Virus record (IMG/VR): IMGVR_UViG_2883489344_000002
Source of the DNA: a virus
Taxonomy: Duplodnaviria > Heunggongvirae > Uroviricota > Caudoviricetes
DNA length: 64,000 nt
Reading direction: 5' to 3' (one strand)
Shown: positions 1 to 64,000 of the stretch, one piece after another
Position numbering within the stretch: position 1 is the stretch's first letter
Layout of the letters: every line of letters begins with the position of its first letter
Program-made: the position numbers and the translations under genes
Notes under the pieces: model-generated
The model's input: only the letters and a program-made list of their open reading frames with translations
Told to the model about the DNA's origin: nothing
Databases searched by the model: none

Positions 1-191
1 ATCAAACACATCGGCATATGCCCAGTCGCCCGAGGCGTCAGTGACAGCCACCAGCTCCAGGTAATCCGCCGGGCAGGGGAAGGAGAGGGGATCGCCCCGC
101 TGGATGCGGGCGCGCGTGACAATGCCGGCGCGATCTTGATAGGCGGTCAGTGCTGCCACAAGCAACGCCTCAAGCTTGTCTGCCTCATCAT
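1..191 (-). CDS. partial ORF running off the 5' window edge (hypothetical)
   Basis: The minus-strand frame is open from about 300 to position 1. A candidate ATG lies at 189-191. It is not in the ORF track because the stop is outside the window. Confidence 0.25.
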
Positions 192-317
192 GCATCAGTG
201 GGGTAAAGCGGAGCTTCACGCTCTCAAGTAATTCGCGGGGGTCATGAGGCCTCCAGGATTGAAGATGGCCACCATCGTAAGGAAAGTAACATTTGTGCCC
301 GTGCCGGCAGCGAACAT

Positions 318-345
318 AAAAAAAGCCCCTGGCGGGGCTTTGGGG
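318..345 (-). terminator. rho-independent terminator of the structural operon
   Basis: Minus-strand GCCCC-GCCA-GGGGC hairpin followed by TTTTTTT, immediately downstream of the ORF ending at 356. Confidence 0.6.
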
Positions 346-355
346 GAACCTGGGA

Positions 356-850
356 TTATTCGATGAAGTTATAGACAACACGCAGGTTAGGGCGAACCAG
401 CGCCGTCACGTCCTCATAGGAGAGGTCGGTACTGTCAACGTAGATCTTGCAGTCGTACAGGTTGATGGTCAGGGAGTCCGGCGCAGTGCCACCCAGGGAT
501 TCCGGCGCGGCACTGATAATGACGTCAAAATAGGACTTGTTGTTTACCGCGTCCTTAATGAAAGCCAGCAGCTTCCCGGTGATGGTTTCCACCGCCTGGC
601 AAGCCATCTCGCCGGCATTGCGCAGTGGACCATGTTGCGTGAACTTCATGCCACCGGGTCCGAAGTCTTCCACGTCCTCGCGGGTGCGCTCTGGCAGCTG
701 CGCGGTACGGAACAGCGCGGACAATTCTTCCTCGCCAACGATGGTCATCAGGAACTCAGAGCCATTGAGCTTCTCGCCCATGGCCTTGTTCATGTTGTAG
801 CGTGTTTTCAGGTATGCGGCATTGCCTACCGCGTTGTTGTGACCAGGCAT
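356..850 (-). CDS. putative tail tube protein (164 aa)
   Basis: The size is typical of contractile-tail tube proteins. It is the last gene of the operon that holds the sheath-like gene. No diagnostic motif was recognised. Confidence 0.35.
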   Translation of the reverse strand: MPGHNNAVGNAAYLKTRYNMNKAMGEKLNGSEFLMTIVGEEELSALFRTAQLPERTREDVEDFGPGGMKFTQHGPLRNAGEMACQAVETITGKLLAFIKDAVNNKSYFDVIISAAPESLGGTAPDSLTINLYDCKIYVDSTDLSYEDVTALVRPNLRVVYNFIE

Positions 851-863
851 TAATACATCCTCT

Positions 864-1196
864 TCAGATAAATAGCCCCTGCACCTGGGAGCGGTTTTGC
901 ACCGCCATACCCGAGAGTTGCAGGGTCACCGTGTTGGAAGCGAAGTAGCCGTCGCTGGTGCGCGGGGCGTCCAGGTTGTAGCTCACGTCCTGGATCACCA
1001 CATCCGCCAGGATGAAGCGCCGGCCAATATTGATGACGCAGACCTCCGGCCGGCGCCCGAGGGGTTCCACGTCTTCCAGCTCGGGCGACACCATGGCGCA
1101 CAAGGCCTTGATAGCGCCGTCTACTTCGATTGAAGCGTCATAAATGGCCATAAATTCAAGCGGCAGACTGATAGAGGGGGCTGTGCGCCCTGCCAC
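864..1196 (-). CDS. hypothetical structural protein, overlapping the next ORF in the -1 frame
   Basis: 110-aa ORF with a GTG start. An alternative ATG at 1151 has no SD. It overlaps the 1121-1447 ORF by 76 nt. Confidence 0.3.
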   Translation of the reverse strand: MAGRTAPSISLPLEFMAIYDASIEVDGAIKALCAMVSPELEDVEPLGRRPEVCVINIGRRFILADVVIQDVSYNLDAPRTSDGYFASNTVTLQLSGMAVQNRSQVQGLFI

Positions 1197-1447
1197 ACCA
1201 TCAGGCTGTTCCAGCGAGATACGGACGTCGTGTTAGTCACTGACTGCCCAAGGTTCGCTGCGGTCTCAAAACCGGCAATGGAGCCTGCATTATCCCCCTC
1301 GAAAGGGCTTGTCCACATCGAGGCAATCTGGAGCGATGCACCCTGGCCGATATAGCCGGCCACGGAGAGATCGCCTGACACGATGTAGGCTTTTAGATAA
1401 GGGCTGACACCATCAAAGTCGGATGCGCCGAAAGAAGATATTTCCAT
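1121..1447 (-). CDS. hypothetical structural protein (108 aa)
   Basis: ORF lying between the sheath-like and tube-like genes. Its 3' end overlaps the next ORF. Confidence 0.35.
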   Translation of the reverse strand: MEISSFGASDFDGVSPYLKAYIVSGDLSVAGYIGQGASLQIASMWTSPFEGDNAGSIAGFETAANLGQSVTNTTSVSRWNSLMVWQGAQPPLSVCRLNLWPFMTLQSK

Positions 1448-1492
1448 TTCCTATCCTCAATGCGGCCACCAGCTGGCGGCCGCCTTACTTAC

Positions 1493-2218
1493 TTAGCGGC
1501 CAATACGCTTGGCGCGCAGTTTCATCGACTTTGCACGGTGCAGCTTGGCCTGTGCGGTGAAAGCCTTGGAGCGGGCTTTCTTCAGCGCCATGCGCTGTGC
1601 AGAGGTCATATGACGCTTTTTGAATGGCTTGCGGATCAGCACCACTTTGCCCTTACGCACTACCTTCTCTACGGCCTCGGTCATGGCGCTGTTAGAGGAC
1701 AGGGAGTAAGCCGTCACCAGCTCGCTGCGGTCGGAGTCATCTAGTGCCTGGAACTCGTCACCCAGTGAAGCAGCAATGTCATCGTCCTCGTCGTCAAACA
1801 GCGCTTGCACGGCATCCTCATCAGCGCCTGCGGCAACCATGAAATCAGCCATATTGCCCAGCACCGTGAAATAGGCGTCCAGCTGGTCATCGGTCGGATC
1901 GGAATCGTCGCCAATGCCGGCCTCGGCCTGTGCGTAGCCGTCTAGCGCGTCATAGGAATGGTCATCACCATCCGCCCAGGAGAACACTGCTTGCGCGGCG
2001 TCACCCAGCTGGTTGGAGGCCACCACAGCGGCGGCCGCCTCCAGGATCATCTGGTGCGCCGCCTCCAGGGAGATTTCCTCCTTCACTGGCTCTTCTGCCG
2101 GCGGGGCGTCCGACGTGGCCACCCCCTCCAGCATGGCGGCCGGCTCAGCCTTGGCACCCATGGCAAAAGCCTTCAGGCCATCAGCCAGCAGGGCACCGCT
2201 TTGAAAAAAGTTGCTCAT
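1493..2218 (-). CDS. highly acidic protein with a Lys/Arg-rich C-terminal tail (241 aa)
   Basis: D/E-rich core with DD and DDEDDD runs. The last roughly 60 residues are basic. It sits directly downstream of the sheath-like gene. Confidence 0.5.
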   Translation of the reverse strand: MSNFFQSGALLADGLKAFAMGAKAEPAAMLEGVATSDAPPAEEPVKEEISLEAAHQMILEAAAAVVASNQLGDAAQAVFSWADGDDHSYDALDGYAQAEAGIGDDSDPTDDQLDAYFTVLGNMADFMVAAGADEDAVQALFDDEDDDIAASLGDEFQALDDSDRSELVTAYSLSSNSAMTEAVEKVVRKGKVVLIRKPFKKRHMTSAQRMALKKARSKAFTAQAKLHRAKSMKLRAKRIGR

Positions 2219-2228
2219 TGTTTACTCC

Positions 2229-3812
2229 TTACTTAATCAATGCCGGGACGCCCAGCAGGCGACGGGCGGAGCCAGTTGGGCAGCAAGCCCATTCAATTTT
2301 CCAGTAGTCGAATTCGGTCTGCGTAACCTTCAGGACATATGGCGCGGTGCCATCGGAATCAGGATCGCGTGGGGCAACCAGCGCATTTGACGCCACAAAA
2401 CGATCTAGAATTTTGGTCATTTCACGGGTCAGTGACTTTTCGGTCACGTTGTCTGGTTGGTGCTTGAGCTTGCGCCCCAGCTGGAAGAAGGCGCGGCTGA
2501 TCGCGTTCATGATGGAAGACACGTGCTGGAAGCGAAGGTAGTTCTCTTCCGGGTAGGTGGTCAGCGCATCGTCGATGATCATCTTGCCGGTGGAGCTGAC
2601 GGCAACCTTGTTGATGCGGGCGTTATACATCGCCTCCTCATCAGGGGTGCCAGAGCCTTCAATCGGCTTGATGTTGGCGCGGTTGATGACCCCACGCTCT
2701 TCGCCAGCTGGGGAATAGTGCCAGCCGCCCACATCGGAGTTTTTCTTGATGCCCTTGGCCTTGCTCGCATAGGCGGTGCCAGACAGTCCCACGTTAACGC
2801 GGCCACTCGTCCACTGGTCTTTATGGGTGAACGGGAAGTGATAAAGGGCACAGGCGTTGTTATTGGCGGTTTTCAGGCCAGAGTCTTCCGCTGCGGTGAG
2901 TGCCTCGGCGTAGGTCAGGTTGCCCTTGAGGTCAAAGAACCCCTCAATGCGGCGATCGTTCACCAGGTCAGCCAGCAGCTTTTGGGTTGCCAGGCTGTAG
3001 CATCCCAGCCCCAGGACGTGGGTGTAGTTCACGTTGGCGTTGGAAAGTGCGGTTACGGCCTTGCTGTACTGCGCTTCAGAGATGTTGGCCTGGTTGCCGT
3101 TGGTGCCACCAGCAAAGGCGATTGCCTCGGTCGCGGTGAAGGCCACGCCGGCCGCAGCCTGTGCGTCACAGGTTGCCATCAGGTAGCCAGAGCGGGCTTC
3201 CAGCGCGGTTTCGATGTAGCACGGGCGCCCCATGGAGTCTGTGTCTTCAGTACCGAAGGAAATCACCGTGGTTTCCAGGGTGGAAGTGACGCCCAGGCTG
3301 TTGGTTTCAGCGAGCTTTAGCTCGAAACGGGTTGAACTGTTCGGATCTGCTTTGAAGGTGACGTGACGATTTGTCGATGGGTCACCGTCATTCACGTATA
3401 GCGCCAGGAACTGATTACCCGTCAGCTCCACTTCAGTGCCATACGTCAATGCAGTGGTTGAATGAGAGATGTCACCATCTGCCTTGGAGAAGATGATCAC
3501 CGGAAACTTGGCGTCATCAGCCACCACGCGCACCGCGTAACCGTCAGTCTCCTGGACTGCCTCGTACACATGGCGAATCGGCTCAAATTGGGAACCGGAC
3601 GCCGGGTGGATCGGCTGCCCCAGGACATCTAGGTAGTTGGATTTGGTGATTTTCAGTGCTGTGAAGGGCTTGCCACGGGCAAACGCCCCGACGCCTGCCC
3701 AAAGGGACTGGCCTAGGTTATCGCCCACGGTCACGGTGCTATCAGCGTTGATCGCTGACACCGCCACGGCTGAGACATTCGTCATAGCCGATGGGATACT
3801 GTAGTTAGACAT
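2229..3812 (-). CDS. putative contractile tail sheath protein (527 aa)
   Basis: The size and the C-terminal region (GVINRANI...YLRFQHVSSIMNAI...) resemble the conserved sheath C-terminal domain. It is adjacent to the capsid-like gene, as in P1 genes 22/23. Confidence 0.5.
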   Translation of the reverse strand: MSNYSIPSAMTNVSAVAVSAINADSTVTVGDNLGQSLWAGVGAFARGKPFTALKITKSNYLDVLGQPIHPASGSQFEPIRHVYEAVQETDGYAVRVVADDAKFPVIIFSKADGDISHSTTALTYGTEVELTGNQFLALYVNDGDPSTNRHVTFKADPNSSTRFELKLAETNSLGVTSTLETTVISFGTEDTDSMGRPCYIETALEARSGYLMATCDAQAAAGVAFTATEAIAFAGGTNGNQANISEAQYSKAVTALSNANVNYTHVLGLGCYSLATQKLLADLVNDRRIEGFFDLKGNLTYAEALTAAEDSGLKTANNNACALYHFPFTHKDQWTSGRVNVGLSGTAYASKAKGIKKNSDVGGWHYSPAGEERGVINRANIKPIEGSGTPDEEAMYNARINKVAVSSTGKMIIDDALTTYPEENYLRFQHVSSIMNAISRAFFQLGRKLKHQPDNVTEKSLTREMTKILDRFVASNALVAPRDPDSDGTAPYVLKVTQTEFDYWKIEWACCPTGSARRLLGVPALIK

Positions 3813-3871
3813 TCAGCATGTTCCTTAAAAGAGCGCCCATTGGGCGCTCGGGTTACTTGTGGGGAAGTGGA

Positions 3872-5575
3872 TTAGCTGGAGGCGCTTTCGATGATCTGGC
3901 CGGTGCGGAAGTTGATGCCGCCTTTCTTGGCGTTGGTCAGCGTCAGCAGGGTGAAATACTGCGAACCGTTACGCGGGTGGATGCGGTTGATAGCCGAACC
4001 CCACAGAGTGGTGCGGTTGCGCAGGCCTGGCGTGGTCGGGTGCACGAACGGGATCGCCGGCACGGCGTCGCCGGTGACAAAGCCGGCTTTGCCCGGGTTT
4101 TCGTCGCGGCAGTAGCACAGCACGTCATAGGAGCCGAAGGTCACGCCCTGTTTGGTGAAGGCATTGCAAACACCGGTCGGGACTTCATACACCTTGATGC
4201 TGCCGAAGAGGGTGCCCACGAAGTGCACAAACGGCACCTGGGTGTAATTCTCAGCTGGGGTGAACATGGACGGCGGCAGCATCTTGAAGAACAGCGCGGC
4301 ATCGGAGCCGGCAAACATACCGCTTGAGCCGCTGCTCTGGGTGCGTTCAGCGATATCACGGTAGATCTGCTGCATCTTCGATTTGAAGATCAGGCTCCAC
4401 ACGTCCCAGTTGGTATCCTGCGGGATAGCCAGGTCGAAGGTGTCAGTCTTCATGGTGCGGCGGATCATGATGCGCAGGCGCAGCATATCCTGCTCATGGG
4501 ACAGGTAGTCCTTCAGGGTGCGGTATTGCAGGCTGCCCAGGTCAATGCCGAACTCGCGTTGCGCGTCGTAGGCGGCCATGACGGTGTGCTCTGCTGCCAG
4601 GGCATACTGTGATGGGCGCACGGTGTACTTTTTCATTTCCTGGTTGATCAGCGGGATCAGCTCAGGCGCGGCCTCGATGTTGATCTCAACTTCTGCTTCC
4701 AGCTTGGTGCCGGAGGCCGGTGCCATGGAGAAGGTCAGGGTGATCTGGCCTTTGGTGTAGTCCAGGGAAGAGGTCAGGGAGACCGCCGTGCCGGAGGCAT
4801 CAGCGTAGGAGTGCAGCAGGGTGCCTTCACCGTTGTCTTCCGGGGTCGGCTCATTGCCGATGTACAGCACGGTACGCCCCTTACGGATCGGGATGTCCTT
4901 GCCTTCAAAGTCAGAGATTTTGAAGGTGAACACCTTGGTGGTGCCATCGCCCAGGGCGGAGAGCACGTAGTTGCGGCGCATCTGGGAGTAGGCACCCACA
5001 GACTGCATATCCAGCTTGTCACCGATCGCGTAGTCACCGAAGGTGGTGCCGGCTACGTTGAAGATCTCGTAGATGTTGGACTCATCGCGCGGAACCGGGA
5101 TGAAGGTACAGGCGTCGCCAGTCTGTGCGCCCAGCGCAACCGGCAGGATCATCGCCAGGAAGATAGCCTGGTGCAGGATGCCATCCTGACCGCTCATCAT
5201 CTCAGCGTTCACGCTTTCCAGCATGGATTGGTTAATGGTCTTCTGGCCGCCGGCGTTGCGGCTTTCTGCCATCAGGCAGTTTTCCAGCGTTTGGTGGCAC
5301 ATGGCCAGCAGGTCTTCGCGCGGGGCGGTTTTGTGCTTCGCTGCATAATCAGCATACGCAGCGCCCCAGGCGGTCACGATCTGGGAAACGGCAGACGGGT
5401 TAACACCCTCGAAGATCGGCTCTTGTTTCGCCGCCTCAAGCATGGCCACACGGCGTTCTTCCGCATTCTGGATAAAGCCGCCTTTGTTGAACTGCGCGTC
5501 AGACACGATGCGGGTCACACGACGCGCACGACTGGCGATGTCAGCAATATGCTGTTGATACTCTTTATTACTCAT
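3872..5575 (-). CDS. putative major capsid protein (about 567 aa from the internal ATG, MSNKEYQQ...)
   Basis: The longest ORF (to 5752) has an N-terminal extension with no RBS. The ATG at 5575 has a GAGG upstream. The size matches the P1 gene 23 product. It is the first gene of the operon after an intergenic region with terminators. Confidence 0.4.
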   Translation of the reverse strand: MSNKEYQQHIADIASRARRVTRIVSDAQFNKGGFIQNAEERRVAMLEAAKQEPIFEGVNPSAVSQIVTAWGAAYADYAAKHKTAPREDLLAMCHQTLENCLMAESRNAGGQKTINQSMLESVNAEMMSGQDGILHQAIFLAMILPVALGAQTGDACTFIPVPRDESNIYEIFNVAGTTFGDYAIGDKLDMQSVGAYSQMRRNYVLSALGDGTTKVFTFKISDFEGKDIPIRKGRTVLYIGNEPTPEDNGEGTLLHSYADASGTAVSLTSSLDYTKGQITLTFSMAPASGTKLEAEVEINIEAAPELIPLINQEMKKYTVRPSQYALAAEHTVMAAYDAQREFGIDLGSLQYRTLKDYLSHEQDMLRLRIMIRRTMKTDTFDLAIPQDTNWDVWSLIFKSKMQQIYRDIAERTQSSGSSGMFAGSDAALFFKMLPPSMFTPAENYTQVPFVHFVGTLFGSIKVYEVPTGVCNAFTKQGVTFGSYDVLCYCRDENPGKAGFVTGDAVPAIPFVHPTTPGLRNRTTLWGSAINRIHPRNGSQYFTLLTLTNAKKGGINFRTGQIIESASS

Positions 5576-5654
5576 TAAACCGAGCCTCTTGGGTTTGTTA
5601 ATCGGCTCGATCTTATGGAATGTTACATCTCCTTTTTTTGGGGTTAAGTTTTTT

Positions 5655-5686
5655 TCTGGGCAAAGAAAAAGGCGCTCAAAGCGCCT
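5655..5686 (-). terminator. rho-independent terminator after the lysis/spanin genes
   Basis: Minus-strand hairpin GGCGC-TTTGA-GCGCC followed by TTTTTCTTTG. Confidence 0.55.
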
Positions 5687-5764
5687 TGTCAGGATGATGC
5701 GAAGTGTCCTTCGCCTTAGAGGTTTTCCGGTACTTGACAGGCGGCCGCTCATCGAGAGCTACAG

Positions 5765-5800
5765 CCTGAAAATAAGAGAAGGCACCGCGTGGGTGCCTTG
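5765..5800 (-). terminator. second hairpin terminator
   Basis: Perfect 7-bp stem AGGCACC/GGTGCCT with a T-rich tail on the minus strand. Confidence 0.4.
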
Positions 5801-5883
5801 TGGGGACTTCAATGAAAGAAACAGTTTATTGCATGTCGGGGACAAACTTCTTTGTCCTCAAATCCATACTTCAAACAGTGGCG

Positions 5884-6162
5884 CTATTCTGAGGCAGTTT
5901 TTTTTCTTTGTCCAACACCCCCCACCGTCACACCGTTCACCCTGTTAACGCTGATGTTGTGGTCATTGATGGTAGCCAGCAAGACGCGCGTTTTCTCCAC
6001 GTAGGCGGGGTAGTCGCCATAGGTTTTCACCGTGAAGGCCGGCATTTGGCACATCCAGGCGCTAACCTGTGCCGGCGCGGCCTCAACCTTAACGTTGATA
6101 CTGGGCGTTGAAGTCGCTGACGGCTTGCTGCTGCACCCTGACAACACCGGCAGGCACAGCAT
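5884..6162 (-). CDS. o-spanin (Rz1-like outer-membrane lipoprotein)
   Basis: Internal start MLCLPVLSGC gives a lipobox signal peptide. The gene is small and S/T/P-rich. It is embedded in the 3' end of the i-spanin gene in another frame. Confidence 0.55.
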   Translation of the reverse strand: MLCLPVLSGCSSKPSATSTPSINVKVEAAPAQVSAWMCQMPAFTVKTYGDYPAYVEKTRVLLATINDHNISVNRVNGVTVGGVGQRKKTASE

Positions 6163-6556
6163 GGCCAGCGCAAAGATCTTGTGCCTGGAGCTGCCGGAGC
6201 TGCTGTTGTGCGGCCTCACTTTCGGCCTGGTAATGCTGGGCTTGCTGCTCATTTTCCTGGTTCTCCTGGTTTAATGCCTCGGTGCGCTGCGCATAGGCGT
6301 CACGCTGGGCGTCTGAAATGGCTTTGCTGGTGGCCAGCTGCTCTTTTTCGTTGGTCAGGGTGGTGATGCTGGTGCGCTGGTTGGCCAGCTGCTCGGCCTG
6401 CACCTGATTGACGTCCTTCAGGTCAGACACCCACAGCCAGCCCGCCACCAGCCCGGCCGCGATCGTCATGCCCATGCAAATCTCCACCTTGGCGCGGGTG
6501 GATAGGCCTGAAAGCAGGCTCCAGCTGGTTGAGAGGGCGGTAAACATGCTCATCAT
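6089..6556 (-). CDS. i-spanin (Rz-like)
   Basis: N-terminal TM segment (ICMGMTIAAGLVAGWLWV) followed by Q/E/A-rich coiled coil. 155 aa. It overlaps the lipoprotein ORF. Confidence 0.55.
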   Translation of the reverse strand: MMSMFTALSTSWSLLSGLSTRAKVEICMGMTIAAGLVAGWLWVSDLKDVNQVQAEQLANQRTSITTLTNEKEQLATSKAISDAQRDAYAQRTEALNQENQENEQQAQHYQAESEAAQQQLRQLQAQDLCAGHAVPAGVVRVQQQAVSDFNAQYQR

Positions 6557-7302
6557 GCACTTTCCTTGAGTAATGCCAGCACACTGGCAGGGGTGATCGC
6601 GCTAACGGCCTTTGCCACCGCCGCGCTGTTAATCGAGGCACCAATCAACGCCACAGAGATGGCATTGCTATATGCCTGCTGGGATGTAGTGATGCTGCTG
6701 CTTGCCGCGTCGTACTGGGTGGCCAACGTCTTTTGTGCGGCGGTAGCAGTGGCCATCTTCGCGGTGAAGCCCGTTACGGCAGTTTGGAGCGCAGCTACCT
6801 GGCTGGTAGAGAGCGCCGCCGGCACGGTAGCAGTGCCGCTGGCCAGCGTGGCATTGATGCTATCCATGGCGGACGATAGCGCGCTGATATCCAGGGCGGT
6901 GAGGGCGGCCACCAGCGCGCCGGGCGTGGCGGCATCACCGATCGCCGTGGAGATGGCCAGCTCACTGGCTTTTAGCCCGCTGGCGCGGCAGTGCACGTCC
7001 CAGCCCGTGGTGAGCTGGATAAGGGTCGAGGGGTCACTGTAGTTAGCCAATAGTGTTGCGTGGCTGGTGGCCTGGGTGGCCGTGCCCGCCAGCACCTTCG
7101 CCCAGCTGCTGATCTGCGCTACGTTGGCGTTGATGCTACTTGGGTAGGTCACGGTAGACAGCACCAGCCCAGAGAGCGTGGCACTGGCCTTAGTGGCCAA
7201 TTTGGCCGCCTGAGTGGATTGGGTGGCGCTGGCGGCCGTGGCCAGCCCGCCGGCGGTTTTGAGCGCCTGGTAGGCGGCAATTTGGGCAGGGGTAGAAAGC
7301 AT
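6553..7302 (-). CDS. Ala/Ser/Thr-rich low-complexity protein (249 aa), function unknown
   Basis: ORF in an operon between the PAAR-like gene and the spanins. Its composition is strongly A/S/T-biased. Confidence 0.4.
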   Translation of the reverse strand: MLSTPAQIAAYQALKTAGGLATAASATQSTQAAKLATKASATLSGLVLSTVTYPSSINANVAQISSWAKVLAGTATQATSHATLLANYSDPSTLIQLTTGWDVHCRASGLKASELAISTAIGDAATPGALVAALTALDISALSSAMDSINATLASGTATVPAALSTSQVAALQTAVTGFTAKMATATAAQKTLATQYDAASSSITTSQQAYSNAISVALIGASINSAAVAKAVSAITPASVLALLKESA

Positions 7303-7305
7303 AGG

Positions 7306-7590
7306 TTAACTCACTGACAGGAGCGGCTCGCCGCTGGTTACGGTGGAACCACAGGAAACCGGATCGCCCTCGCAGACCACGGCCTTGCCGCCTACGGTAA
7401 ACCAAGGGCGGGTAGACATGGCATTACCGGGGTGTGATGACGTTCCGTCTGTATGGGAGGGATAGGCGTTACCATCCACCAGCACTGCAACGCCATTGAC
7501 CGTGAAGAAATCCACGGCCTCGGCCGGCGGCCGGGAGGCAAACCCATCATGCCCAGAACACACGGAATTTTTTGTCGCTATGCCAGGCAT
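7306..7590 (-). CDS. PAAR-like spike-tip protein (94 aa)
   Basis: Contains GDPVSCGSTVTSG and VVCEG motifs consistent with the PAAR/DUF4150 zinc-binding cone. Confidence 0.45.
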   Translation of the reverse strand: MPGIATKNSVCSGHDGFASRPPAEAVDFFTVNGVAVLVDGNAYPSHTDGTSSHPGNAMSTRPWFTVGGKAVVCEGDPVSCGSTVTSGEPLLSVS

Positions 7591-8393
7591 TCGGCCGGCT
7601 CCAGCTCATGGGGCACCATATGCAGGCACTCATAGATTTCTGGCGTATCAGCGTAGCGCTCGCGCTGCTCGGCAAGGCAGGAGGTGGAGATGAGGGAGTT
7701 TCCTTTTTGGGATAACTGGATAGCTTTCACCTGGGGCTGCTGGCCAAGCCAGACCAGGGCGCTTGAGACCTTATAGCCCGCCACCACCAGCCGGCACTCT
7801 GGGGAGACAAGGTTATAGACCAGGCGGATAAAGTCCGGGTGATATTGGTGAGCGTCATCGATAATCACCGTGTTTACGCCTGGCAGCACCGATTCAAGGT
7901 ACTCGCGCGTGGCGTCCACCATCGGATCCCAGCACAGCCCCCACGTCAGCTTTTCATCCGTCGCCAGCACGTACTCTGTCCGCACAGAAAATAGGGCGTC
8001 CGCCAGGGCTAAGCCCGCGCCGGCATACCCATAGCGCAACATCTTGCGACACTTCAGCATGATGTCTTGGGTAGGGGAGATGACCATTACCACCTGATCA
8101 CGATTCATCACCAGGTCATGCAGTGCCACCATGGCACATGCTGTGGTCGCGCCTGTTTCTGGGGCGTGGAAGGCCAGAACATGGCGCTGGCTCTCCATGG
8201 CTGCCAATAAGCGCTGTTGCTGCCGGGTCATGCTCAATTCGGGGAGCACGTGGTTCGCAAAGTAGCGCAATGAGCGCTCTTCTGGCGTGAACTCGTCCAG
8301 CATGGCATAGCCCATATTGCGGACGCGGTTGCTTACCAGCTCGTTATGGTCAGGAAAAGTAATGCTCTCGAGAGTGGTTTTGAAGGAACCCAT
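7578..8393 (-). CDS. P-loop/DEAH-like NTPase-fold protein (271 aa)
   Basis: Degenerate Walker A (HAPETGATT) and a DEAH-like Walker B (VIIDDAHQY). First gene of the minus-strand operon. The promoter region at 8394-8560 is AT-rich. Confidence 0.4.
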   Translation of the reverse strand: MGSFKTTLESITFPDHNELVSNRVRNMGYAMLDEFTPEERSLRYFANHVLPELSMTRQQQRLLAAMESQRHVLAFHAPETGATTACAMVALHDLVMNRDQVVMVISPTQDIMLKCRKMLRYGYAGAGLALADALFSVRTEYVLATDEKLTWGLCWDPMVDATREYLESVLPGVNTVIIDDAHQYHPDFIRLVYNLVSPECRLVVAGYKVSSALVWLGQQPQVKAIQLSQKGNSLISTSCLAEQRERYADTPEIYECLHMVPHELEPAECLA

Positions 8394-8569
8394 AGACAGG
8401 CCTCATGATTAAAGGACTGCCAGCCTATGGAAAGTTGCATCTGCTTGTTAAACGTAATTGTTAAAATGAAAGCACAAAAAATGCGAATTAAGAATTTATT
8501 AATTGCTTACGGGATGCAACAAGCCAGAAAGGATCATAGACTCAGCCCTAAGAACGGGAGGTATAAATT

Positions 8570-8896
8570 ATGCGCAATTATATGTCTGCACTGACCGCTG
8601 AAGAGATCAGCCGCATCGCTGATCAAGCCGTAGCAGATGTTGCGAGTCAGAAACTTACGACGACGAAAAGTGCCGCTCCAGCAGCCTACGGAACCGCTCA
8701 CCGCGACCGTACTGCAATGGCTCATAATGTTAATGTACGTTATAGTATCTCTGATAAAAATGTGCACCTCAGCAAGGGTAACGATGGTATTACAGTTATC
8801 TATAGCAATGATTTACATGGGGTCTCGAGTAAATTATCAATGGCAACTGGTAGAGATCTTTTCCGCACCGCATTCAATTTAGCTCGTAAGGGTTAA
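8570..8896 (+). CDS. hypothetical protein (108 aa)
   Basis: Strong RBS GGGAGGT. Followed by a terminator. Confidence 0.5.
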   Translation: MRNYMSALTAEEISRIADQAVADVASQKLTTTKSAAPAAYGTAHRDRTAMAHNVNVRYSISDKNVHLSKGNDGITVIYSNDLHGVSSKLSMATGRDLFRTAFNLARKG

Positions 8897-8908
8897 AAAT
8901 ACTTAATC

Positions 8909-8937
8909 AATGCCCCTCTGATGGGGCATTTTATTTT
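8909..8937 (+). terminator. rho-independent terminator
   Basis: ATGCCCC-TCTGAT-GGGGCAT followed by TTTATTTTG. Confidence 0.65.
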
Positions 8938-8948
8938 GCCGGTGAGAC

Positions 8949-9617
8949 ATGAACCAGCCTAAAAAATGGGTTTTTACAGAGCTTGTCCAAGACGCTGATA
9001 ATCCAGAACAATTAATAGCTTATGCGATATATAAAGCGGATAAAGACGAACTGGCTAAGAAGTGCCGTCAAAGAAATAAAAGTGAAGATGATATTGGTAT
9101 CGAGTTAGAACGGTTTCATGATAATCTCGCGGATTCAGACCGGCGGCTAGCTGAATATAAACGCCGTGCAAATCAAGTAGTAGAAGGTTTGGTCAGGGGG
9201 GTGGACAGCAGGGTAAGAGCAGAACTTGAAGCGCGTGAAAATGCTCATATAAGACACTTGGAACAACAACTTATTTCAGTTCAGAATGAATTAACGAGAG
9301 CTGAAGAGACAGCCCTAAAAAAATGGACAGAACAGGCCCATAACTATAGCGCGCATCTTAATAAACCGCCAACTTGGAAAGCTGTAGCTAAATGGATCGG
9401 TCTGTGGCTAATTTCTGGAATACCTGGTTTGTTCGCAACGGTAATCACGACTATCATATTGGTTGGGCTTGTTTCCTTATTTACTACTAATGCACTTCAG
9501 TCAACTAAAGAAGCTCTAAAAGCTAGTCTGGATGTACTGATGGTAGATCATGGGGGAGTGCCGACAGGAAATATCAATGATTCTGACTCAGTATTAAATG
9601 AAAAAAAGAATCAATAA
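8949..9617 (+). CDS. membrane-anchored coiled-coil protein (222 aa)
   Basis: Cytoplasmic coiled-coil N-terminal part and a C-terminal TM segment (WIGLWLISGIPGLFATVITTIILVGLVSLF). Lower GC than the backbone. Confidence 0.5.
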   Translation: MNQPKKWVFTELVQDADNPEQLIAYAIYKADKDELAKKCRQRNKSEDDIGIELERFHDNLADSDRRLAEYKRRANQVVEGLVRGVDSRVRAELEARENAHIRHLEQQLISVQNELTRAEETALKKWTEQAHNYSAHLNKPPTWKAVAKWIGLWLISGIPGLFATVITTIILVGLVSLFTTNALQSTKEALKASLDVLMVDHGGVPTGNINDSDSVLNEKKNQ

Positions 9618-9632
9618 ATTCCAAACTATAAA

Positions 9633-9656
9633 GCCTCAAGTCGAGGGTTTTTTTAT
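9633..9656 (+). terminator. putative terminator
   Basis: CCTC-AAGT-CGAGG hairpin followed by TTTTTTT. Confidence 0.45.
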
Positions 9657-9722
9657 ACTTTCGGGGAATGACCTATCTTGACGTGTTGTTAATGCATAAA
9701 AAACTTACTAAGGTGAAATGCG

Positions 9723-10047
9723 ATGACCGATCATTTAAAAGCCATATATGAAATGACCCGGCGCTACAATAAATTAGGGGTAGTTTCTAATGAAGTTTTT
9801 GGTAGCATTGAGATAAGCATGAAGGCTCGTGAGCTTAAAGAAAAAATGCCTAATCTCCGTCCTATGGACGAAGAGCAAATCAAGGCCGTTCGAAACCGCT
9901 ACGGTATGTCTTAGTCTGCACTGGCTATTACAATCGGTATAACCGTTGAAAACGTATCAAAATGGGAACGCAATGAAGGCAAGCCTGGTGGTGCCGCATT
10001 ACGCATCCTTAACACGTTGGAGGCCAAAGGTTCCAGCGTTTTTGTAT
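9723..10047 (+). pseudogene. XRE-family HTH DNA-binding protein interrupted by an in-frame TAG at 9912-9914
   Basis: The N-terminal 63-aa ORF continues in the same frame after the TAG into a canonical HTH (SALAITIGITVENVSKWERNEGKPGGAALRIL). The combined product would be about 108 aa. Confidence 0.5.
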
Positions 10048-10147
10048 AGACAATTTAAGAGCGCGACAAATCAAAAAAATAAATCAGCACTTCGCCTATA
10101 AATAATTTATGTTATTTATGAGAGAGCTTGAGATAAAGAATTTGAGC

Positions 10148-11236
10148 CTAATTTTCAGAGGCTTCCTTATCGAAAAATAGATTTTTATATCTTGACAAAA
10201 TACCTGGTGGAGCCATTGATTTAATTATTTTAATATGGGGCAATATCGATAAGAAAATCTGCTGGCCTTCAGTGCTTTTAGCACCAATGTACTTTCTAAT
10301 AAATTCATTCTCATCTATGATCCCTATCAAGAACTTGTAAACTTCTTTTCTTTCAATCAATATTCCAGAATCAAATATTTCATCTAAAGTTCTTATTAAC
10401 TTGCGAAGCTGGTATTCAAGTGAAGCAAGTCTTTTCCCGTTAAATTCCATAATATCAGATGTTGATTTTCCATTGTTCACCCCGTTGATTTCTAATTTTT
10501 CCAAATAATCACGCTCTTGCTGGGTAAATAATTCTCGTAAAGATAAAAAGGATTCGTATGTTTCGTCGTCATTGTGTTGGCTTATTATATAATCTAGTAT
10601 GCGTACTGCCTTTTGGGATTTTACATAGACGGAACTAATTATCGCGGTCTGTGCATTGTACTCATTTTGCAATTGAGATATCTGCTCTTCAAGATTTTTT
10701 TTAGAATTGTTTAACTTATCAAGTTCATCTTTAGCGTTGTCTATTCCCATTCGCGCTAGCTCTTGTTTTTCTTTTTCTCGTTCAATTTTTGTGTTGTTTA
10801 TCTCAGCCTGAAGAGCAAGCGCTGCTTTTGCGGCCATATTTGAATGCTCATCGGCTACAGATGCATCTGCTTTTTTTTGAGACAAAAGTATTTGTTTGTC
10901 TAAAATATTACCTTCAGCTTCAATTTCTTTTTTTAACTTATGATTGGCCGCCCAAGTTTGCAACCAATCAATGCCCATTTGCAAGTATGGATATGCAATT
11001 GCTAATATCAAACCCCACAGTATCGGCTGAAAAAATCTTTGTGAGTAATAGCTGGGTTCATTTAAAATGGCAGCAATGCGCTGCTCAATGCTGCTTTTGC
11101 TCAATGCTAATATAAGAATCGCGTCCCAATTTTTTACTAAGAAACTCAAGGCAACAAAACCAAATATTGGGCTTGTAAGCCTATGCTTAACCGCTTCTTT
11201 GATTGATTCTTTAAGCTCTTCCATACGAACTCCCAC
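10148..11236 (-). CDS. AT-rich membrane-anchored coiled-coil protein (362 aa), possible exclusion/abortive-infection factor
   Basis: About 30-35% GC in a GC-rich genome. Two N-terminal TM segments, a long coiled coil, and a C-terminal domain with no recognisable motif. Confidence 0.5.
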   Translation of the reverse strand: MGVRMEELKESIKEAVKHRLTSPIFGFVALSFLVKNWDAILILALSKSSIEQRIAAILNEPSYYSQRFFQPILWGLILAIAYPYLQMGIDWLQTWAANHKLKKEIEAEGNILDKQILLSQKKADASVADEHSNMAAKAALALQAEINNTKIEREKEKQELARMGIDNAKDELDKLNNSKKNLEEQISQLQNEYNAQTAIISSVYVKSQKAVRILDYIISQHNDDETYESFLSLRELFTQQERDYLEKLEINGVNNGKSTSDIMEFNGKRLASLEYQLRKLIRTLDEIFDSGILIERKEVYKFLIGIIDENEFIRKYIGAKSTEGQQIFLSILPHIKIIKSMAPPGILSRYKNLFFDKEASEN

Positions 11237-11326
11237 AAATATTTCAAAATGCGGCCTTTACACCATTGCAGATGATCATGGGAGTTTACTACTTCTAAGA
11301 AAAAGAATCCTCTTTGCAAAAGTTTT

Positions 11327-12130
11327 TTATGATTTAGGGAACAGTCCCAATATAAAAGAGCGATAGTAATCCGACTCTTCCCTATGCTCTTCTTGTAGAC
11401 TCTCTAGTTGGCTACGATTAGCATTGGCCGCGTCCAGCGCAGACAGCCTAATCCGCTTTACCCCAGGTTCTTCACAGATCGCCCTAAATGCGCCCCCAGC
11501 ACTCACAGGGACGCCTGAAACAAGTAAGGGCTGCCCTGGCATCATCGCAGCCCTCAACGCCTCCAGAAAGCCATTGGTGCAGTGCTCAGCACCGTCCACG
11601 AAGACGAATGAGGTGCACCCCTTGAGAGAAGCCAATTTCGCCTCTGTGAACTCCTGGGGGTTGAGCCACTCAATACGGCGGGCTGGCGTGCAGTCAAGAT
11701 GCACGGCATGGGCGCTGAATGTCAGGTGTCGGGTCAGCACCGGGTAAAGCTGGGCTACCTGGATCAGGAGTGACTCGATGGTGCTCCAGGTACGCATATA
11801 GGGGGAAACAACATAGGCGCGGCCGTAGTAGCAGCACAGCATTGACCACACTGCCAGCGCTGCCGCCGGCGCGTGAATGGGCGCTCGCTCCCCATGGGTC
11901 ACGGCAATGTATTTTTCAGCGCTATACCCTGTGAGCCGCTCCATGGCTGGCATGATGTCGGCCGGGAACGTGAGGCGCATCTCTTGGCAAAAAGCAGGGA
12001 AGGGCTGCACAAGCATCGCATCCAGGTTGCCTATGTTGAAAGTGGCGAACTCCGCCCGGGCGCGCTCATGCTGTGCGGTGATGCCAGGCTTGAACATGGG
12101 GATCGTAGTGTTGAGACTATGGCTTGGCAT
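11327..12130 (-). CDS. hypothetical protein (267 aa) downstream of the methyltransferase
   Basis: ORF with a possible Walker-B-like FVFVDGAE segment. Function unknown. Confidence 0.45.
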   Translation of the reverse strand: MPSHSLNTTIPMFKPGITAQHERARAEFATFNIGNLDAMLVQPFPAFCQEMRLTFPADIMPAMERLTGYSAEKYIAVTHGERAPIHAPAAALAVWSMLCCYYGRAYVVSPYMRTWSTIESLLIQVAQLYPVLTRHLTFSAHAVHLDCTPARRIEWLNPQEFTEAKLASLKGCTSFVFVDGAEHCTNGFLEALRAAMMPGQPLLVSGVPVSAGGAFRAICEEPGVKRIRLSALDAANANRSQLESLQEEHREESDYYRSFILGLFPKS

Positions 12131-12171
12131 GGTTTTCCGGGATAGGGCGGCCGGCGCGCGGCCGCTGGTGG

Positions 12172-14238
12172 TTAGAGGATGGCAATGATGTCGTGGACGC
12201 TGCCGCGTGTATCGCTGGCGCAGCTAATGGCGCGCCGTGCCACCAGCCCGCGCAGGGTGAAGCCCCGCGCTAGGTAGAGAGACATCACTTTTGGGGCGCT
12301 GCTATTGGTGATCACCACGCGCGCGCCGCGCCCGTGCGCCGCCAAAAGGTGATCGACCAGGGTTACCTGATCCTCATACGTGAAGCCATGCTCAGTGTAG
12401 GAGGTGAAGTTGCCTTCGCCTGGCATTGGCTCATAGGGCGGATCGCAAAAAATGACATCCCCCGCGCCGGCCTGGGCTATCGTCTCCTGGAAAGGCGCAC
12501 AGATAAACTCTCGCCGCGCACTGCTTCCAACAAAGTGATCCAGCTCCGCCGCCGGGAAGTAGCTTCCGGCCTTTTTGTTCCAGCCCACGTTAAACATCCC
12601 TTTGCGGTTATAGCGGCTCAGGCCATTAAAGCAGGTGCGGTTAAGCGCCAGGAACAGCGCCGCGTGGCGCGCCGGATTGGCCAGCCGCGCGTTAAACTCC
12701 TCACGCAGGGCAAGATAGGCCTCGTTGCTATCGCAGTCTGCCACTAACTTAGACGCGGCCGGGATAATGGCTCCTGGATAGTCAGACAGATGCTGGTAGA
12801 GGTTGATAAGGTCTGGGTTGATGTCAGCCAGCAGGCAGCGCTCAAAGCCGGCATTCATAAAGACCGAACCTGCTCCCACAAAAGGCTCTACCAGCCGCTG
12901 GCCAGTGCCCAGGGCGGGCAGCAGCGCGTCAAGGACGGAATATTTCCCACCCGCCCATTTCAGGAAGGGGCGCACCCGTACTGCACCCTCAATTGAGGGC
13001 GCGGCAGGCTGCATCACAGCGTTACTCACATTTTCCAAAATTCGTTGTCCTATCCAGTGCATAACAGGCACCGCCATGGAGTTACCCACTGCTTTGTAGC
13101 GGGGCGCATCAGGGCAGCTCTCGGCGGGCTTGCCTTTGAAGGGGATCATGGAGTGTCCATCAGGGAAGCCTTGCAACCTCTCACATTCCACGGGTCGAAG
13201 CCGGCGCACATGCTGACTGATCAGCGCGTGGGCTTTGTTGGAGCCGCCGCTGCCCGTACTTAAACAGTTGGCCACCTCCTCACCCAGCTCGGCAGTGGTG
13301 CCGCCCTCGCGGCCGCGCATCGATACCGCGCGGACAGGCATCACGGCGTGTACGTCTGTTCGGGTCAGGGTATGGCTTACCTCGGGCTTGTCGATCCCTA
13401 ATTGGTTTCCGCCGTTGCGTCCGGTACGGTTAATGACGTTGCCGGCAATGCTATAGGATGGGGCGTTATCCCATTCAATAGCGCTGCCTTCAGCTCCGGT
13501 GGCAACGGTCGCCCCCGGGACTCGGCTCGGCGGACTATCGAGGCGCAGGCTGTCGAACTCAAATAATACTTCTGCGGGATCGAGGTCTTCTCTAGCACTT
13601 GCGACAACAAACACACGGCGGCGGCGTTGTGCCACTCCGAAGTATTGGGCATCGAGGGTGCGCCAGGCGATCCGGCGCTGCTGGCCATAAACACAACCCG
13701 AGAGTGGCCACTTTGGAATGTGATCACCGGCGGGCTTGCTCCAGCGCCAGTAGGCGGTGCTCTTTCCTGGCTCAGGTTGCTCACCAGGTGTAAGCGGTTG
13801 AGCTTCTCCAGCCAAGCCGGCCAGGAAGCAGCCGAAGGCGTTGCTGCCATCGGAGAGGACGCCTGGGACGTTCTCCCAGACGATAACGGCGGGGGGCTTT
13901 CCAGCGGCGGCGCGCTGGTGGTCGATTTCATTGGCTAACTCCACGTATTTCAGGGTTAGCTGTCCGCGCTCATCCTCCAGGCCAGTACCCAGCCCGGCCA
14001 CCGAGAAGGCCTGGCAGGGCGTACCGCCCACCAGCAGGTCTGGCGCGGGAACGTTTCCGGCCTGCACCCGGCCGGCGATGGTGGTCATATCGCCCAGGTT
14101 GGGGACATCTGGCCAGTGGTGAGCCAGAACAGCGGAGGGGAAGGGGTCAATCTCAGAAAACCACGCCGCCCGGAAGCCCAGCGGCTCCCAGGCGACGGAT
14201 GCAGCTTCAATGCCGCTGCATACCGAGCCGTAGATCAT
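12172..14238 (-). CDS. bifunctional DNA methyltransferase: N-terminal C5-cytosine MTase fused to a C-terminal Dam-like N6-adenine MTase (688 aa)
   Basis: C5 motifs are present: CSGIEA (motif I), GGTPCQAFSVAG (motif IV), ENV, and RLQGFPD. The C-terminal half has Dam motifs PFLKWAGGK and DPPY. This matches the P1 Dmt concept. Confidence 0.75.
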   Translation of the reverse strand: MIYGSVCSGIEAASVAWEPLGFRAAWFSEIDPFPSAVLAHHWPDVPNLGDMTTIAGRVQAGNVPAPDLLVGGTPCQAFSVAGLGTGLEDERGQLTLKYVELANEIDHQRAAAGKPPAVIVWENVPGVLSDGSNAFGCFLAGLAGEAQPLTPGEQPEPGKSTAYWRWSKPAGDHIPKWPLSGCVYGQQRRIAWRTLDAQYFGVAQRRRRVFVVASAREDLDPAEVLFEFDSLRLDSPPSRVPGATVATGAEGSAIEWDNAPSYSIAGNVINRTGRNGGNQLGIDKPEVSHTLTRTDVHAVMPVRAVSMRGREGGTTAELGEEVANCLSTGSGGSNKAHALISQHVRRLRPVECERLQGFPDGHSMIPFKGKPAESCPDAPRYKAVGNSMAVPVMHWIGQRILENVSNAVMQPAAPSIEGAVRVRPFLKWAGGKYSVLDALLPALGTGQRLVEPFVGAGSVFMNAGFERCLLADINPDLINLYQHLSDYPGAIIPAASKLVADCDSNEAYLALREEFNARLANPARHAALFLALNRTCFNGLSRYNRKGMFNVGWNKKAGSYFPAAELDHFVGSSARREFICAPFQETIAQAGAGDVIFCDPPYEPMPGEGNFTSYTEHGFTYEDQVTLVDHLLAAHGRGARVVITNSSAPKVMSLYLARGFTLRGLVARRAISCASDTRGSVHDIIAIL

Positions 14239-14822
14239 GGTTTTTTGCCTGCCTGCCGGGTTTTCATGGCCATTTTATCCGGGGAGGCGGAAATGCCCAG
14301 GCACCAGACAGCATCTGCTGGGAATACGCCCTGGCGCGGCAGGGCACAATAGCGGGTAGGCAGGGCGGCCACAGCGCCCGGTGCGCCGGTAGTCACCCCA
14401 TGGAATGCCAGCTCATCGGTCACGTCGCACGTCTTAACGTACTCCGCCCACGCATCCACCAGCCGGACAGACACTGGGGTACGGCGGATAGAGAGGACGC
14501 ACACATGCCAATTGCGCGGCATGGTCTGGTGAGGCACGGCCAGCACCGGGGCGGCGCTGTCATGCGCCAGGCACAGCGCCGGCAGTTGGCGTAACTCACC
14601 GTCACAGTCCACCCAAATGATGTGCTCATGCTTGGCCAGCATCTCCTGGATAAACGTCGCCTTCATGGCGGTGTTTTTGTTCCAGTTGCCCCGGCTTGCA
14701 CGGGGCTGGATGTCATAGGCAAGCCCCAGCTCATCACACCGGCGGATCAGCGCCTGCGCGCGCGAGGCGTATTCCCATTCTGGGGTGTAAAACGAGACGA
14801 TAACGGGGATAGGCCGGCTCAT
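14235..14822 (-). CDS. small GT-A-like (DxD) putative nucleotide-sugar transferase, translationally coupled to the MTase
   Basis: HIIWVDCDGE hydrophobic-DxD motif. The ATGA overlap with the MTase start links the two genes. Confidence 0.35.
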   Translation of the reverse strand: MSRPIPVIVSFYTPEWEYASRAQALIRRCDELGLAYDIQPRASRGNWNKNTAMKATFIQEMLAKHEHIIWVDCDGELRQLPALCLAHDSAAPVLAVPHQTMPRNWHVCVLSIRRTPVSVRLVDAWAEYVKTCDVTDELAFHGVTTGAPGAVAALPTRYCALPRQGVFPADAVWCLGISASPDKMAMKTRQAGKKP

Positions 14823-15382
14823 GTCGGTTTACGTCCTCCAGACGTGATAGGATTTGCGGCGACCCTCTGGCGCGCATCCTCCATCACAATGGCACGCTCG
14901 ATTGAGACGCGCGCCTCACGCAGATCCTTCAGACGGTCTTTATGCCCACGCTGGCCGGGCATCATCAGCTTTTTCAGCGCATGTTGTGTCGCGCTGCACG
15001 TCACCGACCAAGCTTCCAGAATGTCGTAAATATCGATCACCACGCCTTTTACTTCACGATGGTATCGACTTGGCAGCTCAGGCATGGCTGGCGCTGGTTT
15101 TGAAGGCGTTGGGTGGCAGTGCGAAAAATGTTTATGGGTGGACATTGCCAGGCGCGAAACCATGCCCCTGAAATTTGTTACCACCTCGCCGGGCGGCAGC
15201 ACTACAACGTGGCGACGGTAGTCGTTACACGATGCGCCCGTTTTATACAGACTGAAAGTAAGCACGTTAGGAAGGGAGCCTGATTCAATGACGCAGCACA
15301 TCTCGTCTTTCTGCCACATACCCAAAGGACAGAAACGGTCTGCCAGAGACAAGGCACGTTCGAAGTTTTCTTCGATATTCAT
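14819..15382 (-). CDS. hypothetical protein (187 aa)
   Basis: ORF coupled (4-nt overlaps) between rdgC and the GT-like gene. Confidence 0.45.
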   Translation of the reverse strand: MNIEENFERALSLADRFCPLGMWQKDEMCCVIESGSLPNVLTFSLYKTGASCNDYRRHVVVLPPGEVVTNFRGMVSRLAMSTHKHFSHCHPTPSKPAPAMPELPSRYHREVKGVVIDIYDILEAWSVTCSATQHALKKLMMPGQRGHKDRLKDLREARVSIERAIVMEDARQRVAANPITSGGRKPT

Positions 15383-16293
15383 CGTTGCGCCACCCCGCCC
15401 AGGGCTTCAGTCAGCTGATTTGTTACCTGGAACAGCTCATCAGCCACCAGCTCAATATCTGCGGCACGGCGCTGGTGGGCTTCCTCGCGGTCGATATCAT
15501 CATTCTGCCCGATCAGCTCATCGGCAAATGAGAGGCCTGACAATGCGCCAGAGTCACTGACCACCAGCCACACGCGATCTTGCCAGTTAAGCTCGAGGCG
15601 GGTTACCAGCTTGCCAGCATCGATCATGGCCTGGATTTCGTCTGATGCGAGGTCTTGCTTGGTCACCTTGGCCGCGCCGCCGTCAGCGAGAAGTGCTTGC
15701 AGCTCCGCGCGCTCGCCCAGCGTCCAGCCAGCTGGAGCTGAAGCGGTCTTGACCCACTCGGTGAGCGTCAGCTCAATGGGGCTTTCCATCGTCAGAGGAA
15801 CAACCGGCAGTGAGCCAAGCGCCTTACGGATCAGCGCCAGCGCATCTTCTGCTTTCTTGGCCGGGGCATTCACAAATACGCGCATGTTTTGGATATCGAA
15901 CAGCACCAGTGTTTGTGAATAACCCGAAAACGCGCGCGGCAGCAGGGAGTGGATCACCTCATCTTTCAGGCTCTCTTTCTCGCTCTTCTTCAGGCGGCGG
16001 TTCTGCTCGACCTCCAGGGTTTCGACCCGGCTGGCCAGGGCAGTTTTCACCACGGCACCCGGGAGCATCTTCTTTTCATGCTTGATGGCCACCAGCAGGA
16101 AACCATTGCCAGCTTGCACCAGCTCATCATCCGGGCTGAAGGTCAGCGGACTGATAAAGCCACTGCGCGCCATGTCCTGGGATGCACAGGGCGTAAAGCG
16201 GAATGCATCGAGCTGCTGTTGCATCTCGTCCTGGCTCAGGCCTACGTCGCGGCCAAGCTGGTAGATTGAGGCGGTGCGGAACTCCTTGAACAT
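15379..16293 (-). CDS. rdgC: recombination-associated protein RdgC homolog
   Basis: 304 aa. Collinear similarity to E. coli RdgC along its full length (FTPCASQDMA, SLKDEVIHSLLPRAF, KKAEDALALIRKALGSLPVVPL, EDIDREE, LGG.AQR). Confidence 0.8.
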   Translation of the reverse strand: MFKEFRTASIYQLGRDVGLSQDEMQQQLDAFRFTPCASQDMARSGFISPLTFSPDDELVQAGNGFLLVAIKHEKKMLPGAVVKTALASRVETLEVEQNRRLKKSEKESLKDEVIHSLLPRAFSGYSQTLVLFDIQNMRVFVNAPAKKAEDALALIRKALGSLPVVPLTMESPIELTLTEWVKTASAPAGWTLGERAELQALLADGGAAKVTKQDLASDEIQAMIDAGKLVTRLELNWQDRVWLVVSDSGALSGLSFADELIGQNDDIDREEAHQRRAADIELVADELFQVTNQLTEALGGVAQR

Positions 16294-16543
16294 CAGGCGG
16301 CCTCCACCAGCTCAACATTGAACGAGTTGCAGTTGATTTGGCGGAAGAAGTCGAAAGCACTCTGGGGGTGCGAGAAGTTGCGCGCGTGGCCGTCGCGGGT
16401 GCCTAACACAAAGCTGGTGCCCTGTTGGTTAATGGCTACAACCTGGCAGCGCTCGCGGGTCGCCCTGATAAAGACATCGACCGCCGGATCATTAACGAGT
16501 TGGTCAATAAACTGGTGGCGGGTAACTACAATTTCGCTCATAC
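16293..16543 (-). CDS. hypothetical small protein (83 aa)
   Basis: Internal ATG with a GAGGTG SD. The longer annotated ORF lacks an RBS. Confidence 0.4.
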
Positions 16544-16626
16544 AAAGCACCTCACAGAAATAGTGAGGTGATTGTACTAAGTAACTGTTTAAAAGCGGTA
16601 ATCGTGTTTGTTGGTCTGGATGGGTA

Positions 16627-17283
16627 TCAGCCCTGCGCAACCGAAACTTTAGGTGCAGTAATGGACATGCTGCTGCTGGCCTTCAGGGTCATGGCACCGC
16701 CCGAGGCCAAGCTCATTGCGCCGGCCGCTTGGACGCTTAAGTCCCCATCTCCCTTAACCGTGACATTACCGGCAGCGTGGATGAATAGCGTGGCCTGTGA
16801 GGAGATATAGAGCTGCCCACTGTCGTTCATGCCCATAGTGGAGCCGCTCGCCTTATGCGTCACTGACCAGCTGCCCGAGGCGTTGCGGATCTCCAGCAGC
16901 CCGTTACGGTCGGACACATAATCCTTTGTGGCGGTGACCGTGCCGGCCGGCGGTGCACCCTCTACTGCCGGCGGGGAGTAGGCGGTGCCCTTTCCGGAGG
17001 CCTCGGCCGCCACGTTGGGGGTGCCACCAGCTGCATCGGCGGCTCTGCCTACTATGCGCGGGCGGGTACTGTCGCCGCTATAAGGGAAATCCACCCAGAC
17101 ATCATCCCCGGCGATCAGCGGCACAAACGCCCCGTCATCCGGTAGCAGGCGCTCCGCCCATGGGAGGCTGTCGGCCGGGATGCTATCCCATAGCCCCACC
17201 AGGCGCACGGAGACGCGGAGAAGCCCGTTAGGATCGGCCGTGCTGACCACTTTTGCGCGCTGCGGCGCGTTAATCTGTGCCAA
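16627..17283 (-). CDS. baseplate spike protein (gpV / Mu gp45-like)
   Basis: 218 aa. The N-terminal region fits the phage baseplate assembly protein V family. Gly/Ser-rich beta-helix-like C-terminal part. Confidence 0.5.
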   Translation of the reverse strand: MAQINAPQRAKVVSTADPNGLLRVSVRLVGLWDSIPADSLPWAERLLPDDGAFVPLIAGDDVWVDFPYSGDSTRPRIVGRAADAAGGTPNVAAEASGKGTAYSPPAVEGAPPAGTVTATKDYVSDRNGLLEIRNASGSWSVTHKASGSTMGMNDSGQLYISSQATLFIHAAGNVTVKGDGDLSVQAAGAMSLASGGAMTLKASSSMSITAPKVSVAQG

Positions 17284-18283
17284 ATGAAATCACTCCTAAA
17301 ACGGCGCGGCAGGTATAGCCGAAACGGTCTTCCTGATGGGTGACGCGCTCGACAATCATCTTTGTAGGGACGGACTCATCAAGCCCGCTGGTGGAATCGT
17401 AGGTATGAACCAGCACCTTGATGACCATGCCAGGGGTCAGGGCGGTGTTGCCGCTTACCTCCATGTCAAACTTGGGCAGCAGGTAGGTGGCCATGTTGTT
17501 CAATGCTGCCTGGTCATCGGCGCTCACCATTTTCACAGGCCAGCTCTCCTTACCGGCAGACAGCAGCCCACCCGTCAGGGAATAGGCCATATAGCGCACC
17601 TGGCGCGACGCGGCATAAACCTGATCCTGGTTGAGCTTGGCAAAGCGGGTGATCAGCAGCGTGGCCTTGGAGTTGTTCGCCTCATACGTCAGGGTTGGGC
17701 TGGCTCGGGATAGGGCGGCCATGCTCTTCACGTGGATAACGCCCCGGGATGACCAGCACAGTGCGCCGGCCTCTTGCGCCATGCGCGCCAGCACACTGGC
17801 CGGCGTCTGCCCCATGTTGAGGTGATACGTACCCAGCTTTTTGAAACTGTCCGCATCGACCTGGAGCGTACCGGCCAGCCCCTTGAGGATCACCGCCGGC
17901 TGTTTCTTCACAAAGAACTGCGGCTTGGGTGCCGGCTCCTTGAGGGCTTTCACCTTTTCGCTGAAGGCAATCACCTTTACCATGTCCGCCTCATGCGGAG
18001 CCTTGAGCACGGTAAAGGACTCGGTGAACGAGGTGTTGCCTTGCCCCTGGGGGTCGCCAAGGGAGCAGGTCAGGATGGAGCCATATTTCACGCCCAGGTT
18101 ATCAACCAGGTAGCCCGTGCTGTCGTGTATCTCCAGCTCCAGCTGGGGACCCGACAAGTCCGCCACCTCGATGTAAGTGCACCGGGCAATCATCGAGCGC
18201 GGGATCTCCGTGCCGTCCTTTGTCACGCTCTGCAAAAAGAGTTGTGTGCGCTTGCTGGTGGCGCTGCCGGCAGTGCCTGCCAT
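17270..18283 (-). CDS. baseplate hub protein (late control gene D / gpD-like)
   Basis: 337 aa. The position upstream of the gpV-like gene and the overall pattern match gpD/Mu gp44 family proteins. Confidence 0.45.
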   Translation of the reverse strand: MAGTAGSATSKRTQLFLQSVTKDGTEIPRSMIARCTYIEVADLSGPQLELEIHDSTGYLVDNLGVKYGSILTCSLGDPQGQGNTSFTESFTVLKAPHEADMVKVIAFSEKVKALKEPAPKPQFFVKKQPAVILKGLAGTLQVDADSFKKLGTYHLNMGQTPASVLARMAQEAGALCWSSRGVIHVKSMAALSRASPTLTYEANNSKATLLITRFAKLNQDQVYAASRQVRYMAYSLTGGLLSAGKESWPVKMVSADDQAALNNMATYLLPKFDMEVSGNTALTPGMVIKVLVHTYDSTSGLDESVPTKMIVERVTHQEDRFGYTCRAVLGVISFGTD

Positions 18284-19122
18284 CAGACCACCTCCACCAG
18301 CTGCACCGCCGGAGCGGGCGGCACAATCGGCGCTACGGTGGTGTAGGATACCCCGTCGCTGATGATTTCAATCTTGCCGCTGCTGGGTGTGCCAAGCCAG
18401 GCTGTAAAGAGCGGGGCAATGACGGTAACGGGGATGGCGGCAGCATAGATCCGCTCATTGGCCATTGGCAGGGTCAAATCATTGACCATCGACCCGCGCG
18501 GATCGCGCAGCAGACACTCCAGCTCCAGCGGACAGCCCGCCAGGCGGGTTTGGGCGGTGAAGTTGGTGTTGCCATAGGTGGCGAACTGGCGCAGCCAGGT
18601 AAGCAAAGCACCCGTCAGGGCGTTGAGCGTCTCCTTCTCGTTGGCCAGTACCATGATCGAGTATTCAATCTCCACCGGGTTGAAGGTCAGCAGCGCACTC
18701 GGAACGCCCTTGTCATCGGTCAGGTAGCCCGCATTGAAGTCGTCGACAACAACCGTGTTGTCATGCATCTGGAAGCCCGGAGTGCGCCCCAGGTTGATGA
18801 TGGGCAGGGCATCTGCATTCAGCTCACCATAGCTATTGGGCTTCTCATCCCGTAGCCCCGCGCCGGCCGCGCGCACCGCCCGCAGGAAGGCCTCCACATC
18901 GTCATAATTGCCAAACTTCAGTTTGTCCCGGGCGGAGCGCTTGAGAAAGCGCTTAAGCGGCCGCGCCGTGGCGCGCGTGTCACTCACGCTAAGGCCATCC
19001 AGCACCGCTAGCAGGGCATTGGCCAGCCCCGCGTCTACGTCGCTGGTGGAGGACAGCTCACGCTTGCCATTGGGGGCAAACATTTCGCGCTTGAAGCGCA
19101 TCATCAGCTCATTCTGTGCCAT
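18283..19122 (-). CDS. hypothetical tail/baseplate-associated protein (280 aa from the internal ATG)
   Basis: ATG at 19122 with AAGGG upstream and a 14-nt overlap with the upstream gene. The longer ORF to 19293 would overlap by 185 nt and was rejected. Confidence 0.4.
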   Translation of the reverse strand: MAQNELMMRFKREMFAPNGKRELSSTSDVDAGLANALLAVLDGLSVSDTRATARPLKRFLKRSARDKLKFGNYDDVEAFLRAVRAAGAGLRDEKPNSYGELNADALPIINLGRTPGFQMHDNTVVVDDFNAGYLTDDKGVPSALLTFNPVEIEYSIMVLANEKETLNALTGALLTWLRQFATYGNTNFTAQTRLAGCPLELECLLRDPRGSMVNDLTLPMANERIYAAAIPVTVIAPLFTAWLGTPSSGKIEIISDGVSYTTVAPIVPPAPAVQLVEVV

Positions 19123-19915
19123 CAAACATGCCCTTATAGCTACGGCTTGGAATGCAGTAATACAACGTGCCCACGGCGGCGGTGCCGTAGTTGAACTTGC
19201 GGTGGACATACCACCAGCGCCGCACCGGCTCCCCGCTGGCCATATCCTCCATCCATTCCAGGATTGAGCCGATCGGCACGTCATGGGCGGCAATGCAGAG
19301 GATCAGCGCGTCGTCTGGCGCGCCGGTGTTTTCGTCAGTGTCGTTCATGGCATAGAAGTTGGGCATTTCATCGGGACAATCCACCACAACCACCAGCTCC
19401 GGATCCGCATAGGCCAGAGTCTCCTGGTTCGGGTCGATTTTCTCGGCCGGCATCACCTCATAGCCATCATCATCGATTTGCACCTCGGACAGGCTGGCCG
19501 CGCGGAACAACACTGCGTCGAAGGCGTCAGGGTTAAGCTTTATCGCCTTAATCCAATCCTCACGTACCAGGTCATTAATTGCCTGATGCCCATGGAAGCG
19601 AGTACGCAGCCCGCTGACAATAGGGCGGCTGGCAATAGCATCAGGTACAACGGTGCCACTATCAGCCCCGTCTGTGCCCGCAGGCGAAGCCTCAGCAGCA
19701 TCAATCTCAGTTGTGTCATGTTGTTCCTCAGTATTAGCGGCTACTCCGCCTGTTTCTTTGCCATCACCAGCAGCATCGGCGGTGGGGTCGGTGCCGGTGT
19801 CGGCGGCCGGGGAGGCCTGTTCTGCGTCAGGGTGAGGAACATCCCCAGCAGTAGCACCACTGGAAGTAGCCGGCACAGCCGGCACGTCATCGAGCAGATC
19901 GTCATAAAACCCCAT
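19109..19915 (-). CDS. hypothetical protein with acidic low-complexity N-terminus (268 aa)
   Basis: ORF in the operon. Codon periodicity is consistent. Confidence 0.45.
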   Translation of the reverse strand: MGFYDDLLDDVPAVPATSSGATAGDVPHPDAEQASPAADTGTDPTADAAGDGKETGGVAANTEEQHDTTEIDAAEASPAGTDGADSGTVVPDAIASRPIVSGLRTRFHGHQAINDLVREDWIKAIKLNPDAFDAVLFRAASLSEVQIDDDGYEVMPAEKIDPNQETLAYADPELVVVVDCPDEMPNFYAMNDTDENTGAPDDALILCIAAHDVPIGSILEWMEDMASGEPVRRWWYVHRKFNYGTAAVGTLYYCIPSRSYKGMFDGTE

Positions 19916-21129
19916 CAGTTAGTTTTCCCTATTTGCTCAGAGAGCCATTTGTTAAAGGCATTCTCAGCCTGCTTGTCGGTCATGCCGGTCAGTTTCATGG
20001 CATCCTTGAAGCCCTGCTTTCTCATGCGGAGCTGCTCGGCCACCAGCTTTTTGGCGTCGTCGCGCTCCTGCTCCGCCTTTTTGGCGCGGGCAAGGGCAAG
20101 CTTCAGCTCGGCCGCCTTTTTGGCCGTGGCGGTGCGCGCGCGGGCGGCTTTTTTGCGGAGCTGCTCTATCTGGTCGCGGCTGGTGGCCTGCTTCTTGGCC
20201 ATGGCCTGCTGGGCGGCCTGATAGCGGGCAAACTCCTTGCGCACCTTGTCTTGGTCAGTCTCGGCGCTCCGGTTGCGCCCCATGGCCTTCTGTTCGTCTT
20301 CAGTGAAGGTGCGGGTGGTTTTCTTTTTGTCATCACCAAAGGCAACCTGGGTCGCGGCCTTCTTCAGTTGCTGGCCAAGCTGGCGCTGCCATGTCATCGA
20401 CTGGAAGCGCGTCATGGTGTGGATCACGTGCTTGCAGGCGACGCCAGTCAAATCGGGGTTTCGCACCTTGGGGAAGGCGTATTCCGCCGGCGGCTTCAGG
20501 GCGTAATTGCCGGCCGTGGCCATGTAGCGATACCAATACTGGTGACGGCCGCAATCACAGTCGAAGGAAACGCGGCCGGCGGCCAGCTGGCGGGAGAGGG
20601 TCATCAGGGAGGCTTTCTCATCCCCCACGTCCTCTACATACCGATCCCACTCCTCAAAGCGCACCCGCACCAGGTGGTGATCGTCCATTGAGATGTCCGA
20701 GGCCTCGACCTTCACCATGGCGGTATTGTGCTGGAGGCGGATGAATATCGCCTTTTTGATGCCGCTGCCGTCATCCACTTTGTTGCTGGCGCGCTGCACA
20801 TCGATCTTGGTGGATTGCGCCACCAGCTGGGCATAGGTGATGCCTGGCACATCGCTATTGAACTGGGTGCGGTGCGCCATGCGACCGGTGATAAACCGCT
20901 TCATGTCCTCGGGGGTGAAGAAGGTCCCCTCTTTTTTCTTGCCCAGCTCAAGGAACTTCTCCAGCTCCTTGTTACGCATCATGGCCGGCGTCAGGGTACG
21001 GCGCGCGCCCTGGCGGTTTTTGCGTTGGGTCTTGCGGATCCGGTTAAAAACCTTCAGGAACTCGGCCGCAGACAGGCCATGCGTGGCATAGCGGCCGTTC
21101 TCCTTGCGGTCAAAATCTGGGGATGGCAT
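19915..21129 (-). CDS. hypothetical protein with Cys-rich segment and Lys-rich coiled-coil C-terminus (404 aa)
   Basis: SFDCDCGRH...VACKHVIH is a putative zinc-binding segment. The C-terminal 120 aa are K/A/E-rich. Confidence 0.45.
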   Translation of the reverse strand: MPSPDFDRKENGRYATHGLSAAEFLKVFNRIRKTQRKNRQGARRTLTPAMMRNKELEKFLELGKKKEGTFFTPEDMKRFITGRMAHRTQFNSDVPGITYAQLVAQSTKIDVQRASNKVDDGSGIKKAIFIRLQHNTAMVKVEASDISMDDHHLVRVRFEEWDRYVEDVGDEKASLMTLSRQLAAGRVSFDCDCGRHQYWYRYMATAGNYALKPPAEYAFPKVRNPDLTGVACKHVIHTMTRFQSMTWQRQLGQQLKKAATQVAFGDDKKKTTRTFTEDEQKAMGRNRSAETDQDKVRKEFARYQAAQQAMAKKQATSRDQIEQLRKKAARARTATAKKAAELKLALARAKKAEQERDDAKKLVAEQLRMRKQGFKDAMKLTGMTDKQAENAFNKWLSEQIGKTN

Positions 21130-21138
21130 CGCTTATCC

Positions 21139-21486
21139 TCAGCTGACGTAGAGAGAGCCGGAGATCTCCGGGCTGGTGGCGGAGAAGGTGTTGATCTGCT
21201 CACGGATCCACGCCAGGGTAGGCACCGTGATTTCAGTGCCGGCAACCATGGCGTCGCACTCATCCTCCAGCCCACACACCAGCGTGACTACCCAACGCAG
21301 CTCGGCAGTGCCCCAGATACGGTAGGCAATCAGGTCAGGGCGATAAATTTCATCGGCCAGGATGTCATAGGCCAGCAGGTCAGAGTCATAGCTCAGGGAC
21401 TTGGCCATAATCTCCTGGCGCATATAGGCGCGCAGGATGGGATCGGCTACGTTCCGGTCGTCCAGGCGACTAATGGCATCACTCAC
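21139..21486 (-). CDS. tail protein X-like (LysM-like, P2 gpX family)
   Basis: The central region DLLAYDILADEIYRPDLIAYRIWGTAE...GTEITVP resembles the gpX/LysM pattern. Confidence 0.4.
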   Translation of the reverse strand: MSDAISRLDDRNVADPILRAYMRQEIMAKSLSYDSDLLAYDILADEIYRPDLIAYRIWGTAELRWVVTLVCGLEDECDAMVAGTEITVPTLAWIREQINTFSATSPEISGSLYVS

Positions 21487-22127
21487 AGGTAGTTCCCCTT
21501 GCCCGTCAGCGGGCTGTAAGAGGCCTGCTCGATAGATTGGCGCTCAAAGGCGCTGACGATAGTCCGCAGGGGATTAAGCGGCGAGGCTGGCTCCTGGGCG
21601 CGTGTGAAGCCCAGCATCTTTTCCAGGTATTGGACGCTGGCCACGTTGTTAAAAGTGGTGGCAAAGGTGCACAGCATGGTAAGGCTGTGCTCACCGCGCA
21701 GCTGTTCCCAGTCGATACGGTAAATGGTTGACCCTTTCGCATCCCGCGCCACGTCTACCAGGGTGTCAGGAATGTTGAAGCGCCCGCCGGCATTGCGGGG
21801 GAAGGTGATTGCTTTCTGGCGCACCAGCTCGCGGTAGATGTCCAGGGCTTCCACCAGCACCGGCTTGCCGCTGGCACCTGCATCCCCCAGGCGCACCCGC
21901 ACCCCGGCGCGCGCGGTGATGAAGTCGCTGGACTCATCCACCAGCACCTCAAAACCCTTCTGCTCCAAGTCGTGGATTGTCTCAATCAGCTGCTGCTCGA
22001 GCTGGTGGCGGTTATCAGGCAGCTTGATGGCATCAGCAATGAACAGCTCTCCATCCTTCCAAGCGGCTTTAGCCAGCATTGGGGGGCTGGTGGTCAGGCA
22101 GATGGCACAGATTTTTTTGTTGATCAT
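21483..22127 (-). CDS. hypothetical protein (214 aa)
   Basis: ORF coupled to the gpX-like gene. Confidence 0.45.
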   Translation of the reverse strand: MINKKICAICLTTSPPMLAKAAWKDGELFIADAIKLPDNRHQLEQQLIETIHDLEQKGFEVLVDESSDFITARAGVRVRLGDAGASGKPVLVEALDIYRELVRQKAITFPRNAGGRFNIPDTLVDVARDAKGSTIYRIDWEQLRGEHSLTMLCTFATTFNNVASVQYLEKMLGFTRAQEPASPLNPLRTIVSAFERQSIEQASYSPLTGKGNYL

Positions 22128-22442
22128 GCAGGGTATCCCGTGGCGCGCCCGCCTGGATTGGCGAACAGGCTGAAGAATACAGTTACTTACATTTGCCTGG
22201 GCATCGAAAATGGGATAGTTATTGCTTTCACAGTGAGGTAAGAGCAGATAAATAGGCTCCGCTTGTAATACTTAAATTACTTGCACTTAGGCTGCTTCGT
22301 ACAGGTCTCAATCAGCATTGACCAGGTGCGCTTTGTGCTAGAGGCGTATGCTGGTGCATTATGGCACGTTAATTACAGTGCTGGGCAAGAAAATACGGTT
22401 AGAAAAAGGCCGCTAATGCGGCCATATTGCGCAGAGAGTTAG

Positions 22443-23615
22443 CTATTGATATTGGGAGAGATAATCTGCAACTCCGTTCGCTGGATTTATCCCGCCAGTA
22501 TAGACTGTTCCTAGCTCTTGAGGCGTAACGGAGGTTGTAGGCCATATAACCATACCTTCAAAATAACTATCTATTTTAATTCTTTGAAGCTCTTTGAAAA
22601 GGTGGTCTTCTAATTCATTTTTTTTTAAGCAATTAACATAATAAGCGGCTGCACTTGCTACTATGTCTACAATCTGTAGTTGAGGATATTCTTGAGATGA
22701 ATGGAATGTTAAAGATCGAGCTTTGATTGGTAACTCAAAGGTTCTTCTGTCATAGCCATACACCTCTGTAATCCTTGACAAGTCCATAAATTTATTAAAT
22801 AAGTCTTGTTTCTCTACAATCGCTTTGGAATCGTCATGCTTGATATAAAAACCGCTGGGGTATGTTTTACCCCACTCTATACAGTGATTGAAGAGGCTGG
22901 GTATGGAAGGGTCTAATGTATTTTTTTCAACATTTTCTAATATATCATTAATTTCGCTTTTGGTAATGCTAATTCTATCTATTGTAGATTTGAATCTTTT
23001 GTCCTTAGAGCAAGCCTTTAGTTCATCAACTGATTCGTAAAATTCAGCAATAGACTCAGAGGATTGAATCCTAATCATGTTCATGAACTTCTGGTACATT
23101 TTATCTGTTTCTTCCTCTCCACACAAAGCAGGGAGGCAATAATAGTAAACATTAGACAGAGCAAGGTTGTGTCCATCTTTATAAAGATCCCACCCTCTAT
23201 TAAAACACCATGTTTCGATTAGAATATCAACAATCTTTGTTGTTAACATGTATTTTTTGTCGATTAAACAGATTTTAACATTCTCTTTATTGATATATTT
23301 ACTTTCAAGGAGCCTAATGATTCCATCCTGACCTGATTTCCTACGTTTAAGAGTTTTAAAGTGAGCTTCTATAGGGGATTTACTTCCTGTCAGCTCTAAT
23401 GCTTTGAGCGCATCTTGTTTATTAATGCTGCTTGAGCTTAAAGTGAAACAAGGTTGCGTTGGGTCAAGCAAGTTCCCGCCGGTATTTCCTGATTCATCAA
23501 AAAATATATCAGGCTTTATATGCATCATTTTATTTTTCTTTGCGGTCAGCTCTCTTTTATTTTCGTTACTCTTCTTTATTTTGTTTGCGCGCCGAAGTTG
23601 GCTATTTGCACCCAT
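22443..23615 (-). CDS. AT-rich DUF3800-like protein (390 aa; alternative start at 23528)
   Basis: Low GC. DUF3800-type N-terminal FFDESGNTG motif and C-terminal QIVDIVASAAAY motif. K-rich N-terminal extension. GAGGT SD at the long start. Confidence 0.55.
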   Translation of the reverse strand: MGANSQLRRANKIKKSNENKRELTAKKNKMMHIKPDIFFDESGNTGGNLLDPTQPCFTLSSSSINKQDALKALELTGSKSPIEAHFKTLKRRKSGQDGIIRLLESKYINKENVKICLIDKKYMLTTKIVDILIETWCFNRGWDLYKDGHNLALSNVYYYCLPALCGEEETDKMYQKFMNMIRIQSSESIAEFYESVDELKACSKDKRFKSTIDRISITKSEINDILENVEKNTLDPSIPSLFNHCIEWGKTYPSGFYIKHDDSKAIVEKQDLFNKFMDLSRITEVYGYDRRTFELPIKARSLTFHSSQEYPQLQIVDIVASAAAYYVNCLKKNELEDHLFKELQRIKIDSYFEGMVIWPTTSVTPQELGTVYTGGINPANGVADYLSQYQ

Positions 23616-23873
23616 AAATACCTCTAGAATGATCTGAAAAAAGGCGTTCTACTTTATTGCAAGATTATAATACCACTTAATATAGGTTGGGTTATATAAT
23701 TAATGTCAAGTTTGACTCACTATTTCTTGATAAGGCAATAATAATAAGGAGGCCTGCTCCCAGCGGCCTGCCATGCCTGCTTAAGAAACAAGCTTAGGCT
23801 AGAATACTCTCCGTTTTCCAAGCGAACCCTGTAATAAGTGCCATGGCATCGGCCAGCAAGGCAAGAGGACTAT

Positions 23874-24329
23874 ATGAAGCAACACCACAAAATCAGCCAG
23901 GCAGATATAGCCGCACAGGATGAAGCCCGCAGGATTATCAGCTTTGCGGAGACACTGCTGATGAAAGTACAAAGGCACCCTGGCCGCGTCGCATCGGCCT
24001 ATGTCCCCGATCTACAGGCCTATGAAATCTATCTCAGGATGAAGGATGGCACCGCTCAGCTACATGGACTTGATGTACTCGTTGTGGCAAACATATCAGC
24101 GGCAAAGCCCGGTACGGGCGGATTCACGCTGTTGCTCCACCAGCTCAAAACGTATGCCGAGCAGCGTAGATGGGTGCTGAAAGTCGAAAATGTTTTGGAC
24201 GCGCGTTTCCGGGCATTTTTGGAGAAGGAAGGGTTTGTTTTCCCTGATGTAGGGATGCACTACCACGGCTCAGGATACTGGGCAGCGAAGGGAGTGATGT
24301 CTACAGAGGAGCTGGTGGCATTAAGATAG
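23874..24329 (+). CDS. GNAT-family N-acetyltransferase (putative)
   Basis: AGAGGA SD. The KPGTGGFTLLL segment resembles the acetyl-CoA-binding Q/RxxGxG/A region. About 150 aa. Confidence 0.45.
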   Translation: MKQHHKISQADIAAQDEARRIISFAETLLMKVQRHPGRVASAYVPDLQAYEIYLRMKDGTAQLHGLDVLVVANISAAKPGTGGFTLLLHQLKTYAEQRRWVLKVENVLDARFRAFLEKEGFVFPDVGMHYHGSGYWAAKGVMSTEELVALR

Positions 24330-24495
24330 CGTGAGCTGGTGAAGAGAACCGCCCAGAAGGGCGGTTTAGGTAAAACGCATTAAAGATCAGCGAACTATTC
24401 AGCAGGAACCAATATAGTTATTACGCATCGGGGCGCATGATAGGGCAGGCGGCTGACCAGTGCAAATTGAGTATGTTGGTCAGCTGTCGGCCACA

Positions 24496-24906
24496 TTAGA
24501 GATAGTCTCCTTCGTAACCATCCATCAGATCCTCCCGGTAGTTGGAAAGCAGGCGCAGCGCATAAGCTGTCTCCTGAACGGTTGCATCACTTTCAGCAGC
24601 GAGAACGGTTGTCTTTACCAGGTGATAGGATGCATCCAACTCAAAGCCATTCATCATCAGGAATATCGATGCGGCCTGAAAGGCTGTGCGTTTATTCGCA
24701 TCATTGAAGGCATGAGCCTTTGCAATGCCCACCAGGTACATGGCTGCCAAGCTAAACACATCATCGCAATTTTCATAATGGTGAAGAGTTTGCACTCGAT
24801 TAAGTGCTCCTTCGAGCCTATCTAGGTTTGGCGTACCACTGTTAGGCAAAGTTACTCTCTGAAGGTTAATGACCTGTTCCGTAGTCAGGAAAATGATCTC
24901 CATCAT
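24496..24906 (-). CDS. doc: Doc (death-on-curing) toxin, Fic fold
   Basis: HAFNDANKRTA matches the Doc variant of the Fic motif. 136 aa. A 4-nt overlap with the upstream phd-like gene. Confidence 0.8.
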   Translation of the reverse strand: MMEIIFLTTEQVINLQRVTLPNSGTPNLDRLEGALNRVQTLHHYENCDDVFSLAAMYLVGIAKAHAFNDANKRTAFQAASIFLMMNGFELDASYHLVKTTVLAAESDATVQETAYALRLLSNYREDLMDGYEGDYL

Positions 24907-25280
24907 TTATCTTCCAGAGCCTTAATTATTTTTGCGTGTTTCTTGCGTGTTTTTTCAATCGCTTCATCAAAAGAAAGCGATCTACCCGGAGGTAAAATTG
25001 ATCTGTGCGGGTGCGCTAAATCTTCGACCTTTTTAACGGACTCAGTTAGATGCTTAGGTAAGCCCATAGGATCCCAAGTAGTGGCGTTTCCAGCGTAGAT
25101 GTCAGCCCTATCATCAGACTTATTCATAAAACCTAATACACCCACGCCACCAGCAGCTCGGGCACTCAGCAAGATGTCAGGTTTACCGCGTTGGGTGACT
25201 ATGATTTGCTCGCCGTTGCGTAATGCTTCAAGTACATCTGCAAGCTCATCGCGCATACGTGTATAGCTAATATTTTTCAT
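24903..25280 (-). CDS. phd: Phd/YefM-family antitoxin (125 aa, with C-terminal extension)
   Basis: N-terminus MKNISYTRMRDELADVLEALRNGEQIIVTQRGKPDILL matches the Phd/YefM consensus. Confidence 0.75.
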   Translation of the reverse strand: MKNISYTRMRDELADVLEALRNGEQIIVTQRGKPDILLSARAAGGVGVLGFMNKSDDRADIYAGNATTWDPMGLPKHLTESVKKVEDLAHPHRSILPPGRSLSFDEAIEKTRKKHAKIIKALEDK

Positions 25281-25445
25281 AGCAAGCTCCTAGATATGTA
25301 CATGTACAGGTTAGCGCTAGGATGAAGGATTAGCAAGCATGCTGAAGTTAAAAAGCCGAAAGTGGAAAATCCTCAAGTGTTCCTTTTAAGAATGTTCCTA
25401 ATAAATTATAATGTTTACGATTTTTTACATATTTAAGGATGGTGT

Positions 25446-25931
25446 ATGGCTAGTTATGTCGATTCAAATCTTTCTAAAGGTGAAGAGGTAATCACCCGCG
25501 CCCATGTATCTTGGCTTTCCTTCTTATTCGTAATAGTAATTGGTACAGTGTGTTTGCTGATAGGGCTGTTAGGAGCACTTATTCGTGGGAGCGGTGGCGG
25601 CGACATTCCTGGCATTTCGTGGTTTTTCATTTTAGTGGGGGCATTTCTCCTTCTTAAGGTCACCCTGATCATCGTAACTACAGAGCTTGCATTAACAAAT
25701 AAGCGCGTCATCGCTAAATTTGGCTTTATCCGCAGAACTACTGTTGAACTACGCCTTGATAAAGTCGAAAGTTTAGAGGTAAATCAAGGAATTATGGGGC
25801 GCTTGCTCGGGTATGGGAATATTGTTGTTAAAGGAACTGGCGGCACAGGCACCCCAATTCCATCTATCAAAAAACCCTTAGACTTTAGACGAATCGTTAA
25901 CAATTACATTGAAGAAAGAGAAGCAGTTTAA
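25446..25931 (+). CDS. membrane protein with bacterial PH (bPH_2/DUF304-like) domain
   Basis: Two TM segments followed by a YdbT-like PH-domain pattern. Low GC. A terminator follows at 25948-25979. Confidence 0.45.
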   Translation: MASYVDSNLSKGEEVITRAHVSWLSFLFVIVIGTVCLLIGLLGALIRGSGGGDIPGISWFFILVGAFLLLKVTLIIVTTELALTNKRVIAKFGFIRRTTVELRLDKVESLEVNQGIMGRLLGYGNIVVKGTGGTGTPIPSIKKPLDFRRIVNNYIEEREAV

Positions 25932-25947
25932 GATTTGATAGCGTTTA

Positions 25948-25979
25948 GAAGGCCATCTTTAAAGGGTGGCCTTTTTTAT
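25948..25979 (+). terminator. rho-independent terminator
   Basis: AAGGCCATC-TTTAAAG-GGTGGCCTT followed by TTTTTATTT. Confidence 0.55.
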
Positions 25980-26262
25980 TTCATTTGAAAATGATAATTG
26001 GCAAGCGCCAGAAAAGGGAAGAGCCGCCCGGGGGCAGCTCTTGTTCATCAAGGTAAGTTGAATCTTAACTGAAATCGATAACGACGGTCATGTGAATGCC
26101 AGGGCACTTTAATGAACCCAGGCACCAAAAACAATACGTGATGCTCGGTCAGGCGGCTTTTTTTTCGGGTGGTGGAGTGGCAGTTTTTTGTTTACTGACG
26201 TGCCAGAAAAGCTTTCTGCGGCGATTACTTAGGCGATTTTTGTTCATAAAATAAAATGCATT

Positions 26263-26910
26263 TTAGATTAGGGGTATATCGATGCGCGCCATCTGATATG
26301 CCAGCGCCAGCAGCTCGTACTGAGTCCCATTCAAAGCCTCAAAGGTTCGCTTTCCGCCTACAGTGCCTGCGGCATGTACGGGCACAAGCCACGGGTAACA
26401 ATCACGAACCCTTGCCGGCGCGGCCAGCTGGTGGTGCCACTCGCACAATGGCAGCACCAGCTTGTGCGCGCCCGGCTTTACCCGGCCGTCAATGTGGTGC
26501 AATGAGACCTGCTCTGTGCGAATGCCATGCTGTAGGCAGGCAATGCATGGGAGAGTGCCCAGGGCGGCCATGATGCCGCGCTCCTCGGAGGTAGGGCTAC
26601 GCCCCTTGGTTCCCAGACTGCGCGCCGGCTTTCGCGTCCTGGCCGCCGCTGGTGGCTTGCTAACTGCCTGCTGGCGCTTAGCCTGGGCTTTCTCCACCAG
26701 CTGGGCACGGTACTCAGGAGATTGTTGGCGCGCGCGCTGCTTTTCCTGCTGCCGCTTACCGCTGGCTAAGGCTTTTTCCTGCATGGCCTGGCGGTAAGCC
26801 GGATCTGCCTGGCGGGTGCGCTGCTTCTCCCGCTGGCGCTGTTGGGCATCCCGCTGTTTTTGCAGCTGGCGCGCCTTCTTCTCTTCCGTCAGTCCATTAA
26901 TGGCCGGCAC
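26263..26910 (-). CDS. ref: Ref-like HNH endonuclease (recombination enhancement function family)
   Basis: Basic, Q/R-rich disordered N-terminal half followed by C..C...HHIDGR......LPLCEWHH core, as in P1 Ref. Confidence 0.55.
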   Translation of the reverse strand: MPAINGLTEEKKARQLQKQRDAQQRQREKQRTRQADPAYRQAMQEKALASGKRQQEKQRARQQSPEYRAQLVEKAQAKRQQAVSKPPAAARTRKPARSLGTKGRSPTSEERGIMAALGTLPCIACLQHGIRTEQVSLHHIDGRVKPGAHKLVLPLCEWHHQLAAPARVRDCYPWLVPVHAAGTVGGKRTFEALNGTQYELLALAYQMARIDIPLI

Positions 26911-26913
26911 AGG

Positions 26914-27204
26914 CTAAAGGGGCATTGAGGCATTGACGGCGCTATTCATCAGCCAGCCATGGCGCTTGAGCACCATTTCTTCATCCAACATATCGATACC
27001 GTGTAGTGCCATATCGATACGCATACGCATGTTTTGCTTTTGGATCCGCTCGTATGCCATGAGGTAATCACCCGGGAGCGCAGGCACACGGAATTCACGC
27101 AAGGCTGCCATGGCCGCCATTTCGGTCAGAACGTCCGGGGTTGGATATTCATCAATTGCGCATTCATCAATGACAATGGGTTGAATGTCTGGGGTGTGCT
27201 GCAT
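26914..27204 (-). CDS. hypothetical protein (96 aa)
   Basis: ORF. Coupled downstream of the gene that begins at 27638. Confidence 0.4.
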   Translation of the reverse strand: MQHTPDIQPIVIDECAIDEYPTPDVLTEMAAMAALREFRVPALPGDYLMAYERIQKQNMRMRIDMALHGIDMLDEEMVLKRHGWLMNSAVNASMPL

Positions 27205-27224
27205 GAGGAAAACTCCTTTAGGAA

Positions 27225-27638
27225 TTAATTAGCCAGCTGTCTGGCGGCAAGGCGCTGATTGAAGACACTCTGTAGTTGGTACATGGCGCTGTTACGGCGG
27301 CACTCATCGAAAATCGTGTTGCCACGGCGGTCGGCCGAGCTACGCAGGAATTGCATGGGTAAGGGGTTTTCGGCGCGCGGACGCACAGGAAATGGGTGCT
27401 CTGCAAATGCACCAGGCGTTGGAGCATCTTTGAGATAAATGCGGCGGCCGCCAGCGGTGATGATGTGCAACATCCCTTGAGCCTCCATTTCTTGTACCAG
27501 GCTCCTGGCCACTGAGATCCCACGGCTCACGGCGGCCAGGATGTCACGAATGGTCAGGTAACTTTTATGCTCAAATTGCGCCATAACCAGCTTGGCGCGC
27601 TCATCGAATAGGTGAACAGAGGAAAGGGTGTTGCTCAT
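27225..27638 (-). CDS. hypothetical protein (137 aa), possible winged-helix
   Basis: ORF. Confidence 0.4.
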   Translation of the reverse strand: MSNTLSSVHLFDERAKLVMAQFEHKSYLTIRDILAAVSRGISVARSLVQEMEAQGMLHIITAGGRRIYLKDAPTPGAFAEHPFPVRPRAENPLPMQFLRSSADRRGNTIFDECRRNSAMYQLQSVFNQRLAARQLAN

Positions 27639-27802
27639 GTAATCTCCTTGATACCGCCTGCCAGCGGCTATCTATTACGGTTCATGCGGTGGCATCTGCC
27701 AGGATAACGTTGCGGCTATCGTCAAAGGGGTGGCCGGCTTATTCTCTCGGGAACTCTTCCACTTTTAGCGATGCCAGCTCCTTTCTAAGAAACTCGCAGA
27801 TC

Positions 27803-28402
27803 TTAAGGACGGCGATGAATCCCACTGTGCCGCACAGGAAGACCCAAGCCACGATAAGGGGCATATAAATGCTTGGCTCCAAGGCCATGTACATCTCGAA
27901 CACTCTTAGGGACACTCTGCGCTACCCAGGCGTGATGGCCATTAAGCCATGTTTGGTGTAATGCGAACTCCTCAAGCAACTGGTCACTCACAGAAGAGGC
28001 CAAGCTCTCAATGCTCGCCAAAATAGTCTTAGGTTTCTCGTCAATCCCGCAGATATAAAGCAACTGCCGGCAGCGCAGCCACACGATGCGCATACGCTCC
28101 ATGGGAAGCCAGAAATAGAAGGTCTGGCCATTGGCGCGGGGATGGCTGGCACCTTCATCAGAGTGCAGTGCGTCCGTTTCCACCAGCGACCGGATCCGCT
28201 TCAGGCTATGGCCTACGCTCAAGTCGATATTCAGCCGGTGACGCATTGTGGCCAGCTGCATGACACTGCGACGCAGATTGAGTGGCTTGTCAGGCTGTAG
28301 GGCATACCGATCGCCCAAAGACTTCTCAATAGTCCGGTAAGGCATCTCACGCAGGGTAGCGATGAAGATGGCCTGCATCATCTCGTTGTCGCTGACTTTC
28401 AT
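27803..28402 (-). CDS. hypothetical protein (199 aa)
   Basis: ORF. Confidence 0.4.
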   Translation of the reverse strand: MKVSDNEMMQAIFIATLREMPYRTIEKSLGDRYALQPDKPLNLRRSVMQLATMRHRLNIDLSVGHSLKRIRSLVETDALHSDEGASHPRANGQTFYFWLPMERMRIVWLRCRQLLYICGIDEKPKTILASIESLASSVSDQLLEEFALHQTWLNGHHAWVAQSVPKSVRDVHGLGAKHLYAPYRGLGLPVRHSGIHRRP

Positions 28403-28586
28403 CAGGCCACCAGCCGGGATGATGCATGGAAAAGGAGGGAGGCCATCAGCATAGAGCTGGTGGCCAGGGCAAAGCGGATTTTGGGGCTGGAAAATATCAT
28501 GGATTAACGCAAAACCTAAATTGGGGACAAAGATTTTAGGATGGGCGTCTACGTTAATCCAGAGATATTTTAGGATTGGCGTCTAT

Positions 28587-29081
28587 TTAGGGTGCGATTG
28601 CGCTTTCTTCCGGCAAAACAGCGGGTTGTTGCTGCTCTGCCTGCTGCTCACCCAGGAAAAGAGTACGCGGCACATGCACCATCTGCCCCTTCACCACCGG
28701 TGGGAATTGCTTATTTTCGATAGCATCCACCAGCATATCCCAGGCCTCGATCGCGGCCTCGCTGTTGCTGTCGCGTACCAGCTTCACAGTGATTTCACCA
28801 GGGCGGTCGGCACCGATCACATCAACGCCCATGGCCAAGCGAATGCCGGCATCGTTCGCCAGGTCTGGCAGGCTATACACGTTGAGCTGGTTATCCAGAT
28901 CAAACGCCAGAGCGAGGCCGGTGGCCACAACCATGCTGGCCGGGGAGTCCTTGGATCGCTCTTTACGGGAAATCAGGCGATGGCCAGACAGCTGGAAGCA
29001 TGGAGAAGCCTCGCTGGTGATGATCGGTGCCGGAGAATCAGAGAAAAGGTGCTTAACTTGGGCAAGAATGCTTTGGGACAT
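28587..29081 (-). CDS. hypothetical protein (164 aa)
   Basis: ORF. Confidence 0.4.
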   Translation of the reverse strand: MSQSILAQVKHLFSDSPAPIITSEASPCFQLSGHRLISRKERSKDSPASMVVATGLALAFDLDNQLNVYSLPDLANDAGIRLAMGVDVIGADRPGEITVKLVRDSNSEAAIEAWDMLVDAIENKQFPPVVKGQMVHVPRTLFLGEQQAEQQQPAVLPEESAIAP

Positions 29082-29183
29082 GGGTTTCCTTTATTGATCA
29101 AGGTCAATGTTTGCTATAGGATCTGCGCGCTTTCAATTTTTTGATAGATTGCGAGAGCACTACAGCCCCTCCGGGGGCTGTTT

Positions 29184-29630
29184 TTACATCTGCTGCCATA
29201 TTTCCCCTGTATCCACGCACACAAAGCCATGACACCGCCTGTCGTAGACATCCTTGTAAGGGATGGCTGAAGGTGATTGCTGCTCATGCCAATGCTGATG
29301 GCCAGCCAGGAACGCGACCGGGCAGGAGTGATAGGCGCTATAGTCCGTCCCTTCACTACGCGATGCAGCCCGGGCACCGTCAAACCAGCCGGCCAGCACG
29401 TCAAAGCGCTCCACCAGCTGGACGGTGAAGTCATCTTCATCACCGAGGAGGCGCACTATACCCATCTTGGATAATTGTTCCAGAACCCTCCCGTCGCCCA
29501 CGATGTCATCCCCGCTGTAATTACCGGCATCATCCACGTAGGAGAAATGCGTATAGGGCGTAGGGCTGTCAATGTGATGGGCGCGGGCAACGGCCGTGAA
29601 AAACTTCATCATGCGGCGTGAGACTTTCAT
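29184..29630 (-). CDS. hypothetical protein (148 aa from MKVSRR start)
   Basis: AAGGA SD 7 nt upstream of the internal ATG. Confidence 0.4.
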   Translation of the reverse strand: MKVSRRMMKFFTAVARAHHIDSPTPYTHFSYVDDAGNYSGDDIVGDGRVLEQLSKMGIVRLLGDEDDFTVQLVERFDVLAGWFDGARAASRSEGTDYSAYHSCPVAFLAGHQHWHEQQSPSAIPYKDVYDRRCHGFVCVDTGEIWQQM

Positions 29631-29713
29631 GGTGGCATCCTTATCGTTGGGTAGGTGCATAGCAAAAGCGCCCTCTAAGGGGCGCTGTGGGCTTTTGACT
29701 TGGTGAGGCCGCC

Positions 29714-30058
29714 TTACAAGGGCATACGCAGCCTATACCCTGAGAGCTTACATGCGGCCACCACAAACTGTGCCGCCAACTCATTTTCCTGTGGAGTTGC
29801 ATCACGAGAAGAAAGCTTCAGGTGGGCAGCGATATCAGCAGTGACCTTACGCTCGATATAGGCCTCATTCACTTCATTGAAGTAAGCCTGCTGAGATGGC
29901 TGGGTACGGAATTTAAACCCTCCTGCCAGCATCATGTGCGCCAAGATAGTTAACATGTAGGCAAAGATTGTCAGCCCAATATCGCCATATAGGGTAAGCG
30001 CAATAGAGCACAGCATCAGGCCATTGAATAGCTTGTGGTGCGTAGACATATGGAACAT
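29714..30058 (-). CDS. small membrane protein (114 aa)
   Basis: Two predicted TM segments. Confidence 0.4.
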   Translation of the reverse strand: MFHMSTHHKLFNGLMLCSIALTLYGDIGLTIFAYMLTILAHMMLAGGFKFRTQPSQQAYFNEVNEAYIERKVTADIAAHLKLSSRDATPQENELAAQFVVAACKLSGYRLRMPL

Positions 30059-30116
30059 AGAAATCCCTGGAAGGCCGGGTAAAGCCCGGAAAAATTAAAA
30101 GTGAGCGCCAGGCGCG

Positions 30117-30437
30117 TCACCGGGTGCGCCGGCGCTCCAGCTGGTGGACGCGGGTTGCCACCTGTGATGCTGGGGCGCTAAATACGCGGTTAATTGCTTC
30201 AATGATATGCCCCTCAGAGCGCTGGATGTCATTCACGATCTGCTGGGCGGTATGCTCATCTGCTGCCTCAACAAACTGGGCGGCCTCTTGCGGGTTGGCC
30301 ATCAACTTATCGAGCGTCATATCCCTGATCGGCGCACCGGATGGGAATATCAGGGTGCAAGCGACAACCGCGCGGCCGTCACGCACCCCACTGCGCAAAT
30401 GAACCTTTATCCCGTCAACCACCAGCACTTTTGCCAT
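30117..30437 (-). CDS. hypothetical protein (106 aa from MAKVLVV start)
   Basis: AGAGGA SD upstream of the internal ATG. Confidence 0.4.
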   Translation of the reverse strand: MAKVLVVDGIKVHLRSGVRDGRAVVACTLIFPSGAPIRDMTLDKLMANPQEAAQFVEAADEHTAQQIVNDIQRSEGHIIEAINRVFSAPASQVATRVHQLERRRTR

Positions 30438-30534
30438 AAATTCCTCTGGGGCTAACACGAAGTGAATCAGGTGGTGATTCACGGTGATTCATTTTGAATC
30501 ACGAAATAAAACACGTTTTAGTATAGGGGTATCT

Positions 30535-30900
30535 TTAGTCTTGCGTCCAGAACACCACATCTTTGGGCGGGGACAGCGGCGTTTCTTCGAACCGTAAATA
30601 AGTGCCGATACTTATGCCTTCTTTTGTCAACTGGCAAAGCGGCGGTGCCTTGGGATTGTCCGGCTCCGAATGGATGATCTGGACAGCACCGCGCTTAACT
30701 AAGCGACATAGAGAATTCCTGAAATTGCTCAATGTGAGCGATTTTTTGTGCATTTTTTTCAGGTATCTCGGCCTAACTTGCAAGTAAAGGGCGGATAGAT
30801 GAATTTGGCAGTGCTTACCTTTACGGAGGCTTCCGTTACAGTGTTGCTCTGCCAAATAAGACAGCGTGACCTTTTGCAAGATCGAAAACTCTCTTGGCAT
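30535..30900 (-). CDS. hypothetical protein
   Basis: ORF immediately downstream of the recombinase gene. The start is uncertain. Confidence 0.3.
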   Translation of the reverse strand: MPREFSILQKVTLSYLAEQHCNGSLRKGKHCQIHLSALYLQVRPRYLKKMHKKSLTLSNFRNSLCRLVKRGAVQIIHSEPDNPKAPPLCQLTKEGISIGTYLRFEETPLSPPKDVVFWTQD

Positions 30901-30956
30901 GGGGATGACCTTATTGTTCTTCTTTCTTTTTCTTTTGGGCGTCTTGTGGCGTTATC

Positions 30957-32036
30957 TCAGCGAAACATACGCAACATGATGCTGTTATCTGCCTCCAAAT
31001 GTCTGATGTAGCCCATAACCTGCTTAGGCGTCTTCCAGGTGCCCTCATGCATAATCTGGGGAAGGGATGCACCACTTTTGGCCATGTCCTGCGCCGCCCC
31101 TACGCGGGGGCTGTGCCCAGTCCACGTGCGATAGCGCTTGGTAGACTTTCCGTCCTGGGTGCCATAGAGCGCTGACCAAGCATCAGAGAAAATCTTCTCA
31201 ATTGCACGGTGAGTAAGGGGATTTTTGGTTTGACGGAGTTTGTTGTAGCGGTCAACACCGCAAAAAACAAAGGCGTCAGGCTGATCGGCCAGGCCAGACA
31301 TTTCGAGCCAGTTGACCAGCCACTCAGTGACGATTGGAGCCAATTTCTTAATGACGCCGTACCCATCGATGATGGTTTTGGTGTGCTTGACTAGCAGAAT
31401 AGCGGTGCCGTCAGGGGAGAACGTCACATCACGAACACGTAAGCGGGAGATCTCCGCAATGCGCAGCAGAGTAATGTAGGAGATACCGATGAAAGCCAGA
31501 TTCCGGCGTTGGTAAAGGCGGGTATTGGACTCCCACGCGGCAGCTACCTTGAGCAATTCCTCTCGGTGCAGCGGAATAGCCTGGCCGATCATCTCACCTT
31601 TTAGGACAGACGTTCTGCGGATTTTACGCATCCCACGATCAACGGAGCGCACGTCATCAGGGCGCAGCAAGCCGGCCTCGGCGTGAATTTTGTTAATCAT
31701 GGTCTTGTGCTGTGCCACTGTGGAGGTGGCACGGCCAAGCTCCTCTTTCAAATAGAAGAGGTAATCACGCACATCATCATAGTCAGCGGGGAGCCACACT
31801 TTGCCGCGCTCGTCACACCAGCGCGCCCAGCTCCGCAATACCGAGAGCATCTGATCCCAGGTATTTTTGGCAAACGCATCCTTGTCGGCTAAGAACCGGC
31901 GAAGATGATCGGCTACCCGCTCATCGAAACTTGCCGCGTTTAATGAAGGAAGGTCACGTGGATTCACCTTCTTCGGAGTCATTTTCGTCATCGATTTTCC
32001 TATGTCGTTTGCAGATTTTGTAATCTGGATGCTCAT
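30957..32036 (-). CDS. cre: Cre-like tyrosine site-specific recombinase
   Basis: Collinear similarity to P1 Cre, including AFxxxTW, VRDYLxYL, NLAFxGIxYxTLLRIAEIxRxRVxDx, GHSxRVGAAxDMAxxGxSxPxIMxxGxW and MxYIR with the catalytic Tyr. The start codon is uncertain (32036, 31991 or 31982). Confidence 0.75.
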   Translation of the reverse strand: MSIQITKSANDIGKSMTKMTPKKVNPRDLPSLNAASFDERVADHLRRFLADKDAFAKNTWDQMLSVLRSWARWCDERGKVWLPADYDDVRDYLFYLKEELGRATSTVAQHKTMINKIHAEAGLLRPDDVRSVDRGMRKIRRTSVLKGEMIGQAIPLHREELLKVAAAWESNTRLYQRRNLAFIGISYITLLRIAEISRLRVRDVTFSPDGTAILLVKHTKTIIDGYGVIKKLAPIVTEWLVNWLEMSGLADQPDAFVFCGVDRYNKLRQTKNPLTHRAIEKIFSDAWSALYGTQDGKSTKRYRTWTGHSPRVGAAQDMAKSGASLPQIMHEGTWKTPKQVMGYIRHLEADNSIMLRMFR

Positions 32037-32283
32037 CTTTCAGGAGCAACCCGATTTCTTCAGCCGTAAACGGCCGCTTAGCGTTTCTATCGTGCAATTG
32101 AAGGTCCGGGTGCATATCCGCAAGGAGAAGAAGGAACTCAAACTCACTAGAGGCCATAGGCCGATGGTCATGTTCCTTCTTTATCCAGCCGCCAACGGAG
32201 TAGCCAAATCGTTCGGCCATCTCTGCTTGCGTCTTGCCTAGCTTTATGCGGGCTGCCTTAACCATTTTACCGGTCGGTTGCAT
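31954..32283 (-). CDS. XRE-family HTH regulator upstream of cre (109 aa)
   Basis: Canonical HTH LGKTQAEMAERFGYSVGGWIK. It overlaps the annotated cre 5' end. Confidence 0.5.
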   Translation of the reverse strand: MQPTGKMVKAARIKLGKTQAEMAERFGYSVGGWIKKEHDHRPMASSEFEFLLLLADMHPDLQLHDRNAKRPFTAEEIGLLLKDEHPDYKICKRHRKIDDENDSEEGEST

Positions 32284-32659
32284 AAAAATGCTCCTGCAAC
32301 TATCCCGCCCGGGATAGTGATTTTATAGTGGTCTGGGTTAAATACAACGCTAATCCCAAAATTAACTGGTAAACCGGTTTATGAGCGTGGGACTAACGTT
32401 TGGTGCTTCTACGCTAAAAATGCACAGGGATTACCCACAATCTGATTAATTTTTCACGTAACGCTACCAAGTCTGATCTTCAAGTTATGGCTCATGCTGA
32501 TAGCTAAAAACGCCTGCATATACGACGAGATTGGGATGAGATGTCGCTCTGAGTATCGGTTTCATAGTGTGCCAACCCCTAAAGTTAAAAGCCTGCTAAT
32601 TTCGTAAGGAAAACGTCACAGGACTGAAACGGCTTTGCTAAACCGTAAAGTACCAAATG

Positions 32660-32699
32660 TTGTCAGGTATATATATGGGTAGTTATATATACCTGACAA
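32660..32699. promoter_or_regulatory. lox-like recombination site: 16-bp perfect inverted repeats flanking an 8-bp asymmetric spacer
   Basis: TTGTCAGGTATATATA-TGGGTAGT-TATATATACCTGACAA. Same architecture as loxP (13-8-13). It lies in a roughly 650-bp non-coding region upstream of cre. Confidence 0.6.
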
Positions 32700-32942
32700 T
32701 TTTGTAAGGGGGTAAGCATATTCGATTTATTGTTATCTCACCAGAGACCTATTCCGTTAAGTTATTATTACCATGATCAATATCACCAATGGTATCAGTT
32801 CCATAATTGTCGAAAAAGCCCGCAATTCAGCACTATTTTCAGTTTCTGATACCGGTAACCTTCCCCGTCACAATGGGCTAGTGGTATATAGGGATTGTCC
32901 GAAAACGATAGTGGATTGGAAATTTTTTGCAGGGTTAGAGCA

Positions 32943-33155
32943 ATGACACGTAACACCATTTTACCTTTAGTGAATGACATTACATTAGCCGCCAAAGAGC
33001 TTGGGCTTGTAACCTTGGCAACACCTGCCAATATGGAAATCATCGTGCAACACTTCGCTATGACGCTCTCAACCCCCGCTCCTGGCACAAAACGTGTCTC
33101 CATCAAAGAACTCCGCCGATACTTAAAGCAAACCATTTACTACTGTATTTTGTGA
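32943..33155 (+). CDS. Coi-like small protein (70 aa) upstream of c1
   Basis: The size and position match P1 coi. Its start overlaps an ATTGCTCTAA C1-operator-like half-site on the minus strand. Confidence 0.35.
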   Translation: MTRNTILPLVNDITLAAKELGLVTLATPANMEIIVQHFAMTLSTPAPGTKRVSIKELRRYLKQTIYYCIL

Positions 33156-33318
33156 CCCAGTTGTTCATAGAGTGCTCGTGTCCCACATATAGGACAAGTT
33201 TGTCCAGTTATGAGACATTTTTGTCCGGGTATTGTGTAACGGCTAGTAGACCTATACTAAAATAATGTTTATTTTAAGCTGTCGGCGCTATGCCGGCCTT
33301 GAAAGAGACATTTTGTTG

Positions 33319-34197
33319 ATGAAAAAAATCCAGCGTGTAGAGAAACTATACAAAGAATTCTTGAGCTTCCGGGAGAGGTTCTTAAAAGAGGCCATGGAGT
33401 TGGCCACCGTCACCCAAACCGCCATTCTTACCGGTGAGGCTTATCGTCCCATCGTCATCGTCCCACCTGAGAAATTCTTGCAGTTTGAAAGTGATATAGA
33501 ACTTTGGGCTAAATACGCCTTCAATTTGGAGCAGCTGGCGACTGACGTTAAGCAATTTGGTGCGGCTAAACGCTTGTTTTACCCCTTCCCCAAGCTGATC
33601 ACCAATGCCAGCAACGTGACCTACTATACTAACGAGGCTTCAGCCCAGCAGACGCGCACCGTCAAAGCTGCATTGCGCCAGCTCACTGTAGCCGTCCGTT
33701 CTGCCCGCACCCACCAGCCCCCTGAGCAGCTCGAGCAAGTGCTCGATGGTTTGAATAAAGACCGAGAAATTCTCTCATCCCTTCCCCCTGAAACCGTGCT
33801 TATCTGCCGGCGCACAGGCTATAACGACCTGTATTGCAGCTATGAAACGCCGGATGCATCTGGGCGCGTTGTTACCCGAGTTTCAAGCAATGGCGCATTC
33901 TTTGATGGCCGTGAAGTGACAGAGATCAAACTTGCTGAAAAGGCGCAGACCAATAAAACCTCTTTCTATGACCAGCTGACCCCGCTCCCCATTAAGATGT
34001 ATGGTGGCTGCAAGGTCTATCTGGAACATGAGGCTAAGGCCTTAAAAGAGCATTTGAAAGGAACAAAGCAAGAGCGTCGCATTCAATCCAGAGTAAAGCG
34101 CGCCGCTAAGCAGGCCGCCGAACGAGCCGCTGCCAGGCGCGCCCGAGAAGAAGCCGAGGCTGCCGCCCCCACGCCACCCGTCAACGATATTGAGTAG
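33319..34197 (+). CDS. c1: C1-type immunity repressor
   Basis: The N-terminus IQRVEKLYKEFLSFRERFLKEA aligns with P1 C1 (VYGEQLYQEFVSFRDLFLKKA). 292 aa versus 283 aa in P1. Confidence 0.65.
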   Translation: MKKIQRVEKLYKEFLSFRERFLKEAMELATVTQTAILTGEAYRPIVIVPPEKFLQFESDIELWAKYAFNLEQLATDVKQFGAAKRLFYPFPKLITNASNVTYYTNEASAQQTRTVKAALRQLTVAVRSARTHQPPEQLEQVLDGLNKDREILSSLPPETVLICRRTGYNDLYCSYETPDASGRVVTRVSSNGAFFDGREVTEIKLAEKAQTNKTSFYDQLTPLPIKMYGGCKVYLEHEAKALKEHLKGTKQERRIQSRVKRAAKQAAERAAARRAREEAEAAAPTPPVNDIE

Positions 34198-34216
34198 CCA
34201 CCCACAGCTGGTGGCT

Positions 34217-35716
34217 TTAGCCATTAAGCCAATCCTCCGCTTCGCTTCTGCGACCCTCATCAGCCCGACTCAATACCTCACTGGCCGGCACATAGTCCGC
34301 TAACTGGGTAAAGCAGTAGACATCCCATCGGTCGGGCGACTTCAGGTTAAGCTTCAACCTCATTTGCTCCTTCTTCATGATCACCCATTGCCCTGCCTCA
34401 TTGAGGAAGGCCGGGATCTTGCTGGCCTGGTCAGCTGTCTTGGCATCAGGGTCAAGTCTCATGCGCCCCTGGCGCACTGCGTTAGCCGCCAGTACGTTGG
34501 CATAGGCGCGCTGGTTGACATAGTGCCGCTTTAGCGCCTCATTGTGCATACGCTTACCCCAACGAATGCGCTGGGCAAACACCCCGTGCTTTTCCTCCAG
34601 CACGTCGGCCGTAGTAGCACCGATCCCGTCGCCATCGATGGCAATGGAGATATTGGGATACTTGTCATGGGTGCACTCGCTGAAGATGACATCAGCGAAA
34701 CGTGACGGTGTAACGGTAGATTCCATCTCATAGACAATATGCGGCACCACCCGGCGATGTTTGCCATATCCAGACACCCGGAAAATACCCAACACGGACT
34801 TGTCTCGACCGTTCCCCACGTCACAGCAGGCCAGCCAGCCCCAGCCCTTGGCCAGCGGCACACGCCGGCGCATGGCGCGCTCACACACATCACGCCCCAG
34901 TAGATAGCCAGAAAGCGAGGTCGGAAACTCCCCGCGTACCTTGATCAGGTATTCAGGGCTTTCGCGGCCGCCATAATCCATCAGCTTCTCAGCAATGAAC
35001 CGGAGGGTAACCAGGGGGCTTTCCTCAGAGTTGAGCTTAATGGCGGTGTAGATACCCTTGGGGTTCTCTGGGGTCTTGGCCAGGCGGTGATGAGAATCGT
35101 AAAACTCGCCGCTGGTTCGCGTGGGCTGGGAGATCAGCAGTAGGCGGTTATCCTCCTGGGTCAGTGCGCCTTTGATGAAGCCAAATGCCTTGTCAGAGAC
35201 ACCTGACGCCTCATCGATAATGTAGAGCATGTGATCAGCGTGCTCACCGGCCAGCGCCTCCTCATTGCCCAGACGGAAGCCCTTGGGCACCACTTCCCAG
35301 CTGCCCTTTGAGCCGTTCGCAAAGAACTGCATATCAGTTAGCGTGAAGTATTGCGCCAGCCACGGGAAGTTTTTGAGTGCAACTTTCCAGTTTTGCTTAA
35401 GGTACTTAAAAATACCCGTCTTGACCTGCTGTAGCTTGTTTGCTATCAGGATAACGCGGGCTTCAGGGAAGAAAATCATGTAGCAGAGGATCATGATAGA
35501 GGTCATGTCGGACTTACCCGTACCGTGTCCTGACGACACTGAGGTACGGCTACCGTGCTCCTGCACGGCCTCTATAATCATCTCCTGCTGCCAAGTTGGG
35601 GTTTTCCCAAATATCACTTCGGCGGCGGTGATCCAGTCATACCGATACATCACGACCAACCGTTGCCAGCGCGGGTCATCCAAGACCGGCGATCGCAACT
35701 TAGTGCTGGTGGCCAT
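34217..35716 (-). CDS. terminase large subunit (PacB-like)
   Basis: Walker A SGHGTGKS. Walker [11 protein letters not shown]-terminal nuclease-like IAIDGDGIG. Confidence 0.75.
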
Positions 35717-36941
35717 CTATTTCATCATCTCCAAAAAGCAGTTGGTTAATGTCGTCGTCTGGTTCTTCATCGTCAGCAAAGCCAACCGACAGGTTTAAAT
35801 CGTTAAGGCTCCCATCCGCTGCCACGTCACCGTGGCCACCCTCATCGACCAGCTGGTTAACGGCCTCCCGCTTACCGGCCAAGTCTTCATCCAGGGCGGC
35901 CAGGCGCGCAGCGCGCATCTCCCGGGCTTGCTTGTCCAGCTCCATCAAATCGATGGGCACAGCTTGAATGTCATTGGTGGCGGACTGCTTGATCTCATGG
36001 CGCGCCAGCTCCAGCAGCAGGGAGGGCACCTTGTCGCCGTGTGACTCAATCATGATTGCGGTATCGAGGGCGCTGCGGCCGTGTGCCTGACGCTCCTGGT
36101 AGGCTTGCTGGATGCGCTCCGGCTCCTGGAGCTTGCGTAGGTGTTTTTCCTGCTCTCGCTGCTCCCGGGCGTAGCTCTGGCGTATGCCGGCCATGGTGCG
36201 GGCAGCGTCATTGATTGCGCCGGCGGCAGCGGTTACCACGGAAAGGGCTTTAACTAAAGGGGGCTGGCCACCTTCATCGCCTTCTGGTGCCGGCTGTGAA
36301 TCTAGGAACTCCAGCAGCTCTATGCTGATGCGCTCTATCTTGAAGAGATTGACGAGGCTTTTTTCAATCACGATAGCCTCAAGGGCATCAACGCCGGCAG
36401 CGGCCAGCAGCTCCTGTGCTCGGGCTACATCCTCCTCCGCTGGCGCGGTGCCCATCAGTAACTGACCGCCCTTCTTAGTCTGGTCTGACACACGCCCGGA
36501 CTTTGTGCGGCCGGCAACGGCCGTGATCACTTCGCCAACAAGCACAGCAGCAGGTGTCGGCACATCACTGAGGGCGCTGCCCCCGGTGCCGTTTTTAATC
36601 TGTGCGCTTAGCTCCCTGATTTTGCTGGTTTTCTCTGAAGCGGTGATCACACTGCGTTGATCACTGGCGTGATCATCTTTATTGGCGTGATCATTTGATC
36701 GTGGGGAAGACTTTGATCGCTGGGATGATCGCGGAACTGATCGCGCGGGGCTGGCCTGTGGCTTTTCTTTGGCAACGACGCTATCACCGGCACCCAGGTA
36801 ACGGCGGGCAGTGTTGGGGTTTAGTCCATACAATTCAGCATATTGCTTAATGCTGATGTCCTGCTTTGCCCGCATCTGGGCGAAGCGCTCTCTATGCTCT
36901 CCCCAATCTGTCTTCACTGCGATCACCTTCAAAGTTGCCAA
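35700..36941 (-). CDS. terminase small subunit (PacA-like) containing the pac site
   Basis: N-terminal [24 protein letters not shown]. Directly upstream of and overlapping terL. Confidence 0.6.
36644..36743. repeat. pac-site-like cluster of eight TGATCA/TGATCG hexamers (Dam sites) within the terS 5' region
   Basis: Four TGATCA (36644, 36658, 36670, 36688) and four TGATCG (36696, 36714, 36726, 36738) in 100 bp. Confidence 0.65.
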
Positions 36942-37120
36942 TTTGATCGCAGTCTACTGATCGTTACATCTCATCCATCATCATCAGCGCCACCAATTTG
37001 GTTACCAAAATTATGACAAAAGGATACCAAAAGTTGATTTTACGTCCCGTTTCTGTATTATTGGCACCGCGTTAAGCAATCTATCAATCAATAAATCAGT
37101 AACTTAAGGAAAGCACGAAT

Positions 37121-38230
37121 ATGACAGCGAACAATCAAACCCCAGTCTTTGTGGCTATGGATGGCGGCTCAGGCAACATCTCTATGCGCTTCACTAACGA
37201 CAGGGGCGAGGTGATCAACATCATCACCCCATCTCTGGTGCGTAGAGGCCGCCTGCAACACGGCATGAATGAGTCAACCTCAACGTGGAAGACACAATCT
37301 GGTGAGCTGTTCTCTGTGACCGATGACGGCACAAGCATGGAATTGGTGAACACCTGCGATCCTGAATACCAGCTCAGCGATGCAAACCGCGTCCTGGTGC
37401 TCAACGCAGTGGCACAGGCAGGATTGGGCGGTCGCCCAGTGGTGATCGGTGACACCCTGCCGGCCGTGCAGTATTACGGTGGCAATGGCATTGACACCGC
37501 ACGTATTGAGGCCAAGCGCCGGAACCTCATGCAGCCCATCACCAACTATTCTGGTGAGTTGAAAGCGCCAATCGTTAAAAAAGTGCTGGTATTCCCCGAG
37601 GCGGTGACGGCTTACGTGTCCGCCAGCACCCTGCCAGATGGCTCAGAGCACCCTGAGTTTGAAGGCGTGAAGCGCAGCATCATCATTGACCTTGGCCGCT
37701 TCACGTGTGATATCGCCATTGTGAATGAGCACCTGAAAGTGCTTAGCTGCAAAACCACAGAGCACGGCATCCACGTGATGATTGACCGCCTTCACCTGCT
37801 GCTCCAGGAACACGCAGAGGAAATTGGCCTCACCAACGCGCATGAGATCCAAAAATCCGCCTTGGATGAAATCATCCGTCAAGGTTACATCGGCTCCCGC
37901 GCTGAATCCCGCAAGCACCTGCGCCGTGACATCACCAAATATGTAGAGCAGGCTGCCATGGAGCTGGCCACGCAGATCCGGGAAGATATCCGCTCTGTGC
38001 TGCATAACATGCTATCTATCGATATGTTGCTGTTCGTTGGGGGCGGGGCTAACTGGCTGGGTGGCAAGCTCAGCTATTTGCCGAACCTGGCGGAAGCATG
38101 GCACGACTTCGTTTTCGTGCCTGACCACCCTGAATTAGCCGTGACAGATGGCGTTCACATCCTCATGGAGCAGCGCAAGCCGCAGATCTTGCAAGAGCTG
38201 GCCATGACTGAATTAACCCCGGAGGCCTAA
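37121..38230 (+). CDS. parM: actin-like plasmid segregation ATPase (ParM/StbA family)
   Basis: N-terminal VFVAMDGGSGNI phosphate-1 motif and LLFVGGGANWLGG adenosine motif of the actin fold. 369 aa. Confidence 0.65.
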   Translation: MTANNQTPVFVAMDGGSGNISMRFTNDRGEVINIITPSLVRRGRLQHGMNESTSTWKTQSGELFSVTDDGTSMELVNTCDPEYQLSDANRVLVLNAVAQAGLGGRPVVIGDTLPAVQYYGGNGIDTARIEAKRRNLMQPITNYSGELKAPIVKKVLVFPEAVTAYVSASTLPDGSEHPEFEGVKRSIIIDLGRFTCDIAIVNEHLKVLSCKTTEHGIHVMIDRLHLLLQEHAEEIGLTNAHEIQKSALDEIIRQGYIGSRAESRKHLRRDITKYVEQAAMELATQIREDIRSVLHNMLSIDMLLFVGGGANWLGGKLSYLPNLAEAWHDFVFVPDHPELAVTDGVHILMEQRKPQILQELAMTELTPEA

Positions 38231-38231
38231 T

Positions 38232-38774
38232 ATGGCTGGCGACAACTCAAAAAGAGATAGCTTAAACTTTCGCATTACCGCTCAAACCCGGCAGTCGCCG
38301 GCGGCTGCTCGCTTCATTGATGAATTTCGTGAGAGCAGTGAGTACACCATCAAGCGCAGCAAGATAAACGCTGCCTTGCAGGCAGGCCAAATGCTAATGG
38401 AATGTGGGTTGTTGCCGGTCTTGAACTTCTTGGACACGCCGCAGTTTGCGCGAATGAGCGAACGTGAGCGCCAGCAAGTCTTTCTGGTGCGGTTGCAGCA
38501 GTATTTGGGGGATAACCCCCAGATTATGCAAGCGGAGGCTTCTGAGGTCGTACAGAAGGCTCTGGAGCCGGTGACCGCCCAGGCCACCAGCCCTGAACCA
38601 GTAAAAGCAGAAGAGCCGGCGCACGTGAGTGAACCAGCTCAAAGTAAGCAGGAGGCACCCGCAGCGCCACCAGCTGAAGCAGAAAAGGAAAGCACAGAGC
38701 CATCAGGGGGAAAGGCCAAGCCAGAAAACGCCCGTCTCAGTCGCTTTAGCGATGCCCTGAATGGCGGCTTCTAA
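38232..38774 (+). CDS. parR: ParR-like partition adaptor
   Basis: Immediately follows parM (2-nt gap). Small. Acidic, proline-rich C-terminal tail. Confidence 0.45.
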   Translation: MAGDNSKRDSLNFRITAQTRQSPAAARFIDEFRESSEYTIKRSKINAALQAGQMLMECGLLPVLNFLDTPQFARMSERERQQVFLVRLQQYLGDNPQIMQAEASEVVQKALEPVTAQATSPEPVKAEEPAHVSEPAQSKQEAPAAPPAEAEKESTEPSGGKAKPENARLSRFSDALNGGF

Positions 38775-38777
38775 CGT

Positions 38778-39173
38778 CTAACACATGCGGCGTCTAACCG
38801 CCGCACCCATCAGCTTATGGGCGAGATGCCACATCCGACTCTCTGCCCTTTCCTTATCTTCCTCAGTCATCAGCATCTTTTCCCGTCTTACCGGGTCAAT
38901 CCGCTCTGGATTCCTGCACCGCTTGAAAAATGCATCGTCTAATCGGGTCAGGTGGAAGGTGCGCGGCCTAACTGAATCATCGACCCGGCAGTCTGAGTTG
39001 TGCGACTTGGCGATCGAACTCATGCGCAAGTAGATCTCACTCACCGATGAATCATACTGCGGGTAACGCGCCTTCAACCCCTTCGCCACCTCTTTGGCTG
39101 TAGCCGGCCGGCCAAGCTCAATCAGGTACTGCGATATCTCCCAAGACGTAAATCTTGAGTGTTTGGCTGCCAA
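38778..39173 (-). CDS. hypothetical protein (131 aa)
   Basis: ORF convergent with parR. Confidence 0.4.
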   Translation of the reverse strand: MAAKHSRFTSWEISQYLIELGRPATAKEVAKGLKARYPQYDSSVSEIYLRMSSIAKSHNSDCRVDDSVRPRTFHLTRLDDAFFKRCRNPERIDPVRREKMLMTEEDKERAESRMWHLAHKLMGAAVRRRMC

Positions 39174-39595
39174 TAGACCCCCAATGGGTATACGGGTTTC
39201 ATTGCTGTTTGTGTGTTGCCGGGATGAGAGTTATGGGAGGGGCATTGCGAAGATTAAGGCGCGAGGATGCGCCTTATCGCTACTTCCTTTTCCCCTGCAT
39301 GGTGCGGGGCATAAAGCTACTTGGCATGTACTCACCAGATGACGGTAGAGACAGGGTAAGCACAGAACAAGGAGCCTCTCATTGCCTCTGTGCTTGGCAC
39401 AGGAGCGGGCGGTGGTGACTATATGAAAAGCCACGCAAATAATCAAATTGAGGGCGCTGGTCGCTGGTGGTGGCTTTGCTGGCCATCAGCATTCCAACCA
39501 CCAGCCAAACCCCGACACAACTCTGATTTTTGTCGCCCAAAATGGGAATGCGGGAGTGTCAGGCGTAGTATTAGCGTTTTCTTTGCATCTGAGGG

Positions 39596-40165
39596 ATGTT
39601 GATGGCAGACACTATACTGAGGGACTTGTGGAGAGATCCTCTTCCTGCTGATATCGAGGCTGGGATAACCGCTGAAAAGCTGGTGCTGATGATTCGAGAC
39701 ATCATGCGCACAGACCTGAATGAGCATGAGAAAGGCACCAGACAGCAGGGCGGGCACACATTAAGGGATCATGTCGGTAAGACAAGGCCTGAGATGATAC
39801 AGCGCCTACTCGATGCCGAACGGTTATATGAAACGTCTACCTTTTATCATGGGCAAGAATTTGCTGAGACTGTAGTCGCCAAGGCTATCTTGAGTGATCT
39901 GCATAGGGTCTATAATTGGTACTATAAGATAGACAACCCCCCAGGCGGGGTTATAGCGCGCGCTGGTGGAAAAAAAGATTTTATCCTCATAAAGGTTGAA
40001 AGTAACTTCCCTGTGGGCACACAGGTTAAGTTGCTCAACGATGGTACTTTTGAGGAGGCGATTTGCTCACATGTTTTTGTGAAAATCATTCGCGGAAACA
40101 TTGCCGGACGCAATAAGTATATTGTGACCAGTTTCCCATGCATTCCTAGGCCGGAGGCATCATGA
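39596..40165 (+). CDS. putative toxin-like protein (189 aa)
   Basis: GGAGG RBS. GGHTLRDHVGKT segment. Translationally coupled (ATGA) to a downstream acidic protein. Confidence 0.4.
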   Translation: MLMADTILRDLWRDPLPADIEAGITAEKLVLMIRDIMRTDLNEHEKGTRQQGGHTLRDHVGKTRPEMIQRLLDAERLYETSTFYHGQEFAETVVAKAILSDLHRVYNWYYKIDNPPGGVIARAGGKKDFILIKVESNFPVGTQVKLLNDGTFEEAICSHVFVKIIRGNIAGRNKYIVTSFPCIPRPEAS

Positions 40166-40788
40166 CCACAGCCACCATTGAACGATACCCACATCTTGAT
40201 GAGCTTATGATGGGATTCATCAATCAGGATGCCGAGTCTATGGCCGGCTCCGACAAATATGCAGACATGCTGAAATGCTATTTTGACGTTATGGATCGAG
40301 ATCTTCTGCCCGAGCTGCTGAAAGAGATAGAAGCTTACCAAGCAGAGCATTCTGACAATCTGGTTGAGGATTTTGCCAGAGACTTTCCTTATGGTTACCG
40401 TGTAAGTGAAGCAGAAGAGTTTTTCAGCCTATTAAAGGGTGGCATTGTCACCCAGATTGATAACAAAGAAAAATATCAGGAAGAAGCTGCTGCATGGCAC
40501 AGGGCATTTTGGACTGTTTCTAAAGACGGTGATCCATCTGAGGAAACTGAGGCGACCGTAAAGCCTGACCCGGCAAAAATACAACAATGGCTGCAAAGTG
40601 TGGCAAATTTGTATTCAGTCAATTCGCCAGAATTTGTCGCAGCTCAGGCTGAAGCATTAAGGCTGTTGGGCATTACTGTTGCTGAGCCAGCTTCTCAGAC
40701 GACGCCCACTCAGGAGGATAAGTCGAGTGCGAGTCACGCCGCGTCCTCATCAGCCAAGCCAAGGAAACCCCTTACAGTTATGCGTTAA
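40162..40788 (+). CDS. acidic immunity/antitoxin-like protein (208 aa)
   Basis: ATGA overlap with the upstream gene. D/E-rich. Confidence 0.4.
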   Translation: MTTATIERYPHLDELMMGFINQDAESMAGSDKYADMLKCYFDVMDRDLLPELLKEIEAYQAEHSDNLVEDFARDFPYGYRVSEAEEFFSLLKGGIVTQIDNKEKYQEEAAAWHRAFWTVSKDGDPSEETEATVKPDPAKIQQWLQSVANLYSVNSPEFVAAQAEALRLLGITVAEPASQTTPTQEDKSSASHAASSSAKPRKPLTVMR

Positions 40789-40824
40789 ATCCTCGCCCGC
40801 TGGCAGCCGCCGGCGGGCTTTACT

Positions 40825-41199
40825 TTGGCCGGAGCCACCAGCTTGATCACCCTATCCTCTTCCTATACGCCCTCCACCATTACCAAGCAGTTTGATGTCA
40901 TCGCGTCGCTGATCGTGCGCGGCAGTGAGTATCTGGCCATCTTTGACAGTCGCAAGCCCCTGGCAGCAGCCGTACAGTCGCATATCTCCCCAGCTGATGG
41001 GGAAATGCGGTATCGGGTGGTAGCGATGCTGGAGCTGGCACACCGGGACGATGCTCGGAAAGCCTATGCGGTAGTGCGGTACTGGGAGGAGGCGTCATAT
41101 CTGCCGGCTGGCGTCATAACCGGCGATACTGGGGAGCTGGCCACAGGGCTGTATCAGATCCTGGCACGCCGGCGCGGCCTGACGTTCGTCAGTTACTGA
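40825..41199 (+). CDS. hypothetical protein (124 aa)
   Basis: ORF. Confidence 0.35.
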   Translation: MAGATSLITLSSSYTPSTITKQFDVIASLIVRGSEYLAIFDSRKPLAAAVQSHISPADGEMRYRVVAMLELAHRDDARKAYAVVRYWEEASYLPAGVITGDTGELATGLYQILARRRGLTFVSY

Positions 41200-41606
41200 G
41201 CTGCGCTTTTCGCGTAATCCTCCAGAAGCTCCGCAACGTGACTATCCACCAGCACCTGATCGCCTGGCACATAACGAGGCCAGTCCGGTGCATATGCCGG
41301 GCGCACGATGACTGGCGCGCACCCAAACTGATCGGCAGTAATGTCCACAACATAATGCTCCCCACCGCTGGACACTTCACACCAGTAGTGGCCATATCGG
41401 CCATGCGGCAGGAACAAGCCGCCATCCTCTAGCCCGTCACCACCTCGGATAACCGCCGCATAGCCGGCCAGTGCCGCCGCGCGCTGCACCAGTGTGCAAG
41501 CCATCAGGCATAAGCCGGTAGTGACAGCAATACCCGACATAGAAAGCGCTTCTTCGATTAGGGTGCGGCAGTGGGTGGCAACCTGTAATAATTGACACTC
41601 AGTCAT
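41193..41606 (-). CDS. hypothetical protein (137 aa), Cys/His-containing
   Basis: ORF. Confidence 0.35.
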   Translation of the reverse strand: MTECQLLQVATHCRTLIEEALSMSGIAVTTGLCLMACTLVQRAAALAGYAAVIRGGDGLEDGGLFLPHGRYGHYWCEVSSGGEHYVVDITADQFGCAPVIVRPAYAPDWPRYVPGDQVLVDSHVAELLEDYAKSAAQ

Positions 41607-41677
41607 TTTCCCTTTCCCAATATGAAAAACCCGGCATCGAGCCGGGTGTGTGCTGTATATCTTTGACGCATGGCAGG

Positions 41678-42007
41678 TTAGCTCACCAGCTTCAAATCCT
41701 GCTTGCGGTGCTTCTTATGGTCATCATAGAAATTCTCATGAGTTCCAATAGACAGCAAATACAGCTCAAGCTTTCCTTCTAACCAAGAATAGCCCAAAAG
41801 ATACAGCTCTTTTTCGAGAGAGAATTTGTGAACACGCAAAAATTTGAGATCCCCTTTTTTCTGTTCGCCAATCAAGGGATCGGCAATAACGCGTTCAATT
41901 TCATCTTCTACAATACGCAGTTGCTTGCCGCTCAGTTTAGACAATGCTTTTTCAAAGCGACGAGTTTCGTAAACATCAACCTTGTTTACGCTCTGTTCTC
42001 CGGACAT
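41678..42007 (-). CDS. RelE/ParE-superfamily toxin
   Basis: The C-terminal region LKFLRVHKF...YLLGY...LELYLLSIGTHENFY fits the RelE/ParE fold consensus. The start is taken at MSGEQSV. Confidence 0.55.
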   Translation of the reverse strand: MSGEQSVNKVDVYETRRFEKALSKLSGKQLRIVEDEIERVIADPLIGEQKKGDLKFLRVHKFSLEKELYLLGYSWLEGKLELYLLSIGTHENFYDDHKKHRKQDLKLVS

Positions 42008-42212
42008 ATTTCTTGACCCTTCCATTCTCAACTTCACTTTTAGCTAGTAAGGCTTCGAGAATGAAGGAATACGGCAGATCAGGGTTGTCTTCGGCAATCC
42101 TACCTATTTTAGCCCAATGCTCAATCTGCTTTGGTACGCTGCGGCTTGAAACCTCAGCATACACTTTCACATCATCCACAAAGTCCTCATCAAGACGGAC
42201 ACTAATAGCCAT
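41976..42212 (-). CDS. ParD/RelB-type RHH antitoxin
   Basis: MAISVRLDEDFVDDVKVYAEVSSRSVPKQIEHWAKIG matches the ParD antitoxin pattern. 78 aa. Upstream of and overlapping the toxin. Confidence 0.6.
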   Translation of the reverse strand: MAISVRLDEDFVDDVKVYAEVSSRSVPKQIEHWAKIGRIAEDNPDLPYSFILEALLAKSEVENGRVKKYVRRTERKQG

Positions 42213-42554
42213 GGGGTCTACCTCTTCTACTCGGATGTGTTCAAAGGATAGTCCCTTTTATCATCATTTATACGCTTTCCTTGCGTGACTTGATTATGCG
42301 ACAACATGTGTATTAATGCAATCTTTTGTCGCTTTTATGGAGGTTATCGTGCCCTCTGCCTTAGTGCTGTAGTGTTAGAAACATGTTAAAAAGCTGCGGT
42401 TAGGCAGCTTTAGTTTGCTTTACAAAATCACTTACAACTGTTGTAAAGATACAGCTATTTCTAGGCCGACACGGATAAATTCCATTAAACCCAAAATAAA
42501 CATAAATATATTTGTATTGTCCATAAAAACCTTTTTAAAAAAGGTACGCTATAA

Positions 42555-42760
42555 CAAACAGTTATTGGCTTTATAGCGCACATGTGAATAGATTATTGGC
42601 AGTTTGCAGCTGCCCATGCTTGGCGTTTTTTAACAAAAAGTGCTAATTATTCATTTTGCCCTCCTAAATTCCTTGCAAGGTAGAATCCAAAGACTTACCG
42701 TTAATGAACAGTTATTGGCTTTATAGCCTACAGCTTGTAGCAGTTTGCAGCTGCTCAGCA
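42555..42760. repeat. two direct repeats (AACAGTTATTGGCTTTATAGC ... CAGTTTGCAGCTGC) about 150 bp apart in a 750-bp non-coding region
   Basis: Unit 1 at 42555-42614 and unit 2 at 42706-42753. Each is followed by a T-run. Confidence 0.6.
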
Positions 42761-42765
42761 AATGA

Positions 42766-42798
42766 AAACCTGGACTTCTGTCCGGGTTTTTTTTTGCC
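42766..42798 (+). terminator. rho-independent terminator after repeat unit 2
   Basis: CCTGGAC-TTCT-GTCCGGG (with one G-U pair) followed by TTTTTTTTT. Confidence 0.6.
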
Positions 42799-43054
42799 TT
42801 AAGTAAATATCTTTCCATGGATTTGATGAATGTGCAACCACCTGTCAATAATTTAGCACTTTTTGCCTAACCCACCTAGGTCAACCTGTGCTATTTGCCT
42901 TCAATCTCCTGTCTTACTCAGCGTCAGGCTCAATTAAGAAAGCCTGAGCTTAACCACATTTAATTTTATGAAAATAAAGGGTTTTAACTCGCTGCGGCTT
43001 CACTCTTGACGTACTTGCCAGCCCACACTACTGTATGAATATACATATAAATTA

Positions 43055-43462
43055 ATGCAGGTGATTTTTATGGGCTTCCCTTCCCCAGCGCAAGACTACG
43101 CGCGCCCCCGGCTTAGCCTGGATGCTATTGCTCGGGTCTCTATCCCTGCCACCTACTTCATGCGGGCGGCAGACTATTTACCATCAGTAGGTATTCTCAA
43201 AGGCTCAGTATTGGTGATCGACCGCAGTTTAGACCCCAAACACGGATCGCTCCTGATTGCCTGGCTGGGCGGTGAATTTAAGGTTGTGCGTTACGTGAGT
43301 GTGCCGGAGCCGGCATTACAGCGGTTAACAAAAGAGCATGATGTAATTAAATTGAGCGATTATGCGGTGTCTGGCGGTGATGACTCGCCTATCTGGGGGG
43401 TGATTGCGTATGTGCTGTCTGACGTGTCGGGGCGCGTGTTTAATCAAGCACCAGGCATTTAG
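43055..43462 (+). CDS. humD: UmuD'/HumD-like S24 peptidase-family protein
   Basis: GFPSPAQDY...ATYFMRA...VIDRSL...GEFKVVRY...VIAYV aligns with UmuD. Confidence 0.7.
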   Translation: MQVIFMGFPSPAQDYARPRLSLDAIARVSIPATYFMRAADYLPSVGILKGSVLVIDRSLDPKHGSLLIAWLGGEFKVVRYVSVPEPALQRLTKEHDVIKLSDYAVSGGDDSPIWGVIAYVLSDVSGRVFNQAPGI

Positions 43463-43505
43463 CTTATGCAGGTGAAGCAAGGCCGCTGATGGGCGGCCTC
43501 TGAGT

Positions 43506-43676
43506 TAAATGGCGTGAAGATGCTGGTAAAGGGCGAACTCACAAATGACAGAGGTGGCCACCAGCGCCAGGATGCGTAACCAAGCCTTTTTCCAGCCGTG
43601 AGTACGATACTCAAGCATTGCCCATACAATCAGGACACTGACAGTCACAGTGATGCAGAGCGTATAAATCGACATC
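43506..43676 (-). CDS. small hydrophobic protein (56 aa), coupled to the upstream gene
   Basis: TGATG stop-start overlap. Not in the ORF track because it is under 60 aa. Confidence 0.3.
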
Positions 43677-43938
43677 AATGTACCCTCTTCATCACAAAGA
43701 CTGGAATATCAGGATCTACCTGAAGGCCGCGGAAAAGCGTCGCAGAATGCGCAGGAGCATCATCACAGGGCTTAATTTGTATAACTGAGACCGGATTGGC
43801 GACATCTAACCAAAAACGCTCTAAGAGCGCTTCCACGAATCTATACAAATAGGGGTGTAAATCCATCGATCCATCTGGCTGCTGCGTTGGCTTGAGGCCG
43901 TGAGCGAGGAGCATGGCCTTAATGTCTTGCTTATTCAT
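43675..43938 (-). CDS. hypothetical protein (87 aa from MNKQD start)
   Basis: ORF. Confidence 0.35.
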   Translation of the reverse strand: MNKQDIKAMLLAHGLKPTQQPDGSMDLHPYLYRFVEALLERFWLDVANPVSVIQIKPCDDAPAHSATLFRGLQVDPDIPVFVMKRVH

Positions 43939-44389
43939 CTTGTCCTTCAAAATGGGTAAAAACAGGCAGAGGCTGGCCATCGTAGTCAGGAGAGATCTTA
44001 AGCATGTCTTGGTATTTTTTTGGGAATGGTGGACTTTCCCACGCCACGCCAAGCGCGCGCGCCATGTCGATGGTCGGAGCGATAGGCAACGCCTGCCAGC
44101 CCGGTGCCAGGTCAGCGCCTGGATCCAGGTCGGGCGTGGTAACGCCCAGGAGCATAGCCAGCGCGCGGTAGTTTTGCTCTGAGTGGTAACGCCCTTTGCA
44201 GCGTACCAGTTTCACTGCGGCTTCTTTGATGGCCACCAGCTCCTGCATAGCGGTAACCTGGCCGCGCAGTTCTAGCAGCTCCTTAGCCATGGAAACCGCT
44301 AGATCATGGTTAGGGGTGATGACGGCGCCGTTTACTGGTTCGCGGATGAAGGCTTCCAACTCGCGATCTGTGGCTTTTTCGTTAATCAA
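43931..44389 (-). CDS. hypothetical protein (152 aa)
   Basis: ORF. Confidence 0.4.
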   Translation of the reverse strand: MINEKATDRELEAFIREPVNGAVITPNHDLAVSMAKELLELRGQVTAMQELVAIKEAAVKLVRCKGRYHSEQNYRALAMLLGVTTPDLDPGADLAPGWQALPIAPTIDMARALGVAWESPPFPKKYQDMLKISPDYDGQPLPVFTHFEGQDE

Positions 44390-44461
44390 TTATCTGTACT
44401 CATTAATCTACTGTGTAGTTGGGGCGGTATGCCGCCCGCTTAGAATTCAACATACCTATTG

Positions 44462-45229
44462 TCAGCCGTAATGAATCACGCCCCCCACCACTTCGCTACC
44501 AGCGGCTTGGATTGTGAGAGCGGCCAGCTCATGTGGCGGCACCGCTGCTAAGGGTGAAACGGTATAGACAATGCGGCAATGCTCTTCACATCCAGGATGC
44601 TTTTTCGATGCATCCCACTCAGCCTCGGTAACATCACACCAAATGTCAGGGGCGGGACTGGTTTGATAGATAAGCTCTTGCGTCCGCAGCCGCTCAAGGT
44701 CTGCCGCCATAGCATCGCGCTGTGCAGTGGCCAGTAGTACATGCTGACCACGGAATTCTGCTTTGGCTTCAGCAGCCTCTACCCGGTCGATAAGCTCTAA
44801 AATAGTGACGCTGATGACTGCAAGTGACGCATTATCGAAAGCGCCCAGCGCAACCTGTGCCTTCAGCTTGCGTAAATCAGAAAGCTGTAGAGGGCTGAAG
44901 ATGCTTTCAGCAGGCGCGCGGTTTTCTTCACCTTGCTGCCCTAGCCCCGAGTCTGATAGCAGACAATGAACGAAAGATCGTGCTTCACGCTGGGCAATGC
45001 CTCGCTCTGAGATGGCCTTCGTAGCAGCCTCTGCTGGGATGTCAGCGTCTTGCAAGTGCATCTGGTAGCGACCAAGAATGTCATCCGGTATATGCCCCTC
45101 CAGCAGCTCAGGAAGGAAGCGCACCTGCTCATCACTCATCTTTTTCTCCTTCGAACCAGTCCCAATCATCTTCACGCTGGTAGGCCTGAAGGGGGTTTGC
45201 CTCTTTGCGGGCTGTCTTTTCGTAATCAT
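44462..45229 (-). CDS. hypothetical protein
   Basis: ORF. The start may be internal (MSDEQVRF). Confidence 0.4.
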   Translation of the reverse strand: MITKRQPAKRQTPFRPTSVKMIGTGSKEKKMSDEQVRFLPELLEGHIPDDILGRYQMHLQDADIPAEAATKAISERGIAQREARSFVHCLLSDSGLGQQGEENRAPAESIFSPLQLSDLRKLKAQVALGAFDNASLAVISVTILELIDRVEAAEAKAEFRGQHVLLATAQRDAMAADLERLRTQELIYQTSPAPDIWCDVTEAEWDASKKHPGCEEHCRIVYTVSPLAAVPPHELAALTIQAAGSEVVGGVIHYG

Positions 45230-45440
45230 CCAGCTCGAACGGTGTCAGCTTGCAGGTGTCCGCCACGGCCACACCGATTTGTGCCAGTGACATCGCGGCG
45301 GTGTGGATGTCCAGGAGCCGGCGAGCCTCATCTGCTGATGGACTTAAGCGGTCGTCGCGGCGCATTGCCTCACGAATGTCGATCGCTTCCCCTCGGAGGC
45401 GCACGGCGTGTTGTACTGGTGCTGTCATTGTCTGTTCCAT
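45132..45440 (-). CDS. hypothetical protein (102 aa)
   Basis: ORF. Confidence 0.35.
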   Translation of the reverse strand: MEQTMTAPVQHAVRLRGEAIDIREAMRRDDRLSPSADEARRLLDIHTAAMSLAQIGVAVADTCKLTPFELDDYEKTARKEANPLQAYQREDDWDWFEGEKDE

Positions 45441-45443
45441 TGC

Positions 45444-45809
45444 TTAAACGCCAAGCCTGTAATGGCTGGATTGTGCGAAAAGCATGGCATCCAGCAGCGG
45501 GGTATTCGGTTTCGGGCGGCCGGAATCGGCCAAGGTGATATCCCGGCGGCCAGCCTGGACAAACTTCTTCAACGTGGTGGCCTCATCAAGCAGGCTTTCG
45601 CGCTGCTGGCGCTGGTAATCCAGCTCCTGATTGGCCGTTGCCAGCTGGTGCTTGAGCTGCTGCACCCCGTCCACCAGCTCCTGGCAGTCGCCGGCAGTCA
45701 GGCTTAACAGAGGTGTGCCAATTGTGGCCTGGCGCTGCCATTCAGCAGGGGCATTGATGAACATCTCCAGGCTGTGGAGCAGCTCATCAAGGCGGGTTTC
45801 AAAGCTCAT
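45444..45809 (-). CDS. hypothetical protein (121 aa)
   Basis: ORF. Confidence 0.35.
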   Translation of the reverse strand: MSFETRLDELLHSLEMFINAPAEWQRQATIGTPLLSLTAGDCQELVDGVQQLKHQLATANQELDYQRQQRESLLDEATTLKKFVQAGRRDITLADSGRPKPNTPLLDAMLFAQSSHYRLGV

Positions 45810-46153
45810 TTGTTTTCCTTCGAGGGTAACGTGGTGTCTACCAGGGGGATAGCATCCTTTAGCGCTTCCAGATCTAACACGCGCTCGGCCATCGCCAAGC
45901 GCATAGGGATGTTCATGCGGTCATTGGCCAGGAGGAACGCCGCCGCGCCGGCACAGTGCTTTTCCACTCCCTGCTTTCTTGTGATTTGCTCAGTAGTTTT
46001 GTGACAGCGGAAATTAGAGAAGTCATCATCCAGCATGTCGCGCTTAATGCTGTCCAGCCGGCCGGGTGCCAGCTCATAGCCGCCGTCTTTGAGGAACGGG
46101 CATTCAGGGCATGGCTTTTTCAGTGCAAAGAACCGTTTGAAATCCATAATCAT
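45806..46153 (-). CDS. Cys-rich hypothetical protein (115 aa)
   Basis: CPECPF...C..H...C residues suggest metal binding. Confidence 0.35.
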   Translation of the reverse strand: MIMDFKRFFALKKPCPECPFLKDGGYELAPGRLDSIKRDMLDDDFSNFRCHKTTEQITRKQGVEKHCAGAAAFLLANDRMNIPMRLAMAERVLDLEALKDAIPLVDTTLPSKENK

Positions 46154-46183
46154 CGATCTCGCTCAATGGGTAGCCAAGCGCGG

Positions 46184-46384
46184 TTATCGCGTTTGCGCAT
46201 ACAGCTCGTTGCCTAAGAAGCGGACTTTTCTGATCTGCTCTTCAAAGCCATAGCTCTTTAGCAGCTCATGCGCCGCGCGCTCCAGCTCCGCTTTGAAGGC
46301 AAGATACCCACCTTCCGGCAGTTGCTCCATTAAGGCCTCTATAGGCGTAAGCTGCGGGAGATTAGAGGGTTTTTCTTGGATCAT
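46184..46384 (-). CDS. hypothetical protein (66 aa)
   Basis: ORF coupled to the upstream gene. Confidence 0.3.
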   Translation of the reverse strand: MIQEKPSNLPQLTPIEALMEQLPEGGYLAFKAELERAAHELLKSYGFEEQIRKVRFLGNELYAQTR

Positions 46385-47550
46385 AGCGATGCCTCGTTAT
46401 CACCCTCACTGGATATGGGCTGAAGTGTGAAAAACTCCTGTGGGCGCAACACCGGCGCAGGATCTTTCATCACCTCAATAGTCTTGCTGTGCAGCTGCTC
46501 CAGCTGCGCGATAACGCTATCGATATGCTCCTGGGTCAGGTCATCCGATACCTTGGCCATCGGCACTAGCTTGCGGTGAAAGTAGGCTTTGACGTCCATT
46601 ACCCAGATATCTAACCGCTCCTCTAAATGCTTGGCATAGGCCACCTTCTCCGCCAGCTTGCCACCACGTGAAAAATGCCTTTTGATCTCCTCCAGCATGG
46701 CAAGCGCGCGCTCAATGACCACCAGCTTCATGCGAGACGTATCCCCCACGTTGCGGGCAGATAGGTAAGCATCCATGCAGCCATACCGGGAAATCATGAA
46801 GTGAGCGAAGTCCTTAGACATCCCCTCTTTTGGCGGCGCGCCAGCAGCACAGCTCAGGACATTCCGCCAAAGAGCTTTGGACAGGTTCAAGCACTCCTCC
46901 CGACTCACTTTACGGCCGTTGGGGCACAAGTAGATCTGTTGCGGGAAATGCTCATCGTCATCGGTGGCGTCAACGAAATAGTTAGCCGCTTCGCCCATCT
47001 CCTGAGCTTCGCGCACACTAAGGCTAACGTAGCGTATCAGGCCGCTCATTTTAGGGCGGAAGCGGTTTAGGCGCTTTTCCATGTAAATGCGCTCTTCATC
47101 AGTCACACATTGGGAAGGGTGCGTCGCCTCAATAAGCAGCTTCATCTTGTAGCACATCTTCGCCAATGCATTGGCTTGGGCAGGTGTTACTAGGGCGTTG
47201 CGAGACAAGGCAGTAGCCACCTGAATCTGCTCCCTGGCCACCTCGCAGACTGGTATGCCTCGGATGCATAGCCCCTCCTCCCTCTTATCTTCCCTTGCCT
47301 GCTGAGTGCCAAAGTTCGCGTGAACGGCTATCAGTGCTTTACGGAATGCAGGCAGGGTATTGCGTGGCAGTCTGAAGATAATCGGCAGATAGCCAGCCTC
47401 AGTCACTGCCTGGCGCTCAAAGGTAGGGTAATCAGCACTCAGAAGACTTTCAGCAAACACGACTACATCAGGACGGCCAACAATAACCACATTGATGCAC
47501 CCTTTCTGATAGTCCGGACTGCCTTTAGGAATGAAGTGACATTTAATCAT
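46381..47550 (-). CDS. hypothetical protein (389 aa)
   Basis: Long ORF at the head of a minus-strand operon. Confidence 0.45.
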   Translation of the reverse strand: MIKCHFIPKGSPDYQKGCINVVIVGRPDVVVFAESLLSADYPTFERQAVTEAGYLPIIFRLPRNTLPAFRKALIAVHANFGTQQAREDKREEGLCIRGIPVCEVAREQIQVATALSRNALVTPAQANALAKMCYKMKLLIEATHPSQCVTDEERIYMEKRLNRFRPKMSGLIRYVSLSVREAQEMGEAANYFVDATDDDEHFPQQIYLCPNGRKVSREECLNLSKALWRNVLSCAAGAPPKEGMSKDFAHFMISRYGCMDAYLSARNVGDTSRMKLVVIERALAMLEEIKRHFSRGGKLAEKVAYAKHLEERLDIWVMDVKAYFHRKLVPMAKVSDDLTQEHIDSVIAQLEQLHSKTIEVMKDPAPVLRPQEFFTLQPISSEGDNEASL

Positions 47551-47782
47551 GAGAAAAGTCTCAAATCCTTGTTTTGGTGTGTTGAGACTATATCGGGTAT
47601 GCGGCCTGGTATCAATGTGTTTTAGGATTGCCGCACACGTTGATTTAAAGAGATTTTGTTGACTTTTCTATAGCTGGATTCGCTATGCTTCACATACAGT
47701 GGCGCATCAAGGCAGCGGTATTAATCACGCCTAGTTTGTATGGAGTGAAGAGTGCGCCCCCGGCATGACGGGGGCTGATATA

Positions 47783-48490
47783 TCAGAACAGGTTAGCGAT
47801 CTCGGTGCGCCAGGCCTTATAGCCTTTGTAGTTGACGTGGGTATCATCTACCGAATATTCGGGGTTTAGCAGGCCATCAATGGTCATTGCCGGGTTGATA
47901 TCCACATAGTGATATTGCTTTTCAGCACAGAGTGCCACCAGTCGGCGGTTTACGTCGTTGATAACGCTGTTTTTCTGCGCCAGAGTTTTGCCAGACAGCA
48001 ACGTAGATTCAACCACCACTTCCATACCTGCCGCTTTAAGCTTATCCGCGATCAGAATGATATTGTTGGCGATCCCCTCAGCGCTCACGCCACGGTCAAT
48101 ATCGTTGGTGCCCAGCATGATGAAGGCCTTTTTCGCCCCAGTGGAGGTGATATCTTCGATGCGCTCGAGTACGCCCGCCGTGTCATCGCCGGCAATACCT
48201 CTATTGACGATTTTATAATCCGGGAAGATATCATCCCATCGGGCATTTTCTGTCAGGCTATCCCCGACCATCACATAGTCGCCTTTACCTTGGAAAGCGC
48301 TATACATGGCTCGTTTGAACAGATAGACAGGGTTCCGCTCAGCTTGTACTTGTTCTTTCGTGAAATACGTGTGCTTCAGTTCGTAAATGTAGTTATAGGG
48401 GAAGACTGCATATTTCCCCAACGCAAAGCTGTAGCCCATTGCGGCTAGCAACCCCACCCCTATTGCGACCTGCTTCATCCTTAATTGCAT
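47783..48490 (-). CDS. membrane-anchored SGNH/GDSL-family hydrolase
   Basis: N-terminal TM segment. GDSL block VMVGDSLTE. C-terminal DTHVN (DxxH) block. GGGGA SD at the internal ATG. Confidence 0.6.
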   Translation of the reverse strand: MQLRMKQVAIGVGLLAAMGYSFALGKYAVFPYNYIYELKHTYFTKEQVQAERNPVYLFKRAMYSAFQGKGDYVMVGDSLTENARWDDIFPDYKIVNRGIAGDDTAGVLERIEDITSTGAKKAFIMLGTNDIDRGVSAEGIANNIILIADKLKAAGMEVVVESTLLSGKTLAQKNSVINDVNRRLVALCAEKQYHYVDINPAMTIDGLLNPEYSVDDTHVNYKGYKAWRTEIANLF

Positions 48491-48673
48491 ATAAATCCCC
48501 AAAGTAGTATCAGAAAGTTCAGAAAAAAACGTGCACATACTACCCCAGCTGGGACAGGAAGAAAAATGCTTATCGGGGGTTTTGAGAGGTGGGTTTAGTT
48601 TCAGTGGCAGTGCTGGTGGCGTGGCGCCACCAGCACACATAGGTAGCCGGCCTTTAGAGTAAGCCGGCGGCTA

Positions 48674-49513
48674 TTATTTCAGGCTCAGGAACGGCGTCGC
48701 CGCGCCACTTGTGAGGGTTTGTGGGAGGGTGCCATTCCACTTGTTGATCGCCTCCAGTTGCAGCACTTCTGGGTTTTTGCGCAGCGCATCACCACGCAAG
48801 GCGATTGCGTCAGCCTCAGCTTTGGCGCGCAGCGTGGTAGCCTCAGCCTCTCCCCGCGCCTGCTCAATAGCTTTCTGGGCTTCAGCCTTGGACTGGGCGA
48901 TCTCATTTTCACGCAACAACGCGCGCTGGGTGGCTTCGATTTTGGCGTTAATCGACTCTTTGACCTTTTGCGGATAGTCCAGGTCGCTAAGCCAGGACAG
49001 CTTAACGACGCGGATACCCATTGGGTCTAACTTGGCCTTCAGATCCTTAGTGACCTCCTCCAGCAGCTCAGTTTTGCCACCAGCTGCCAGGGAGTTGATA
49101 TCCATCTTGCCGGAGTGGTTGATCAGCGCATCGCTGATGTTCTGGCGAATGTTGATCTCGGTGATCTCATCAACACCCTTACGGTACTTTTGGAATATTT
49201 TGGTCACCTGCGTTGGGTCAACAAAATACTCCACCCCTACTTTTGCCTTCACGTCCATTGAGTCAGAGGTTTGGAAAGTAAAGGGTTCGCGGTAGTTATG
49301 CAGCTGGTTGAAGGTCGGGAACTGGTAAATATCTTCGTTCCAGGTCAGCCAGTATTTACCAACACCCACTTCCTGTTGTTGGACGCCCTTTTCAGTACCG
49401 TATAGGTCAACCTTCACGCCCACATAGCCCGCTGGCACGGTAGCGCGCTCGCAGCCAGTCAGGAGCGCCGCTGCACCGATGATGCAGGCGATCGCAAAAT
49501 GTTTCAATTTCAT
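48674..49513 (-). CDS. SPFH/band-7 domain lipoprotein
   Basis: Lipobox LLTGC. Stomatin/prohibitin-like core followed by an A/E/K/Q-rich coiled coil. Confidence 0.55.
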   Translation of the reverse strand: MKLKHFAIACIIGAAALLTGCERATVPAGYVGVKVDLYGTEKGVQQQEVGVGKYWLTWNEDIYQFPTFNQLHNYREPFTFQTSDSMDVKAKVGVEYFVDPTQVTKIFQKYRKGVDEITEINIRQNISDALINHSGKMDINSLAAGGKTELLEEVTKDLKAKLDPMGIRVVKLSWLSDLDYPQKVKESINAKIEATQRALLRENEIAQSKAEAQKAIEQARGEAEATTLRAKAEADAIALRGDALRKNPEVLQLEAINKWNGTLPQTLTSGAATPFLSLK

Positions 49514-49704
49514 GCTTTTTCCTTCTTCATAAATTTCTTGGTGGTAAATGCCCAGTACACACCCACCGGATAGACCAGTGCCAGCACCCCGCCAAATAGG
49601 CATAGCAGAGTTGAGCGACTAGACATCATGGTTGGGAGGGCTAGGCCATATGTGCAAAGGGTGGCCAGTACAGCGGCCAGGAGTTTGAAATAAGCTCGGA
49701 TCAC
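49510..49704 (-). CDS. small two-TM membrane protein (NfeD-like partner?)
   Basis: 64 aa. Its stop overlaps the start of the SPFH gene. Confidence 0.4.
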   Translation of the reverse strand: MIRAYFKLLAAVLATLCTYGLALPTMMSSRSTLLCLFGGVLALVYPVGVYWAFTTKKFMKKEKA

Positions 49705-49783
49705 ATAGTGCTCTCATGGAAGCCCGGGAGGGCTGGGGGAATCGTACCGGCATGGCCTCTATCAAAGACCATGCCGGTACGGC

Positions 49784-50509
49784 TTAGGCGGTCAGGTTCT
49801 TCAAGCGATCCGTGGCCTGCTCCATCTCGGCCATGGCATCAATCAGCTCATCAGCGGCGTTACGCAGCTTATGGGCAGCGCGCAGCAAATCGGTTTTGAT
49901 GGGACCCAGCCGTTTTTGGAACATGTCCTTTTCCTGGGTTTCACGCTCCTGCATTTCTGCCTGGCGCAGCATCTCTTCTGCCTGACGGCGCAGCTCGGCC
50001 GGGGTATGTTTAAGAGCCTTCAGGACTGGCTCAGTAGGGAGAGAGGTTTTGCTTTCTTGGATCGGCATTTCTTTGATGGTTTCCTTTTCCACAATTGGCA
50101 TGGCGGGTTCAGGGGCTGCACCCCACTTCAGATTAGCGGCGATATCTTTCAGATCGCCCGGCACATAATGAGGGGCTTGGGTTGGTTGGCGTTCTTCTGG
50201 CGGCGTGAGGGTGTGACCCATAGGTGCCATGGGTTCGCCGTGCCGGCTATGCCGGAGGTAAATGGCGCTGCCCGGACGGCCGACCGGATAAATGGTGTAG
50301 ACGTGGATGCGCTCACGGACGTGCACAAATTGAACCAAAAATTCCAGCTCTTTGCTGGTCATGGTTTGCAGTACGCTAACCTTACGCTGCACCATGGCCA
50401 GGCTTACCCCATCTACCTGACGATCGACATACGACTTCAGCTCAGAGAGGTGACGTTGGAGCTTAGGCGGCAGCTTCGGCACGTTTTTGGGCGTGTTGTT
50501 CAGGTTCAT
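49784..50509 (-). CDS. hypothetical protein (241 aa from MNLNN start)
   Basis: GGAG SD at the internal ATG. The long upstream extension was rejected. Confidence 0.4.
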   Translation of the reverse strand: MNLNNTPKNVPKLPPKLQRHLSELKSYVDRQVDGVSLAMVQRKVSVLQTMTSKELEFLVQFVHVRERIHVYTIYPVGRPGSAIYLRHSRHGEPMAPMGHTLTPPEERQPTQAPHYVPGDLKDIAANLKWGAAPEPAMPIVEKETIKEMPIQESKTSLPTEPVLKALKHTPAELRRQAEEMLRQAEMQERETQEKDMFQKRLGPIKTDLLRAAHKLRNAADELIDAMAEMEQATDRLKNLTA

Positions 50510-50883
50510 ATTTTCTCCGCGTTGATGCGGTGACGGAAAGCGGCAGCGGCAACCATGCCCAGGCACATATTGATCCCTGGCAGATAAACGTCTGCCACTC
50601 CCTCGCTCACCAACTTTTCCAATTCGCCCCGGAACAGATCCATTCCGGTGGCTTCTCTCTCGCTGATGGCTTTGGCAGTGACCGGCGCGTGATTGCACTC
50701 CTTCACTGCCAAAACCAGCGCTTCCCGGTTGGCTGGCGACCAATCGTTGTTAGCCACTAGCTTCATGGCCACCTCAAAAACGCGAACGAGGCTCGCGTTT
50801 TCAGCTGTGAGGTGGGCAACATTGAAGGTGAGCGCATCAATATGCTCACTCACCACTTTTAACGTAGGGTTTAGGCTGGCCAT
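50506..50883 (-). CDS. hypothetical protein (125 aa)
   Basis: ORF. Confidence 0.4.
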   Translation of the reverse strand: MASLNPTLKVVSEHIDALTFNVAHLTAENASLVRVFEVAMKLVANNDWSPANREALVLAVKECNHAPVTAKAISEREATGMDLFRGELEKLVSEGVADVYLPGINMCLGMVAAAAFRHRINAEKI

Positions 50884-50888
50884 ATAGC

Positions 50889-51894
50889 TTAAGCACCACC
50901 CTCGCCACGCGCCTGCAAGATCGCCCCGCCCTTGCTGCGCGAGATGCGCTTGAGGGTGGCATCTGTGGGTTTGTTGCTGTAGTAGATGTAATTGAAACTA
51001 CTGATACGACGATCGTAGAAGCGGATGCGATACCGCTCTTCCCCCTCAAAGTAAGGGCGCGGCGTCATTCGCTCAGAGCAGAAGGCGTTGTCCTCAGATT
51101 TTTCACGGAAGGTGCAATACTCATCGGTGATCCGATGGGAGGTATAACGGCCATCAGATTCCATGATGTGCACCTTGCAACGGTTATCGCTGCGGGCGAA
51201 CAACGCATAATGCTCATCGAATTGCTCCTGGGTTGGGCGTTCGCGGAAGTGAACTGCGTAGCTTAAATCGCGCCGTGCGTCGTCGAACGGTACGACCGTG
51301 ATCCGCCAGCGGTATTCCGGCATCCAGTCAAAATTTTTGCTTTTGATGACTGGCGGCACAGTGCGCAGCAGCGCCATTGGGGAAGGCGGATCAGATAATT
51401 CCTCCACATTCGGCATCCGCTCCAAATCTGGCTCTTCTGCTGGTTTCGGTTCAGCTTTAGGATCAACTTCAGGCGCTGGCGCTACTTCCGGTGCAACCTC
51501 TAACACCTCTACCGCACCCGCTTTAGCGACATCTGCGATCGCAGTCTCTTTAGCCCCCTCTACAGGCATAACCGGTGCGGAGGTAGGTGCTGTAGCAATG
51601 GATTTTGGAGCTGCTGGAGCAGTGCCGGGGATTGCGGGTGCTTCGGGTGCCAGTTCGGCCTTTTCAGAGGTGGCCTCTGGGGCGGAGGAGGAGATTTTCT
51701 GTGCTTCTTGCTTCGGGGCTGGAGCCTGCGGTGCGTTAATCCCCATGACCATGTTCAATACAGAAAGAAAGTGATAGGCCTCACTCACCTCAAGATTTTT
51801 ACCGGCCATCACATTGAATGCAGTGACGGCTCGGGTCATTACGTCTTCAGATGGGGATGGGAAACCGTCACCAGCTGGATTGAGCATATTTGTC
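50889..51894 (-). CDS. hypothetical protein with Pro/Ala-rich linker
   Basis: ORF. The start is taken at MTNMLNP. Confidence 0.4.
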
Positions 51895-52074
51895 ATATAG
51901 TTACCAGAATTGATAAGCGCGTTTAGCGGCCGGAAATGTACAGGATGCAATTTTGAAACTCAATACTAAAACGTTGGTCACTCATGCCGATTTAGTGTGC
52001 GATTAGTTCAATATACTTAACTAAATCTAATGCTTCTTTCGAGGAAGCATAAAAAAACCGCCGGGTGGCGGTCT

Positions 52075-52847
52075 TTACATCGTGGCGAGTAACAGTGATT
52101 CAGGTACTTCTAACATCCTTGCAAGCGTCTCATTGTCCTTAGAATCATGCATCGTCAAGTGTCCCAGGTGGGATAGCTCCGTCACGCGAATAGTGCCACC
52201 ATTCCACAACACCCGCAATTGCTCTAAGCCCTCAAAATACTCCTGGGGACTCATGCCCCATGTGCTGTACTCCCGCAAAGTTTGGGGGCGGCAGGCGAAA
52301 ACCTGCACCTGGCGAAGCCTGTAGCGGCCGGCGACCGGGGCATGTTTGGCTGATGCCCTGCCATGCAAGGAATGCTGCTACGGGAGAAATAGAGTGCACG
52401 ACCATATTTATCAGTCACCGTCTTCACAATGCCAGGATCTGCGGCCTGGGCATCAGACACGTGCTGCACCGCAACGGTTGCCATGTCTGCCGCGCGCTTG
52501 TCGAAGTCACCCACCAGCTGCTTGATGTGGCAGCCCGGAAATAGCGGCTCATTGGCCGGCAAGCTCACGGTGATGACGCTGGCCATGATCACCTTAGCGT
52601 CTACCAGCTGCGTCACGGCGGCGGCGACACGCTCAAGGTCATTCACGCAACCATTCACCATTACTGCCATGGCACCGTGCTGTGGCACGTGGCGCGCAAT
52701 GTCCAGGCACTCAGTGGCCACTATCACCATTGATGCACCTGACTCATGCGCCCGCTGAATGGTATGGGACAGAATCGATCTTCCGCCTACCTCAGCCAGG
52801 GGGTCAAACAGGCCTGCGGCAGAACATGGTTCCGCGGGGACGACCAC
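52075..52847 (-). pseudogene. kdsB-like CMP-Kdo synthetase gene, frameshifted and with a degenerate N-terminal motif
   Basis: The 52251-52847 ORF aligns to KdsB residues about 1-180. The 52075-52368 ORF aligns to the KdsB C-terminus (EQLRVLWNGG) in another frame. The N-terminus lacks the conserved Arg/Lys. Confidence 0.5.
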
Positions 52848-52850
52848 AAA

Positions 52851-53120
52851 TTAGGCGGAGGTGCTTTCTGGGAACTCGATAGCGAAAGCTTCCTGGGTAA
52901 GGCGATCGGCGCGGCGAACGGCGCTGCCAAGAGCCTCAATGGCATTCTTGGCCACCACCCACAGAGAACCGTAAAGCTCTTGGGTGCCACACGATTTATG
53001 GGCGAACACCAGACGGTATTCCCCGGCCTCAACGCGCATTGAGACGTTGTGCCCCAGGCGCTTTACCCACCAGAAAATTTGCTCGATGGTGTAGCCCTTA
53101 TGGATCTTCTCGAAAGCCAT
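52851..53120 (-). CDS. hypothetical protein (89 aa)
   Basis: ORF. Confidence 0.35.
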   Translation of the reverse strand: MAFEKIHKGYTIEQIFWWVKRLGHNVSMRVEAGEYRLVFAHKSCGTQELYGSLWVVAKNAIEALGSAVRRADRLTQEAFAIEFPESTSA

Positions 53121-53122
53121 GA

Positions 53123-53431
53123 TTATTCGCTCTCCGACTCGTAAAGAGCCTGATGGGCTTCATGCTCAATGGAGCTTTCGACAAGGCCATACGTCAGCGC
53201 AGAGAGCGTATCGCGCACCTTGCTGATATGTGCCTCTTGCTCAACGTCCGGGGAAATATCCAGGAATGCCGCGTTCAGGACGCCGGCCAGGGTGCCGGTA
53301 TAGGTGAAGGTTTCACCCTGCTCATTGGTGATAGTCAACTGGGCGCTACCATCGGCCGCCTTAGTCAGCTGCGGGGTAGTCTCCTGGAAGAGCCAGAAGA
53401 GCTTTGCATCTAATGTCAGTTGTTGGTTCAT
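53123..53431 (-). CDS. hypothetical protein (102 aa)
   Basis: ORF. Confidence 0.35.
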   Translation of the reverse strand: MNQQLTLDAKLFWLFQETTPQLTKAADGSAQLTITNEQGETFTYTGTLAGVLNAAFLDISPDVEQEAHISKVRDTLSALTYGLVESSIEHEAHQALYESESE

Positions 53432-53453
53432 AGGGTTCCTTTAAGGTGAGGAG

Positions 53454-53648
53454 TTAATCAGCGCGCTCAAGGGCAAGCAGACGGAGATGAGCTTTACCGC
53501 GCGGGTAGGTGCGGTACACGGTCTTATTGATGACCTGAAGATAACTCTCAAGGCTTACAAACCTTTGGCTTTCATAGGGTTTGATGGTATGGGTTAATTG
53601 ATTAGCCCAGCGCAATTTAAGCTCTGGGAGTTTGGTTGCTTTAGACAT
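53454..53648 (-). CDS. hypothetical protein (64 aa)
   Basis: ORF. Confidence 0.3.
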   Translation of the reverse strand: MSKATKLPELKLRWANQLTHTIKPYESQRFVSLESYLQVINKTVYRTYPRGKAHLRLLALERAD

Positions 53649-53689
53649 GTGGCCTCATAAAAAAGCCGGCAGGGCGCCGGCCGGGGTGG

Positions 53690-54859
53690 TTATTTCTCAA
53701 AACGGGTTTCCACTGCGCCATGTTCGCGCTCCCATGCATCAACCAGGGCGTAGCAGCGCTCATGCAGCTCCAGGGCGGTTTTCTTGCCCAAACCCTTGAT
53801 GCTTTCCAGCTCGTCCACGTCATGCATCACCACGTCACATAGCGTGTTGTAGCCGTCTGCTTTCAGCGCGGTCAGGATGGCCGGGCGCAGCCCTTCTACG
53901 CTATCCAGCTCGACTGACTTCGCCCAGTCCAGGCGCGCCACCAGCAGCGGGTTCACCTCGCTCAGTTCCTCACGGTAGATGGTAAACAGCTCCTCATAGA
54001 GGTCATCTGGCCAGATGTCACGCAGCAACGGGATGATGTAATAATGCGGGCGACCCCACTCATTGACCTTCACATCACAGCTGATACCAATGGTGGTCTT
54101 GATGGTCAGTGAGAACGTCAGGTTATTGACATAGCGCGGGCGCTCCGCGTAATTCCGTTCAACTCGCATCCCGGTAAACTCACGGCGCAAGAAGAAATGC
54201 ACCGGCGATCCGTCTTTGGACTTGGTTTCGTAGCGGTAAGCCTCATACAGGCCGTTGGCGCGCTCAATATGGCGCGCCAGCTCGTCATTGCGGGAACGGC
54301 ACTGTTCGAGCTGGGACATGGCCAAGGTCACATCTGATTTCATGGCAGTTTCACGGATCCGGGACTCGTTCAACTTCTGGCTCAGGGTTTTGACCGTAGC
54401 CCGCAGCTCGCGCGCCTCGGTCTGGTACTGCACCTTTTTGGCCTTCAGCTTTTCTGGCTGCAATTGCTCCAGCTCACGCAGACGTGCAGATAACCGTTTT
54501 TCCCGCTCGACATAGGTGGCCACCATGTTCTCTTTGGTTTGCACCTGGTTTTTCATCTGGGTGGCCTCGGCCTTCAGGCTTTCAACCATCATCTCCAGCT
54601 GGAAAACAGCACTGGCCACGCTGTCGGCAAGCTCTTCATCAAAGCCCTCACAGCGCGCCTGGAATTCGGCTATTTGTTCCTTGGCCTGGTTGAGCTGGTG
54701 CTGTAGAAGGCCGGCAATCGTCCTTTTACTCTCCAGCTCGTCCAATACAGCATCTTGTTGGTCTTGCTCTGCCTCAGCGATCTTAGCCAGCTCCGCAGTC
54801 AGCAAGCGGATCCCCTCGATGCTCAGCTCAATATAGCGGGAGCTTTCATCATCCTTCAC
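53690..54859 (-). CDS. coiled-coil protein with C-terminal HhH-like motif (389 aa)
   Basis: About 200 aa of coiled coil. C-terminal GLGKKTALEL helix-hairpin-helix-like segment. Confidence 0.4.
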   Translation of the reverse strand: MKDDESSRYIELSIEGIRLLTAELAKIAEAEQDQQDAVLDELESKRTIAGLLQHQLNQAKEQIAEFQARCEGFDEELADSVASAVFQLEMMVESLKAEATQMKNQVQTKENMVATYVEREKRLSARLRELEQLQPEKLKAKKVQYQTEARELRATVKTLSQKLNESRIRETAMKSDVTLAMSQLEQCRSRNDELARHIERANGLYEAYRYETKSKDGSPVHFFLRREFTGMRVERNYAERPRYVNNLTFSLTIKTTIGISCDVKVNEWGRPHYYIIPLLRDIWPDDLYEELFTIYREELSEVNPLLVARLDWAKSVELDSVEGLRPAILTALKADGYNTLCDVVMHDVDELESIKGLGKKTALELHERCYALVDAWEREHGAVETRFEK

Positions 54860-55320
54860 GCGGTAAAGCGCGTAGTTGAGGTTGCCCAGCAGGTTACTAA
54901 AGCCATGGTTAATGGCCTCGATAAGCGGGGGTGTTCTGCTGGTGGAGTGGCTGGCAAGGGCTGTACGGACATCGGAACCTCTAGAATGTGTGGCTGGCCG
55001 TGTGTAGGGACATGCGACCCAGTGGGTTAACCGAGAGCACTGGCGCGGCAGGGAAACCCTCTTGGTTAAGCAATGTGCCCAGGCGCAAGGGGGTCATCAG
55101 GTTATCGGGGTAATGCACCACCACTGATCTGACGCCGCTGTCGGTCATGAAACTTACCGACCAAAAGTAATGGCGGCGTTGGAAAAATCTCAGAATCTTG
55201 GACATTTGCACCATCTTACGAATAGTTAAACATCCTAAACATTTAGCGGCCGTAATATGAAGTATTTAGGATGGGATGTAAAGTTGTGCCCGTTACCCGA
55301 ATCAGTGACCTTTTTCTGTA

Positions 55321-56052
55321 TTAACAGGTCACTGATTCGAACACCGGATCGGTAGCATCGTGGGTCAGGTATGCGGGCAACCAGGGTTCGCCGCTTTCAT
55401 GCGGACGCGGGTTGCCGTGGAACACCACCACGCGCGCGCCGGCCGGCAAGGTGCCATCACCGCGTGAATAGCGCTCGGTTGCCCAGCGGTTCTCTCCGAC
55501 CTTCACGATGTCTGCCTTGTAGCTGACGAACCAGCCCGGATAGAGGTCTTGCCAGTGCAGGCAATCCCCGATCACGCCCCGGATAAAGCCCTGGTCGCCC
55601 CACTTCGCCGTTACGGTGCACTCAGCAATATGGCGCTGCGGCTCCTTCCAGAAGGCATTCCAGATCTGCGCCTTAGCGCTGTTCGGGATGAACATCACCG
55701 AACTCATAAGGTATTGCGGGTGGTAAAAGTCAGTGAGCATCACCATCTGGTCACCGGTGGTCTTCAGCAGCTTCTTGATGTCACCGGTGATCACCGTGTC
55801 CAGGTCAAAATAAAGCAGGTCATCCGTAATGTCCGGGCGGAACAAGTCGATCTTCGCCCACCAGCCACGCATCCCCTGGTAGGGGGTGGTCAGTGGGATG
55901 CAGGTCACGCGATCCATGACAAATGGCGCATCCGTCAGACAGATGACCTCCGCGCCCTTAGGCAGCTGTGCCACCAGCGTTTTGACGTCATTCGGGGTGT
56001 AGTCGCCGCCGGCGCGGTACACCAGGGCAATTTTCAGGGGTTTTTTAGCCAT
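55321..56052 (-). CDS. GT-A-like (DxD) putative glycosyltransferase (243 aa)
   Basis: LLYFDLDTVITGD DxD motif after a hydrophobic strand. Confidence 0.4.
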   Translation of the reverse strand: MAKKPLKIALVYRAGGDYTPNDVKTLVAQLPKGAEVICLTDAPFVMDRVTCIPLTTPYQGMRGWWAKIDLFRPDITDDLLYFDLDTVITGDIKKLLKTTGDQMVMLTDFYHPQYLMSSVMFIPNSAKAQIWNAFWKEPQRHIAECTVTAKWGDQGFIRGVIGDCLHWQDLYPGWFVSYKADIVKVGENRWATERYSRGDGTLPAGARVVVFHGNPRPHESGEPWLPAYLTHDATDPVFESVTC

Positions 56053-56636
56053 TCTCTTAAGCTCATTTGAAGGATTGAATTAAGTTTCCCGCAGGAAACC
56101 ACGTTGATCTGCCCTAGCGCTGACTTGAACAGCAAGGGCAAATGGGAAAGGTTGTTGGGGCGGCCGCCTACCTTGTAACGCGCTTCCTGGGTCGCATCCA
56201 CGCCCACCAGCGCCACATTTTTAAAGCCCAGGTGATAAGCCAGCCCCAGTGCGCCCCAGGCAGAGTTGCCGTTATTGATCCGGGTAGGGTCTTCAGACAG
56301 ACCGGGCTTTGCCGACCAGCGCCATAGCCACCACTCTGGGGAGCCTTTTACCGGCGGCTCTGCGGCACGGTAAGAGACGCGCTCATATTCATAAACGCCC
56401 TCCTGAGTGATGCCGCCAGAAAAATAGCGCACGTTGCTGCGGCGCGTGGCCAGCCGGCGCATGTTGTCAGGGGATGGATCCAGCGTGAAGAAATAGGATG
56501 CCCGGGCAATCCAGTCAATGGCACCATTGACGGCGATCACTGGCACATCACGCGGTGGCAAAAAGCCACGCGCTGAAGGTCCAGACGCCACGATGATTAC
56601 CCGATCACCTTCTCCAGGCTTTTTAGTGGGAAACAT
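56034..56636 (-). CDS. MptE-like (DUF115-like) Rossmann-fold protein, putative glycosyltransferase (200 aa)
   Basis: VIIVASGPS...VIAVNGA and GNSAWGALGLAY...ALVGVD blocks. Confidence 0.4.
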   Translation of the reverse strand: MFPTKKPGEGDRVIIVASGPSARGFLPPRDVPVIAVNGAIDWIARASYFFTLDPSPDNMRRLATRRSNVRYFSGGITQEGVYEYERVSYRAAEPPVKGSPEWWLWRWSAKPGLSEDPTRINNGNSAWGALGLAYHLGFKNVALVGVDATQEARYKVGGRPNNLSHLPLLFKSALGQINVVSCGKLNSILQMSLREWLKNP

Positions 56637-57144
56637 GTCAGTTCAGTTCTCCGGGAGCAGTTAACAATGTCGATGTGCCGCAGCTCTTCACGGACATCGG
56701 CAAAATGCTGTTGCCACTTGGCAACGCTGTCGTCTGTCGGGTTTCGCAATCCGCCGGTATGCAAGCCGTGGTAGTGCACACCCTCTTTCAAAGAGCAGTC
56801 ATAGCCCAGAAGGAAGATGCGCGTTGCCCGAGGCTTGCCGCAAACTGGATGGCCATAGAGCCGGAGTTGAATTGAATGTGGGAGTCGCCAAAGCGCTGGT
56901 ATTCGATGCCCAGGCGATTGCTTGCTTTGCGTGATGCGGTACACCGGCGGATCCCCGCAGGCACATCATTGCCATAGTGTTGCCACCAGGCATCATCACC
57001 AGCAAACAAGGCATATGGCTGTCGGAACATGCCATATGCGTTATTTACTGCCACAACGGGATACCCCGCCCTTTCAACCTTTTCACAGTCTGCTTTTGTC
57101 AGTGACGGCGCGGGTGCCACACAAAATACAGAGTCAAAAATCAT
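56597..57144 (-). pseudogene. frameshifted paralog of the MptE-like gene
   Basis: The 56788-57144 ORF (VFCVAPAPS...VVAVNNA...NSGSMAIQFAASLG) and the 56597-56944 ORF (IFLLGYDCSLKEG) are collinear with the 56034-56636 protein. They are in different frames. The junction is near 56825. Confidence 0.45.
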
Positions 57145-57256
57145 TCATTTCTCAGGGGAAAACAGGACGCCGGCGCGTCCTGGAGATCCACAAAATTAAA
57201 TCACAATTGGACTTACAAGACACTGCAAGCCCGCCGGTTTGACGGAAGTTTTACGC

Positions 57257-57853
57257 TTAGGCGGCGGCTGGCAGTGCCTGCCCCGGCTCCAGGAGCCAAT
57301 AGCGCAGTATCAGAGCAACCGCTTCTTCCCAGCCCCACACCACCTCAGCCACATAGCCTTGTGCCCGTAGCCGCACCTGCCAATCCAGTTGCTCAGCAGA
57401 GGGCTTGTTAGTGCCATACTTCAGCTCAAACCGCAGGCCATGGTAGATGCCGCGCGCTGCGTCCAAGGTGACATCGGGGTAGCCCTTCTTCACCCCCTCG
57501 GCATTCAAGTCATTGGCGGTTTTCTGCGACCGCAGGCCGCCGTTCGGCGTGGCATGGAGCAAATCATATATGTCCCGGTGATGCCGGTACATGTAGTCAA
57601 AGATCCGCACCTGGTCATAATGCTCATAGTTACCTTTGAGCAGATCCGGCTTTTTTCCCAGCTGGATAAGCGCCTTTTCATGTACGGAGACCGCAAAGGC
57701 ATCCTCCAGCGCATTCAGCTGCGCCAGCGGGCTTTTGAGCCTTGTCGTCAAATCCGGCAGCTCATTCTTGGGCTTGAGCTTTTTGCCCTTGACCAGCTTG
57801 CCGCTGGCGTCTCGGTTGTTGGCCTTAAGCCAGTCTTCAGTAATGCGAAACAT
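57257..57853 (-). CDS. VRR-NUC domain nuclease (putative)
   Basis: C-terminal GYPDVTL...GLRFELKYGTNKPSAEQLDW...GYVAEVVW fits the PD-(D/E)xK VRR-NUC pattern. Confidence 0.45.
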   Translation of the reverse strand: MFRITEDWLKANNRDASGKLVKGKKLKPKNELPDLTTRLKSPLAQLNALEDAFAVSVHEKALIQLGKKPDLLKGNYEHYDQVRIFDYMYRHHRDIYDLLHATPNGGLRSQKTANDLNAEGVKKGYPDVTLDAARGIYHGLRFELKYGTNKPSAEQLDWQVRLRAQGYVAEVVWGWEEAVALILRYWLLEPGQALPAAA

Positions 57854-58087
57854 CTAACCCCATTCACCAGGCTTAACCCCAAACTTACGCACCTGGGCAT
57901 TACGCTCCCTGTGCCAGTCCTGGGAACAATCTTCATCACAAAATGGCTTTTGCCCACACGGCTCATCACAGTAGTGGCAAAAGCCGTTAATCATCAGCTG
58001 CGCGCCGGCAGACTGGCGGGACATTTGGATCTGGGTGTCCAATACTTTTTGCTCGGCCTCAGCCAAGCGGTCGATTTCGTCGCTCAT
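57854..58087 (-). CDS. TraR/DksA-type C4 zinc-finger protein
   Basis: CHYCDEPCG....CDEDC. 77 aa. Confidence 0.5.
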   Translation of the reverse strand: MSDEIDRLAEAEQKVLDTQIQMSRQSAGAQLMINGFCHYCDEPCGQKPFCDEDCSQDWHRERNAQVRKFGVKPGEWG

Positions 58088-58111
58088 AGGTACTCAAAAA
58101 ACATGGTTTGG

Positions 58112-58363
58112 TCATATTTGCGCGTCGTCCCCCATAATTTGGGCAAGGTCATATCGATTTTGGATGGAGAGTAATGCTAATGGCGTCTCATTACAAAAAC
58201 CCCCAAGCTTCACAGCAGCTTCCGCAGTGAGCTGGGCTTTTTTGTTGATAAGTCTTGATAAGGTAGCGTGGCTAATCCCCACTTTCTCGCCAACCTGACG
58301 CAACGTCAGACCGCTGGCCTCAACTGCGGCCTGGATAACCTCACCAGGATGCTGCACGGACAT
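58112..58363 (-). CDS. HigA-family HTH antitoxin-like protein
   Basis: PGEVIQAAVEASGLTLRQVGEKVGISHATLSRLINKKAQLTAEAAVKLGGF matches the HigA/VapI pattern. Confidence 0.6.
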   Translation of the reverse strand: MSVQHPGEVIQAAVEASGLTLRQVGEKVGISHATLSRLINKKAQLTAEAAVKLGGFCNETPLALLSIQNRYDLAQIMGDDAQI

Positions 58364-58411
58364 GATGCCCCTTAGATGAAAAAAGCGCCCTCATGGGCGC
58401 TTTGCAATCAG

Positions 58412-58600
58412 TCAGTGATGGCGGCTTGCATGTTCCATCACCATGTTGAGTAAGTAAATTACTGTGAAAACGGCAGGAAATACCTTAATTGTGGTGAGAA
58501 GTTTCACCTTTACGCTAGTTTCGCTATTGCGGGTTGCTTGGTTAGCGGCTACTGCGTTGTCTCGACGGGCATAATCAATCATGTTAGAGTCCTTTTGCTC
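58412..58600 (-). CDS. small C-terminally TM-anchored protein upstream of the HigA-like gene (start uncertain)
   Basis: The annotated 113-aa ORF would read through a perfect palindrome. The real product is probably shorter (MIDYARRDN... or MSPKQGS...). Confidence 0.3.
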   Translation of the reverse strand, partial: EQKDSNMIDYARRDNAVAANQATRNSETSVKVKLLTTIKVFPAVFTVIYLLNMVMEHASRHH

Positions 58601-58700
58601 ATTGGCCGGGGATCCTTGTTTTGGTGACATGTCCCAGGCCATGTGTAGAGGCTCACTTCGGTGAGCCTTTTTCATCTGGGCATATTGCCCCGATTGCTTG

Positions 58701-58722
58701 TTACGTGGTACGTACCACGTAA
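58701..58722. promoter_or_regulatory. perfect 22-bp palindrome TTACGTGGTACGTACCACGTAA (putative operator)
   Basis: Exact inverted repeat. It is adjacent to a hairpin plus T-run at 58640-58672. Confidence 0.5.
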
Positions 58723-58772
58723 CGAATAGTATAGGGTCCCCCTTTAGGTGCAAGTATTAATGAGGTCTTTTG

Positions 58773-59006
58773 CTATTTACTGTCTTCTTTCAGTGACTTC
58801 GCCAGCTGTTCAATCACCCTTCGCCATTCGTCCGCTGTTAAATCACGCACATTCCTGACTAGCTCATCCGTTTTGGGGTCACAAACAAACGTCCATTGCT
58901 CCCCATAATGCAGGGTAAATGTCGTCACCCTGTTATTGGACTTACTCAGCTGGCAACCGTATTCCTGCGCCAGTGCTTGCCAGTGCCGTAAATCCCCGTA
59001 CCGCAT
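58773..59006 (-). CDS. hypothetical protein (77 aa)
   Basis: ORF. Confidence 0.35.
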   Translation of the reverse strand: MRYGDLRHWQALAQEYGCQLSKSNNRVTTFTLHYGEQWTFVCDPKTDELVRNVRDLTADEWRRVIEQLAKSLKEDSK

Positions 59007-59015
59007 CGCCGCTCC

Positions 59016-59477
59016 TTAATGTTTAGGCTTAACTTTGCTCTCAAGTGTGATGTCTTCGGACACATACTCGTAGTCACTGTCATCCACCTCATCCGGCACC
59101 TTCAGCTGGTGGATGGAAGAAAACAGTAACCCGCTCTCCAGCCGTTCGCGGTGATAGAGAGACGCGGCTACCACCGTGAGCGCCGGCCGCTCATAGCTAT
59201 AAATCGCTGCTACATCGCTATCAATCGCGCTGTCAGCCGGCATCAGCCCCTGCTCTACCAGCAATGCTTTCAGTGCTGGCCAATAAGCCCCCATGCTGCG
59301 GTAATAGCGCGGCTCATCCTTCAGGTACTGGCTCATACTCTTAAGGTAGTCCATCAGGTACTCTTCTTCACTGCGGCCGGCCAGCGCCACCGGCAAACAG
59401 GCTTCCAGGTAGCTCACTTCCGGTTTCAAGGTGTCTTTCAATGTGGTCATGCAATTTTTGCCGGGTTTCCCCGGCAA
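59016..59477 (-). CDS. hypothetical protein (153 aa)
   Basis: ORF. Confidence 0.4.
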   Translation of the reverse strand: MPGKPGKNCMTTLKDTLKPEVSYLEACLPVALAGRSEEEYLMDYLKSMSQYLKDEPRYYRSMGAYWPALKALLVEQGLMPADSAIDSDVAAIYSYERPALTVVAASLYHRERLESGLLFSSIHQLKVPDEVDDSDYEYVSEDITLESKVKPKH

Positions 59478-59488
59478 TCTCCATCAAA

Positions 59489-60270
59489 TTAGTATCGGGA
59501 AACAACTTTTAAGACTTCTTCACGGTCGTACCGGGACGGGATCAGCCACCAGCTGCCGGCGAACTCTGATCCGGGGCGCGTCCCATTGAAGAATTTTGCC
59601 CCATACTTCTCTTTCAGCTCATCTTTGGAGCGGTAGAGCGCCCCCTCTTTGCCTTTCGGATCCTGAAGGCCAAAGCACCCGCCGGCGGCAAAGTTGATGC
59701 CACGCTTGGAACGTACCGCGCCGGTACTGACCCGCACCGTGATGCCCGTTTCAGTTTGCAGGCCATCTACGACGTGCCTTTCTTCCGCTTCTGCCTCAGT
59801 TTTGGCAAGGGCAGCCGCTACAGCCTTGGCGTCCTCCGCCTGCTTGCCCTGCTCGGCCTCGGTCGGCTCCTGGCCACCCGTGGGCAGCCCGTGTGCCTCC
59901 TGGTAGGCGCGCTTGATTTTGGCGCGCCCCTCCTCACCCATAACCAATAAGGCGTGATCGGCCTGGCGGGCAACATCACGGACGCGCGCCGGCGCCACCA
60001 GCAGCTCTGGCGTGACCTCCTTCGCCGGCTTAAGCCGGCAATGACGATAGTCGCGCAGGCTTCCGCCGTTCTATAGCCCGCATATCCGTCAAATTGATGC
60101 TCGAAGGTCTTTTCCCCATCTAGGATCTGAAGATACGCGTTCTGCTCTGGTGCCACGTCAGGAGTTACCAGCTCTTTGAACTGCTCATAACGCGCCTGGG
60201 CAGTCTCGGCCTTGCCAGCTTCCAGGGACTCGTGCGCCTGCACCACCCGGCGCGCCCTTTCCGCGTCCAT
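59489..60270 (-). CDS. hypothetical gene, possibly frameshifted (two ORFs in different frames)
   Basis: The 59818-60270 ORF has a sensible N-terminal 75 aa followed by Arg-rich nonsense. The 59489-59998 ORF looks genuine. The junction is near 60000-60060. Confidence 0.3.
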
Positions 60271-60729
60271 GCCCTTGGCAAAAGCGCTTTGGGTTATCGC
60301 CGCTTTACAGCGGTGGCCGTAGCCAACTGGCTTTAATCAAATACACCACTATTAATGTACTCGCACAGTCACCCGGTACACTATCGTGAATTTTCACAGT
60401 AATTTATTGGCAAACGCCTTCGCCATCTCTTCATCAAGGTGTCAGTTTTGCTATTGAAAGTTATTGTACGTTAGGAGAATTTTTTGTACCTCTGAGCTAT
60501 GGTAGAGCTTGACCATGTTGATAGGCAGTTTTGAGCGAATAGCGGAAGTTCGAAATTGTGATCTGATCTTTGTTGATTAATGTCTCCCAATGTTAGTAGT
60601 TTCTTCATATACAACGCTATGATATTCCCATTAATTCGAGTTTTCGAACGAACAAATCAGAGACCAGTGGTCACCTGCCGAGCACTGACTTGCATGTATG
60701 GATTTAATTAATCAAGGAAATTAATCGTT

Positions 60730-62757
60730 ATGAGTGATAATTTTGTTAGTAAAATTGTTAAGGGAAGAATCAAACCACCAATACGTGCTGATTTTAGTCT
60801 TGAAAAATGGAATGAGGAGTGGGCTAAGGTTGAGGCAAACTCTTCAGCAAGAGATAAAAAAGTCTATACAATGGGTATAATTATTGATGGTGTGCTCAGT
60901 GATATTAGAGAAAAACTAGCGGATTTATATCGACAAGCACCGAAAACAAACCATGAAAAACTGATGATCTCGTATATTGCAAGCTCCAATAGGACATCAG
61001 CTGTTGCTCTTAAACTTGCAAAAAGAACACCAACGACAAATGTTAATGACATAATGCTAAAAGCAAATGGTCGAGTAAACAAACAAAGCTTAGGAGAGAT
61101 CGTTCATGGAGCTGTTGATGGTTTTCAGCTTGCCATAAGAGAATGCATAAAAGGCATAGAGAATAATAGTCAAATAACAAGTTCTGATGATCCAATAGAT
61201 GAAATGATTTTCATCCAACAAGAAAGCTGGTTATCTCAGTTATATCATACTTACCTCCATCTTTGGCAATGCATTTTATGGAGTGATTATAATTTAGTAG
61301 AGATTGATGTTGAAAATAAAATATTCAGAATCGAACAGCCAAACACACCATTTGAAATTGCATTTAATAATAGTAGCCAGCGAAAAGAAAGTCTTTCAGC
61401 CCAAATGACATTTATCGCTACCCTACCTAATATAGCCCAATTCTTTGATGATGATAAATATATTTTTATTACTCGGGGTAATAAAAAAAGAGTGGCAAAA
61501 GTTGCATCTATTAGTAATGCGACTAGAGAATTAAAAACAATCAACGCGCACTGGAGAATGGGGGAGCATGATCTTGAAGACCACTTTCCTAAAGAGTGGT
61601 TAAACAATGATTTTGGTAAAGGGTTTTGTTTGTCAGAAGTATTGAATGTAATGAGAGTATTGATGCTCATCGCTAACATTGAGACTGAAAAATATCCAGA
61701 AGATGATAGTGCATATAATGTTAATAAATTAAGGGAGTTTTGTCCAACCGTTCAAGCAAGCTCATTAGAATGTGCCTTGTGTGAAGCTACAGAAATTAAC
61801 GCCCTTAAAATTAGTAAAATTCTTGATTTTCTAACATTTAATTCTTCTCCAACTGGAGATATTTGGTGTCAACCGTTGGTAAAATTAAAGAAAAATAAGT
61901 ATGCATTATTGACTAGCGCATTAAACGCACCGGTGATACTTAGGCTTTTCGAGCGTTGGGCATATCTTTTTGATATTGATCTCAGTAAAAAAGGAACGAC
62001 TTACGAAATAAAAGTTGTAGACGAAATAAACAGCGCTCTTAGAAGCAATGTATTTATAACTGACTATGACGATGCAGTATCTAAAAGAATTAAAGTAATA
62101 TCTGGTGAGGAAGAGATTGACTTTTTGGCAAGGGTCGATGATTTGATATTGATTGGTGAAGCAAAGTCTATAGTTACCACTGATTCAGAAATATCTAAGT
62201 ATCGGACGTCTGAAATACTTCAACATGCGGGAGAACAGGTTGTAAGGAAAACAGAGTTTTTAAGAACGAATTTACAAACTGTTTTTGAAGTATTGAATTG
62301 GAGTTATGATGCGAATAAAGATTATAAGTTTGCAGGGTTTATCATTAACAGCAGTCGCATATTTGTCGGGCATTCATTTAATTCAATACCAGTAATTGAT
62401 GAGAAAATACTTCAGGCATACTTCTCCTCAAATGAAATAAACCTGTTAACTGTGATTTCACAAAATAAGTCGAAATCTATTGCTTGGTACAGACTTTATA
62501 ACAATATCAATGAATTGAAGGATAACTTCAGTAAATATATCGCAGCCCCACCACAATTGAATGCCAACACTAAAGATTATGAGTATAATGAAATAGTTTT
62601 CCCCCATATAAATAATGACTCTTATAAAATCTCAAAAAAATATCTTGTATTTAAATCACGTGGCCTGTTAGCTCCTATGGAACAAGAACATAGTTTCCCG
62701 GTGATCAAATCAGCAGATTACGATTTAGAGATCGAGACTATTAACGTGACACTTTGA
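60730..62757 (+). CDS. large AT-rich protein of unknown function (675 aa) with a possible PD-(D/E)xK motif; candidate defence/exclusion gene
   Basis: About 30% GC, against roughly 55-60% for the backbone. It is preceded by a 450-bp AT-rich promoter region. EIDFLARVDDLILIGEAKS has the form D-x(n)-ExK. No NTPase motif. Confidence 0.6.
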   Translation: MSDNFVSKIVKGRIKPPIRADFSLEKWNEEWAKVEANSSARDKKVYTMGIIIDGVLSDIREKLADLYRQAPKTNHEKLMISYIASSNRTSAVALKLAKRTPTTNVNDIMLKANGRVNKQSLGEIVHGAVDGFQLAIRECIKGIENNSQITSSDDPIDEMIFIQQESWLSQLYHTYLHLWQCILWSDYNLVEIDVENKIFRIEQPNTPFEIAFNNSSQRKESLSAQMTFIATLPNIAQFFDDDKYIFITRGNKKRVAKVASISNATRELKTINAHWRMGEHDLEDHFPKEWLNNDFGKGFCLSEVLNVMRVLMLIANIETEKYPEDDSAYNVNKLREFCPTVQASSLECALCEATEINALKISKILDFLTFNSSPTGDIWCQPLVKLKKNKYALLTSALNAPVILRLFERWAYLFDIDLSKKGTTYEIKVVDEINSALRSNVFITDYDDAVSKRIKVISGEEEIDFLARVDDLILIGEAKSIVTTDSEISKYRTSEILQHAGEQVVRKTEFLRTNLQTVFEVLNWSYDANKDYKFAGFIINSSRIFVGHSFNSIPVIDEKILQAYFSSNEINLLTVISQNKSKSIAWYRLYNNINELKDNFSKYIAAPPQLNANTKDYEYNEIVFPHINNDSYKISKKYLVFKSRGLLAPMEQEHSFPVIKSADYDLEIETINVTL

Positions 62758-63160
62758 TTTTTCTAAATATATTGAATGTTATTGTAATGGCGATGTAATT
62801 AACAGAGTGTACCATCGCCATTTTCCCCTAGAAAAGCAATGTCCGCTTCTGGCACAAAGCAGACATGCTTCATCCGGCGTTTTGTCGTCGTCAGTTAACC
62901 CAATCTCTTTGTACCAGGCACGGCGGCCGCTCCAACTTTCTCGTATCATTTGTTGCCAGAACTGCACTGCAAAGAGGCATGCAAATGCTGTCGCATTTGT
63001 CGCCTTTAGGCTGGGAACACATCGATCTGATAGGCGATTATAGATGGAAAAGCAACCAAATACCGGCTTCTGGTAAGTTTCGTCGGCTGAGACCAGCTAA
63101 AGTCGAAAGGTCAAAAATAGCCTTAACGTACAATAATTTTCGATATCCAAACTGACCCCT

Positions 63161-63394
63161 ATGAACAGTCTTTCAACGCGAACGAAGGACTTAGAGCAGG
63201 AATCGAAAGCGCAGCAGCAGACTATCGGCGAGATGCTGAAAGCCGCATTCAGCGAGCACGAGAAGTCTGTCAGAGCGGAACTGAACGAAAGCGAGAAGAG
63301 AATCAGCGCCGCCATCCTCGACCACGACCGGAAGCTGCCCTCAGCCATGAGCCAGCGCACGAAAGGCATGGTGCGCATGGTCAGCCAGACGTGA
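63161..63394 (+). CDS. MobB/MbeB-like small mobilization protein (ColE1-type)
   Basis: TKDLEQESKAQQQTIGEMLKAAFSEHEKS resembles MbeB/MobB from small mobilizable plasmids. Confidence 0.4.
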   Translation: MNSLSTRTKDLEQESKAQQQTIGEMLKAAFSEHEKSVRAELNESEKRISAAILDHDRKLPSAMSQRTKGMVRMVSQT

Positions 63395-63466
63395 CTGACC
63401 ATCGTCCTGGTCTCCGCGCTGCTGATAGCATCGAGCACGGGCATTCTGCGGTGGCAGAGGCAACAG

Positions 63467-63658
63467 ATGCTCAACAATTACACTAGCATCTGGAAGCAGA
63501 AGGACGCGCTGGAGAAGCGGAACGCGCGGACGTGGGGCGTGAGGTACCAGGAAGACAACCAGGGGTGCTTTCTGGTCCTGCCGGAAGGCGTACAAGCGGA
63601 CACGAACTGGACGTTCGATAACGGCAGGAAGAACGGCATCAGACTGGTGCAGGAGTAG
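63467..63658 (+). CDS. hypothetical small protein in the mob-like region
   Basis: ORF. Confidence 0.25.
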   Translation: MLNNYTSIWKQKDALEKRNARTWGVRYQEDNQGCFLVLPEGVQADTNWTFDNGRKNGIRLVQE

Positions 63659-63664
63659 AGCAGC

Positions 63665-63967
63665 ATGACGGAGCTGGAAAAACAGTTGCTGAGCGCATTA
63701 GAGCAGCTACAGCAGGACTACTCGAAAAGGCTGGACGAGTGTGAGAATGCCTTCGCGGAATGGCGGACGATGTCTGGTCTTATGCAAAGGAAGAACGCGG
63801 CGCTGAGCGAGCGCGTCACGGGCTTGAGCAGGCAAGTGCAGAGTTTGAGCGAGCAGCTGAACGCCGCGGAGTTGCGCCAGCAGCAGGAGTGGGCGGCGCA
63901 GCATCAAAAACGCTGGAACTGCAACATAATCAGCGACAGAATGGTTTCAATTTTGGAATGTAGGTAA
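63665..63967 (+). CDS. MbeD/MobD-like protein (entry-exclusion/mobilization accessory)
   Basis: MTELEKQLLSALEQLQQDYSKRL...AFAEW...LSEQL resembles the MbeD_MobD family. Confidence 0.45.
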   Translation: MTELEKQLLSALEQLQQDYSKRLDECENAFAEWRTMSGLMQRKNAALSERVTGLSRQVQSLSEQLNAAELRQQQEWAAQHQKRWNCNIISDRMVSILECR

Positions 63968-64000
63968 TCAACATTTTGAAAAATAAAAAAGGGAAACTTA

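Follow-up and report, generated by a model that had tools for sequence, protein, structure and literature searches.

Hotspots of variable cargo in P2-like prophages have been studied by Rousset et al. 2022 (PMC9122126) and Moura de Sousa et al. 2026 (PMC13586616), the latter for the tail region. The hotspot between gpA and gpQ of P2 is a known site of defence genes, and it holds non-defence cargo too, e.g. partition systems and a cytolethal distending toxin (PMC9122126). [quoted passage not shown] 2022, PMC9519451). In the P1-related phage-plasmid D6, an accessory island, orf70-orf73, encodes HigB, HigA, an HTH regulator and the orf73 product, and sits between tail genes 7 and 25. Two further systems are of interest for their architecture: ToxIN has a terminator between toxI and toxN, with the first product in excess of the toxic second, and lambda RexA/RexB is a two-gene exclusion system with a membrane effector. 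Lastly, HigB2/HigA2 of Vibrio cholerae is a pair that we take to be of the type that joins a PF06296 toxin to an antitoxin with a C-terminal HTH domain.

A composite low-GC island downstream of dmt

The phage-plasmid that hosts the island belongs to a small clade that is distantly P1-like (Nissabacter, Pantoea, metagenomic relatives). The backbone is P1-like in this distant sense only, and a match to P1 at the DNA level is confined to dmt. The first-pass annotation had listed four genes in a low-GC island; all four were found, at a GC content of 0.39 against 0.57-0.61 in the backbone. More precisely, GC is 0.386 over positions 8394-11326 and 0.571-0.612 in the flanking genes, while the window (the whole stretch of DNA analyzed, 64,000 nucleotides) has a mean of 0.530 (sd 0.053, in 2.9-kb windows). 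Elsewhere in the 64 kb, GC falls as low in a single further stretch, near 60 kb. Third-position values follow the same pattern, with GC3 of 0.31-0.43 within the island and 0.65-0.71 in its flanks. The immediate neighbors are not the tail/lysis and methyltransferase operons named earlier; they are two minus-strand genes that lie downstream of dmt, here called f271 and f267. The features are as follows.

7578..8393, minus strand: backbone anchor gene f271, 271 aa; flanks the same hotspot in the related elements L014 and L015
8394..11326, no strand: low-GC hotspot cargo between two conserved backbone genes, recognized by GC; content varies in L014, L015 and the L002 donor
8419..8445, minus strand: CCAGyyTATGGAAAGTTGCATCTG, a conserved element lying upstream of where f271 starts; part of the backbone, not of the cargo
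8570..8896, plus strand: first gene of cassette (a), for the small soluble partner of 108 aa; 8582 is another possible start
about 8909..8940, plus strand: intercistronic GC-rich hairpin with T-run, terminator-like (terminator scan)
8949..9617, plus strand: second gene of cassette (a), for a tail-anchored membrane protein of 222 aa (phrog_25194 at 1e-44)
9634..9660, plus strand: hairpin with T7 run closing cassette (a); L014 has one in this position too, with another stem sequence
9677..9727, plus strand: 3' remnant of a RelE-type (PF06296) toxin gene, last 17 codons (tblastn of the L002 toxin)
9723..10049, plus strand: HTH antitoxin pseudogene with amber codon (whole-length alignment to the intact 108-aa L002 protein)
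9912..9914, plus strand: in-frame TAG in place of Gln64 (CAA in L002)
10148..11224, minus strand: gene of cassette (b), for a membrane protein of 358 aa; N-terminal domain with two TM segments, followed by a long coiled coil and, at the C-terminus, a helical domain
11327..12130, minus strand: backbone anchor gene f267, 267 aa; homologs follow dmt in L014, L015 and L016/L017

Two independent cassettes are stacked here in a recombination hotspot between f267 and f271: cassette (a) at about 8446-9660 (GC 0.413) and cassette (b) at about 9661-11326 (GC 0.366), the second inserted between the terminator of cassette (a) and the stop codon of f267. DNA homology between the window and L014 stops at 9660, and that between the window and L002 starts at 9678. 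At the same hotspot, L014 has cassette (a) alone and the Pantoea plasmid L015 has a divergent version of it, next to homologs of f271 in both cases (3e-43 and 4e-40, respectively). In L002, both relE and the HTH gene of cassette (b) are intact, and the cassette is bordered by short remnants of f267 (its last ~14 codons) and f271 (its first ~20 nt and the upstream region); the donor hotspot therefore had (b) only. The element at 8419..8445, present in one copy in the window, is kept in L014, L002 and L015 as well, where the surrounding sequence has diverged. As to signals of its own, the cargo has terminator-like hairpins at 8909-8930 and 9634-9660, while promoter-like matches numbered eight, against 8.6 expected from shuffled sequence.

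The two membrane protein families are distributed separately. Members of the 222-aa family turned up in 14 other loci, which include 11 distinct contexts, none with a 362-aa family gene (the family of the cassette (b) protein) within ~6 kb, and none of 11 loci with a 362-aa family gene had one of the 222-aa family. Two marks of morons and hotspot cargo, i.e. deviant GC and presence or absence between conserved flanks, are found at this locus, which is a variable hotspot carrying accessory genes, as had been suspected. The genes are not core to P1-like phages, being absent from P1, P7 and D6 except for a weak match of the 362-aa protein to D6 orf73, its only one among reference phages. A tblastn search of 50,697 phage records with the 222-aa protein and one enterobacterial homolog gave no match. 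We are highly confident of this composite anatomy, including the toxin-antitoxin relic described below; when the defence role proposed below is added, the combined picture is somewhat better than an even bet.

Cassette (a) and its genomic contexts

Cassette (a) is a conserved operon of two genes, for a ~100-aa soluble protein and a ~220-aa tail-anchored inner-membrane protein, with a terminator-like hairpin in between. Its first gene, the 108-aa ORF, had been passed over as incidental and is really the upstream partner of the 222-aa gene: phmmer placed a homolog directly upstream of the 222-aa family gene in 12 loci, and jackhmmer, which recovered all nine sequences tested, added another in L022. 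The partner matches phrog_34496 (7e-7) and has a conserved N-terminal helix and a C-terminal GRGYFKDAFNKARKG motif; a hydrophobic segment was looked for in its 108 residues and none was found. The 222-aa protein has a conserved N-terminal domain (KKWVFTELV..LIAYAMYKADKDD), a modeled long helix at residues 64-137 and a C-terminal TM, its strongest hydrophobic segment lying at residues 160-178 and a weaker one at 145-163. Coiled coils had been ascribed to both membrane proteins of the island; this applies to the 358-aa protein, but not to the single long helix seen here. Charge bias around the TM segments of the cassette membrane proteins is near zero. The intercistronic hairpin and T-run occurred at the matching position in all ten contexts folded, with a conserved CCCC/GGGG core and compensatory changes at one base pair.

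The 222-aa family comprises 27 database clusters, one of them on at least 1000 Salmonella contigs, and occurs on 42 plasmids. The gene pair as such was found in 11 other distinct contexts, among them this hotspot as it occurs in two related plasmids. Among the 42 plasmids are IncY P1/P7-like ones from E. coli, in which cassette (a) lies in the variable region adjoining dmt, after the baseplate gene and on the same strand. In L019 it sits between P2 gpA and the portal gene gpQ, i.e. in the old/tin defence hotspot, and in L010 it follows P2-type tail-fibre genes, where the tail-region hotspot lies (PMC13586616). Neighbors include a 1270-aa SIR2_2 protein (L018) and SEFIR/TIR_2 and HEPN_AbiV proteins (L026), while two contexts are plain chromosomal islets with no neighboring defence genes.

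The abortive-infection or exclusion role suggested by the first-pass annotation is plausible for cassette (a) in view of the P2 gpA-gpQ site and the SIR2, TIR and AbiV neighbors (PMC9122126). Judged from this genomic context, the cassette is a candidate prophage-borne phage-exclusion system, a reading that we hold at a little short of an even chance. The 222-aa membrane protein would then be the effector, kept scarce relative to the small partner by the intercistronic terminator, and the small partner would serve as its sensor or inhibitor. Upon infection, the effector may act at the inner membrane, either by killing the cell (abortive infection) or by blocking entry (superinfection exclusion).

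The PADLOC check that had been proposed gave no significant family match. Against PADLOC-DB v2.0.0, the best E-value of the window proteins was 1e-3, to the coiled-coil parts of ZorA and JetC, and 51 members of the 362-aa family, 26 of the 222-aa family and four small partners gave scattered weak coiled-coil matches only. LmuB, JetC and LeoA are among these weakly matched proteins. For the proteins of both cassettes, a Pfam search returned no family and a fold comparison matched no solved or viral predicted fold.

This lack of defence-family matches would also suit a non-defence accessory role of the membrane proteins, e.g. in lysis timing or the envelope, in plasmid-prophage maintenance or in lysogenic conversion of the host. 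The same is true of the position behind the baseplate gene in the IncY plasmids, from which cassette (a) could be expressed late, of the non-defence cargo that such hotspots also carry (PMC9122126), and of the chromosomal islets that bear the cassette outside any phage context. We regard such a role as a real but minority possibility, given that cassette (a) recurs at two classical P2 exclusion-gene sites and beside SIR2, TIR and AbiV genes. Moreover, P1, P7 and D6 do without the cassette, and the phage life cycle therefore does not require it. On balance we prefer to see hotspot cargo here, in which cassette (a) is a candidate for a new phage-exclusion system.

Cassette (b): a membrane protein and a decayed toxin-antitoxin pair

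The larger gene of cassette (b) had been read as 362 aa (10148-11236); its likely start is the ATG at 11224, preceded by GGGAG, which gives 358 aa, as in the database entry. In the 362-aa frame, hydrophobic segments lie at residues 23-41 and 67-85, and a single modeled helix spans residues 59-215; the AF2 model of the 358-aa protein has a mean pLDDT of 84. The family counts 642 representative relatives, most of which match over the N-terminal ~190-250 residues, and its invariant residues are P19, N32-W33, P67 and P79. Compared with L002, dN/dS is 0.14 for the gene as a whole, 0.06 for the TM domain and 0.20 for the C-terminal domain, values that mark the gene as functional. Usually, the 362-aa family gene is a solo prophage moron of ~1 kb and low GC: seven viral contigs carry it as such an insert between structural genes, in the gap between portal/scaffold and capsid genes or in that between terminase and portal. 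The 358-aa protein may act apart from cassette (a), as a membrane moron of a single gene with a comparable purpose, in which a conserved membrane module and stalk would be combined with a faster-evolving C-terminal domain that may recognize a target. We rate a defence function of cassette (b) as less likely than not, and below that of cassette (a).

The remainder of the cassette is what is left of a RelE(PF06296)/HTH pair. In L002 the antitoxin and toxin genes are intact and overlap by 8 nt, and the 129-aa toxin matches PF06296 at 2e-22. The window retains only residues 113-129 of this toxin (tblastn, 53% identity). The HTH protein, 108 aa when read through, matches its L002 counterpart at 6e-57 (phmmer); PF01381 HTH_3 (3.6e-7) is visible only with the stop read as Gln, and the MqsA-family and NadS models stayed under their cut-offs. 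The amber interruption noted in the first pass was confirmed as the TAG at 9912-9914. With the toxin cut to 17 codons and the antitoxin carrying an amber codon at Gln64, we read the HTH gene as a relic, and not as the regulator that had been proposed for the two membrane proteins.

A sequencing error might account for the amber codon. If it does, or if ribosomes read through the stop or the N-terminal fragment of 63 aa suffices for activity, the HTH gene might still work, either as a repressor or as an orphan antitoxin that counters addiction by incoming RelE modules. The codons behind the stop are still conserved relative to L002 (dN/dS 0.29 for codons 65-108, 0.135 for codons 1-63), which makes the mutation either recent or spurious. 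A functional HTH gene is nonetheless improbable: the cognate toxin gene is deleted, and the stop takes away the whole HTH domain (residues 53-94). Furthermore, a search for tRNA genes found none within the window, which therefore has no suppressor, and the flanking proteins WP_137765832 and WP_137765833 are consecutive in RefSeq, consistent with none annotated between them.

The relic also bears on the model of the first-pass annotation, in which the two membrane proteins and the HTH protein form one regulated abortive-infection or exclusion module, their convergent orientation reflecting joint control. All three genes do lie inside 3 kb of low-GC DNA, and HTH genes adjoin the 362-aa family gene in D6-like plasmids too, where one directly precedes it, so that HTH control of this family may hold in some elements. 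The D6 regulator, however, is not homologous to the window HTH protein, whose L002 ortholog is linked by translational coupling to a gene for a RelE toxin and which is itself interrupted. In addition, the 362-aa family is solo in eight contexts, the two membrane families are together in none of the other loci examined, and the halves of the island have separate DNA homologs with boundaries at 9660 and 9678. The single module is largely refuted by this family distribution, and we give it very little credence. Just as improbable is that the whole island is decaying junk without a currently selected function: it does hold one pseudogene and one 17-codon stump, but its other three ORFs are intact, the 358-aa gene has the low dN/dS given above, and the ORFs, intercistronic hairpin and terminator of cassette (a) are kept across distant hosts.

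Implications and likeness to known systems

It is possible, though on balance unlikely, that cassette (a) represents a new widespread two-gene anti-phage system of Enterobacterales and the 358-aa family a second, independent single-gene exclusion family. If true, P1-like plasmids, P2-like prophages and defence islands alike would carry the former, with a conserved intercistronic terminator metering a tail-anchored effector against a small, largely disordered partner, and the latter, with its 642 representative clusters, would have a swappable C-terminal sensor.

The L002 genes resemble the RelE(PF06296)/HTH type in having a 129-aa toxin and a 108-aa antitoxin with HTH_3 in its C-terminal half; the window HTH gene is an ortholog but a relic, with its stop before the HTH domain. 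The D6 island resembles ours: it is accessory and low in GC, lies in a P1-related phage-plasmid and has a family gene, orf73, beside a toxin-antitoxin pair. It differs in genome location, in its co-oriented genes, in the toxin-antitoxin family (PF05015 HigB) and in its unrelated HTH regulator. By phmmer (1e-6), the orf73 product belongs distantly to the 362-aa family, and it has only the N-terminal membrane domain and stalk in common with the 358-aa protein.

With the DUF4041 protein (PMC9519451), the 358-aa protein shares a membrane anchor, a long coiled coil, a C-terminal domain and the single-gene format. No DUF4041 or nuclease domain was found by Pfam in the window protein or 51 family members, and the C-terminal domain is a small helical bundle without recognizable fold, unlike the nuclease domain of the DUF4041 protein; the likeness is one of apparent shape, by analogy, and not of membership. 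Cassette (a) is reminiscent of ToxIN and RexA/RexB in the terminator-like hairpin between gene 1 and the membrane-protein gene 2, which would give a high ratio of the first product to the second. It differs from both in having no sequence relation to them, and its gene 1 product is a protein, not an RNA.

Neither cassette is related in sequence to old, tin or the catalogued systems, and the host is a P1-like plasmid-prophage with different anchor genes, downstream of dmt. In organization, however, the island is like the cargo of the P2-like hotspots (old/tin and tail region; PMC9122126, PMC13586616): short cassettes of deviant GC lie between conserved anchors, are swapped among relatives, and are found also in other mobile elements and at cryptic chromosomal sites.

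Composition and gene content of the island

At 0.386, GC in 8394-11326 lies well below that of the flanking genes (0.57-0.61) and the window mean (0.530), and third-position GC is shifted likewise, being 0.31-0.43 within the island and 0.65-0.71 outside it. The low-GC island proposed by the first-pass annotation is thereby borne out, and its ORFs were all found as described, including an HTH gene interrupted in frame by an amber codon (TAG at 9912-9914). The coiled-coil protein, previously given as 362 aa, most likely starts at the ATG at 11224, which follows a GGGAG and yields 358 aa, the length of the database entry. The island, made up of cassettes (a) and (b), and its two bounding genes are:

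7578-8393, minus strand: f271, backbone anchor gene (271 aa)
8570-8896, plus strand: 108-aa gene of cassette (a)
8909-8940: intercistronic hairpin of cassette (a)
8949-9617, plus strand: gene for the 222-aa tail-anchored membrane protein of cassette (a)
9677-9727: toxin-gene stump of cassette (b)
9723-10049, plus strand: HTH gene of cassette (b)
10148-11224, minus strand: 358-aa gene of cassette (b)
11327-12130, minus strand: f267, backbone anchor gene (267 aa)

Searches of the three intact island proteins against Pfam, NCBIfam (nothing for the membrane proteins), PADLOC (as the first-pass annotation had suggested), PDB sequence profiles and three fold libraries yielded coiled-coil noise at most. 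All three matched PHROGs families with no assigned function, namely phrog_25194 (222-aa protein, 1e-44), phrog_4780 (358-aa protein, 2e-13) and phrog_34496 (108-aa protein, 7e-7). A search around the island for flanking direct or inverted repeats, as would mark a transposon or integrase site, detected none, and Rfam over 8200-11500 returned only a chance match to U6atac (E 0.29). The backbone is only distantly related to P1, the sole DNA-level match to P1/P7 in the window being the fused Dcm-Dam gene dmt (12172-14238). P1 carries tRNA genes near dmt; ARAGORN found no tRNA gene over the 64 kb.

Just one further 3-kb stretch, near 60 kb in the window, has GC as low as this. There, the lowest-GC segment of all (60730-62757, about 0.34-0.37) encodes a 675-aa protein with no match in Pfam or PADLOC, and this gene is a further orphan cargo gene. 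Short dips were also seen at about 32000-33000 (0.43) and 42000-43000 (0.40), and one ORF near each (33265-34197 and 43055-43462) had no match in Pfam or PADLOC. A second low-GC region spans 22000-26000 and includes:

22443-23615: DUF3800 protein gene
24496-24906: Fic/Doc gene
24903-25280: Phd-like antitoxin gene, below the Pfam cut-off
25446-25931: bacterial PH-domain protein gene

The Phd-like and Fic/Doc genes form the same kind of pairing as the P1 phd-doc module.

Hotspot cargo of two independently mobile cassettes

A relative of cassette (b) lies in L002, a metagenomic contig (89.5 kb, about 66% GC) whose other genes are of ordinary chromosomal kinds. This contig encodes a protein (P0002) 80% identical to the 358-aa protein. 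The P0002 gene faces an intact HTH_3 gene (108 aa) in convergent orientation, and the latter shares 8 nt with a toxin gene that is likewise intact (129 aa; Pfam PF06296, RelE, 2e-22). Window 9678-11368 has 81% DNA identity to this contig, over a span that takes in the 358-aa gene, the HTH gene, the end of the toxin gene and the last ~14 codons of f267 (YYRLFVMGLFPKS* in L002). Of the toxin gene the window retains only the last 17 codons (residues 113-129 by tblastn of the L002 toxin), and Gln64 of the HTH protein, CAA in L002, is TAG in the window. A second match of 71 nt (window 8374-8443 to L002 12021-11951, 82%, E 1e-12) places the beginning of f271, along with the region upstream of it, at the far edge of the L002 island. 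This 2.2-kb low-GC island (L002 9855-12021) thus holds an intact relE/HTH/358-aa cassette, edged by remnants of f267 (3' end) and f271 (5' end). Since such remnants lie at both edges, the donor hotspot held cassette (b) only, with a working TA pair, and the cargo moved along with pieces of its flanks.

The related elements hold different cargo at the same place, as expected of the variable hotspot suspected earlier. In L014, a 47-kb contig with the backbone order of the window (RdgC, Dmt, f267 homologue, hotspot, f271 homologue, PAAR protein), the hotspot cargo is limited to homologues of the 108-aa gene and the 222-aa gene, and the contig matches window DNA between 8419 and the terminator at about 9660. 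The cassette (a) found at this site in a 96-kb Pantoea plasmid (L015) is divergent, with a 160-aa gene and a gene for a 197-aa tail-anchored protein (1e-13 to the 222-aa protein), while the L002 donor had cassette (b) alone. Among all loci fetched, the family of the 222-aa protein was found in 14 (11 distinct contexts) and that of the 358-aa protein in 11, and the two occur together nowhere but in the window. Consequently, neither the pairing of the membrane proteins in one module nor the HTH gene as its regulator, both put forward by the first-pass annotation, is supported; the intact HTH homologue in L002 overlaps a RelE toxin gene instead. The island is hotspot cargo, consisting of two independently mobile cassettes and a decayed RelE/HTH pair: a feature of an ordinary kind, rightly spotted and wrongly joined into one module. 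A three-gene unit of relE/HTH and the 358-aa gene was also considered and rejected, as it occurs in one lineage only (the window and L002, ~81% DNA identity), and eight other contexts of the 358-aa family have no TA or HTH neighbour.

The anchor genes f267 and f271 are backbone genes specific to this clade. Each shows just weak P-loop, DEAD or terminase-like similarity (E 1e-3 to 1e-2), and they are not detectable paralogues of each other (E 1.3). The phage collection had no homologue of either and PLSDB just one, on a Pantoea plasmid; genome and viral collections had no relatives of f271, and a word-indexed protein search with f267 gave a single relative on a 4-kb contig. About 30-50 nt 5' of the f271 start lies a ~24-nt element, CCAGyyTATGGAAAGTTGCATCTG (8419-8445), conserved in the window, L014, L015 and L002 despite diverged surroundings. 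A role as recombination anchor, or as promoter or operator for the f271-PAAR operon, is possible; a repeated late-promoter motif was considered and rejected, the element being single-copy in the window. Just 3' of f271 are genes for a 94-aa PAAR-motif protein (7306-7590; phrog_281, 8e-25; Pfam PAAR 5.5e-5, below the cut-off) and a 249-aa Ala/Ser/Thr-rich protein (6553-7302; phrog_1559, 2e-54), in the same order as in L014.

The 358-aa protein family

In an exhaustive HMMER search the 358-aa protein had 642 representative relatives, aligning mainly over the N-terminal ~190-250 residues. Invariant P19, N32-W33, P67 and P79 lie inside two hydrophobic segments, next to which the coiled coil follows, and AF2 (mean pLDDT 84) models a membrane hairpin, a single helix (59-215) and a C-terminal domain built of helices. 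Seven IMG/VR contigs carry the homologue as a solo low-GC insert of ~1 kb with no HTH or RelE neighbour, situated between portal/scaffold and capsid genes, between terminase and portal, or adjoining an integrase. A Pantoea vagans plasmid has a solo homologue adjoining ArdA, a methyltransferase gene and umuC. In phage D6 and D6-like plasmids the homologue (orfX) comes last in a HigB-HigA-HTH-orfX island, with a C-terminus varying between plasmids; the HTH proteins of D6 and of the window are unrelated. Between D6-like plasmids (phage D6, L001 7534-8684; L025 3518-4720) the membrane gene and the HTH regulator are present as different alleles while the adjacent HigB/HigA are constant, which hints that regulator and membrane gene are exchanged as a pair.

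Compared with L002, the 358-aa gene has a dN/dS of 0.14 overall (TM domain 0.06, coiled coil 0.09, C-terminal domain 0.20), and it is under purifying selection with the C-terminus changing fastest. For the HTH gene the values, from few sites, are 0.135 upstream of the stop and 0.29 downstream, and the nonsense change, if real, is therefore recent. The 358-aa family is built like a single-gene membrane moron, with variation at its C-terminal end.

Cassette (a) and the question of defence

In the 222-aa protein the N-terminal ~80 residues are strongly conserved; it also has a helix of 74 residues and a transmembrane anchor at the C-terminus. Its small upstream partner is homologous in 12 loci by phmmer, plus one (L022) by jackhmmer (9/9 tested sequences recovered). 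Its N-terminal helix is conserved (LTAEEIRxIAxxAVADVAxQKITT), its middle varies and is probably disordered, and its C-terminus has a GRGYFKDAFNKARKG motif, of which merely a trace is left in the Pantoea partner. The gap between the two genes is always 52-63 nt and contains, in order, a GC-rich hairpin (core CCCC/GGGG), a T-run and a GGTG-type ribosome-binding site, as in 10 out of 10 contexts folded, with compensatory changes at one stem pair.

All database names in the cassette (a) family are "hypothetical protein". The family of the 222-aa protein is carried by 42 PLSDB plasmids, and one cluster is on at least 1000 Salmonella contigs. Cassette (a) was absent from the phage collection, P1, P7 and D6 included, and the Klebsiella cassette had no blastn match in complete E. 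coli genomes. Its sites are:

IncY P1/P7-like E. coli plasmids, e.g. pHYEC7-mcr1: dmt-proximal variable region
P2/186-like prophage: gpA-portal gene interval, i.e. the old/tin locus, a defence hotspot (Rousset et al., PMC9122126)
Klebsiella P2-like prophage: 3' of the tail-fibre genes (for a tail-region hotspot see PMC13586616)
Metagenomic contig, L018 6891-10703: adjoining a 1270-aa SIR2_2 protein
Metagenomic contig, L026 2051-4951: adjoining SEFIR/TIR_2 and HEPN_AbiV proteins
Rosenbergiella: Rep3 plasmid
Chromosomes: two bare islets

The neighbourhoods in L026 and L018 are candidate defence islands, and the distribution of cassette (a) as a whole is as expected for a phage-exclusion system. 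The main rival is a non-defence accessory role. Defence hotspots also hold non-defence cargo (PMC9122126), and for this reason location alone is weak evidence for defence. A defence role is accordingly put forward as a tentative possibility for cassette (a), somewhat short of probable, and for cassette (b) it seems rather unlikely.

The general kind is already familiar, i.e. low-GC cargo stacked in a temperate-element hotspot with TA debris alongside, and the island is a clear case of such cargo being exchanged along with short anchor-gene pieces, even into a 66%-GC chromosome. Newly defined are a large unannotated family of membrane/coiled-coil morons and a conserved, unnamed two-gene cassette that has no PADLOC entry. 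The latter recurs in loci used for defence-system discovery, making it a concrete and cheap candidate for cloning. The conserved candidate terminator between its genes suggests that the membrane protein would be kept scarce relative to its small partner, an arrangement resembling toxin/antitoxin-like abortive systems, in which one product is likewise scarce relative to the other.

Follow-up and report, generated by a model that had tools for sequence, protein, structure and literature searches.

What does a lone, AT-rich DUF3800 gene do in a P1-like phage-plasmid, and how did it come to lie there? We analysed a window of 64,000 nucleotides (the whole stretch of viral DNA, to which all coordinates refer), in which the gene occupies a variable interval between mat and ref, as follows:

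22443..23615, minus strand: coding sequence of a 390-aa DUF3800-family protein, long form (ORF, PF12686, phrog_12991)
22128..26262, no strand: variable ref-mat slot, 4135 bp, GC 0.43
21483-22127: mat, homolog of the P1 maturation control protein Mat (41% identity)
26263-26910: ref, with a RecA_dep_nuc domain

The 390-aa protein matched phrog_12991 (E=1e-158) and is already known in NCBI, where an entry for Nissabacter, 'DUF3800 domain-containing protein [Nissabacter sp. SGAir0207]', is 100% identical to it. The DUF3800 signature that an earlier note had read from the sequence was borne out by Pfam (PF12686, E=2.9e-11, 44.7 bits versus a gathering cutoff of 21), with residues 37-325 aligned to profile positions 2-148 of 149; the motifs FFDESGNTG and QIVDIVA, which it had placed near the N- and C-terminus, were located at residues 38-46 and 314-320, respectively. 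The gene did have the low GC content ascribed to it (0.358, versus 0.599 for the backbone at 12-22 kb, 0.594 for mat and 0.625 for ref), and AT-rich flanks were also found, with a GC of 0.374 in the upstream intergenic region (23616-23837) and 0.479 in the downstream one (22128-22442). The dN/dS ratio of the coding sequence, determined against five homologs, was ~0.09, and the gene is under strong purifying selection across very different carriers.

In addition to the DUF3800 gene, the slot contains a 151/163-aa ORF, Phd-Doc and a bPH_2 membrane protein, and RdgC, Ref and other DNA-metabolism genes lie close by. The tail-X-like gene previously thought to adjoin the DUF3800 gene is not its immediate neighbour, which is the P1 Mat homolog; a 115-aa gene of tail/baseplate type (phrog_1269) was observed one gene further. 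In the accessory cluster on the other side, both Phd and Doc were confirmed by profile searches, and the proposed GNAT gene (ORF 23838-24329) had no support in Pfam, NCBIfam, or PADLOC. A megablast search with 10 kb for relatives of the replicon found no phage relative and a single weak match to a plasmid, and replicon relatives were retrieved via the Mat protein. Among the relatives compared, the ref-mat interval differed: it was empty in P1 (78 nt) and in a Citrobacter relative (225 nt), whereas the closest Pantoea relative had it occupied by another pair, STM2901/DUF1493. The DUF3800 gene was absent from this locus in P1 and in the Citrobacter, Pantoea, and Cronobacter relatives. The gene is accessory, not part of the backbone, and horizontally mobile.

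The DNA around the coding sequence points to a unit that travels as a whole, with the following elements:

23616..23764, minus strand: conserved upstream region, which moves with the gene (~80% DNA identity to homologous cassettes starts at 23764)
23621..23625, minus strand: Shine-Dalgarno sequence AGAGG, 5 nt upstream of the ATG at 23615, by sequence reading
22408..22423, minus strand: intrinsic terminator (GGCCGC-ATTA-GCGGCC, then TTTTTCT), 20 nt past the stop codon, by terminator scan

Nucleotide identity of ~80% to homologous loci was limited to positions 22325-23764, the upstream region being compared with that of Klebsiella, Enterobacter, Pantoea, and Kosakonia cassettes. Promoter-like hexamers were read from the sequence (TTGACA, 23709-23704; TATATT, 23684-23679; TATAAT, 23669-23664); a consensus scan upstream of the gene called no canonical sigma-70 promoter, because the hexamer spacing is 19 nt. 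The alignment of five homologous cassettes showed GGAGG at the position of the Shine-Dalgarno sequence, and the terminator stem and T-run were invariant in 6/6 aligned cassettes. Overall, the cassette appears to be self-contained, with its own promoter region, ribosome-binding site, and terminator.

The AF2 model of the protein had a pLDDT of 82.7 and a pTM of 0.81. In this model, the 149-position Pfam domain spans 289 residues because of a helical insert of ~140 residues, which is predicted to break an RNase H2-like core. The RNase H-like fold expected for DUF3800 was recovered at the level of the fold class, with similarity to RNase HII/HIII and scores for RNase H2 far above those for integrases. 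This likeness is at fold level only: a 56-sequence profile aligned to E. coli RnhB with hhalign gave a probability of 0.6%, i.e., no sequence homology, and neither hmmsearch nor Foldseek returned a match in the PDB. Residues D40, E41, K120, D261, S307, Q314, and D317 were invariant in 56/56 sequences, down to 22% identity, with the invariance of DESGNTG being partly an artefact of its use as the retrieval pattern for this set. In the model, the invariant acidic residues are found at the ends of beta1 and beta4 and within the C-terminal helix, and, when compared by topology, the four invariant carboxylates lie in elements that match those of the putative DEDD counterparts in type 2 RNase H. The protein differs from type 2 RNase H (RNase HII/HIII/H2A) in having G-N-T-G instead of the GRG motif (R replaced by N), a large helical insert, and no detectable sequence homology.

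The protein begins with a lysine-rich segment that precedes the domain:

23517..23615, minus strand: basic N-terminal segment (codons 1-33), predicted to be a single long helix (residues 3-32)

The first 34 residues include 8 K, 3 R, and 2 E, and the helix was modelled with a pLDDT of 73-86. The earlier note had described this tail as unusual, which is true across the whole family, where a basic N-terminus was found in 3 of the top 150 representatives and missing in 147, but not within the clade, where it is a conserved hallmark. Indeed, the start MxKNS[QK]..R and the exact 39-residue lead before DESGNTG were kept across the clade at identities of at least 45%, and in one homolog at 38% (P0125); except for the latter, relatives with 40% identity or less lacked the basic N-terminus. 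The dN of the segment was ~2.3 times that of the rest of the protein, and its omega was 0.07 (Pantoea) and 0.22 (Proteus), with dS computable in 2/5 comparisons and saturated in the other three. A mis-called start, with M30/M31 as the true one, was suspected because neither the PHROG nor the Pfam profile starts before residue ~33-37. It was ruled out by the GAGG ribosome-binding site upstream of the first ATG, by an omega below 1, and by the preservation, down to 38% identity, of both the 39-residue lead and the MxKNS start (pattern MxKNS..R..K).

The 12 closest homologs on viral contigs (at least 47% identity) had a gene GC of 0.32-0.34 and a backbone GC of 0.36-0.59. Homologs 66-85% identical to the protein were observed in prophages of P2-like and lambdoid type, in Tn3-type DNA, and in an island at the tmRNA site. 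The E. coli O104:H4 homolog occupies a P2-like prophage, with gpD and ogr on either side, the Proteus homolog follows the tail-tip gene of a lambdoid prophage, the Yersinia homolog is located in a Tn3/resolvase/FRG region, and the Shewanella homolog is part of an IS-flanked chromosomal insert. The Klebsiella homolog, in the tmRNA-site island, adjoins Shango (SngC, E=6e-280) and a Septu-like AAA_15+HNH pair, and the Methyloprofundus homolog adjoins an integrase, a type IIG R-M system, and AAA_13. Close homologs were also found in chromosomal islands and arrays without phage genes. These neighbourhoods, together with the literature (PMC7736814, PMC10910872, PMC12669027), agree with the suggestion that DUF3800 recurs in mobile defence contexts. 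There was no conserved partner gene, as no family recurred in more than five of the 125 neighbouring proteins. The DUF3800 RNA motifs of Rfam (DUF3800-I to XI; Weinberg 2017) were found neither at positions 21000-26500 of the window (E-value mode) nor in 14 homologous loci (gathering mode), and no non-coding motif common to the subclades was found.

DUF3800 proteins have been described as effectors of type VII retrons, alone or as RT-DUF3800 fusions (Mestre et al. 2020, PMC7736814), and as accessory proteins of type V-A2/VI CRISPR loci, where they are regarded as RNase H-fold nucleases (PMC10910872, PMC12669027, PMC13594972, bioRxiv 10.64898/2026.08.25.746378); the last of these studies left Csx32 uncharacterised, and we found no experiment on any DUF3800 protein in the literature searched. 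The protein studied here shares with the Pfam PF12686 family a D-E motif near the N-terminus and QxxD near the C-terminus, and differs from it in the ~140-residue insert and the 33-residue basic N-terminal helix. With the type VII retrons it has in common the Pfam family, the predicted RNase H2-like fold, and the defence context, but the RT and msr/msd ncRNA of those systems adjoin the gene neither here nor in homologous loci. Rfam scans of the window and of these loci found no retron RNA, and the sole RVT_1 neighbour was a group II intron RT, at one locus. Moreover, the Q of QxxD, invariant in our set, is reportedly missing from retron-type DUF3800 proteins. CRISPR-associated members (TPR-DUF3800 with Cas12a2/Cas12a3; Csx32 with Cas13 CASK) belong to the same domain family and are recognised by adjacency to cas12a2/cas12a3/cas13 and by a TPR fusion or Csx33/Csx34 partners. 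The present gene is standalone, with no cas genes, CRISPR array, TPR domain, or kinase partner: the 125 neighbours included no cas or kinase families, and Pfam sees DUF3800 alone in the protein. None of the defence-system models of PADLOC-DB v2.0.0 matched it except, weakly, SduA (E=5.6e-4, 17 bits, residues 172-248, in the helical insert), and no known defence model was found in NCBIfam. Cassettes previously described in temperate elements (PMC9122126; PMC13586616) are also AT-rich, self-contained, located between backbone genes, and swapped among unrelated elements, and one DUF3800 homolog likewise lies in a P2-like prophage. The present cassette differs from these in its carrier, a P1-like phage-plasmid, and in its site, the ref-mat slot, as well as in a specific double-hairpin boundary repeat that neither paper describes.

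This repeat bounds the cassette in the closest homologous loci, and the window keeps only degenerate remnants of it:

22316..22354, minus strand: degenerate half-site of the right-hand boundary, corresponding to hairpin 1 (nhmmer match to model positions 7-45 of the repeat profile, window-wide E=0.043)
23748..23800, minus strand: putative left-hand repeat remnant, hairpin 2 side, very degenerate (weak alignment with homologous cassette flanks)

The right-hand half-site has the expected place and orientation and aligns with the full repeat of the homologous loci, with which DNA homology stops at 22325; the left-hand remnant was undetected by the repeat HMM. The site is composed of hairpin 1 (GTCCGCT-yCTGGCACrr-AGCGGAC), a conserved linker, and hairpin 2 (GGTCyGCT-gTGAGCGrrr-AGCGGAC), and the enterobacterial repeat is an imperfect palindrome, often with ..GCAAC at its 5' and GTT.. 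at its 3' end. A two-hairpin model, which rests on one covarying pair, was weakly better than shuffles (2/500); folding as a single long attC-like hairpin, which was no better than shuffles (82/500), was rejected. An integron cassette has an attC site with R''/R' cores (RYYYAAC / GTTRRRY) at one end and an IntI integrase in its array; here, repeat halves flanked each cassette, and the only integrases nearby were of the P4 type. The Alloalcanivorax homolog lies between two matches to sRNA-Xcc1 (attC-type).

Full sites divide tandem cassettes in tmRNA-site islands. Half-sites, with hairpin 2 to the left and hairpin 1 to the right, enclose individual AT-rich cassettes found in the P2 tail-fibre/FI hotspot, the P1-like phage-plasmid studied here (two cassettes), CP4-57-like islands, and Klebsiella plasmids. 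The repeat also brackets Pycsar, DarTG, Tmn, PD-T7-1, and PD-T7-5 cassettes in P2-like prophages, as well as cassettes with PDC-S35, and the cargo of repeat-bounded cassettes is mostly bona fide defence systems. NUDIX, HAD, and GNAT proteins, which are not defence proteins, were also found between the repeats; prophage morons, too, include non-defence genes, which makes guilt by association indirect. No trace of the repeat sequence was found in the literature, and it appears to be undescribed.

On balance, we think that the mobile single-gene DUF3800 cassette probably encodes a standalone effector against phages or other mobile elements, a putative metal-dependent nuclease, and we hold this view with modest confidence; the gene is a credible single-gene anti-phage candidate. 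The P1-like phage-plasmid acquired the cassette in its variable ref-mat slot, where the effector would provide superinfection exclusion for the lysogen. The D40/E41/D261/D317 carboxylates would cleave nucleic acid produced by the invader in a metal-dependent manner, the substrate plausibly being a hybrid of RNA and DNA or some other structured intermediate of replication. Substrate binding, or restraint of the enzyme before infection, may be the task of the helical insert, the basic N-terminal helix, or both. The analysis establishes that the protein belongs to DUF3800, its fold class and invariant residues, the purifying selection on the gene, its accessory and mobile character, and its occurrence beside defence genes; that it is a nuclease, what it cleaves, what its N-terminal helix does, and that it confers defence are all features that we infer. 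How a lone nuclease with no visible regulator avoids self-damage is an objection to the effector reading.

A broader proposal, which we put forward tentatively and consider possible but doubtful, is that the DUF3800 gene would be one cargo of undescribed 'plug-in' defence cassettes limited by the ~75-85-nt site. Acting as a substrate for recombination or as an attP-like site, it would shuttle defence genes between unrelated mobile elements, via an unnamed enzyme or short-homology recombination, and the long-form DUF3800 protein, with its basic N-terminal helix, would represent a new nuclease defence made up of one gene. The mechanism of cassette movement is expressly left without explanation in a survey of P2/P4 hotspots from 2026 (PMC13586616).

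Other roles of the predicted nuclease have to be weighed against that of a defence effector. It might serve counter-defence or warfare between elements, destroying nucleic acid of the host or of a rival element (e.g., retron msDNA, R-loops of CRISPR effectors, or satellite replication intermediates) without protecting the host from phages. The carriers do include phages and a phage-plasmid, and RNA/DNA hybrids such as msDNA would be fitting substrates for an RNase H2-like fold, in line with the DUF3800-retron link (PMC7736814). We nevertheless consider this unlikely, given the close homologs in islands and arrays that have no phage genes, beside Shango, Septu-like, and R-M systems, and the mostly bona fide defence cargo of this type of cassette. 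Slightly less plausible still is a selfish, addiction-type nuclease that stabilises its carrier as Phd-Doc does, with no specific anti-phage role. Phd-Doc shares the slot, and a single AT-rich gene, possibly H-NS-silenced and widespread on mobile DNA, would be in keeping with such a toxin; however, no antitoxin-like partner gene or RNA was conserved in the loci examined, the purifying selection is strong across very different carriers, and the gene also occurs where no stabilisation is needed, such as the IS-flanked Shewanella insert.

The fold similar to RNase HII/HIII and the proximity of RdgC, Ref, and other DNA-metabolism genes could also suggest a replication or repair helper, i.e., an RNase H-type enzyme that clears primers or R-loops for phage-plasmid replication. 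This seems very improbable for a gene of foreign GC, missing at the locus in P1 and in the Citrobacter, Pantoea, and Cronobacter relatives, without sequence homology to RNase H, and found as an isolated cassette in unrelated elements. There is even less reason to see in the RNase H-fold protein a transposase or recombinase that moves hairpin-bounded cassettes: most DUF3800 homologs are without boundary repeats, RNase H2 scores far better than integrases, and these repeats also lie on either side of dozens of cassettes that carry unrelated cargo and lack a DUF3800 gene, which led us to reject the idea of the cassette's own transposase.

The DUF3800 domain recurs in type VII retrons and in type V and VI CRISPR loci yet is biochemically blank. 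A compact, standalone DUF3800 gene with its own promoter region, of which E. coli O104:H4 and Klebsiella already carry versions, would be a convenient entry point to the function of the domain. The boundary repeat may be the more interesting result and may matter more than the gene, since it offers a concrete, testable sequence handle on the movement of defence cassettes between P2-like phages, phage-plasmids, plasmids, and genomic islands.

The 390-aa protein encoded by the gene under study is clearly a member of a known, uncharacterised family, and has already been annotated as such.

22443-23615, minus strand: DUF3800-family CDS (390-aa ORF with a Pfam DUF3800 match)

The similarity to DUF3800 claimed in the earlier note was borne out by a Pfam score of 44.7 bits (cutoff 21) and by the presence of both motifs it had named, FFDESGNTG (residues 38-46) and QIVDIVA (residues 314-320). 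The protein also matched phrog_12991, a family without assigned function (E=1e-158), and NCBI already holds an identical protein, 'DUF3800 domain-containing protein', on a ~102 kb contig of Nissabacter sp. SGAir0207. The gene, with a dN/dS of ~0.09, had a GC content of 0.358; the values were 0.37 and 0.48 for its intergenic flanks and 0.59-0.63 for the flanking mat and ref genes.

The lysine-rich N-terminal segment is genuine, clade-specific and rare within the DUF3800 family. After an exhaustive search of 1.84 billion cluster representatives (1009 matches at E<=1e-3, 189 at E<=1e-30), an alignment starting at residue 1 was obtained for only 3 of the 150 top-ranking ones, in agreement with the earlier description of this tail as unusual. 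All relatives with at least 45% identity start with M-[GS]-[KR]-N-S-[QK], have exactly 39 residues before DESGNTG and exhibit an N-terminal K+R content of 28-44%. The segment was missing in relatives at 40% identity or less; the N-terminus MSKNSKQRRLKK was still seen in a representative at 38% identity. A mis-called start was considered because the PHROG and Pfam profiles begin only at residue ~33-37, and was ruled out by the ribosome-binding site (AGAGG, 5 nt upstream of the first ATG and kept in homologous cassettes), the conserved lead and codon evolution. Codons 2-34 had a non-synonymous rate ~2.3 times that of the remaining gene, with omega values of 0.07 and 0.22 in the two comparisons with computable dS, which was saturated in the other three. 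In the AF2 model, the basic segment forms one long helix (residues 3-32).

The surrounding genes (a P7-type C1 repressor, a Cre-like recombinase, Ref, Phd/Doc, RdgC, a Dmt-like double methylase and P1-type tail genes) show that the replicon is a P1-like phage-plasmid, and the 214-aa gene adjoining the DUF3800 gene encodes a P1 Mat homolog (41% identity). The interval between ref and mat was compared among relatives.

P1: ref-mat interval of 78 nt
Citrobacter relative: ref-mat interval of 225 nt
Pantoea plasmid, the closest relative (Pantoea sp. CCBC3-3-1; L098, 5814-6592): slot holding an STM2901-family/DUF1493 gene pair
Window: ref-mat interval of 4135 bp, GC 0.43

In the window, the slot contains a bPH_2 membrane protein, Phd-Doc, a 151/163-aa ORF and the DUF3800 gene. 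Given these differing contents, the DUF3800 gene is accessory cargo in a variable slot and not a conserved backbone gene, which would have refuted the earlier note, and the Pantoea gene pair confirms that the slot is a cargo hotspot of P1-like elements. The ORF at 23838-24329, previously labelled GNAT, gave no family match. Within 24496-25931, we observed the bPH_2 'membrane-flanked domain' protein (phrog_3707) and Phd-Doc (Fic/DOC, E=4e-11; Phd, 28.0 bits, under the Pfam cutoff of 29.8). Elsewhere in the window, an AT-rich block at 8570-11236 (GC 0.35-0.46) carries ORFs of 108, 222 and 362 aa, for which no significant family match was obtained, only weak ZorA/MutS_IV-like ones; a small AT-rich patch harbours a ParE-like toxin gene (41678-42037, minus strand; PF15781, E=3e-32).

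DNA identity of ~80% to Klebsiella, Enterobacter, Pantoea, Kosakonia and gut MAG loci was limited to 22325-23764, that is, the gene with an upstream flank of ~150 nt and a downstream flank of ~118 nt; an invariant terminator is part of this span. Close homologs were found in varied settings.

Klebsiella island, tmRNA/smpB site: beside Shango (SngC, E=6e-280) and an AAA_15+HNH pair
E. coli O104:H4 P2-like prophage: between gpD and ogr
Proteus: in a lambdoid prophage
Yersinia: in a Tn3/resolvase/FRG region
Shewanella: in an IS3-flanked insert
Methyloprofundus: in an island with an integrase, type IIG R-M and AAA_13
Alloalcanivorax: between two attC-type sRNA-Xcc1 matches

A survey of 5426 complete E. 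coli genomes found the gpD-ogr homolog in 38. The two Alloalcanivorax matches (L014, 8035-8122 and 15078-15163; Rfam RF02221, an integron attC-associated family) enclose short same-strand ORFs including the DUF3800 homolog, which suggests an integron cassette. Among 125 neighbouring proteins, no family occurred more than five times; integrases and transposases ranked first, ahead of defence components, R-M among them. Gene GC was 0.32-0.34 in the 12 closest viral-contig homologs (at least 47% identity), irrespective of the backbone. No DUF3800-associated RNA motif was detected in window 21000-26500 or in 14 homologous loci, and no non-coding motif shared across subclades was found.

At enterobacterial loci, a conserved element of ~75-85 nt, which marks the ends of the DUF3800 cassette, is composed of hairpin 1 (GTCCGCT-yCTGGCACrr-AGCGGAC), a conserved linker of about cAGGTAACTGAGCTgAA, and hairpin 2 (GGTCyGCT-gTGAGCGrrr-AGCGGAC). 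Complete repeats, in one shared orientation, stand between successive cassettes (at 7107, 9781, 11261 and 12627 in the Klebsiella locus L002). In the Klebsiella tmRNA-site island (L002-L007, 1228-9597), a Shango-like trio (TerB_N/TerB_C, a BrxC/D-like ATPase and a helicase) and the AAA_15+HNH (Septu-like) pair lie directly upstream of the DUF3800 cassette, the repeat separating each unit from the next. In the window, the flanks of the DUF3800 gene have degenerate copies only, the left half being seen through alignment only, and a second AT-rich cassette has clean half-sites (single hairpins) on both sides.

22354-22316: degenerate hairpin-1 half by the DUF3800 gene (E=0.043)
60526-60557: hairpin-2 half, second cassette
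60730-62757, plus strand: 675-aa ORF, second cassette (GC 0.34)
62835-62871: hairpin-1 half, second cassette

The 675-aa ORF gave no Pfam, NCBIfam or PADLOC match and, lying without a family match inside a bracketed cassette, is a candidate defence gene.

The boundary motif was identified in at least 118 viral contigs, on 98 plasmids (86 from Klebsiella) and, within CP4-57-like islands, in 238 of 5426 E. coli genomes; loci carrying it include L002-L012, L104-L183 and L222-L224. Its carriers comprised P2-like prophages (tail-fibre/FI hotspot), tmRNA-site and CP4-57-like islands, Klebsiella plasmids and the phage-plasmid of the window. In 80 viral loci, the order was hairpin-2 half, AT-rich cargo (GC 0.32-0.46, 0.7-4.1 kb; backbone GC 0.45-0.55) and hairpin-1 half, 41 cassettes being doubly bounded; for at least L105, the backbone is P2-like, with the tail-fibre genes on one side of the site and FI on the other. 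Cargo was rich in known defence systems and included Pycsar, DarTG, Tmn, PD-T7-1, PD-T7-5 and PDC-S35, as well as a pPIWI-associated nuclease, an RT-protease, and NUDIX, HAD and GNAT proteins. As single-stranded DNA, the repeat folds into a long imperfect palindrome (z between -3.2 and -3.8 in the best copies). Covariation weakly favours two separate hairpins over one long one: the score was equalled in 2 of 500 shuffles for the two-hairpin model, with one covarying pair, and in 82 of 500 for the single hairpin. None of the papers searched contained the sequence, and a 2026 P2/P4 hotspot study leaves the exchange mechanism open and does not mention such repeats (PMC13586616); as far as could be checked, the element is undescribed.

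The AF2 model of the 390-aa protein (pLDDT 82.7, pTM 0.81) was confident except for residues 360-390. Foldseek with this model against 350,542 PDB chains gave no match, nor did a family profile search of PDB sequences. Similarity to RNase H2 is remote: hhalign of a 56-sequence profile with E. coli RnhB gave a probability below 1%, and only DESGN and DEVGR line up. Residues D40, E41, K120, D261, S307, Q314 and D317 were invariant over the 56 sequences, whose identity goes down to 22%; the invariance of DESGNTG is partly by construction, as it was the retrieval pattern. E83 and E134 were kept in 55. The DEDD residues of type-2 RNases H occupy the end of strand 1, the end of strand 4 and the following helix. 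In the model, strand 1 closes with D40/E41 and strand 4 with D261, and the long helix that comes next contains Q314/D317, so that, judged by topology, D40/E41, D261 and D317 would correspond to the DEDD sites. A ~140-residue helical insert between strands 3 and 4 explains why the 149-position Pfam domain covers 289 residues. A clade-invariant C-terminal motif at residues 358-375 (W358, P359, P365, L368, T370, G374 and G375; window ~22491-22544, minus strand) falls in the sole low-confidence region (pLDDT <50) and could be a peptide for interaction or regulation.

On balance, the best-supported reading is that the gene is probably a standalone mobile cassette encoding a defence-type putative nuclease, because its putative RNase H2-like catalytic constellation is intact and strongly constrained, it is accessory and promiscuously transferred among temperate elements and defence islands, its cassette is built like those of proven defence systems, and the DUF3800 family is tied to retron and CRISPR immunity (PMC7736814, PMC10910872, PMC12669027). 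The protein could instead be a counter-defence factor, an addiction toxin, a replication helper or the transposase of the cassette; each of these roles fits the distribution data less well than a defence cassette does. As a defence nuclease, the protein would perform metal-dependent cleavage of nucleic acid from an invader, either a hybrid or a structured form, and its basic helix or helical insert may serve substrate binding or autoinhibition.

The new element here is the standalone long-form DUF3800 architecture with a basic N-terminal helix, carried as a cassette in defence hotspots. This cassette is a reasonable experimental way into the function of the family, and the boundary repeat may be a more valuable lead than the DUF3800 gene.

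Follow-up and report, generated by a model that had tools for sequence, protein, structure and literature searches.

A predicted lox-type site and its Cre-type recombinase in a P1-like plasmid prophage of Nissabacter

A 40-bp inverted repeat located between a cre-like and a c1-like gene in a 64,000-nucleotide stretch of Caudoviricetes DNA (hereafter, the window, meaning the whole stretch analysed) is best read as the lox-type site of the Cre homologue encoded nearby, in a P1-like plasmid prophage of Nissabacter; comparisons at the sequence level give this reading a probability of about 0.8. The recombinase and the site probably make up a pair distinct from the known ones and with a specificity of its own, because both the arms and the spacer differ from those of all relatives and seven of the 13 arm bases differ from those of loxP. 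The first-pass annotation had proposed a distinct Cre/lox pair, arranged as in P1; this proposal holds computationally, through the homology to Cre, the synteny with P1 and D6 and the homologous sites that every close relative has at the corresponding location.

The repeat occupies positions 32660–32699 (no strand assigned) and is composed of the left arm TTGTCAGGTATATATA (32660–32675), the non-palindromic spacer TGGGTAGT (32676–32683) and the right arm TATATATACCTGACAA (32684–32699). The canonical 34-bp core (13-8-13) corresponds to positions 32663–32696, and the spacer, presumed to be the crossover region, reads ACTACCCA on the minus strand, in the same direction as the cre-like gene. The perfect 16-bp inverted repeat with an 8-bp asymmetric spacer, claimed at the outset, was borne out; the complementarity of the arms is 100%, the 40-mer is present in a single copy in the window even when up to three mismatches are tolerated, and it did not occur in any of 100 shuffles. 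Inverted-repeat scanning across the whole window (13-bp arms, no more than one mismatch, spacer of 4–10) indicated four places, 32660–32699 being the only perfect one. No second good copy of the 13-bp half-site was found in the window; a half-site with two mismatches at position 62051 is within chance expectation. Pattern scans for the exact arms in IMG/VR and in JGI metagenome contigs gave no match, and a search of the literature for the site sequence returned nothing relevant, only one unrelated paper on Xenopus. A LexA box at the repeat was rejected by eye, the CTGT-N8-ACAG pattern being absent. The attributes of a lox-type target site are found here together, including 13-bp inverted repeats, an 8-bp asymmetric spacer, an intergenic location and a distance of 0.62–0.67 kb upstream of the recombinase gene.

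The recombinase gene (30957–31991, minus strand) encodes a Cre-type tyrosine recombinase of 344 aa, recognised by its homology to Cre and by its catalytic residues. Its ORF is open to position 32036 and the start is probably at 31991, so the site lies 624–669 bp upstream of the gene, in agreement with the initial estimate of about 620 bp. The protein is 100% identical to a protein of Nissabacter sp. SGAir0207, 41% identical to P1 Cre and 43% identical to D6 Dre. A phmmer search matched it to the Cre and Tre structures (E 1e-80), with query residues 27–358 aligned to residues 9–339 of Cre; as is characteristic of a Cre-type enzyme, the homology spans the full length of Cre, the Cre-type N-terminal DNA-binding domain included. 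An alignment with Cre, part of the check suggested in the first-pass annotation, showed that the catalytic hexad R177, K205, H293, R296, W319 and Y328 is completely kept (6/6; R173, K201, H289, R292, W315 and Y324 in Cre), whereas several DNA-contacting residues differ; the substitutions at specificity positions relative to Cre are K43D, K86S, R241G, G263K and E266S.

The Pfam and PHROG matches of the recombinase are to generic "phage integrase" families, and many Cre homologues of Pantoea and Erwinia sit on megaplasmids or chromosomes, as might be expected if the enzyme were an ordinary integrase and the repeat the attP core used for chromosomal integration. However, the complete, finished genome of Nissabacter sp. 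SGAir0207 (PMC6687921) has this replicon as an independent plasmid of about 102 kb (pSGAir0207_4, CP028039), where the gene is accompanied by a ParM-type partition gene; the relatives are found on contigs of 85–97 kb, the size of P1, and the surroundings of the site showed no arm-type repeats. Together with the Cre-type homology extending through the N-terminal domain, this leaves chromosomal integration a very slim chance. The window also carries genes for the tail sheath, tail proteins, a PmgS-like protein, and head and terminase proteins, and the traits of a P1-like plasmid prophage are all present: myovirus structural genes, a PacA/PacB headful terminase, a partition function and an extrachromosomal replicon. 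The PacB-type terminase large subunit (34217–35716, minus strand) is 62% identical to P1 PacB and the PacA-type terminase subunit (35700–36941, minus strand) is 30% identical to P1 PacA. A cluster of eight TGATC[AG] hexamers at 36644–36743 (no strand assigned) represents a candidate P1-type pac site; it lies within the 5' portion of the pacA-like gene, with the lox-type site about 4 kb away. According to the P1 annotation, pac is located within pacA. The gene order pacA-pacB-c1-coi-site-small gene-cre is the same in the window as in P1 and D6, in which the sites at the corresponding position are the experimentally known lox and rox. A megablast search with the region 30900–34300 against phage and plasmid collections gave no match; with no close sequenced relative in these collections, protein-level searches were therefore used.

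The small gene of this series lies between the site and cre, in a stretch that had been described as containing no convincing ORFs. It is an ORF of 109 aa (31954–32283, minus strand) with a weak Xre-type HTH match, located at the position of P1 cra and showing no sequence similarity to Cra. Its product, as an example of a dimeric transcription factor, might use the repeat as an operator for the divergent cre and immC units, with no recombination involved; the perfect palindromic arrangement, the AT-rich composition (37–41% GC), the location between divergent genes and a weak promoter-like match with the -35 element within the right arm are consistent with such a role. At the same time, 40 bp with an 8-bp non-symmetric centre would be unusual for an HTH operator, the ATA-N8-TAT signature and the spacer orientation are common to loxP, and another palindrome (32299–32318) is located directly at the start of the HTH gene. 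Moreover, the site is conserved in the relatives, where a tblastn search with the 109-aa ORF found no match, and an operator function is highly improbable. The predicted RNA fold of the repeat, a 17-bp stem (-27.7 kcal/mol, z = -4.7) followed by UUUUG, would be compatible with a hairpin transcription terminator or another RNA or DNA structural element. This interpretation is extremely improbable: the site is placed between divergently transcribed genes, with nothing to terminate, the terminator scan did not call it, and Rfam searches of the whole window yielded 0 matches; in addition, the relatives keep the loop (the spacer) and vary the stems, whose loop-proximal ends are AT-rich, and a terminator would be expected to show the reverse. 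The terminator and promoter scan revealed nothing exceeding shuffle expectation.

The lox-type reading is consistent with the sites of related recombinases. The closest of these, with 51–59% identity, are encoded by P1/D6-like plasmids of Pantoea sp. CCBC3-3-1 (NZ_CP034366) and Citrobacter freundii (NZ_CP145667) and by several metagenome and SRA contigs. In every relative locus covering the c1-cre interval (12/12), this interval contains a 13-8-13 repeat with an invariant ATA-N8-TAT motif, also common to loxP, and none of the other scattered repeats in these loci has it. The Pantoea site reads CCAAGGCAATATA ACATCCAA TATATGGCCTTGG; the spacers of the relatives (ACATCCAT, ACATCCAA and ACACCCAT, consensus ACAYCCAW) are oriented relative to cre in the same way as the loxP spacer (GCATACAT). 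The arms covary among the relatives, with changes on both sides at 9 of the 13 positions, and their symmetry (0–2 mismatches in 13) is partly built in because these sites came from inverted-repeat searching, the independent evidence being the position, the spacing, the ATA/TAT motif and the spacer only. The window has 6–9 of the 13 arm bases in common with the relatives, and its spacer agrees with their consensus at only four of the eight bases.

In Cre/loxP, residue 259 makes contact with the base pair in position 8 of the arm (PMC7438526). Among the relatives, this residue tracks the base at that position (R with C, K or V with A, and N with T); the window breaks the pattern, having Arg259 (Arg262 in its own numbering) yet T at arm position 8, and its arm position 7 is A, unlike the T reported for active sites (PMC10250229). 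The mismatch between Arg259 and T8, as well as the inactivity of about half of the tested predicted pairs on the predicted site (PMC10250229), might point to relics, that is, to lox and cre homologues that are nonfunctional as a pair. With an intact ORF and all catalytic residues present, such decay appears very unlikely; furthermore, the symmetry of the window arms (16/16) is better than that of any relative, which argues for ongoing selection.

On the other side of the site, a gene at 33319–34197 (plus strand) encodes a C1-type phage repressor homologue of 292 aa, identified by its similarity to P1 C1 and by matches to NCBIfam phage_rep_C1 and phrog_1678. The c1-like gene of the first-pass annotation proved to be a genuine but distant homologue, with 25% identity to P1 C1 (E 8e-21) and a phage_rep_C1 match with E 2.7e-20 and 73 bits, the equivalog cut-off being 500; a Pfam search with this protein gave no match. 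In P1, Coi is a C1 inactivator of about 69 aa whose gene immediately precedes c1. In the window, the coi position, 164 bp upstream of c1, is occupied by an ORF of 70 aa (32943–33155, plus strand), a remote candidate member of the Coi family. BLAST did not reveal similarity between this ORF and P1 Coi, but it shows 45% identity over 40 aa to the ORF upstream of c1 in a Pantoea locus (L001) and belongs to a family of ORFs of about 67 aa preceding c1 in the relatives; an hhalign comparison of the family profile with the N-terminal half of P1 Coi gave a probability of 73% (E 3e-5, 34 columns). The size, the position and the profile match thus speak weakly for the Coi-like assignment made earlier, and the BLAST result does not. 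By analogy with P1, the putative coi-like gene and the c1-like gene are the immunity (immC) module.

The P1 C1 operator is an asymmetric 17-bp site near ATTGCTCTAATAAATTT, with many dispersed copies at C1-controlled promoters. The putative C1-operator-like sequence ATTGCTCTAACCCTGCA at 32928–32944 (minus strand) matches its consensus at 10 of the 17 positions and overlaps the start codon of the coi-like ORF; the only part of it that agrees with the P1 operator is the decamer ATTGCTCTAA at 32935–32944 on the minus strand, overlapping the ATG at 32943. A search of the whole window for the P1 operator 17-mer with up to three mismatches found no match. Exact copies of the decamer number two in the 64-kb window (0.19 expected), versus five in 8.8 kb of P1, and three with one mismatch, versus 4.6 expected; the second exact copy is at 52218, where the surrounding PHROG annotation is uninformative. 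The motif was absent from the immC regions of the relatives, and de novo operator searches seeded from 32284–33330 (15-mers with up to two mismatches and 17-mers with up to four) revealed no repeated motif beyond A-rich start contexts; the many dispersed 17-bp copies typical of P1 do not occur in the window. Positional homology to P1 Oc1c was considered and rejected because the match in the window lies on the other strand; Oc1c is located near the coi start on the coding strand and encodes HCSNAL. Of the C1-operator half-site noted initially, the overlap of the decamer with the coi-like start stands; its status as a C1 operator is unproven because the match covers only 10 bases (10/17), no regulon accompanies it, the relatives do not conserve the motif and the repressor has just 25% identity to P1 C1. 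If the distant C1 homologue did read ATTGCTCTAA, the left half-operator would be a recognition element of ancient origin, conserved throughout the P1 supergroup. A broader proposal, in which a fully orthogonal Cre-type system would require a 16-bp half-site with a (TA)4 tract beside the spacer and the distant C1 homologue would retain recognition of the ATTGCTCTAA half of the P1 operator, seems unlikely.

By analogy with Cre/loxP, one recombinase monomer would bind each arm, two sites would synapse in a tetramer, Tyr328 would cut at either border of the 8-bp spacer, and strand exchange would proceed via a Holliday junction. The reaction may serve to circularise terminally redundant DNA, packaged by the headful mechanism from the candidate pac site at a distance of about 4 kb, and to resolve plasmid dimers ahead of partition. 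Biologically, this would be the module that a P1-like plasmid prophage is expected to have for cyclisation and dimer resolution; the group now reaches Nissabacter (Yersiniaceae), and no new principle is revealed. Orthogonal Cre-type recombinases with new target sites serve multiplexed genome engineering, and the predicted pair, with a site unlike loxP, rox and the sites of the closest relatives, is a candidate tool. The collected sites and recombinases, with their covarying arms and the relationship of residue 259 to position 8, constitute a small natural data set on the co-evolution of Cre-type enzymes and their sites.

The window resembles the P1 Cre/loxP system in several respects. Its recombinase is 41% identical to Cre over the full length and has the same catalytic hexad; in the 13-8-13 core of the site, TATA adjoins the asymmetric 8-bp spacer; the site has immC (c1, coi) on one side and, past a small gene, cre on the other; PacA/PacB and a pac hexamer cluster are located at a distance of about 4 kb; and the element has the plasmid-prophage lifestyle. 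The site itself, however, has only six of 13 arm bases and two of eight spacer bases in common with loxP, and its symmetry reaches 16 bp; the small gene encodes an HTH protein and not Cra, C1 is only 25% identical, and a set of P1-type operators is missing. The likeness to D6 Dre/rox includes 43% identity to Dre and the order pacA-pacB-c1-site-recombinase, but rox has a 14-4-14 structure (TAACTTTAAATAAT TGGC ATTATTTAAAGTTA), unlike the 13-8-13 structure of the window site, and the C1 proteins are 19% identical. Cre-type recombinases with predicted lox-like sites also include Panto/pox, Nigri/nox and the YR series (PMC4957104; PMC10250229); the criteria used for them, a 13–15-bp palindrome with an 8-bp gap within 1 kb of the gene or proximal to it, are the same as those applied to the window site, and about half of the tested pairs predicted in this way were confirmed experimentally (PMC10250229; PMC4957104). 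The searchable text of both papers mentions neither the window site nor Nissabacter; an unvalidated list of about 500 candidates is given in Supplementary Table S2 of PMC10250229. The Pantoea, Citrobacter and metagenome pairs have the same synteny as the window and homologous 13-8-13 sites, but their own HTH gene is divergent from cre, whereas that of the window is co-directional. Judged from these sequence comparisons, the predicted pair is a new, ordinary addition to the well-known Cre/lox family.

The region between the cre-like and c1-like genes contains an inverted repeat at 32660-32699, TTGTCAGGTATATATA TGGGTAGT TATATATACCTGACAA, composed of two 16-bp arms complementary throughout and a non-palindromic 8-bp centre; the first-pass annotation was correct both in its description of this repeat and in noting an operator-like match that overlaps the start of the coi-like ORF. 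The 40-mer has no second copy in the window, even with up to three mismatches allowed, and did not occur in 100 dinucleotide-preserving shuffles. When all 64 kb were scanned for 13-bp arms (at most one mismatch, spacer 4-10 bp), four places came up, among which 32660-32699 is the sole perfect one, and the perfect symmetry makes a decayed relic a disfavoured explanation. The other three (26427-26461, 49745-49779 and 55301-55336) have one mismatch each and spacers of 7-10 bp, and may be terminators; the 26427-26461 repeat carries one Chi octamer in each arm. The 600 bp around the site are AT-rich, with a GC content of 37-41% vs. 53% for the window.

The neighbouring recombinase (344 aa, 30957..31991, minus strand, ORF open to 32036) matches the structures of Cre and Tre over nearly its full length (E about 1e-80) and is 41% identical to P1 Cre and 43% to Dre. 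Its sequence is the same (100% identity) as that of a tyrosine recombinase encoded on a 101,864-bp contig of Nissabacter sp. SGAir0207.

Related loci came from tblastn searches of plasmids, from pattern scans over genome and viral contigs, from a protein search and from looking up the contigs on which the hits are encoded. The closest recombinases (51-59% identical) are encoded on contigs of 85-97 kb that share the window's synteny, and the c1-cre interval is covered in 12 close-relative loci, among them L001 (Pantoea), L002, L013, L014, L022, L027-L031 and L033; all 12 hold a 13-8-13 repeat there, so that a site of lox architecture is conserved at this position across the clade. Written in cre orientation as arm, spacer and arm, the window site reads TCAGGTATATATA ACTACCCA TATATATACCTGA, that of L001 CCAAGGCAATATA ACATCCAA TATATGGCCTTGG, L022 CCAAGATTACATA ACATCCAA TATGTAATCTTGG, L027 CCAACTCTATATA ACATCCAT TATATCGAGTTGG, L028 and L031 CAAAGATAACATA ACATCCAT TATGTTATCTTTG, L033 CCAACTCCATATA ACATCCAT TATATGGAGTTGG, L002 CAAAAGTAATATA ACACCCAT TATATTACCTTTG and P1 loxP ATAACTTCGTATA GCATACAT TATACGAAGTTAT. 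Further out, several loci of Xenorhabdus and Frischella have comparable sites upstream of their cre homologues. Among 14 sites the ATA|N8|TAT signature does not vary, 9 of the 13 arm positions have changed on both sides, and the arm covariation score is 0.66 vs. 0.05-0.12 with the partner slid by 1-3 columns, a symmetry that is partly built in, since the relatives' sites were chosen as inverted repeats. Independent evidence for a predicted lox-type site comes from where the sites lie in the gene order, their constant 8-bp spacing, the ATA/TAT signature and the conserved, oriented spacer; scattered non-syntenic repeats in these loci never carry the signature. The relatives' spacer is conserved, has a set orientation with respect to cre and agrees with the loxP spacer at six of eight bases. 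The repeat could fold into a terminator hairpin of -27.7 kcal/mol, but the relatives show a conserved loop and variable stems, the reverse of what a terminator would be expected to show, and the repeat lies between divergently transcribed genes; this explanation is disfavoured. A few kb downstream of the cre homologue, L031 contains a gene (7071-7799) with Tad2-like and Sequestin Pfam domains, a predicted anti-defence gene of anti-Thoeris type.

The first-pass annotation had proposed a Cre/lox pair distinct from that of P1. The recombinase retains all six catalytic residues and has an intact active site; several specificity positions (P1 Cre numbering) differ from Cre: K43D, K86S, R241G, G263K and E266S are changed and E262 is retained. 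In Cre, the G opposite arm position 8 is contacted by R259, and position 9 by K43 (PMC7438526). Among the relatives, a small and phylogenetically non-independent sample, the base at arm position 8 follows residue 259: it is C with arginine (Cre, L030, L033), A with lysine or valine (L001, L002, L028, L029, L031) and T with asparagine (L027). The window recombinase breaks this pattern: its residue 259 is arginine, yet position 8 of the arm is T. The window arm shares 6 of 13 bases with loxP and 6-9 of 13 with the relatives, and its spacer shares 4 of 8 bases with the clade consensus; no IMG/VR or JGI metagenome contig scanned contained the exact window arms. The changed specificity positions, together with the divergent arms and spacer, suggest that the pair likely has a separate specificity.

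Around the site the genes run pacA-pacB-c1-coi-site-small gene-cre, in exact agreement with P1, whose site is lox; D6, whose site is rox, shares the order. In the position of P1 cra lies a 109-aa Xre-type ORF (31954..32283, minus strand) with a weak HTH match and no similarity to P1 Cra. It is co-directional with the cre-like ORF, which it overlaps by 38 nt (83 nt if the cre start is 32036; 31954-32036), whereas the closest relatives have an HTH gene oriented divergently to cre, and their cre is preceded by another ORF, 66-107 aa long. An HTH operator at 32660-32699 is disfavoured by the comparative data on the site. A GC-rich palindrome at 32299-32318, ACTATCCCG CC CGGGATAGT, located 16 bp upstream of the HTH start codon (32283, minus strand) and flagged in the terminator scan, could be the operator of this protein.

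The first-pass annotation had also named a Coi-like ORF (70 aa, 32943..33155, plus strand). BLAST against P1 Coi revealed nothing shared, and the family libraries did not recognise the ORF. An ORF of about 67 aa is located directly upstream of c1 in the relatives, to which the window ORF aligns at 19-32% identity (tblastn against the Pantoea locus, 45% over 40 aa), and an hhalign comparison of this family's profile with P1 Coi residues 4-37 gave a probability of 73% (E 3e-5), with the motif PPTIDDV...L.VD...HYS in Coi and PPTIEEV...LHVD...HFS in the family. Size, position and profile match together make it plausible, though short of certain, that the ORF is a remote Coi homologue.

The C1 homologue itself (292 aa, 33319..34197, plus strand) is 25% identical to P1 C1 (E 8e-21) and matches NCBIfam phage_rep_C1 at E 2.7e-20, far under the equivalog cut-off. 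The decamer ATTGCTCTAA, read as a C1-operator half-site, lies at 32935-32944 on the minus strand, overlapping the ATG at 32943; agreement with the 17-bp P1 operator consensus is limited to the left 10 bases (10/17), and no 17-mer with up to three mismatches was found in the whole window. The window holds two exact copies vs. 0.19 expected (a count attained in 2 of 100 shuffles), and three with one mismatch allowed vs. 4.6 expected. The second exact copy, at 52218-52237, is surrounded by ORFs with no PHROG family match; the two copies, ATTGCTCTAACCCTGCAAAA and ATTGCTCTAAGCCCTCAAAA (the latter at 52218), agree at 17 of 20 bases. P1 has five exact decamers in 8.8 kb, the relatives' immC regions have none, and no other repeated motif emerged from two de novo searches that started from this region. 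The two-copy pattern is suggestive, although the motif was picked after being seen; the match at the coi-like start stands, and its reading as a C1 operator is unproven.

Next to c1 lie a pacB-like gene (34217..35716, minus strand; product 62% identical to P1 PacB) and a pacA-like gene (35700..36941, minus strand) for a PacA-type terminase subunit. A cluster of eight TGATC[AG] hexamers, the first four TGATCA and the last four TGATCG, lies within 100 bp at 36644-36743, 200-300 nt into the latter, and resembles the Dam-methylatable arrays of the P1 pac site; in the P1 record the pac annotation falls in the equivalent part of pacA, 4.0 kb away from lox, and the window distance from hexamers to site is also about 4 kb. 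The window also encodes tail sheath and tail proteins, a PmgS-like head protein, a Dmt-like methyltransferase and a ParM-type partition protein. Plasmid pSGAir0207_4 (CP028039) of Nissabacter sp. SGAir0207 comprises 101,764 bp with 52.7% GC (PMC6687921); megablast against phage and plasmid records found no close relative of the element. The P1-type synteny includes the pac-like cluster, the replicon is a plasmid, and these genes and the plasmid match mark the window as part of a P1/D6-like plasmid prophage, for which immC neighbours of the site are ordinary; an attP core is disfavoured by the plasmid state.

P1 is reportedly rich in Chi, according to its genome paper. The window has 73 copies of the Chi octamer GCTGGTGG (48 minus, 25 plus; e.g., 34207-34214 and 35705-35712), one per 0.88 kb and about 24-fold above the 3.0 +/- 1.5 expected from shuffles, a density exceeding that of P1. 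Related P1/D6-like loci and fragments of P1 and D6 have 0.7-2.1 per kb, and Xenorhabdus relatives few.

The steps of the Cre/loxP reaction, reportedly established in Sternberg's and Hoess's work and the P1 genome paper, can be carried over to the window pair by analogy. One monomer would bind each arm, two sites would synapse, and Tyr328 (window numbering) would cut at the spacer edges, with exchange via a Holliday junction; the reaction may circularise terminally redundant infecting DNA and resolve plasmid dimers, and a role of Cre in multimer resolution has been stated (PMC7969092).

Recombinases of the Cre type paired with predicted lox-like sites form a familiar class that is being actively mined: one study predicted about 500 pairs and validated 8 of 17 (PMC10250229), and another validated Panto/pox and Nigri/nox (PMC4957104). 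Neither the window site sequence nor the genus Nissabacter appears in the searchable literature text. The mining rules of the first study (palindrome of 13-15 bp, 8-bp gap, gene within 1 kb) would catch the window site, and the pair is a new candidate member of this class.
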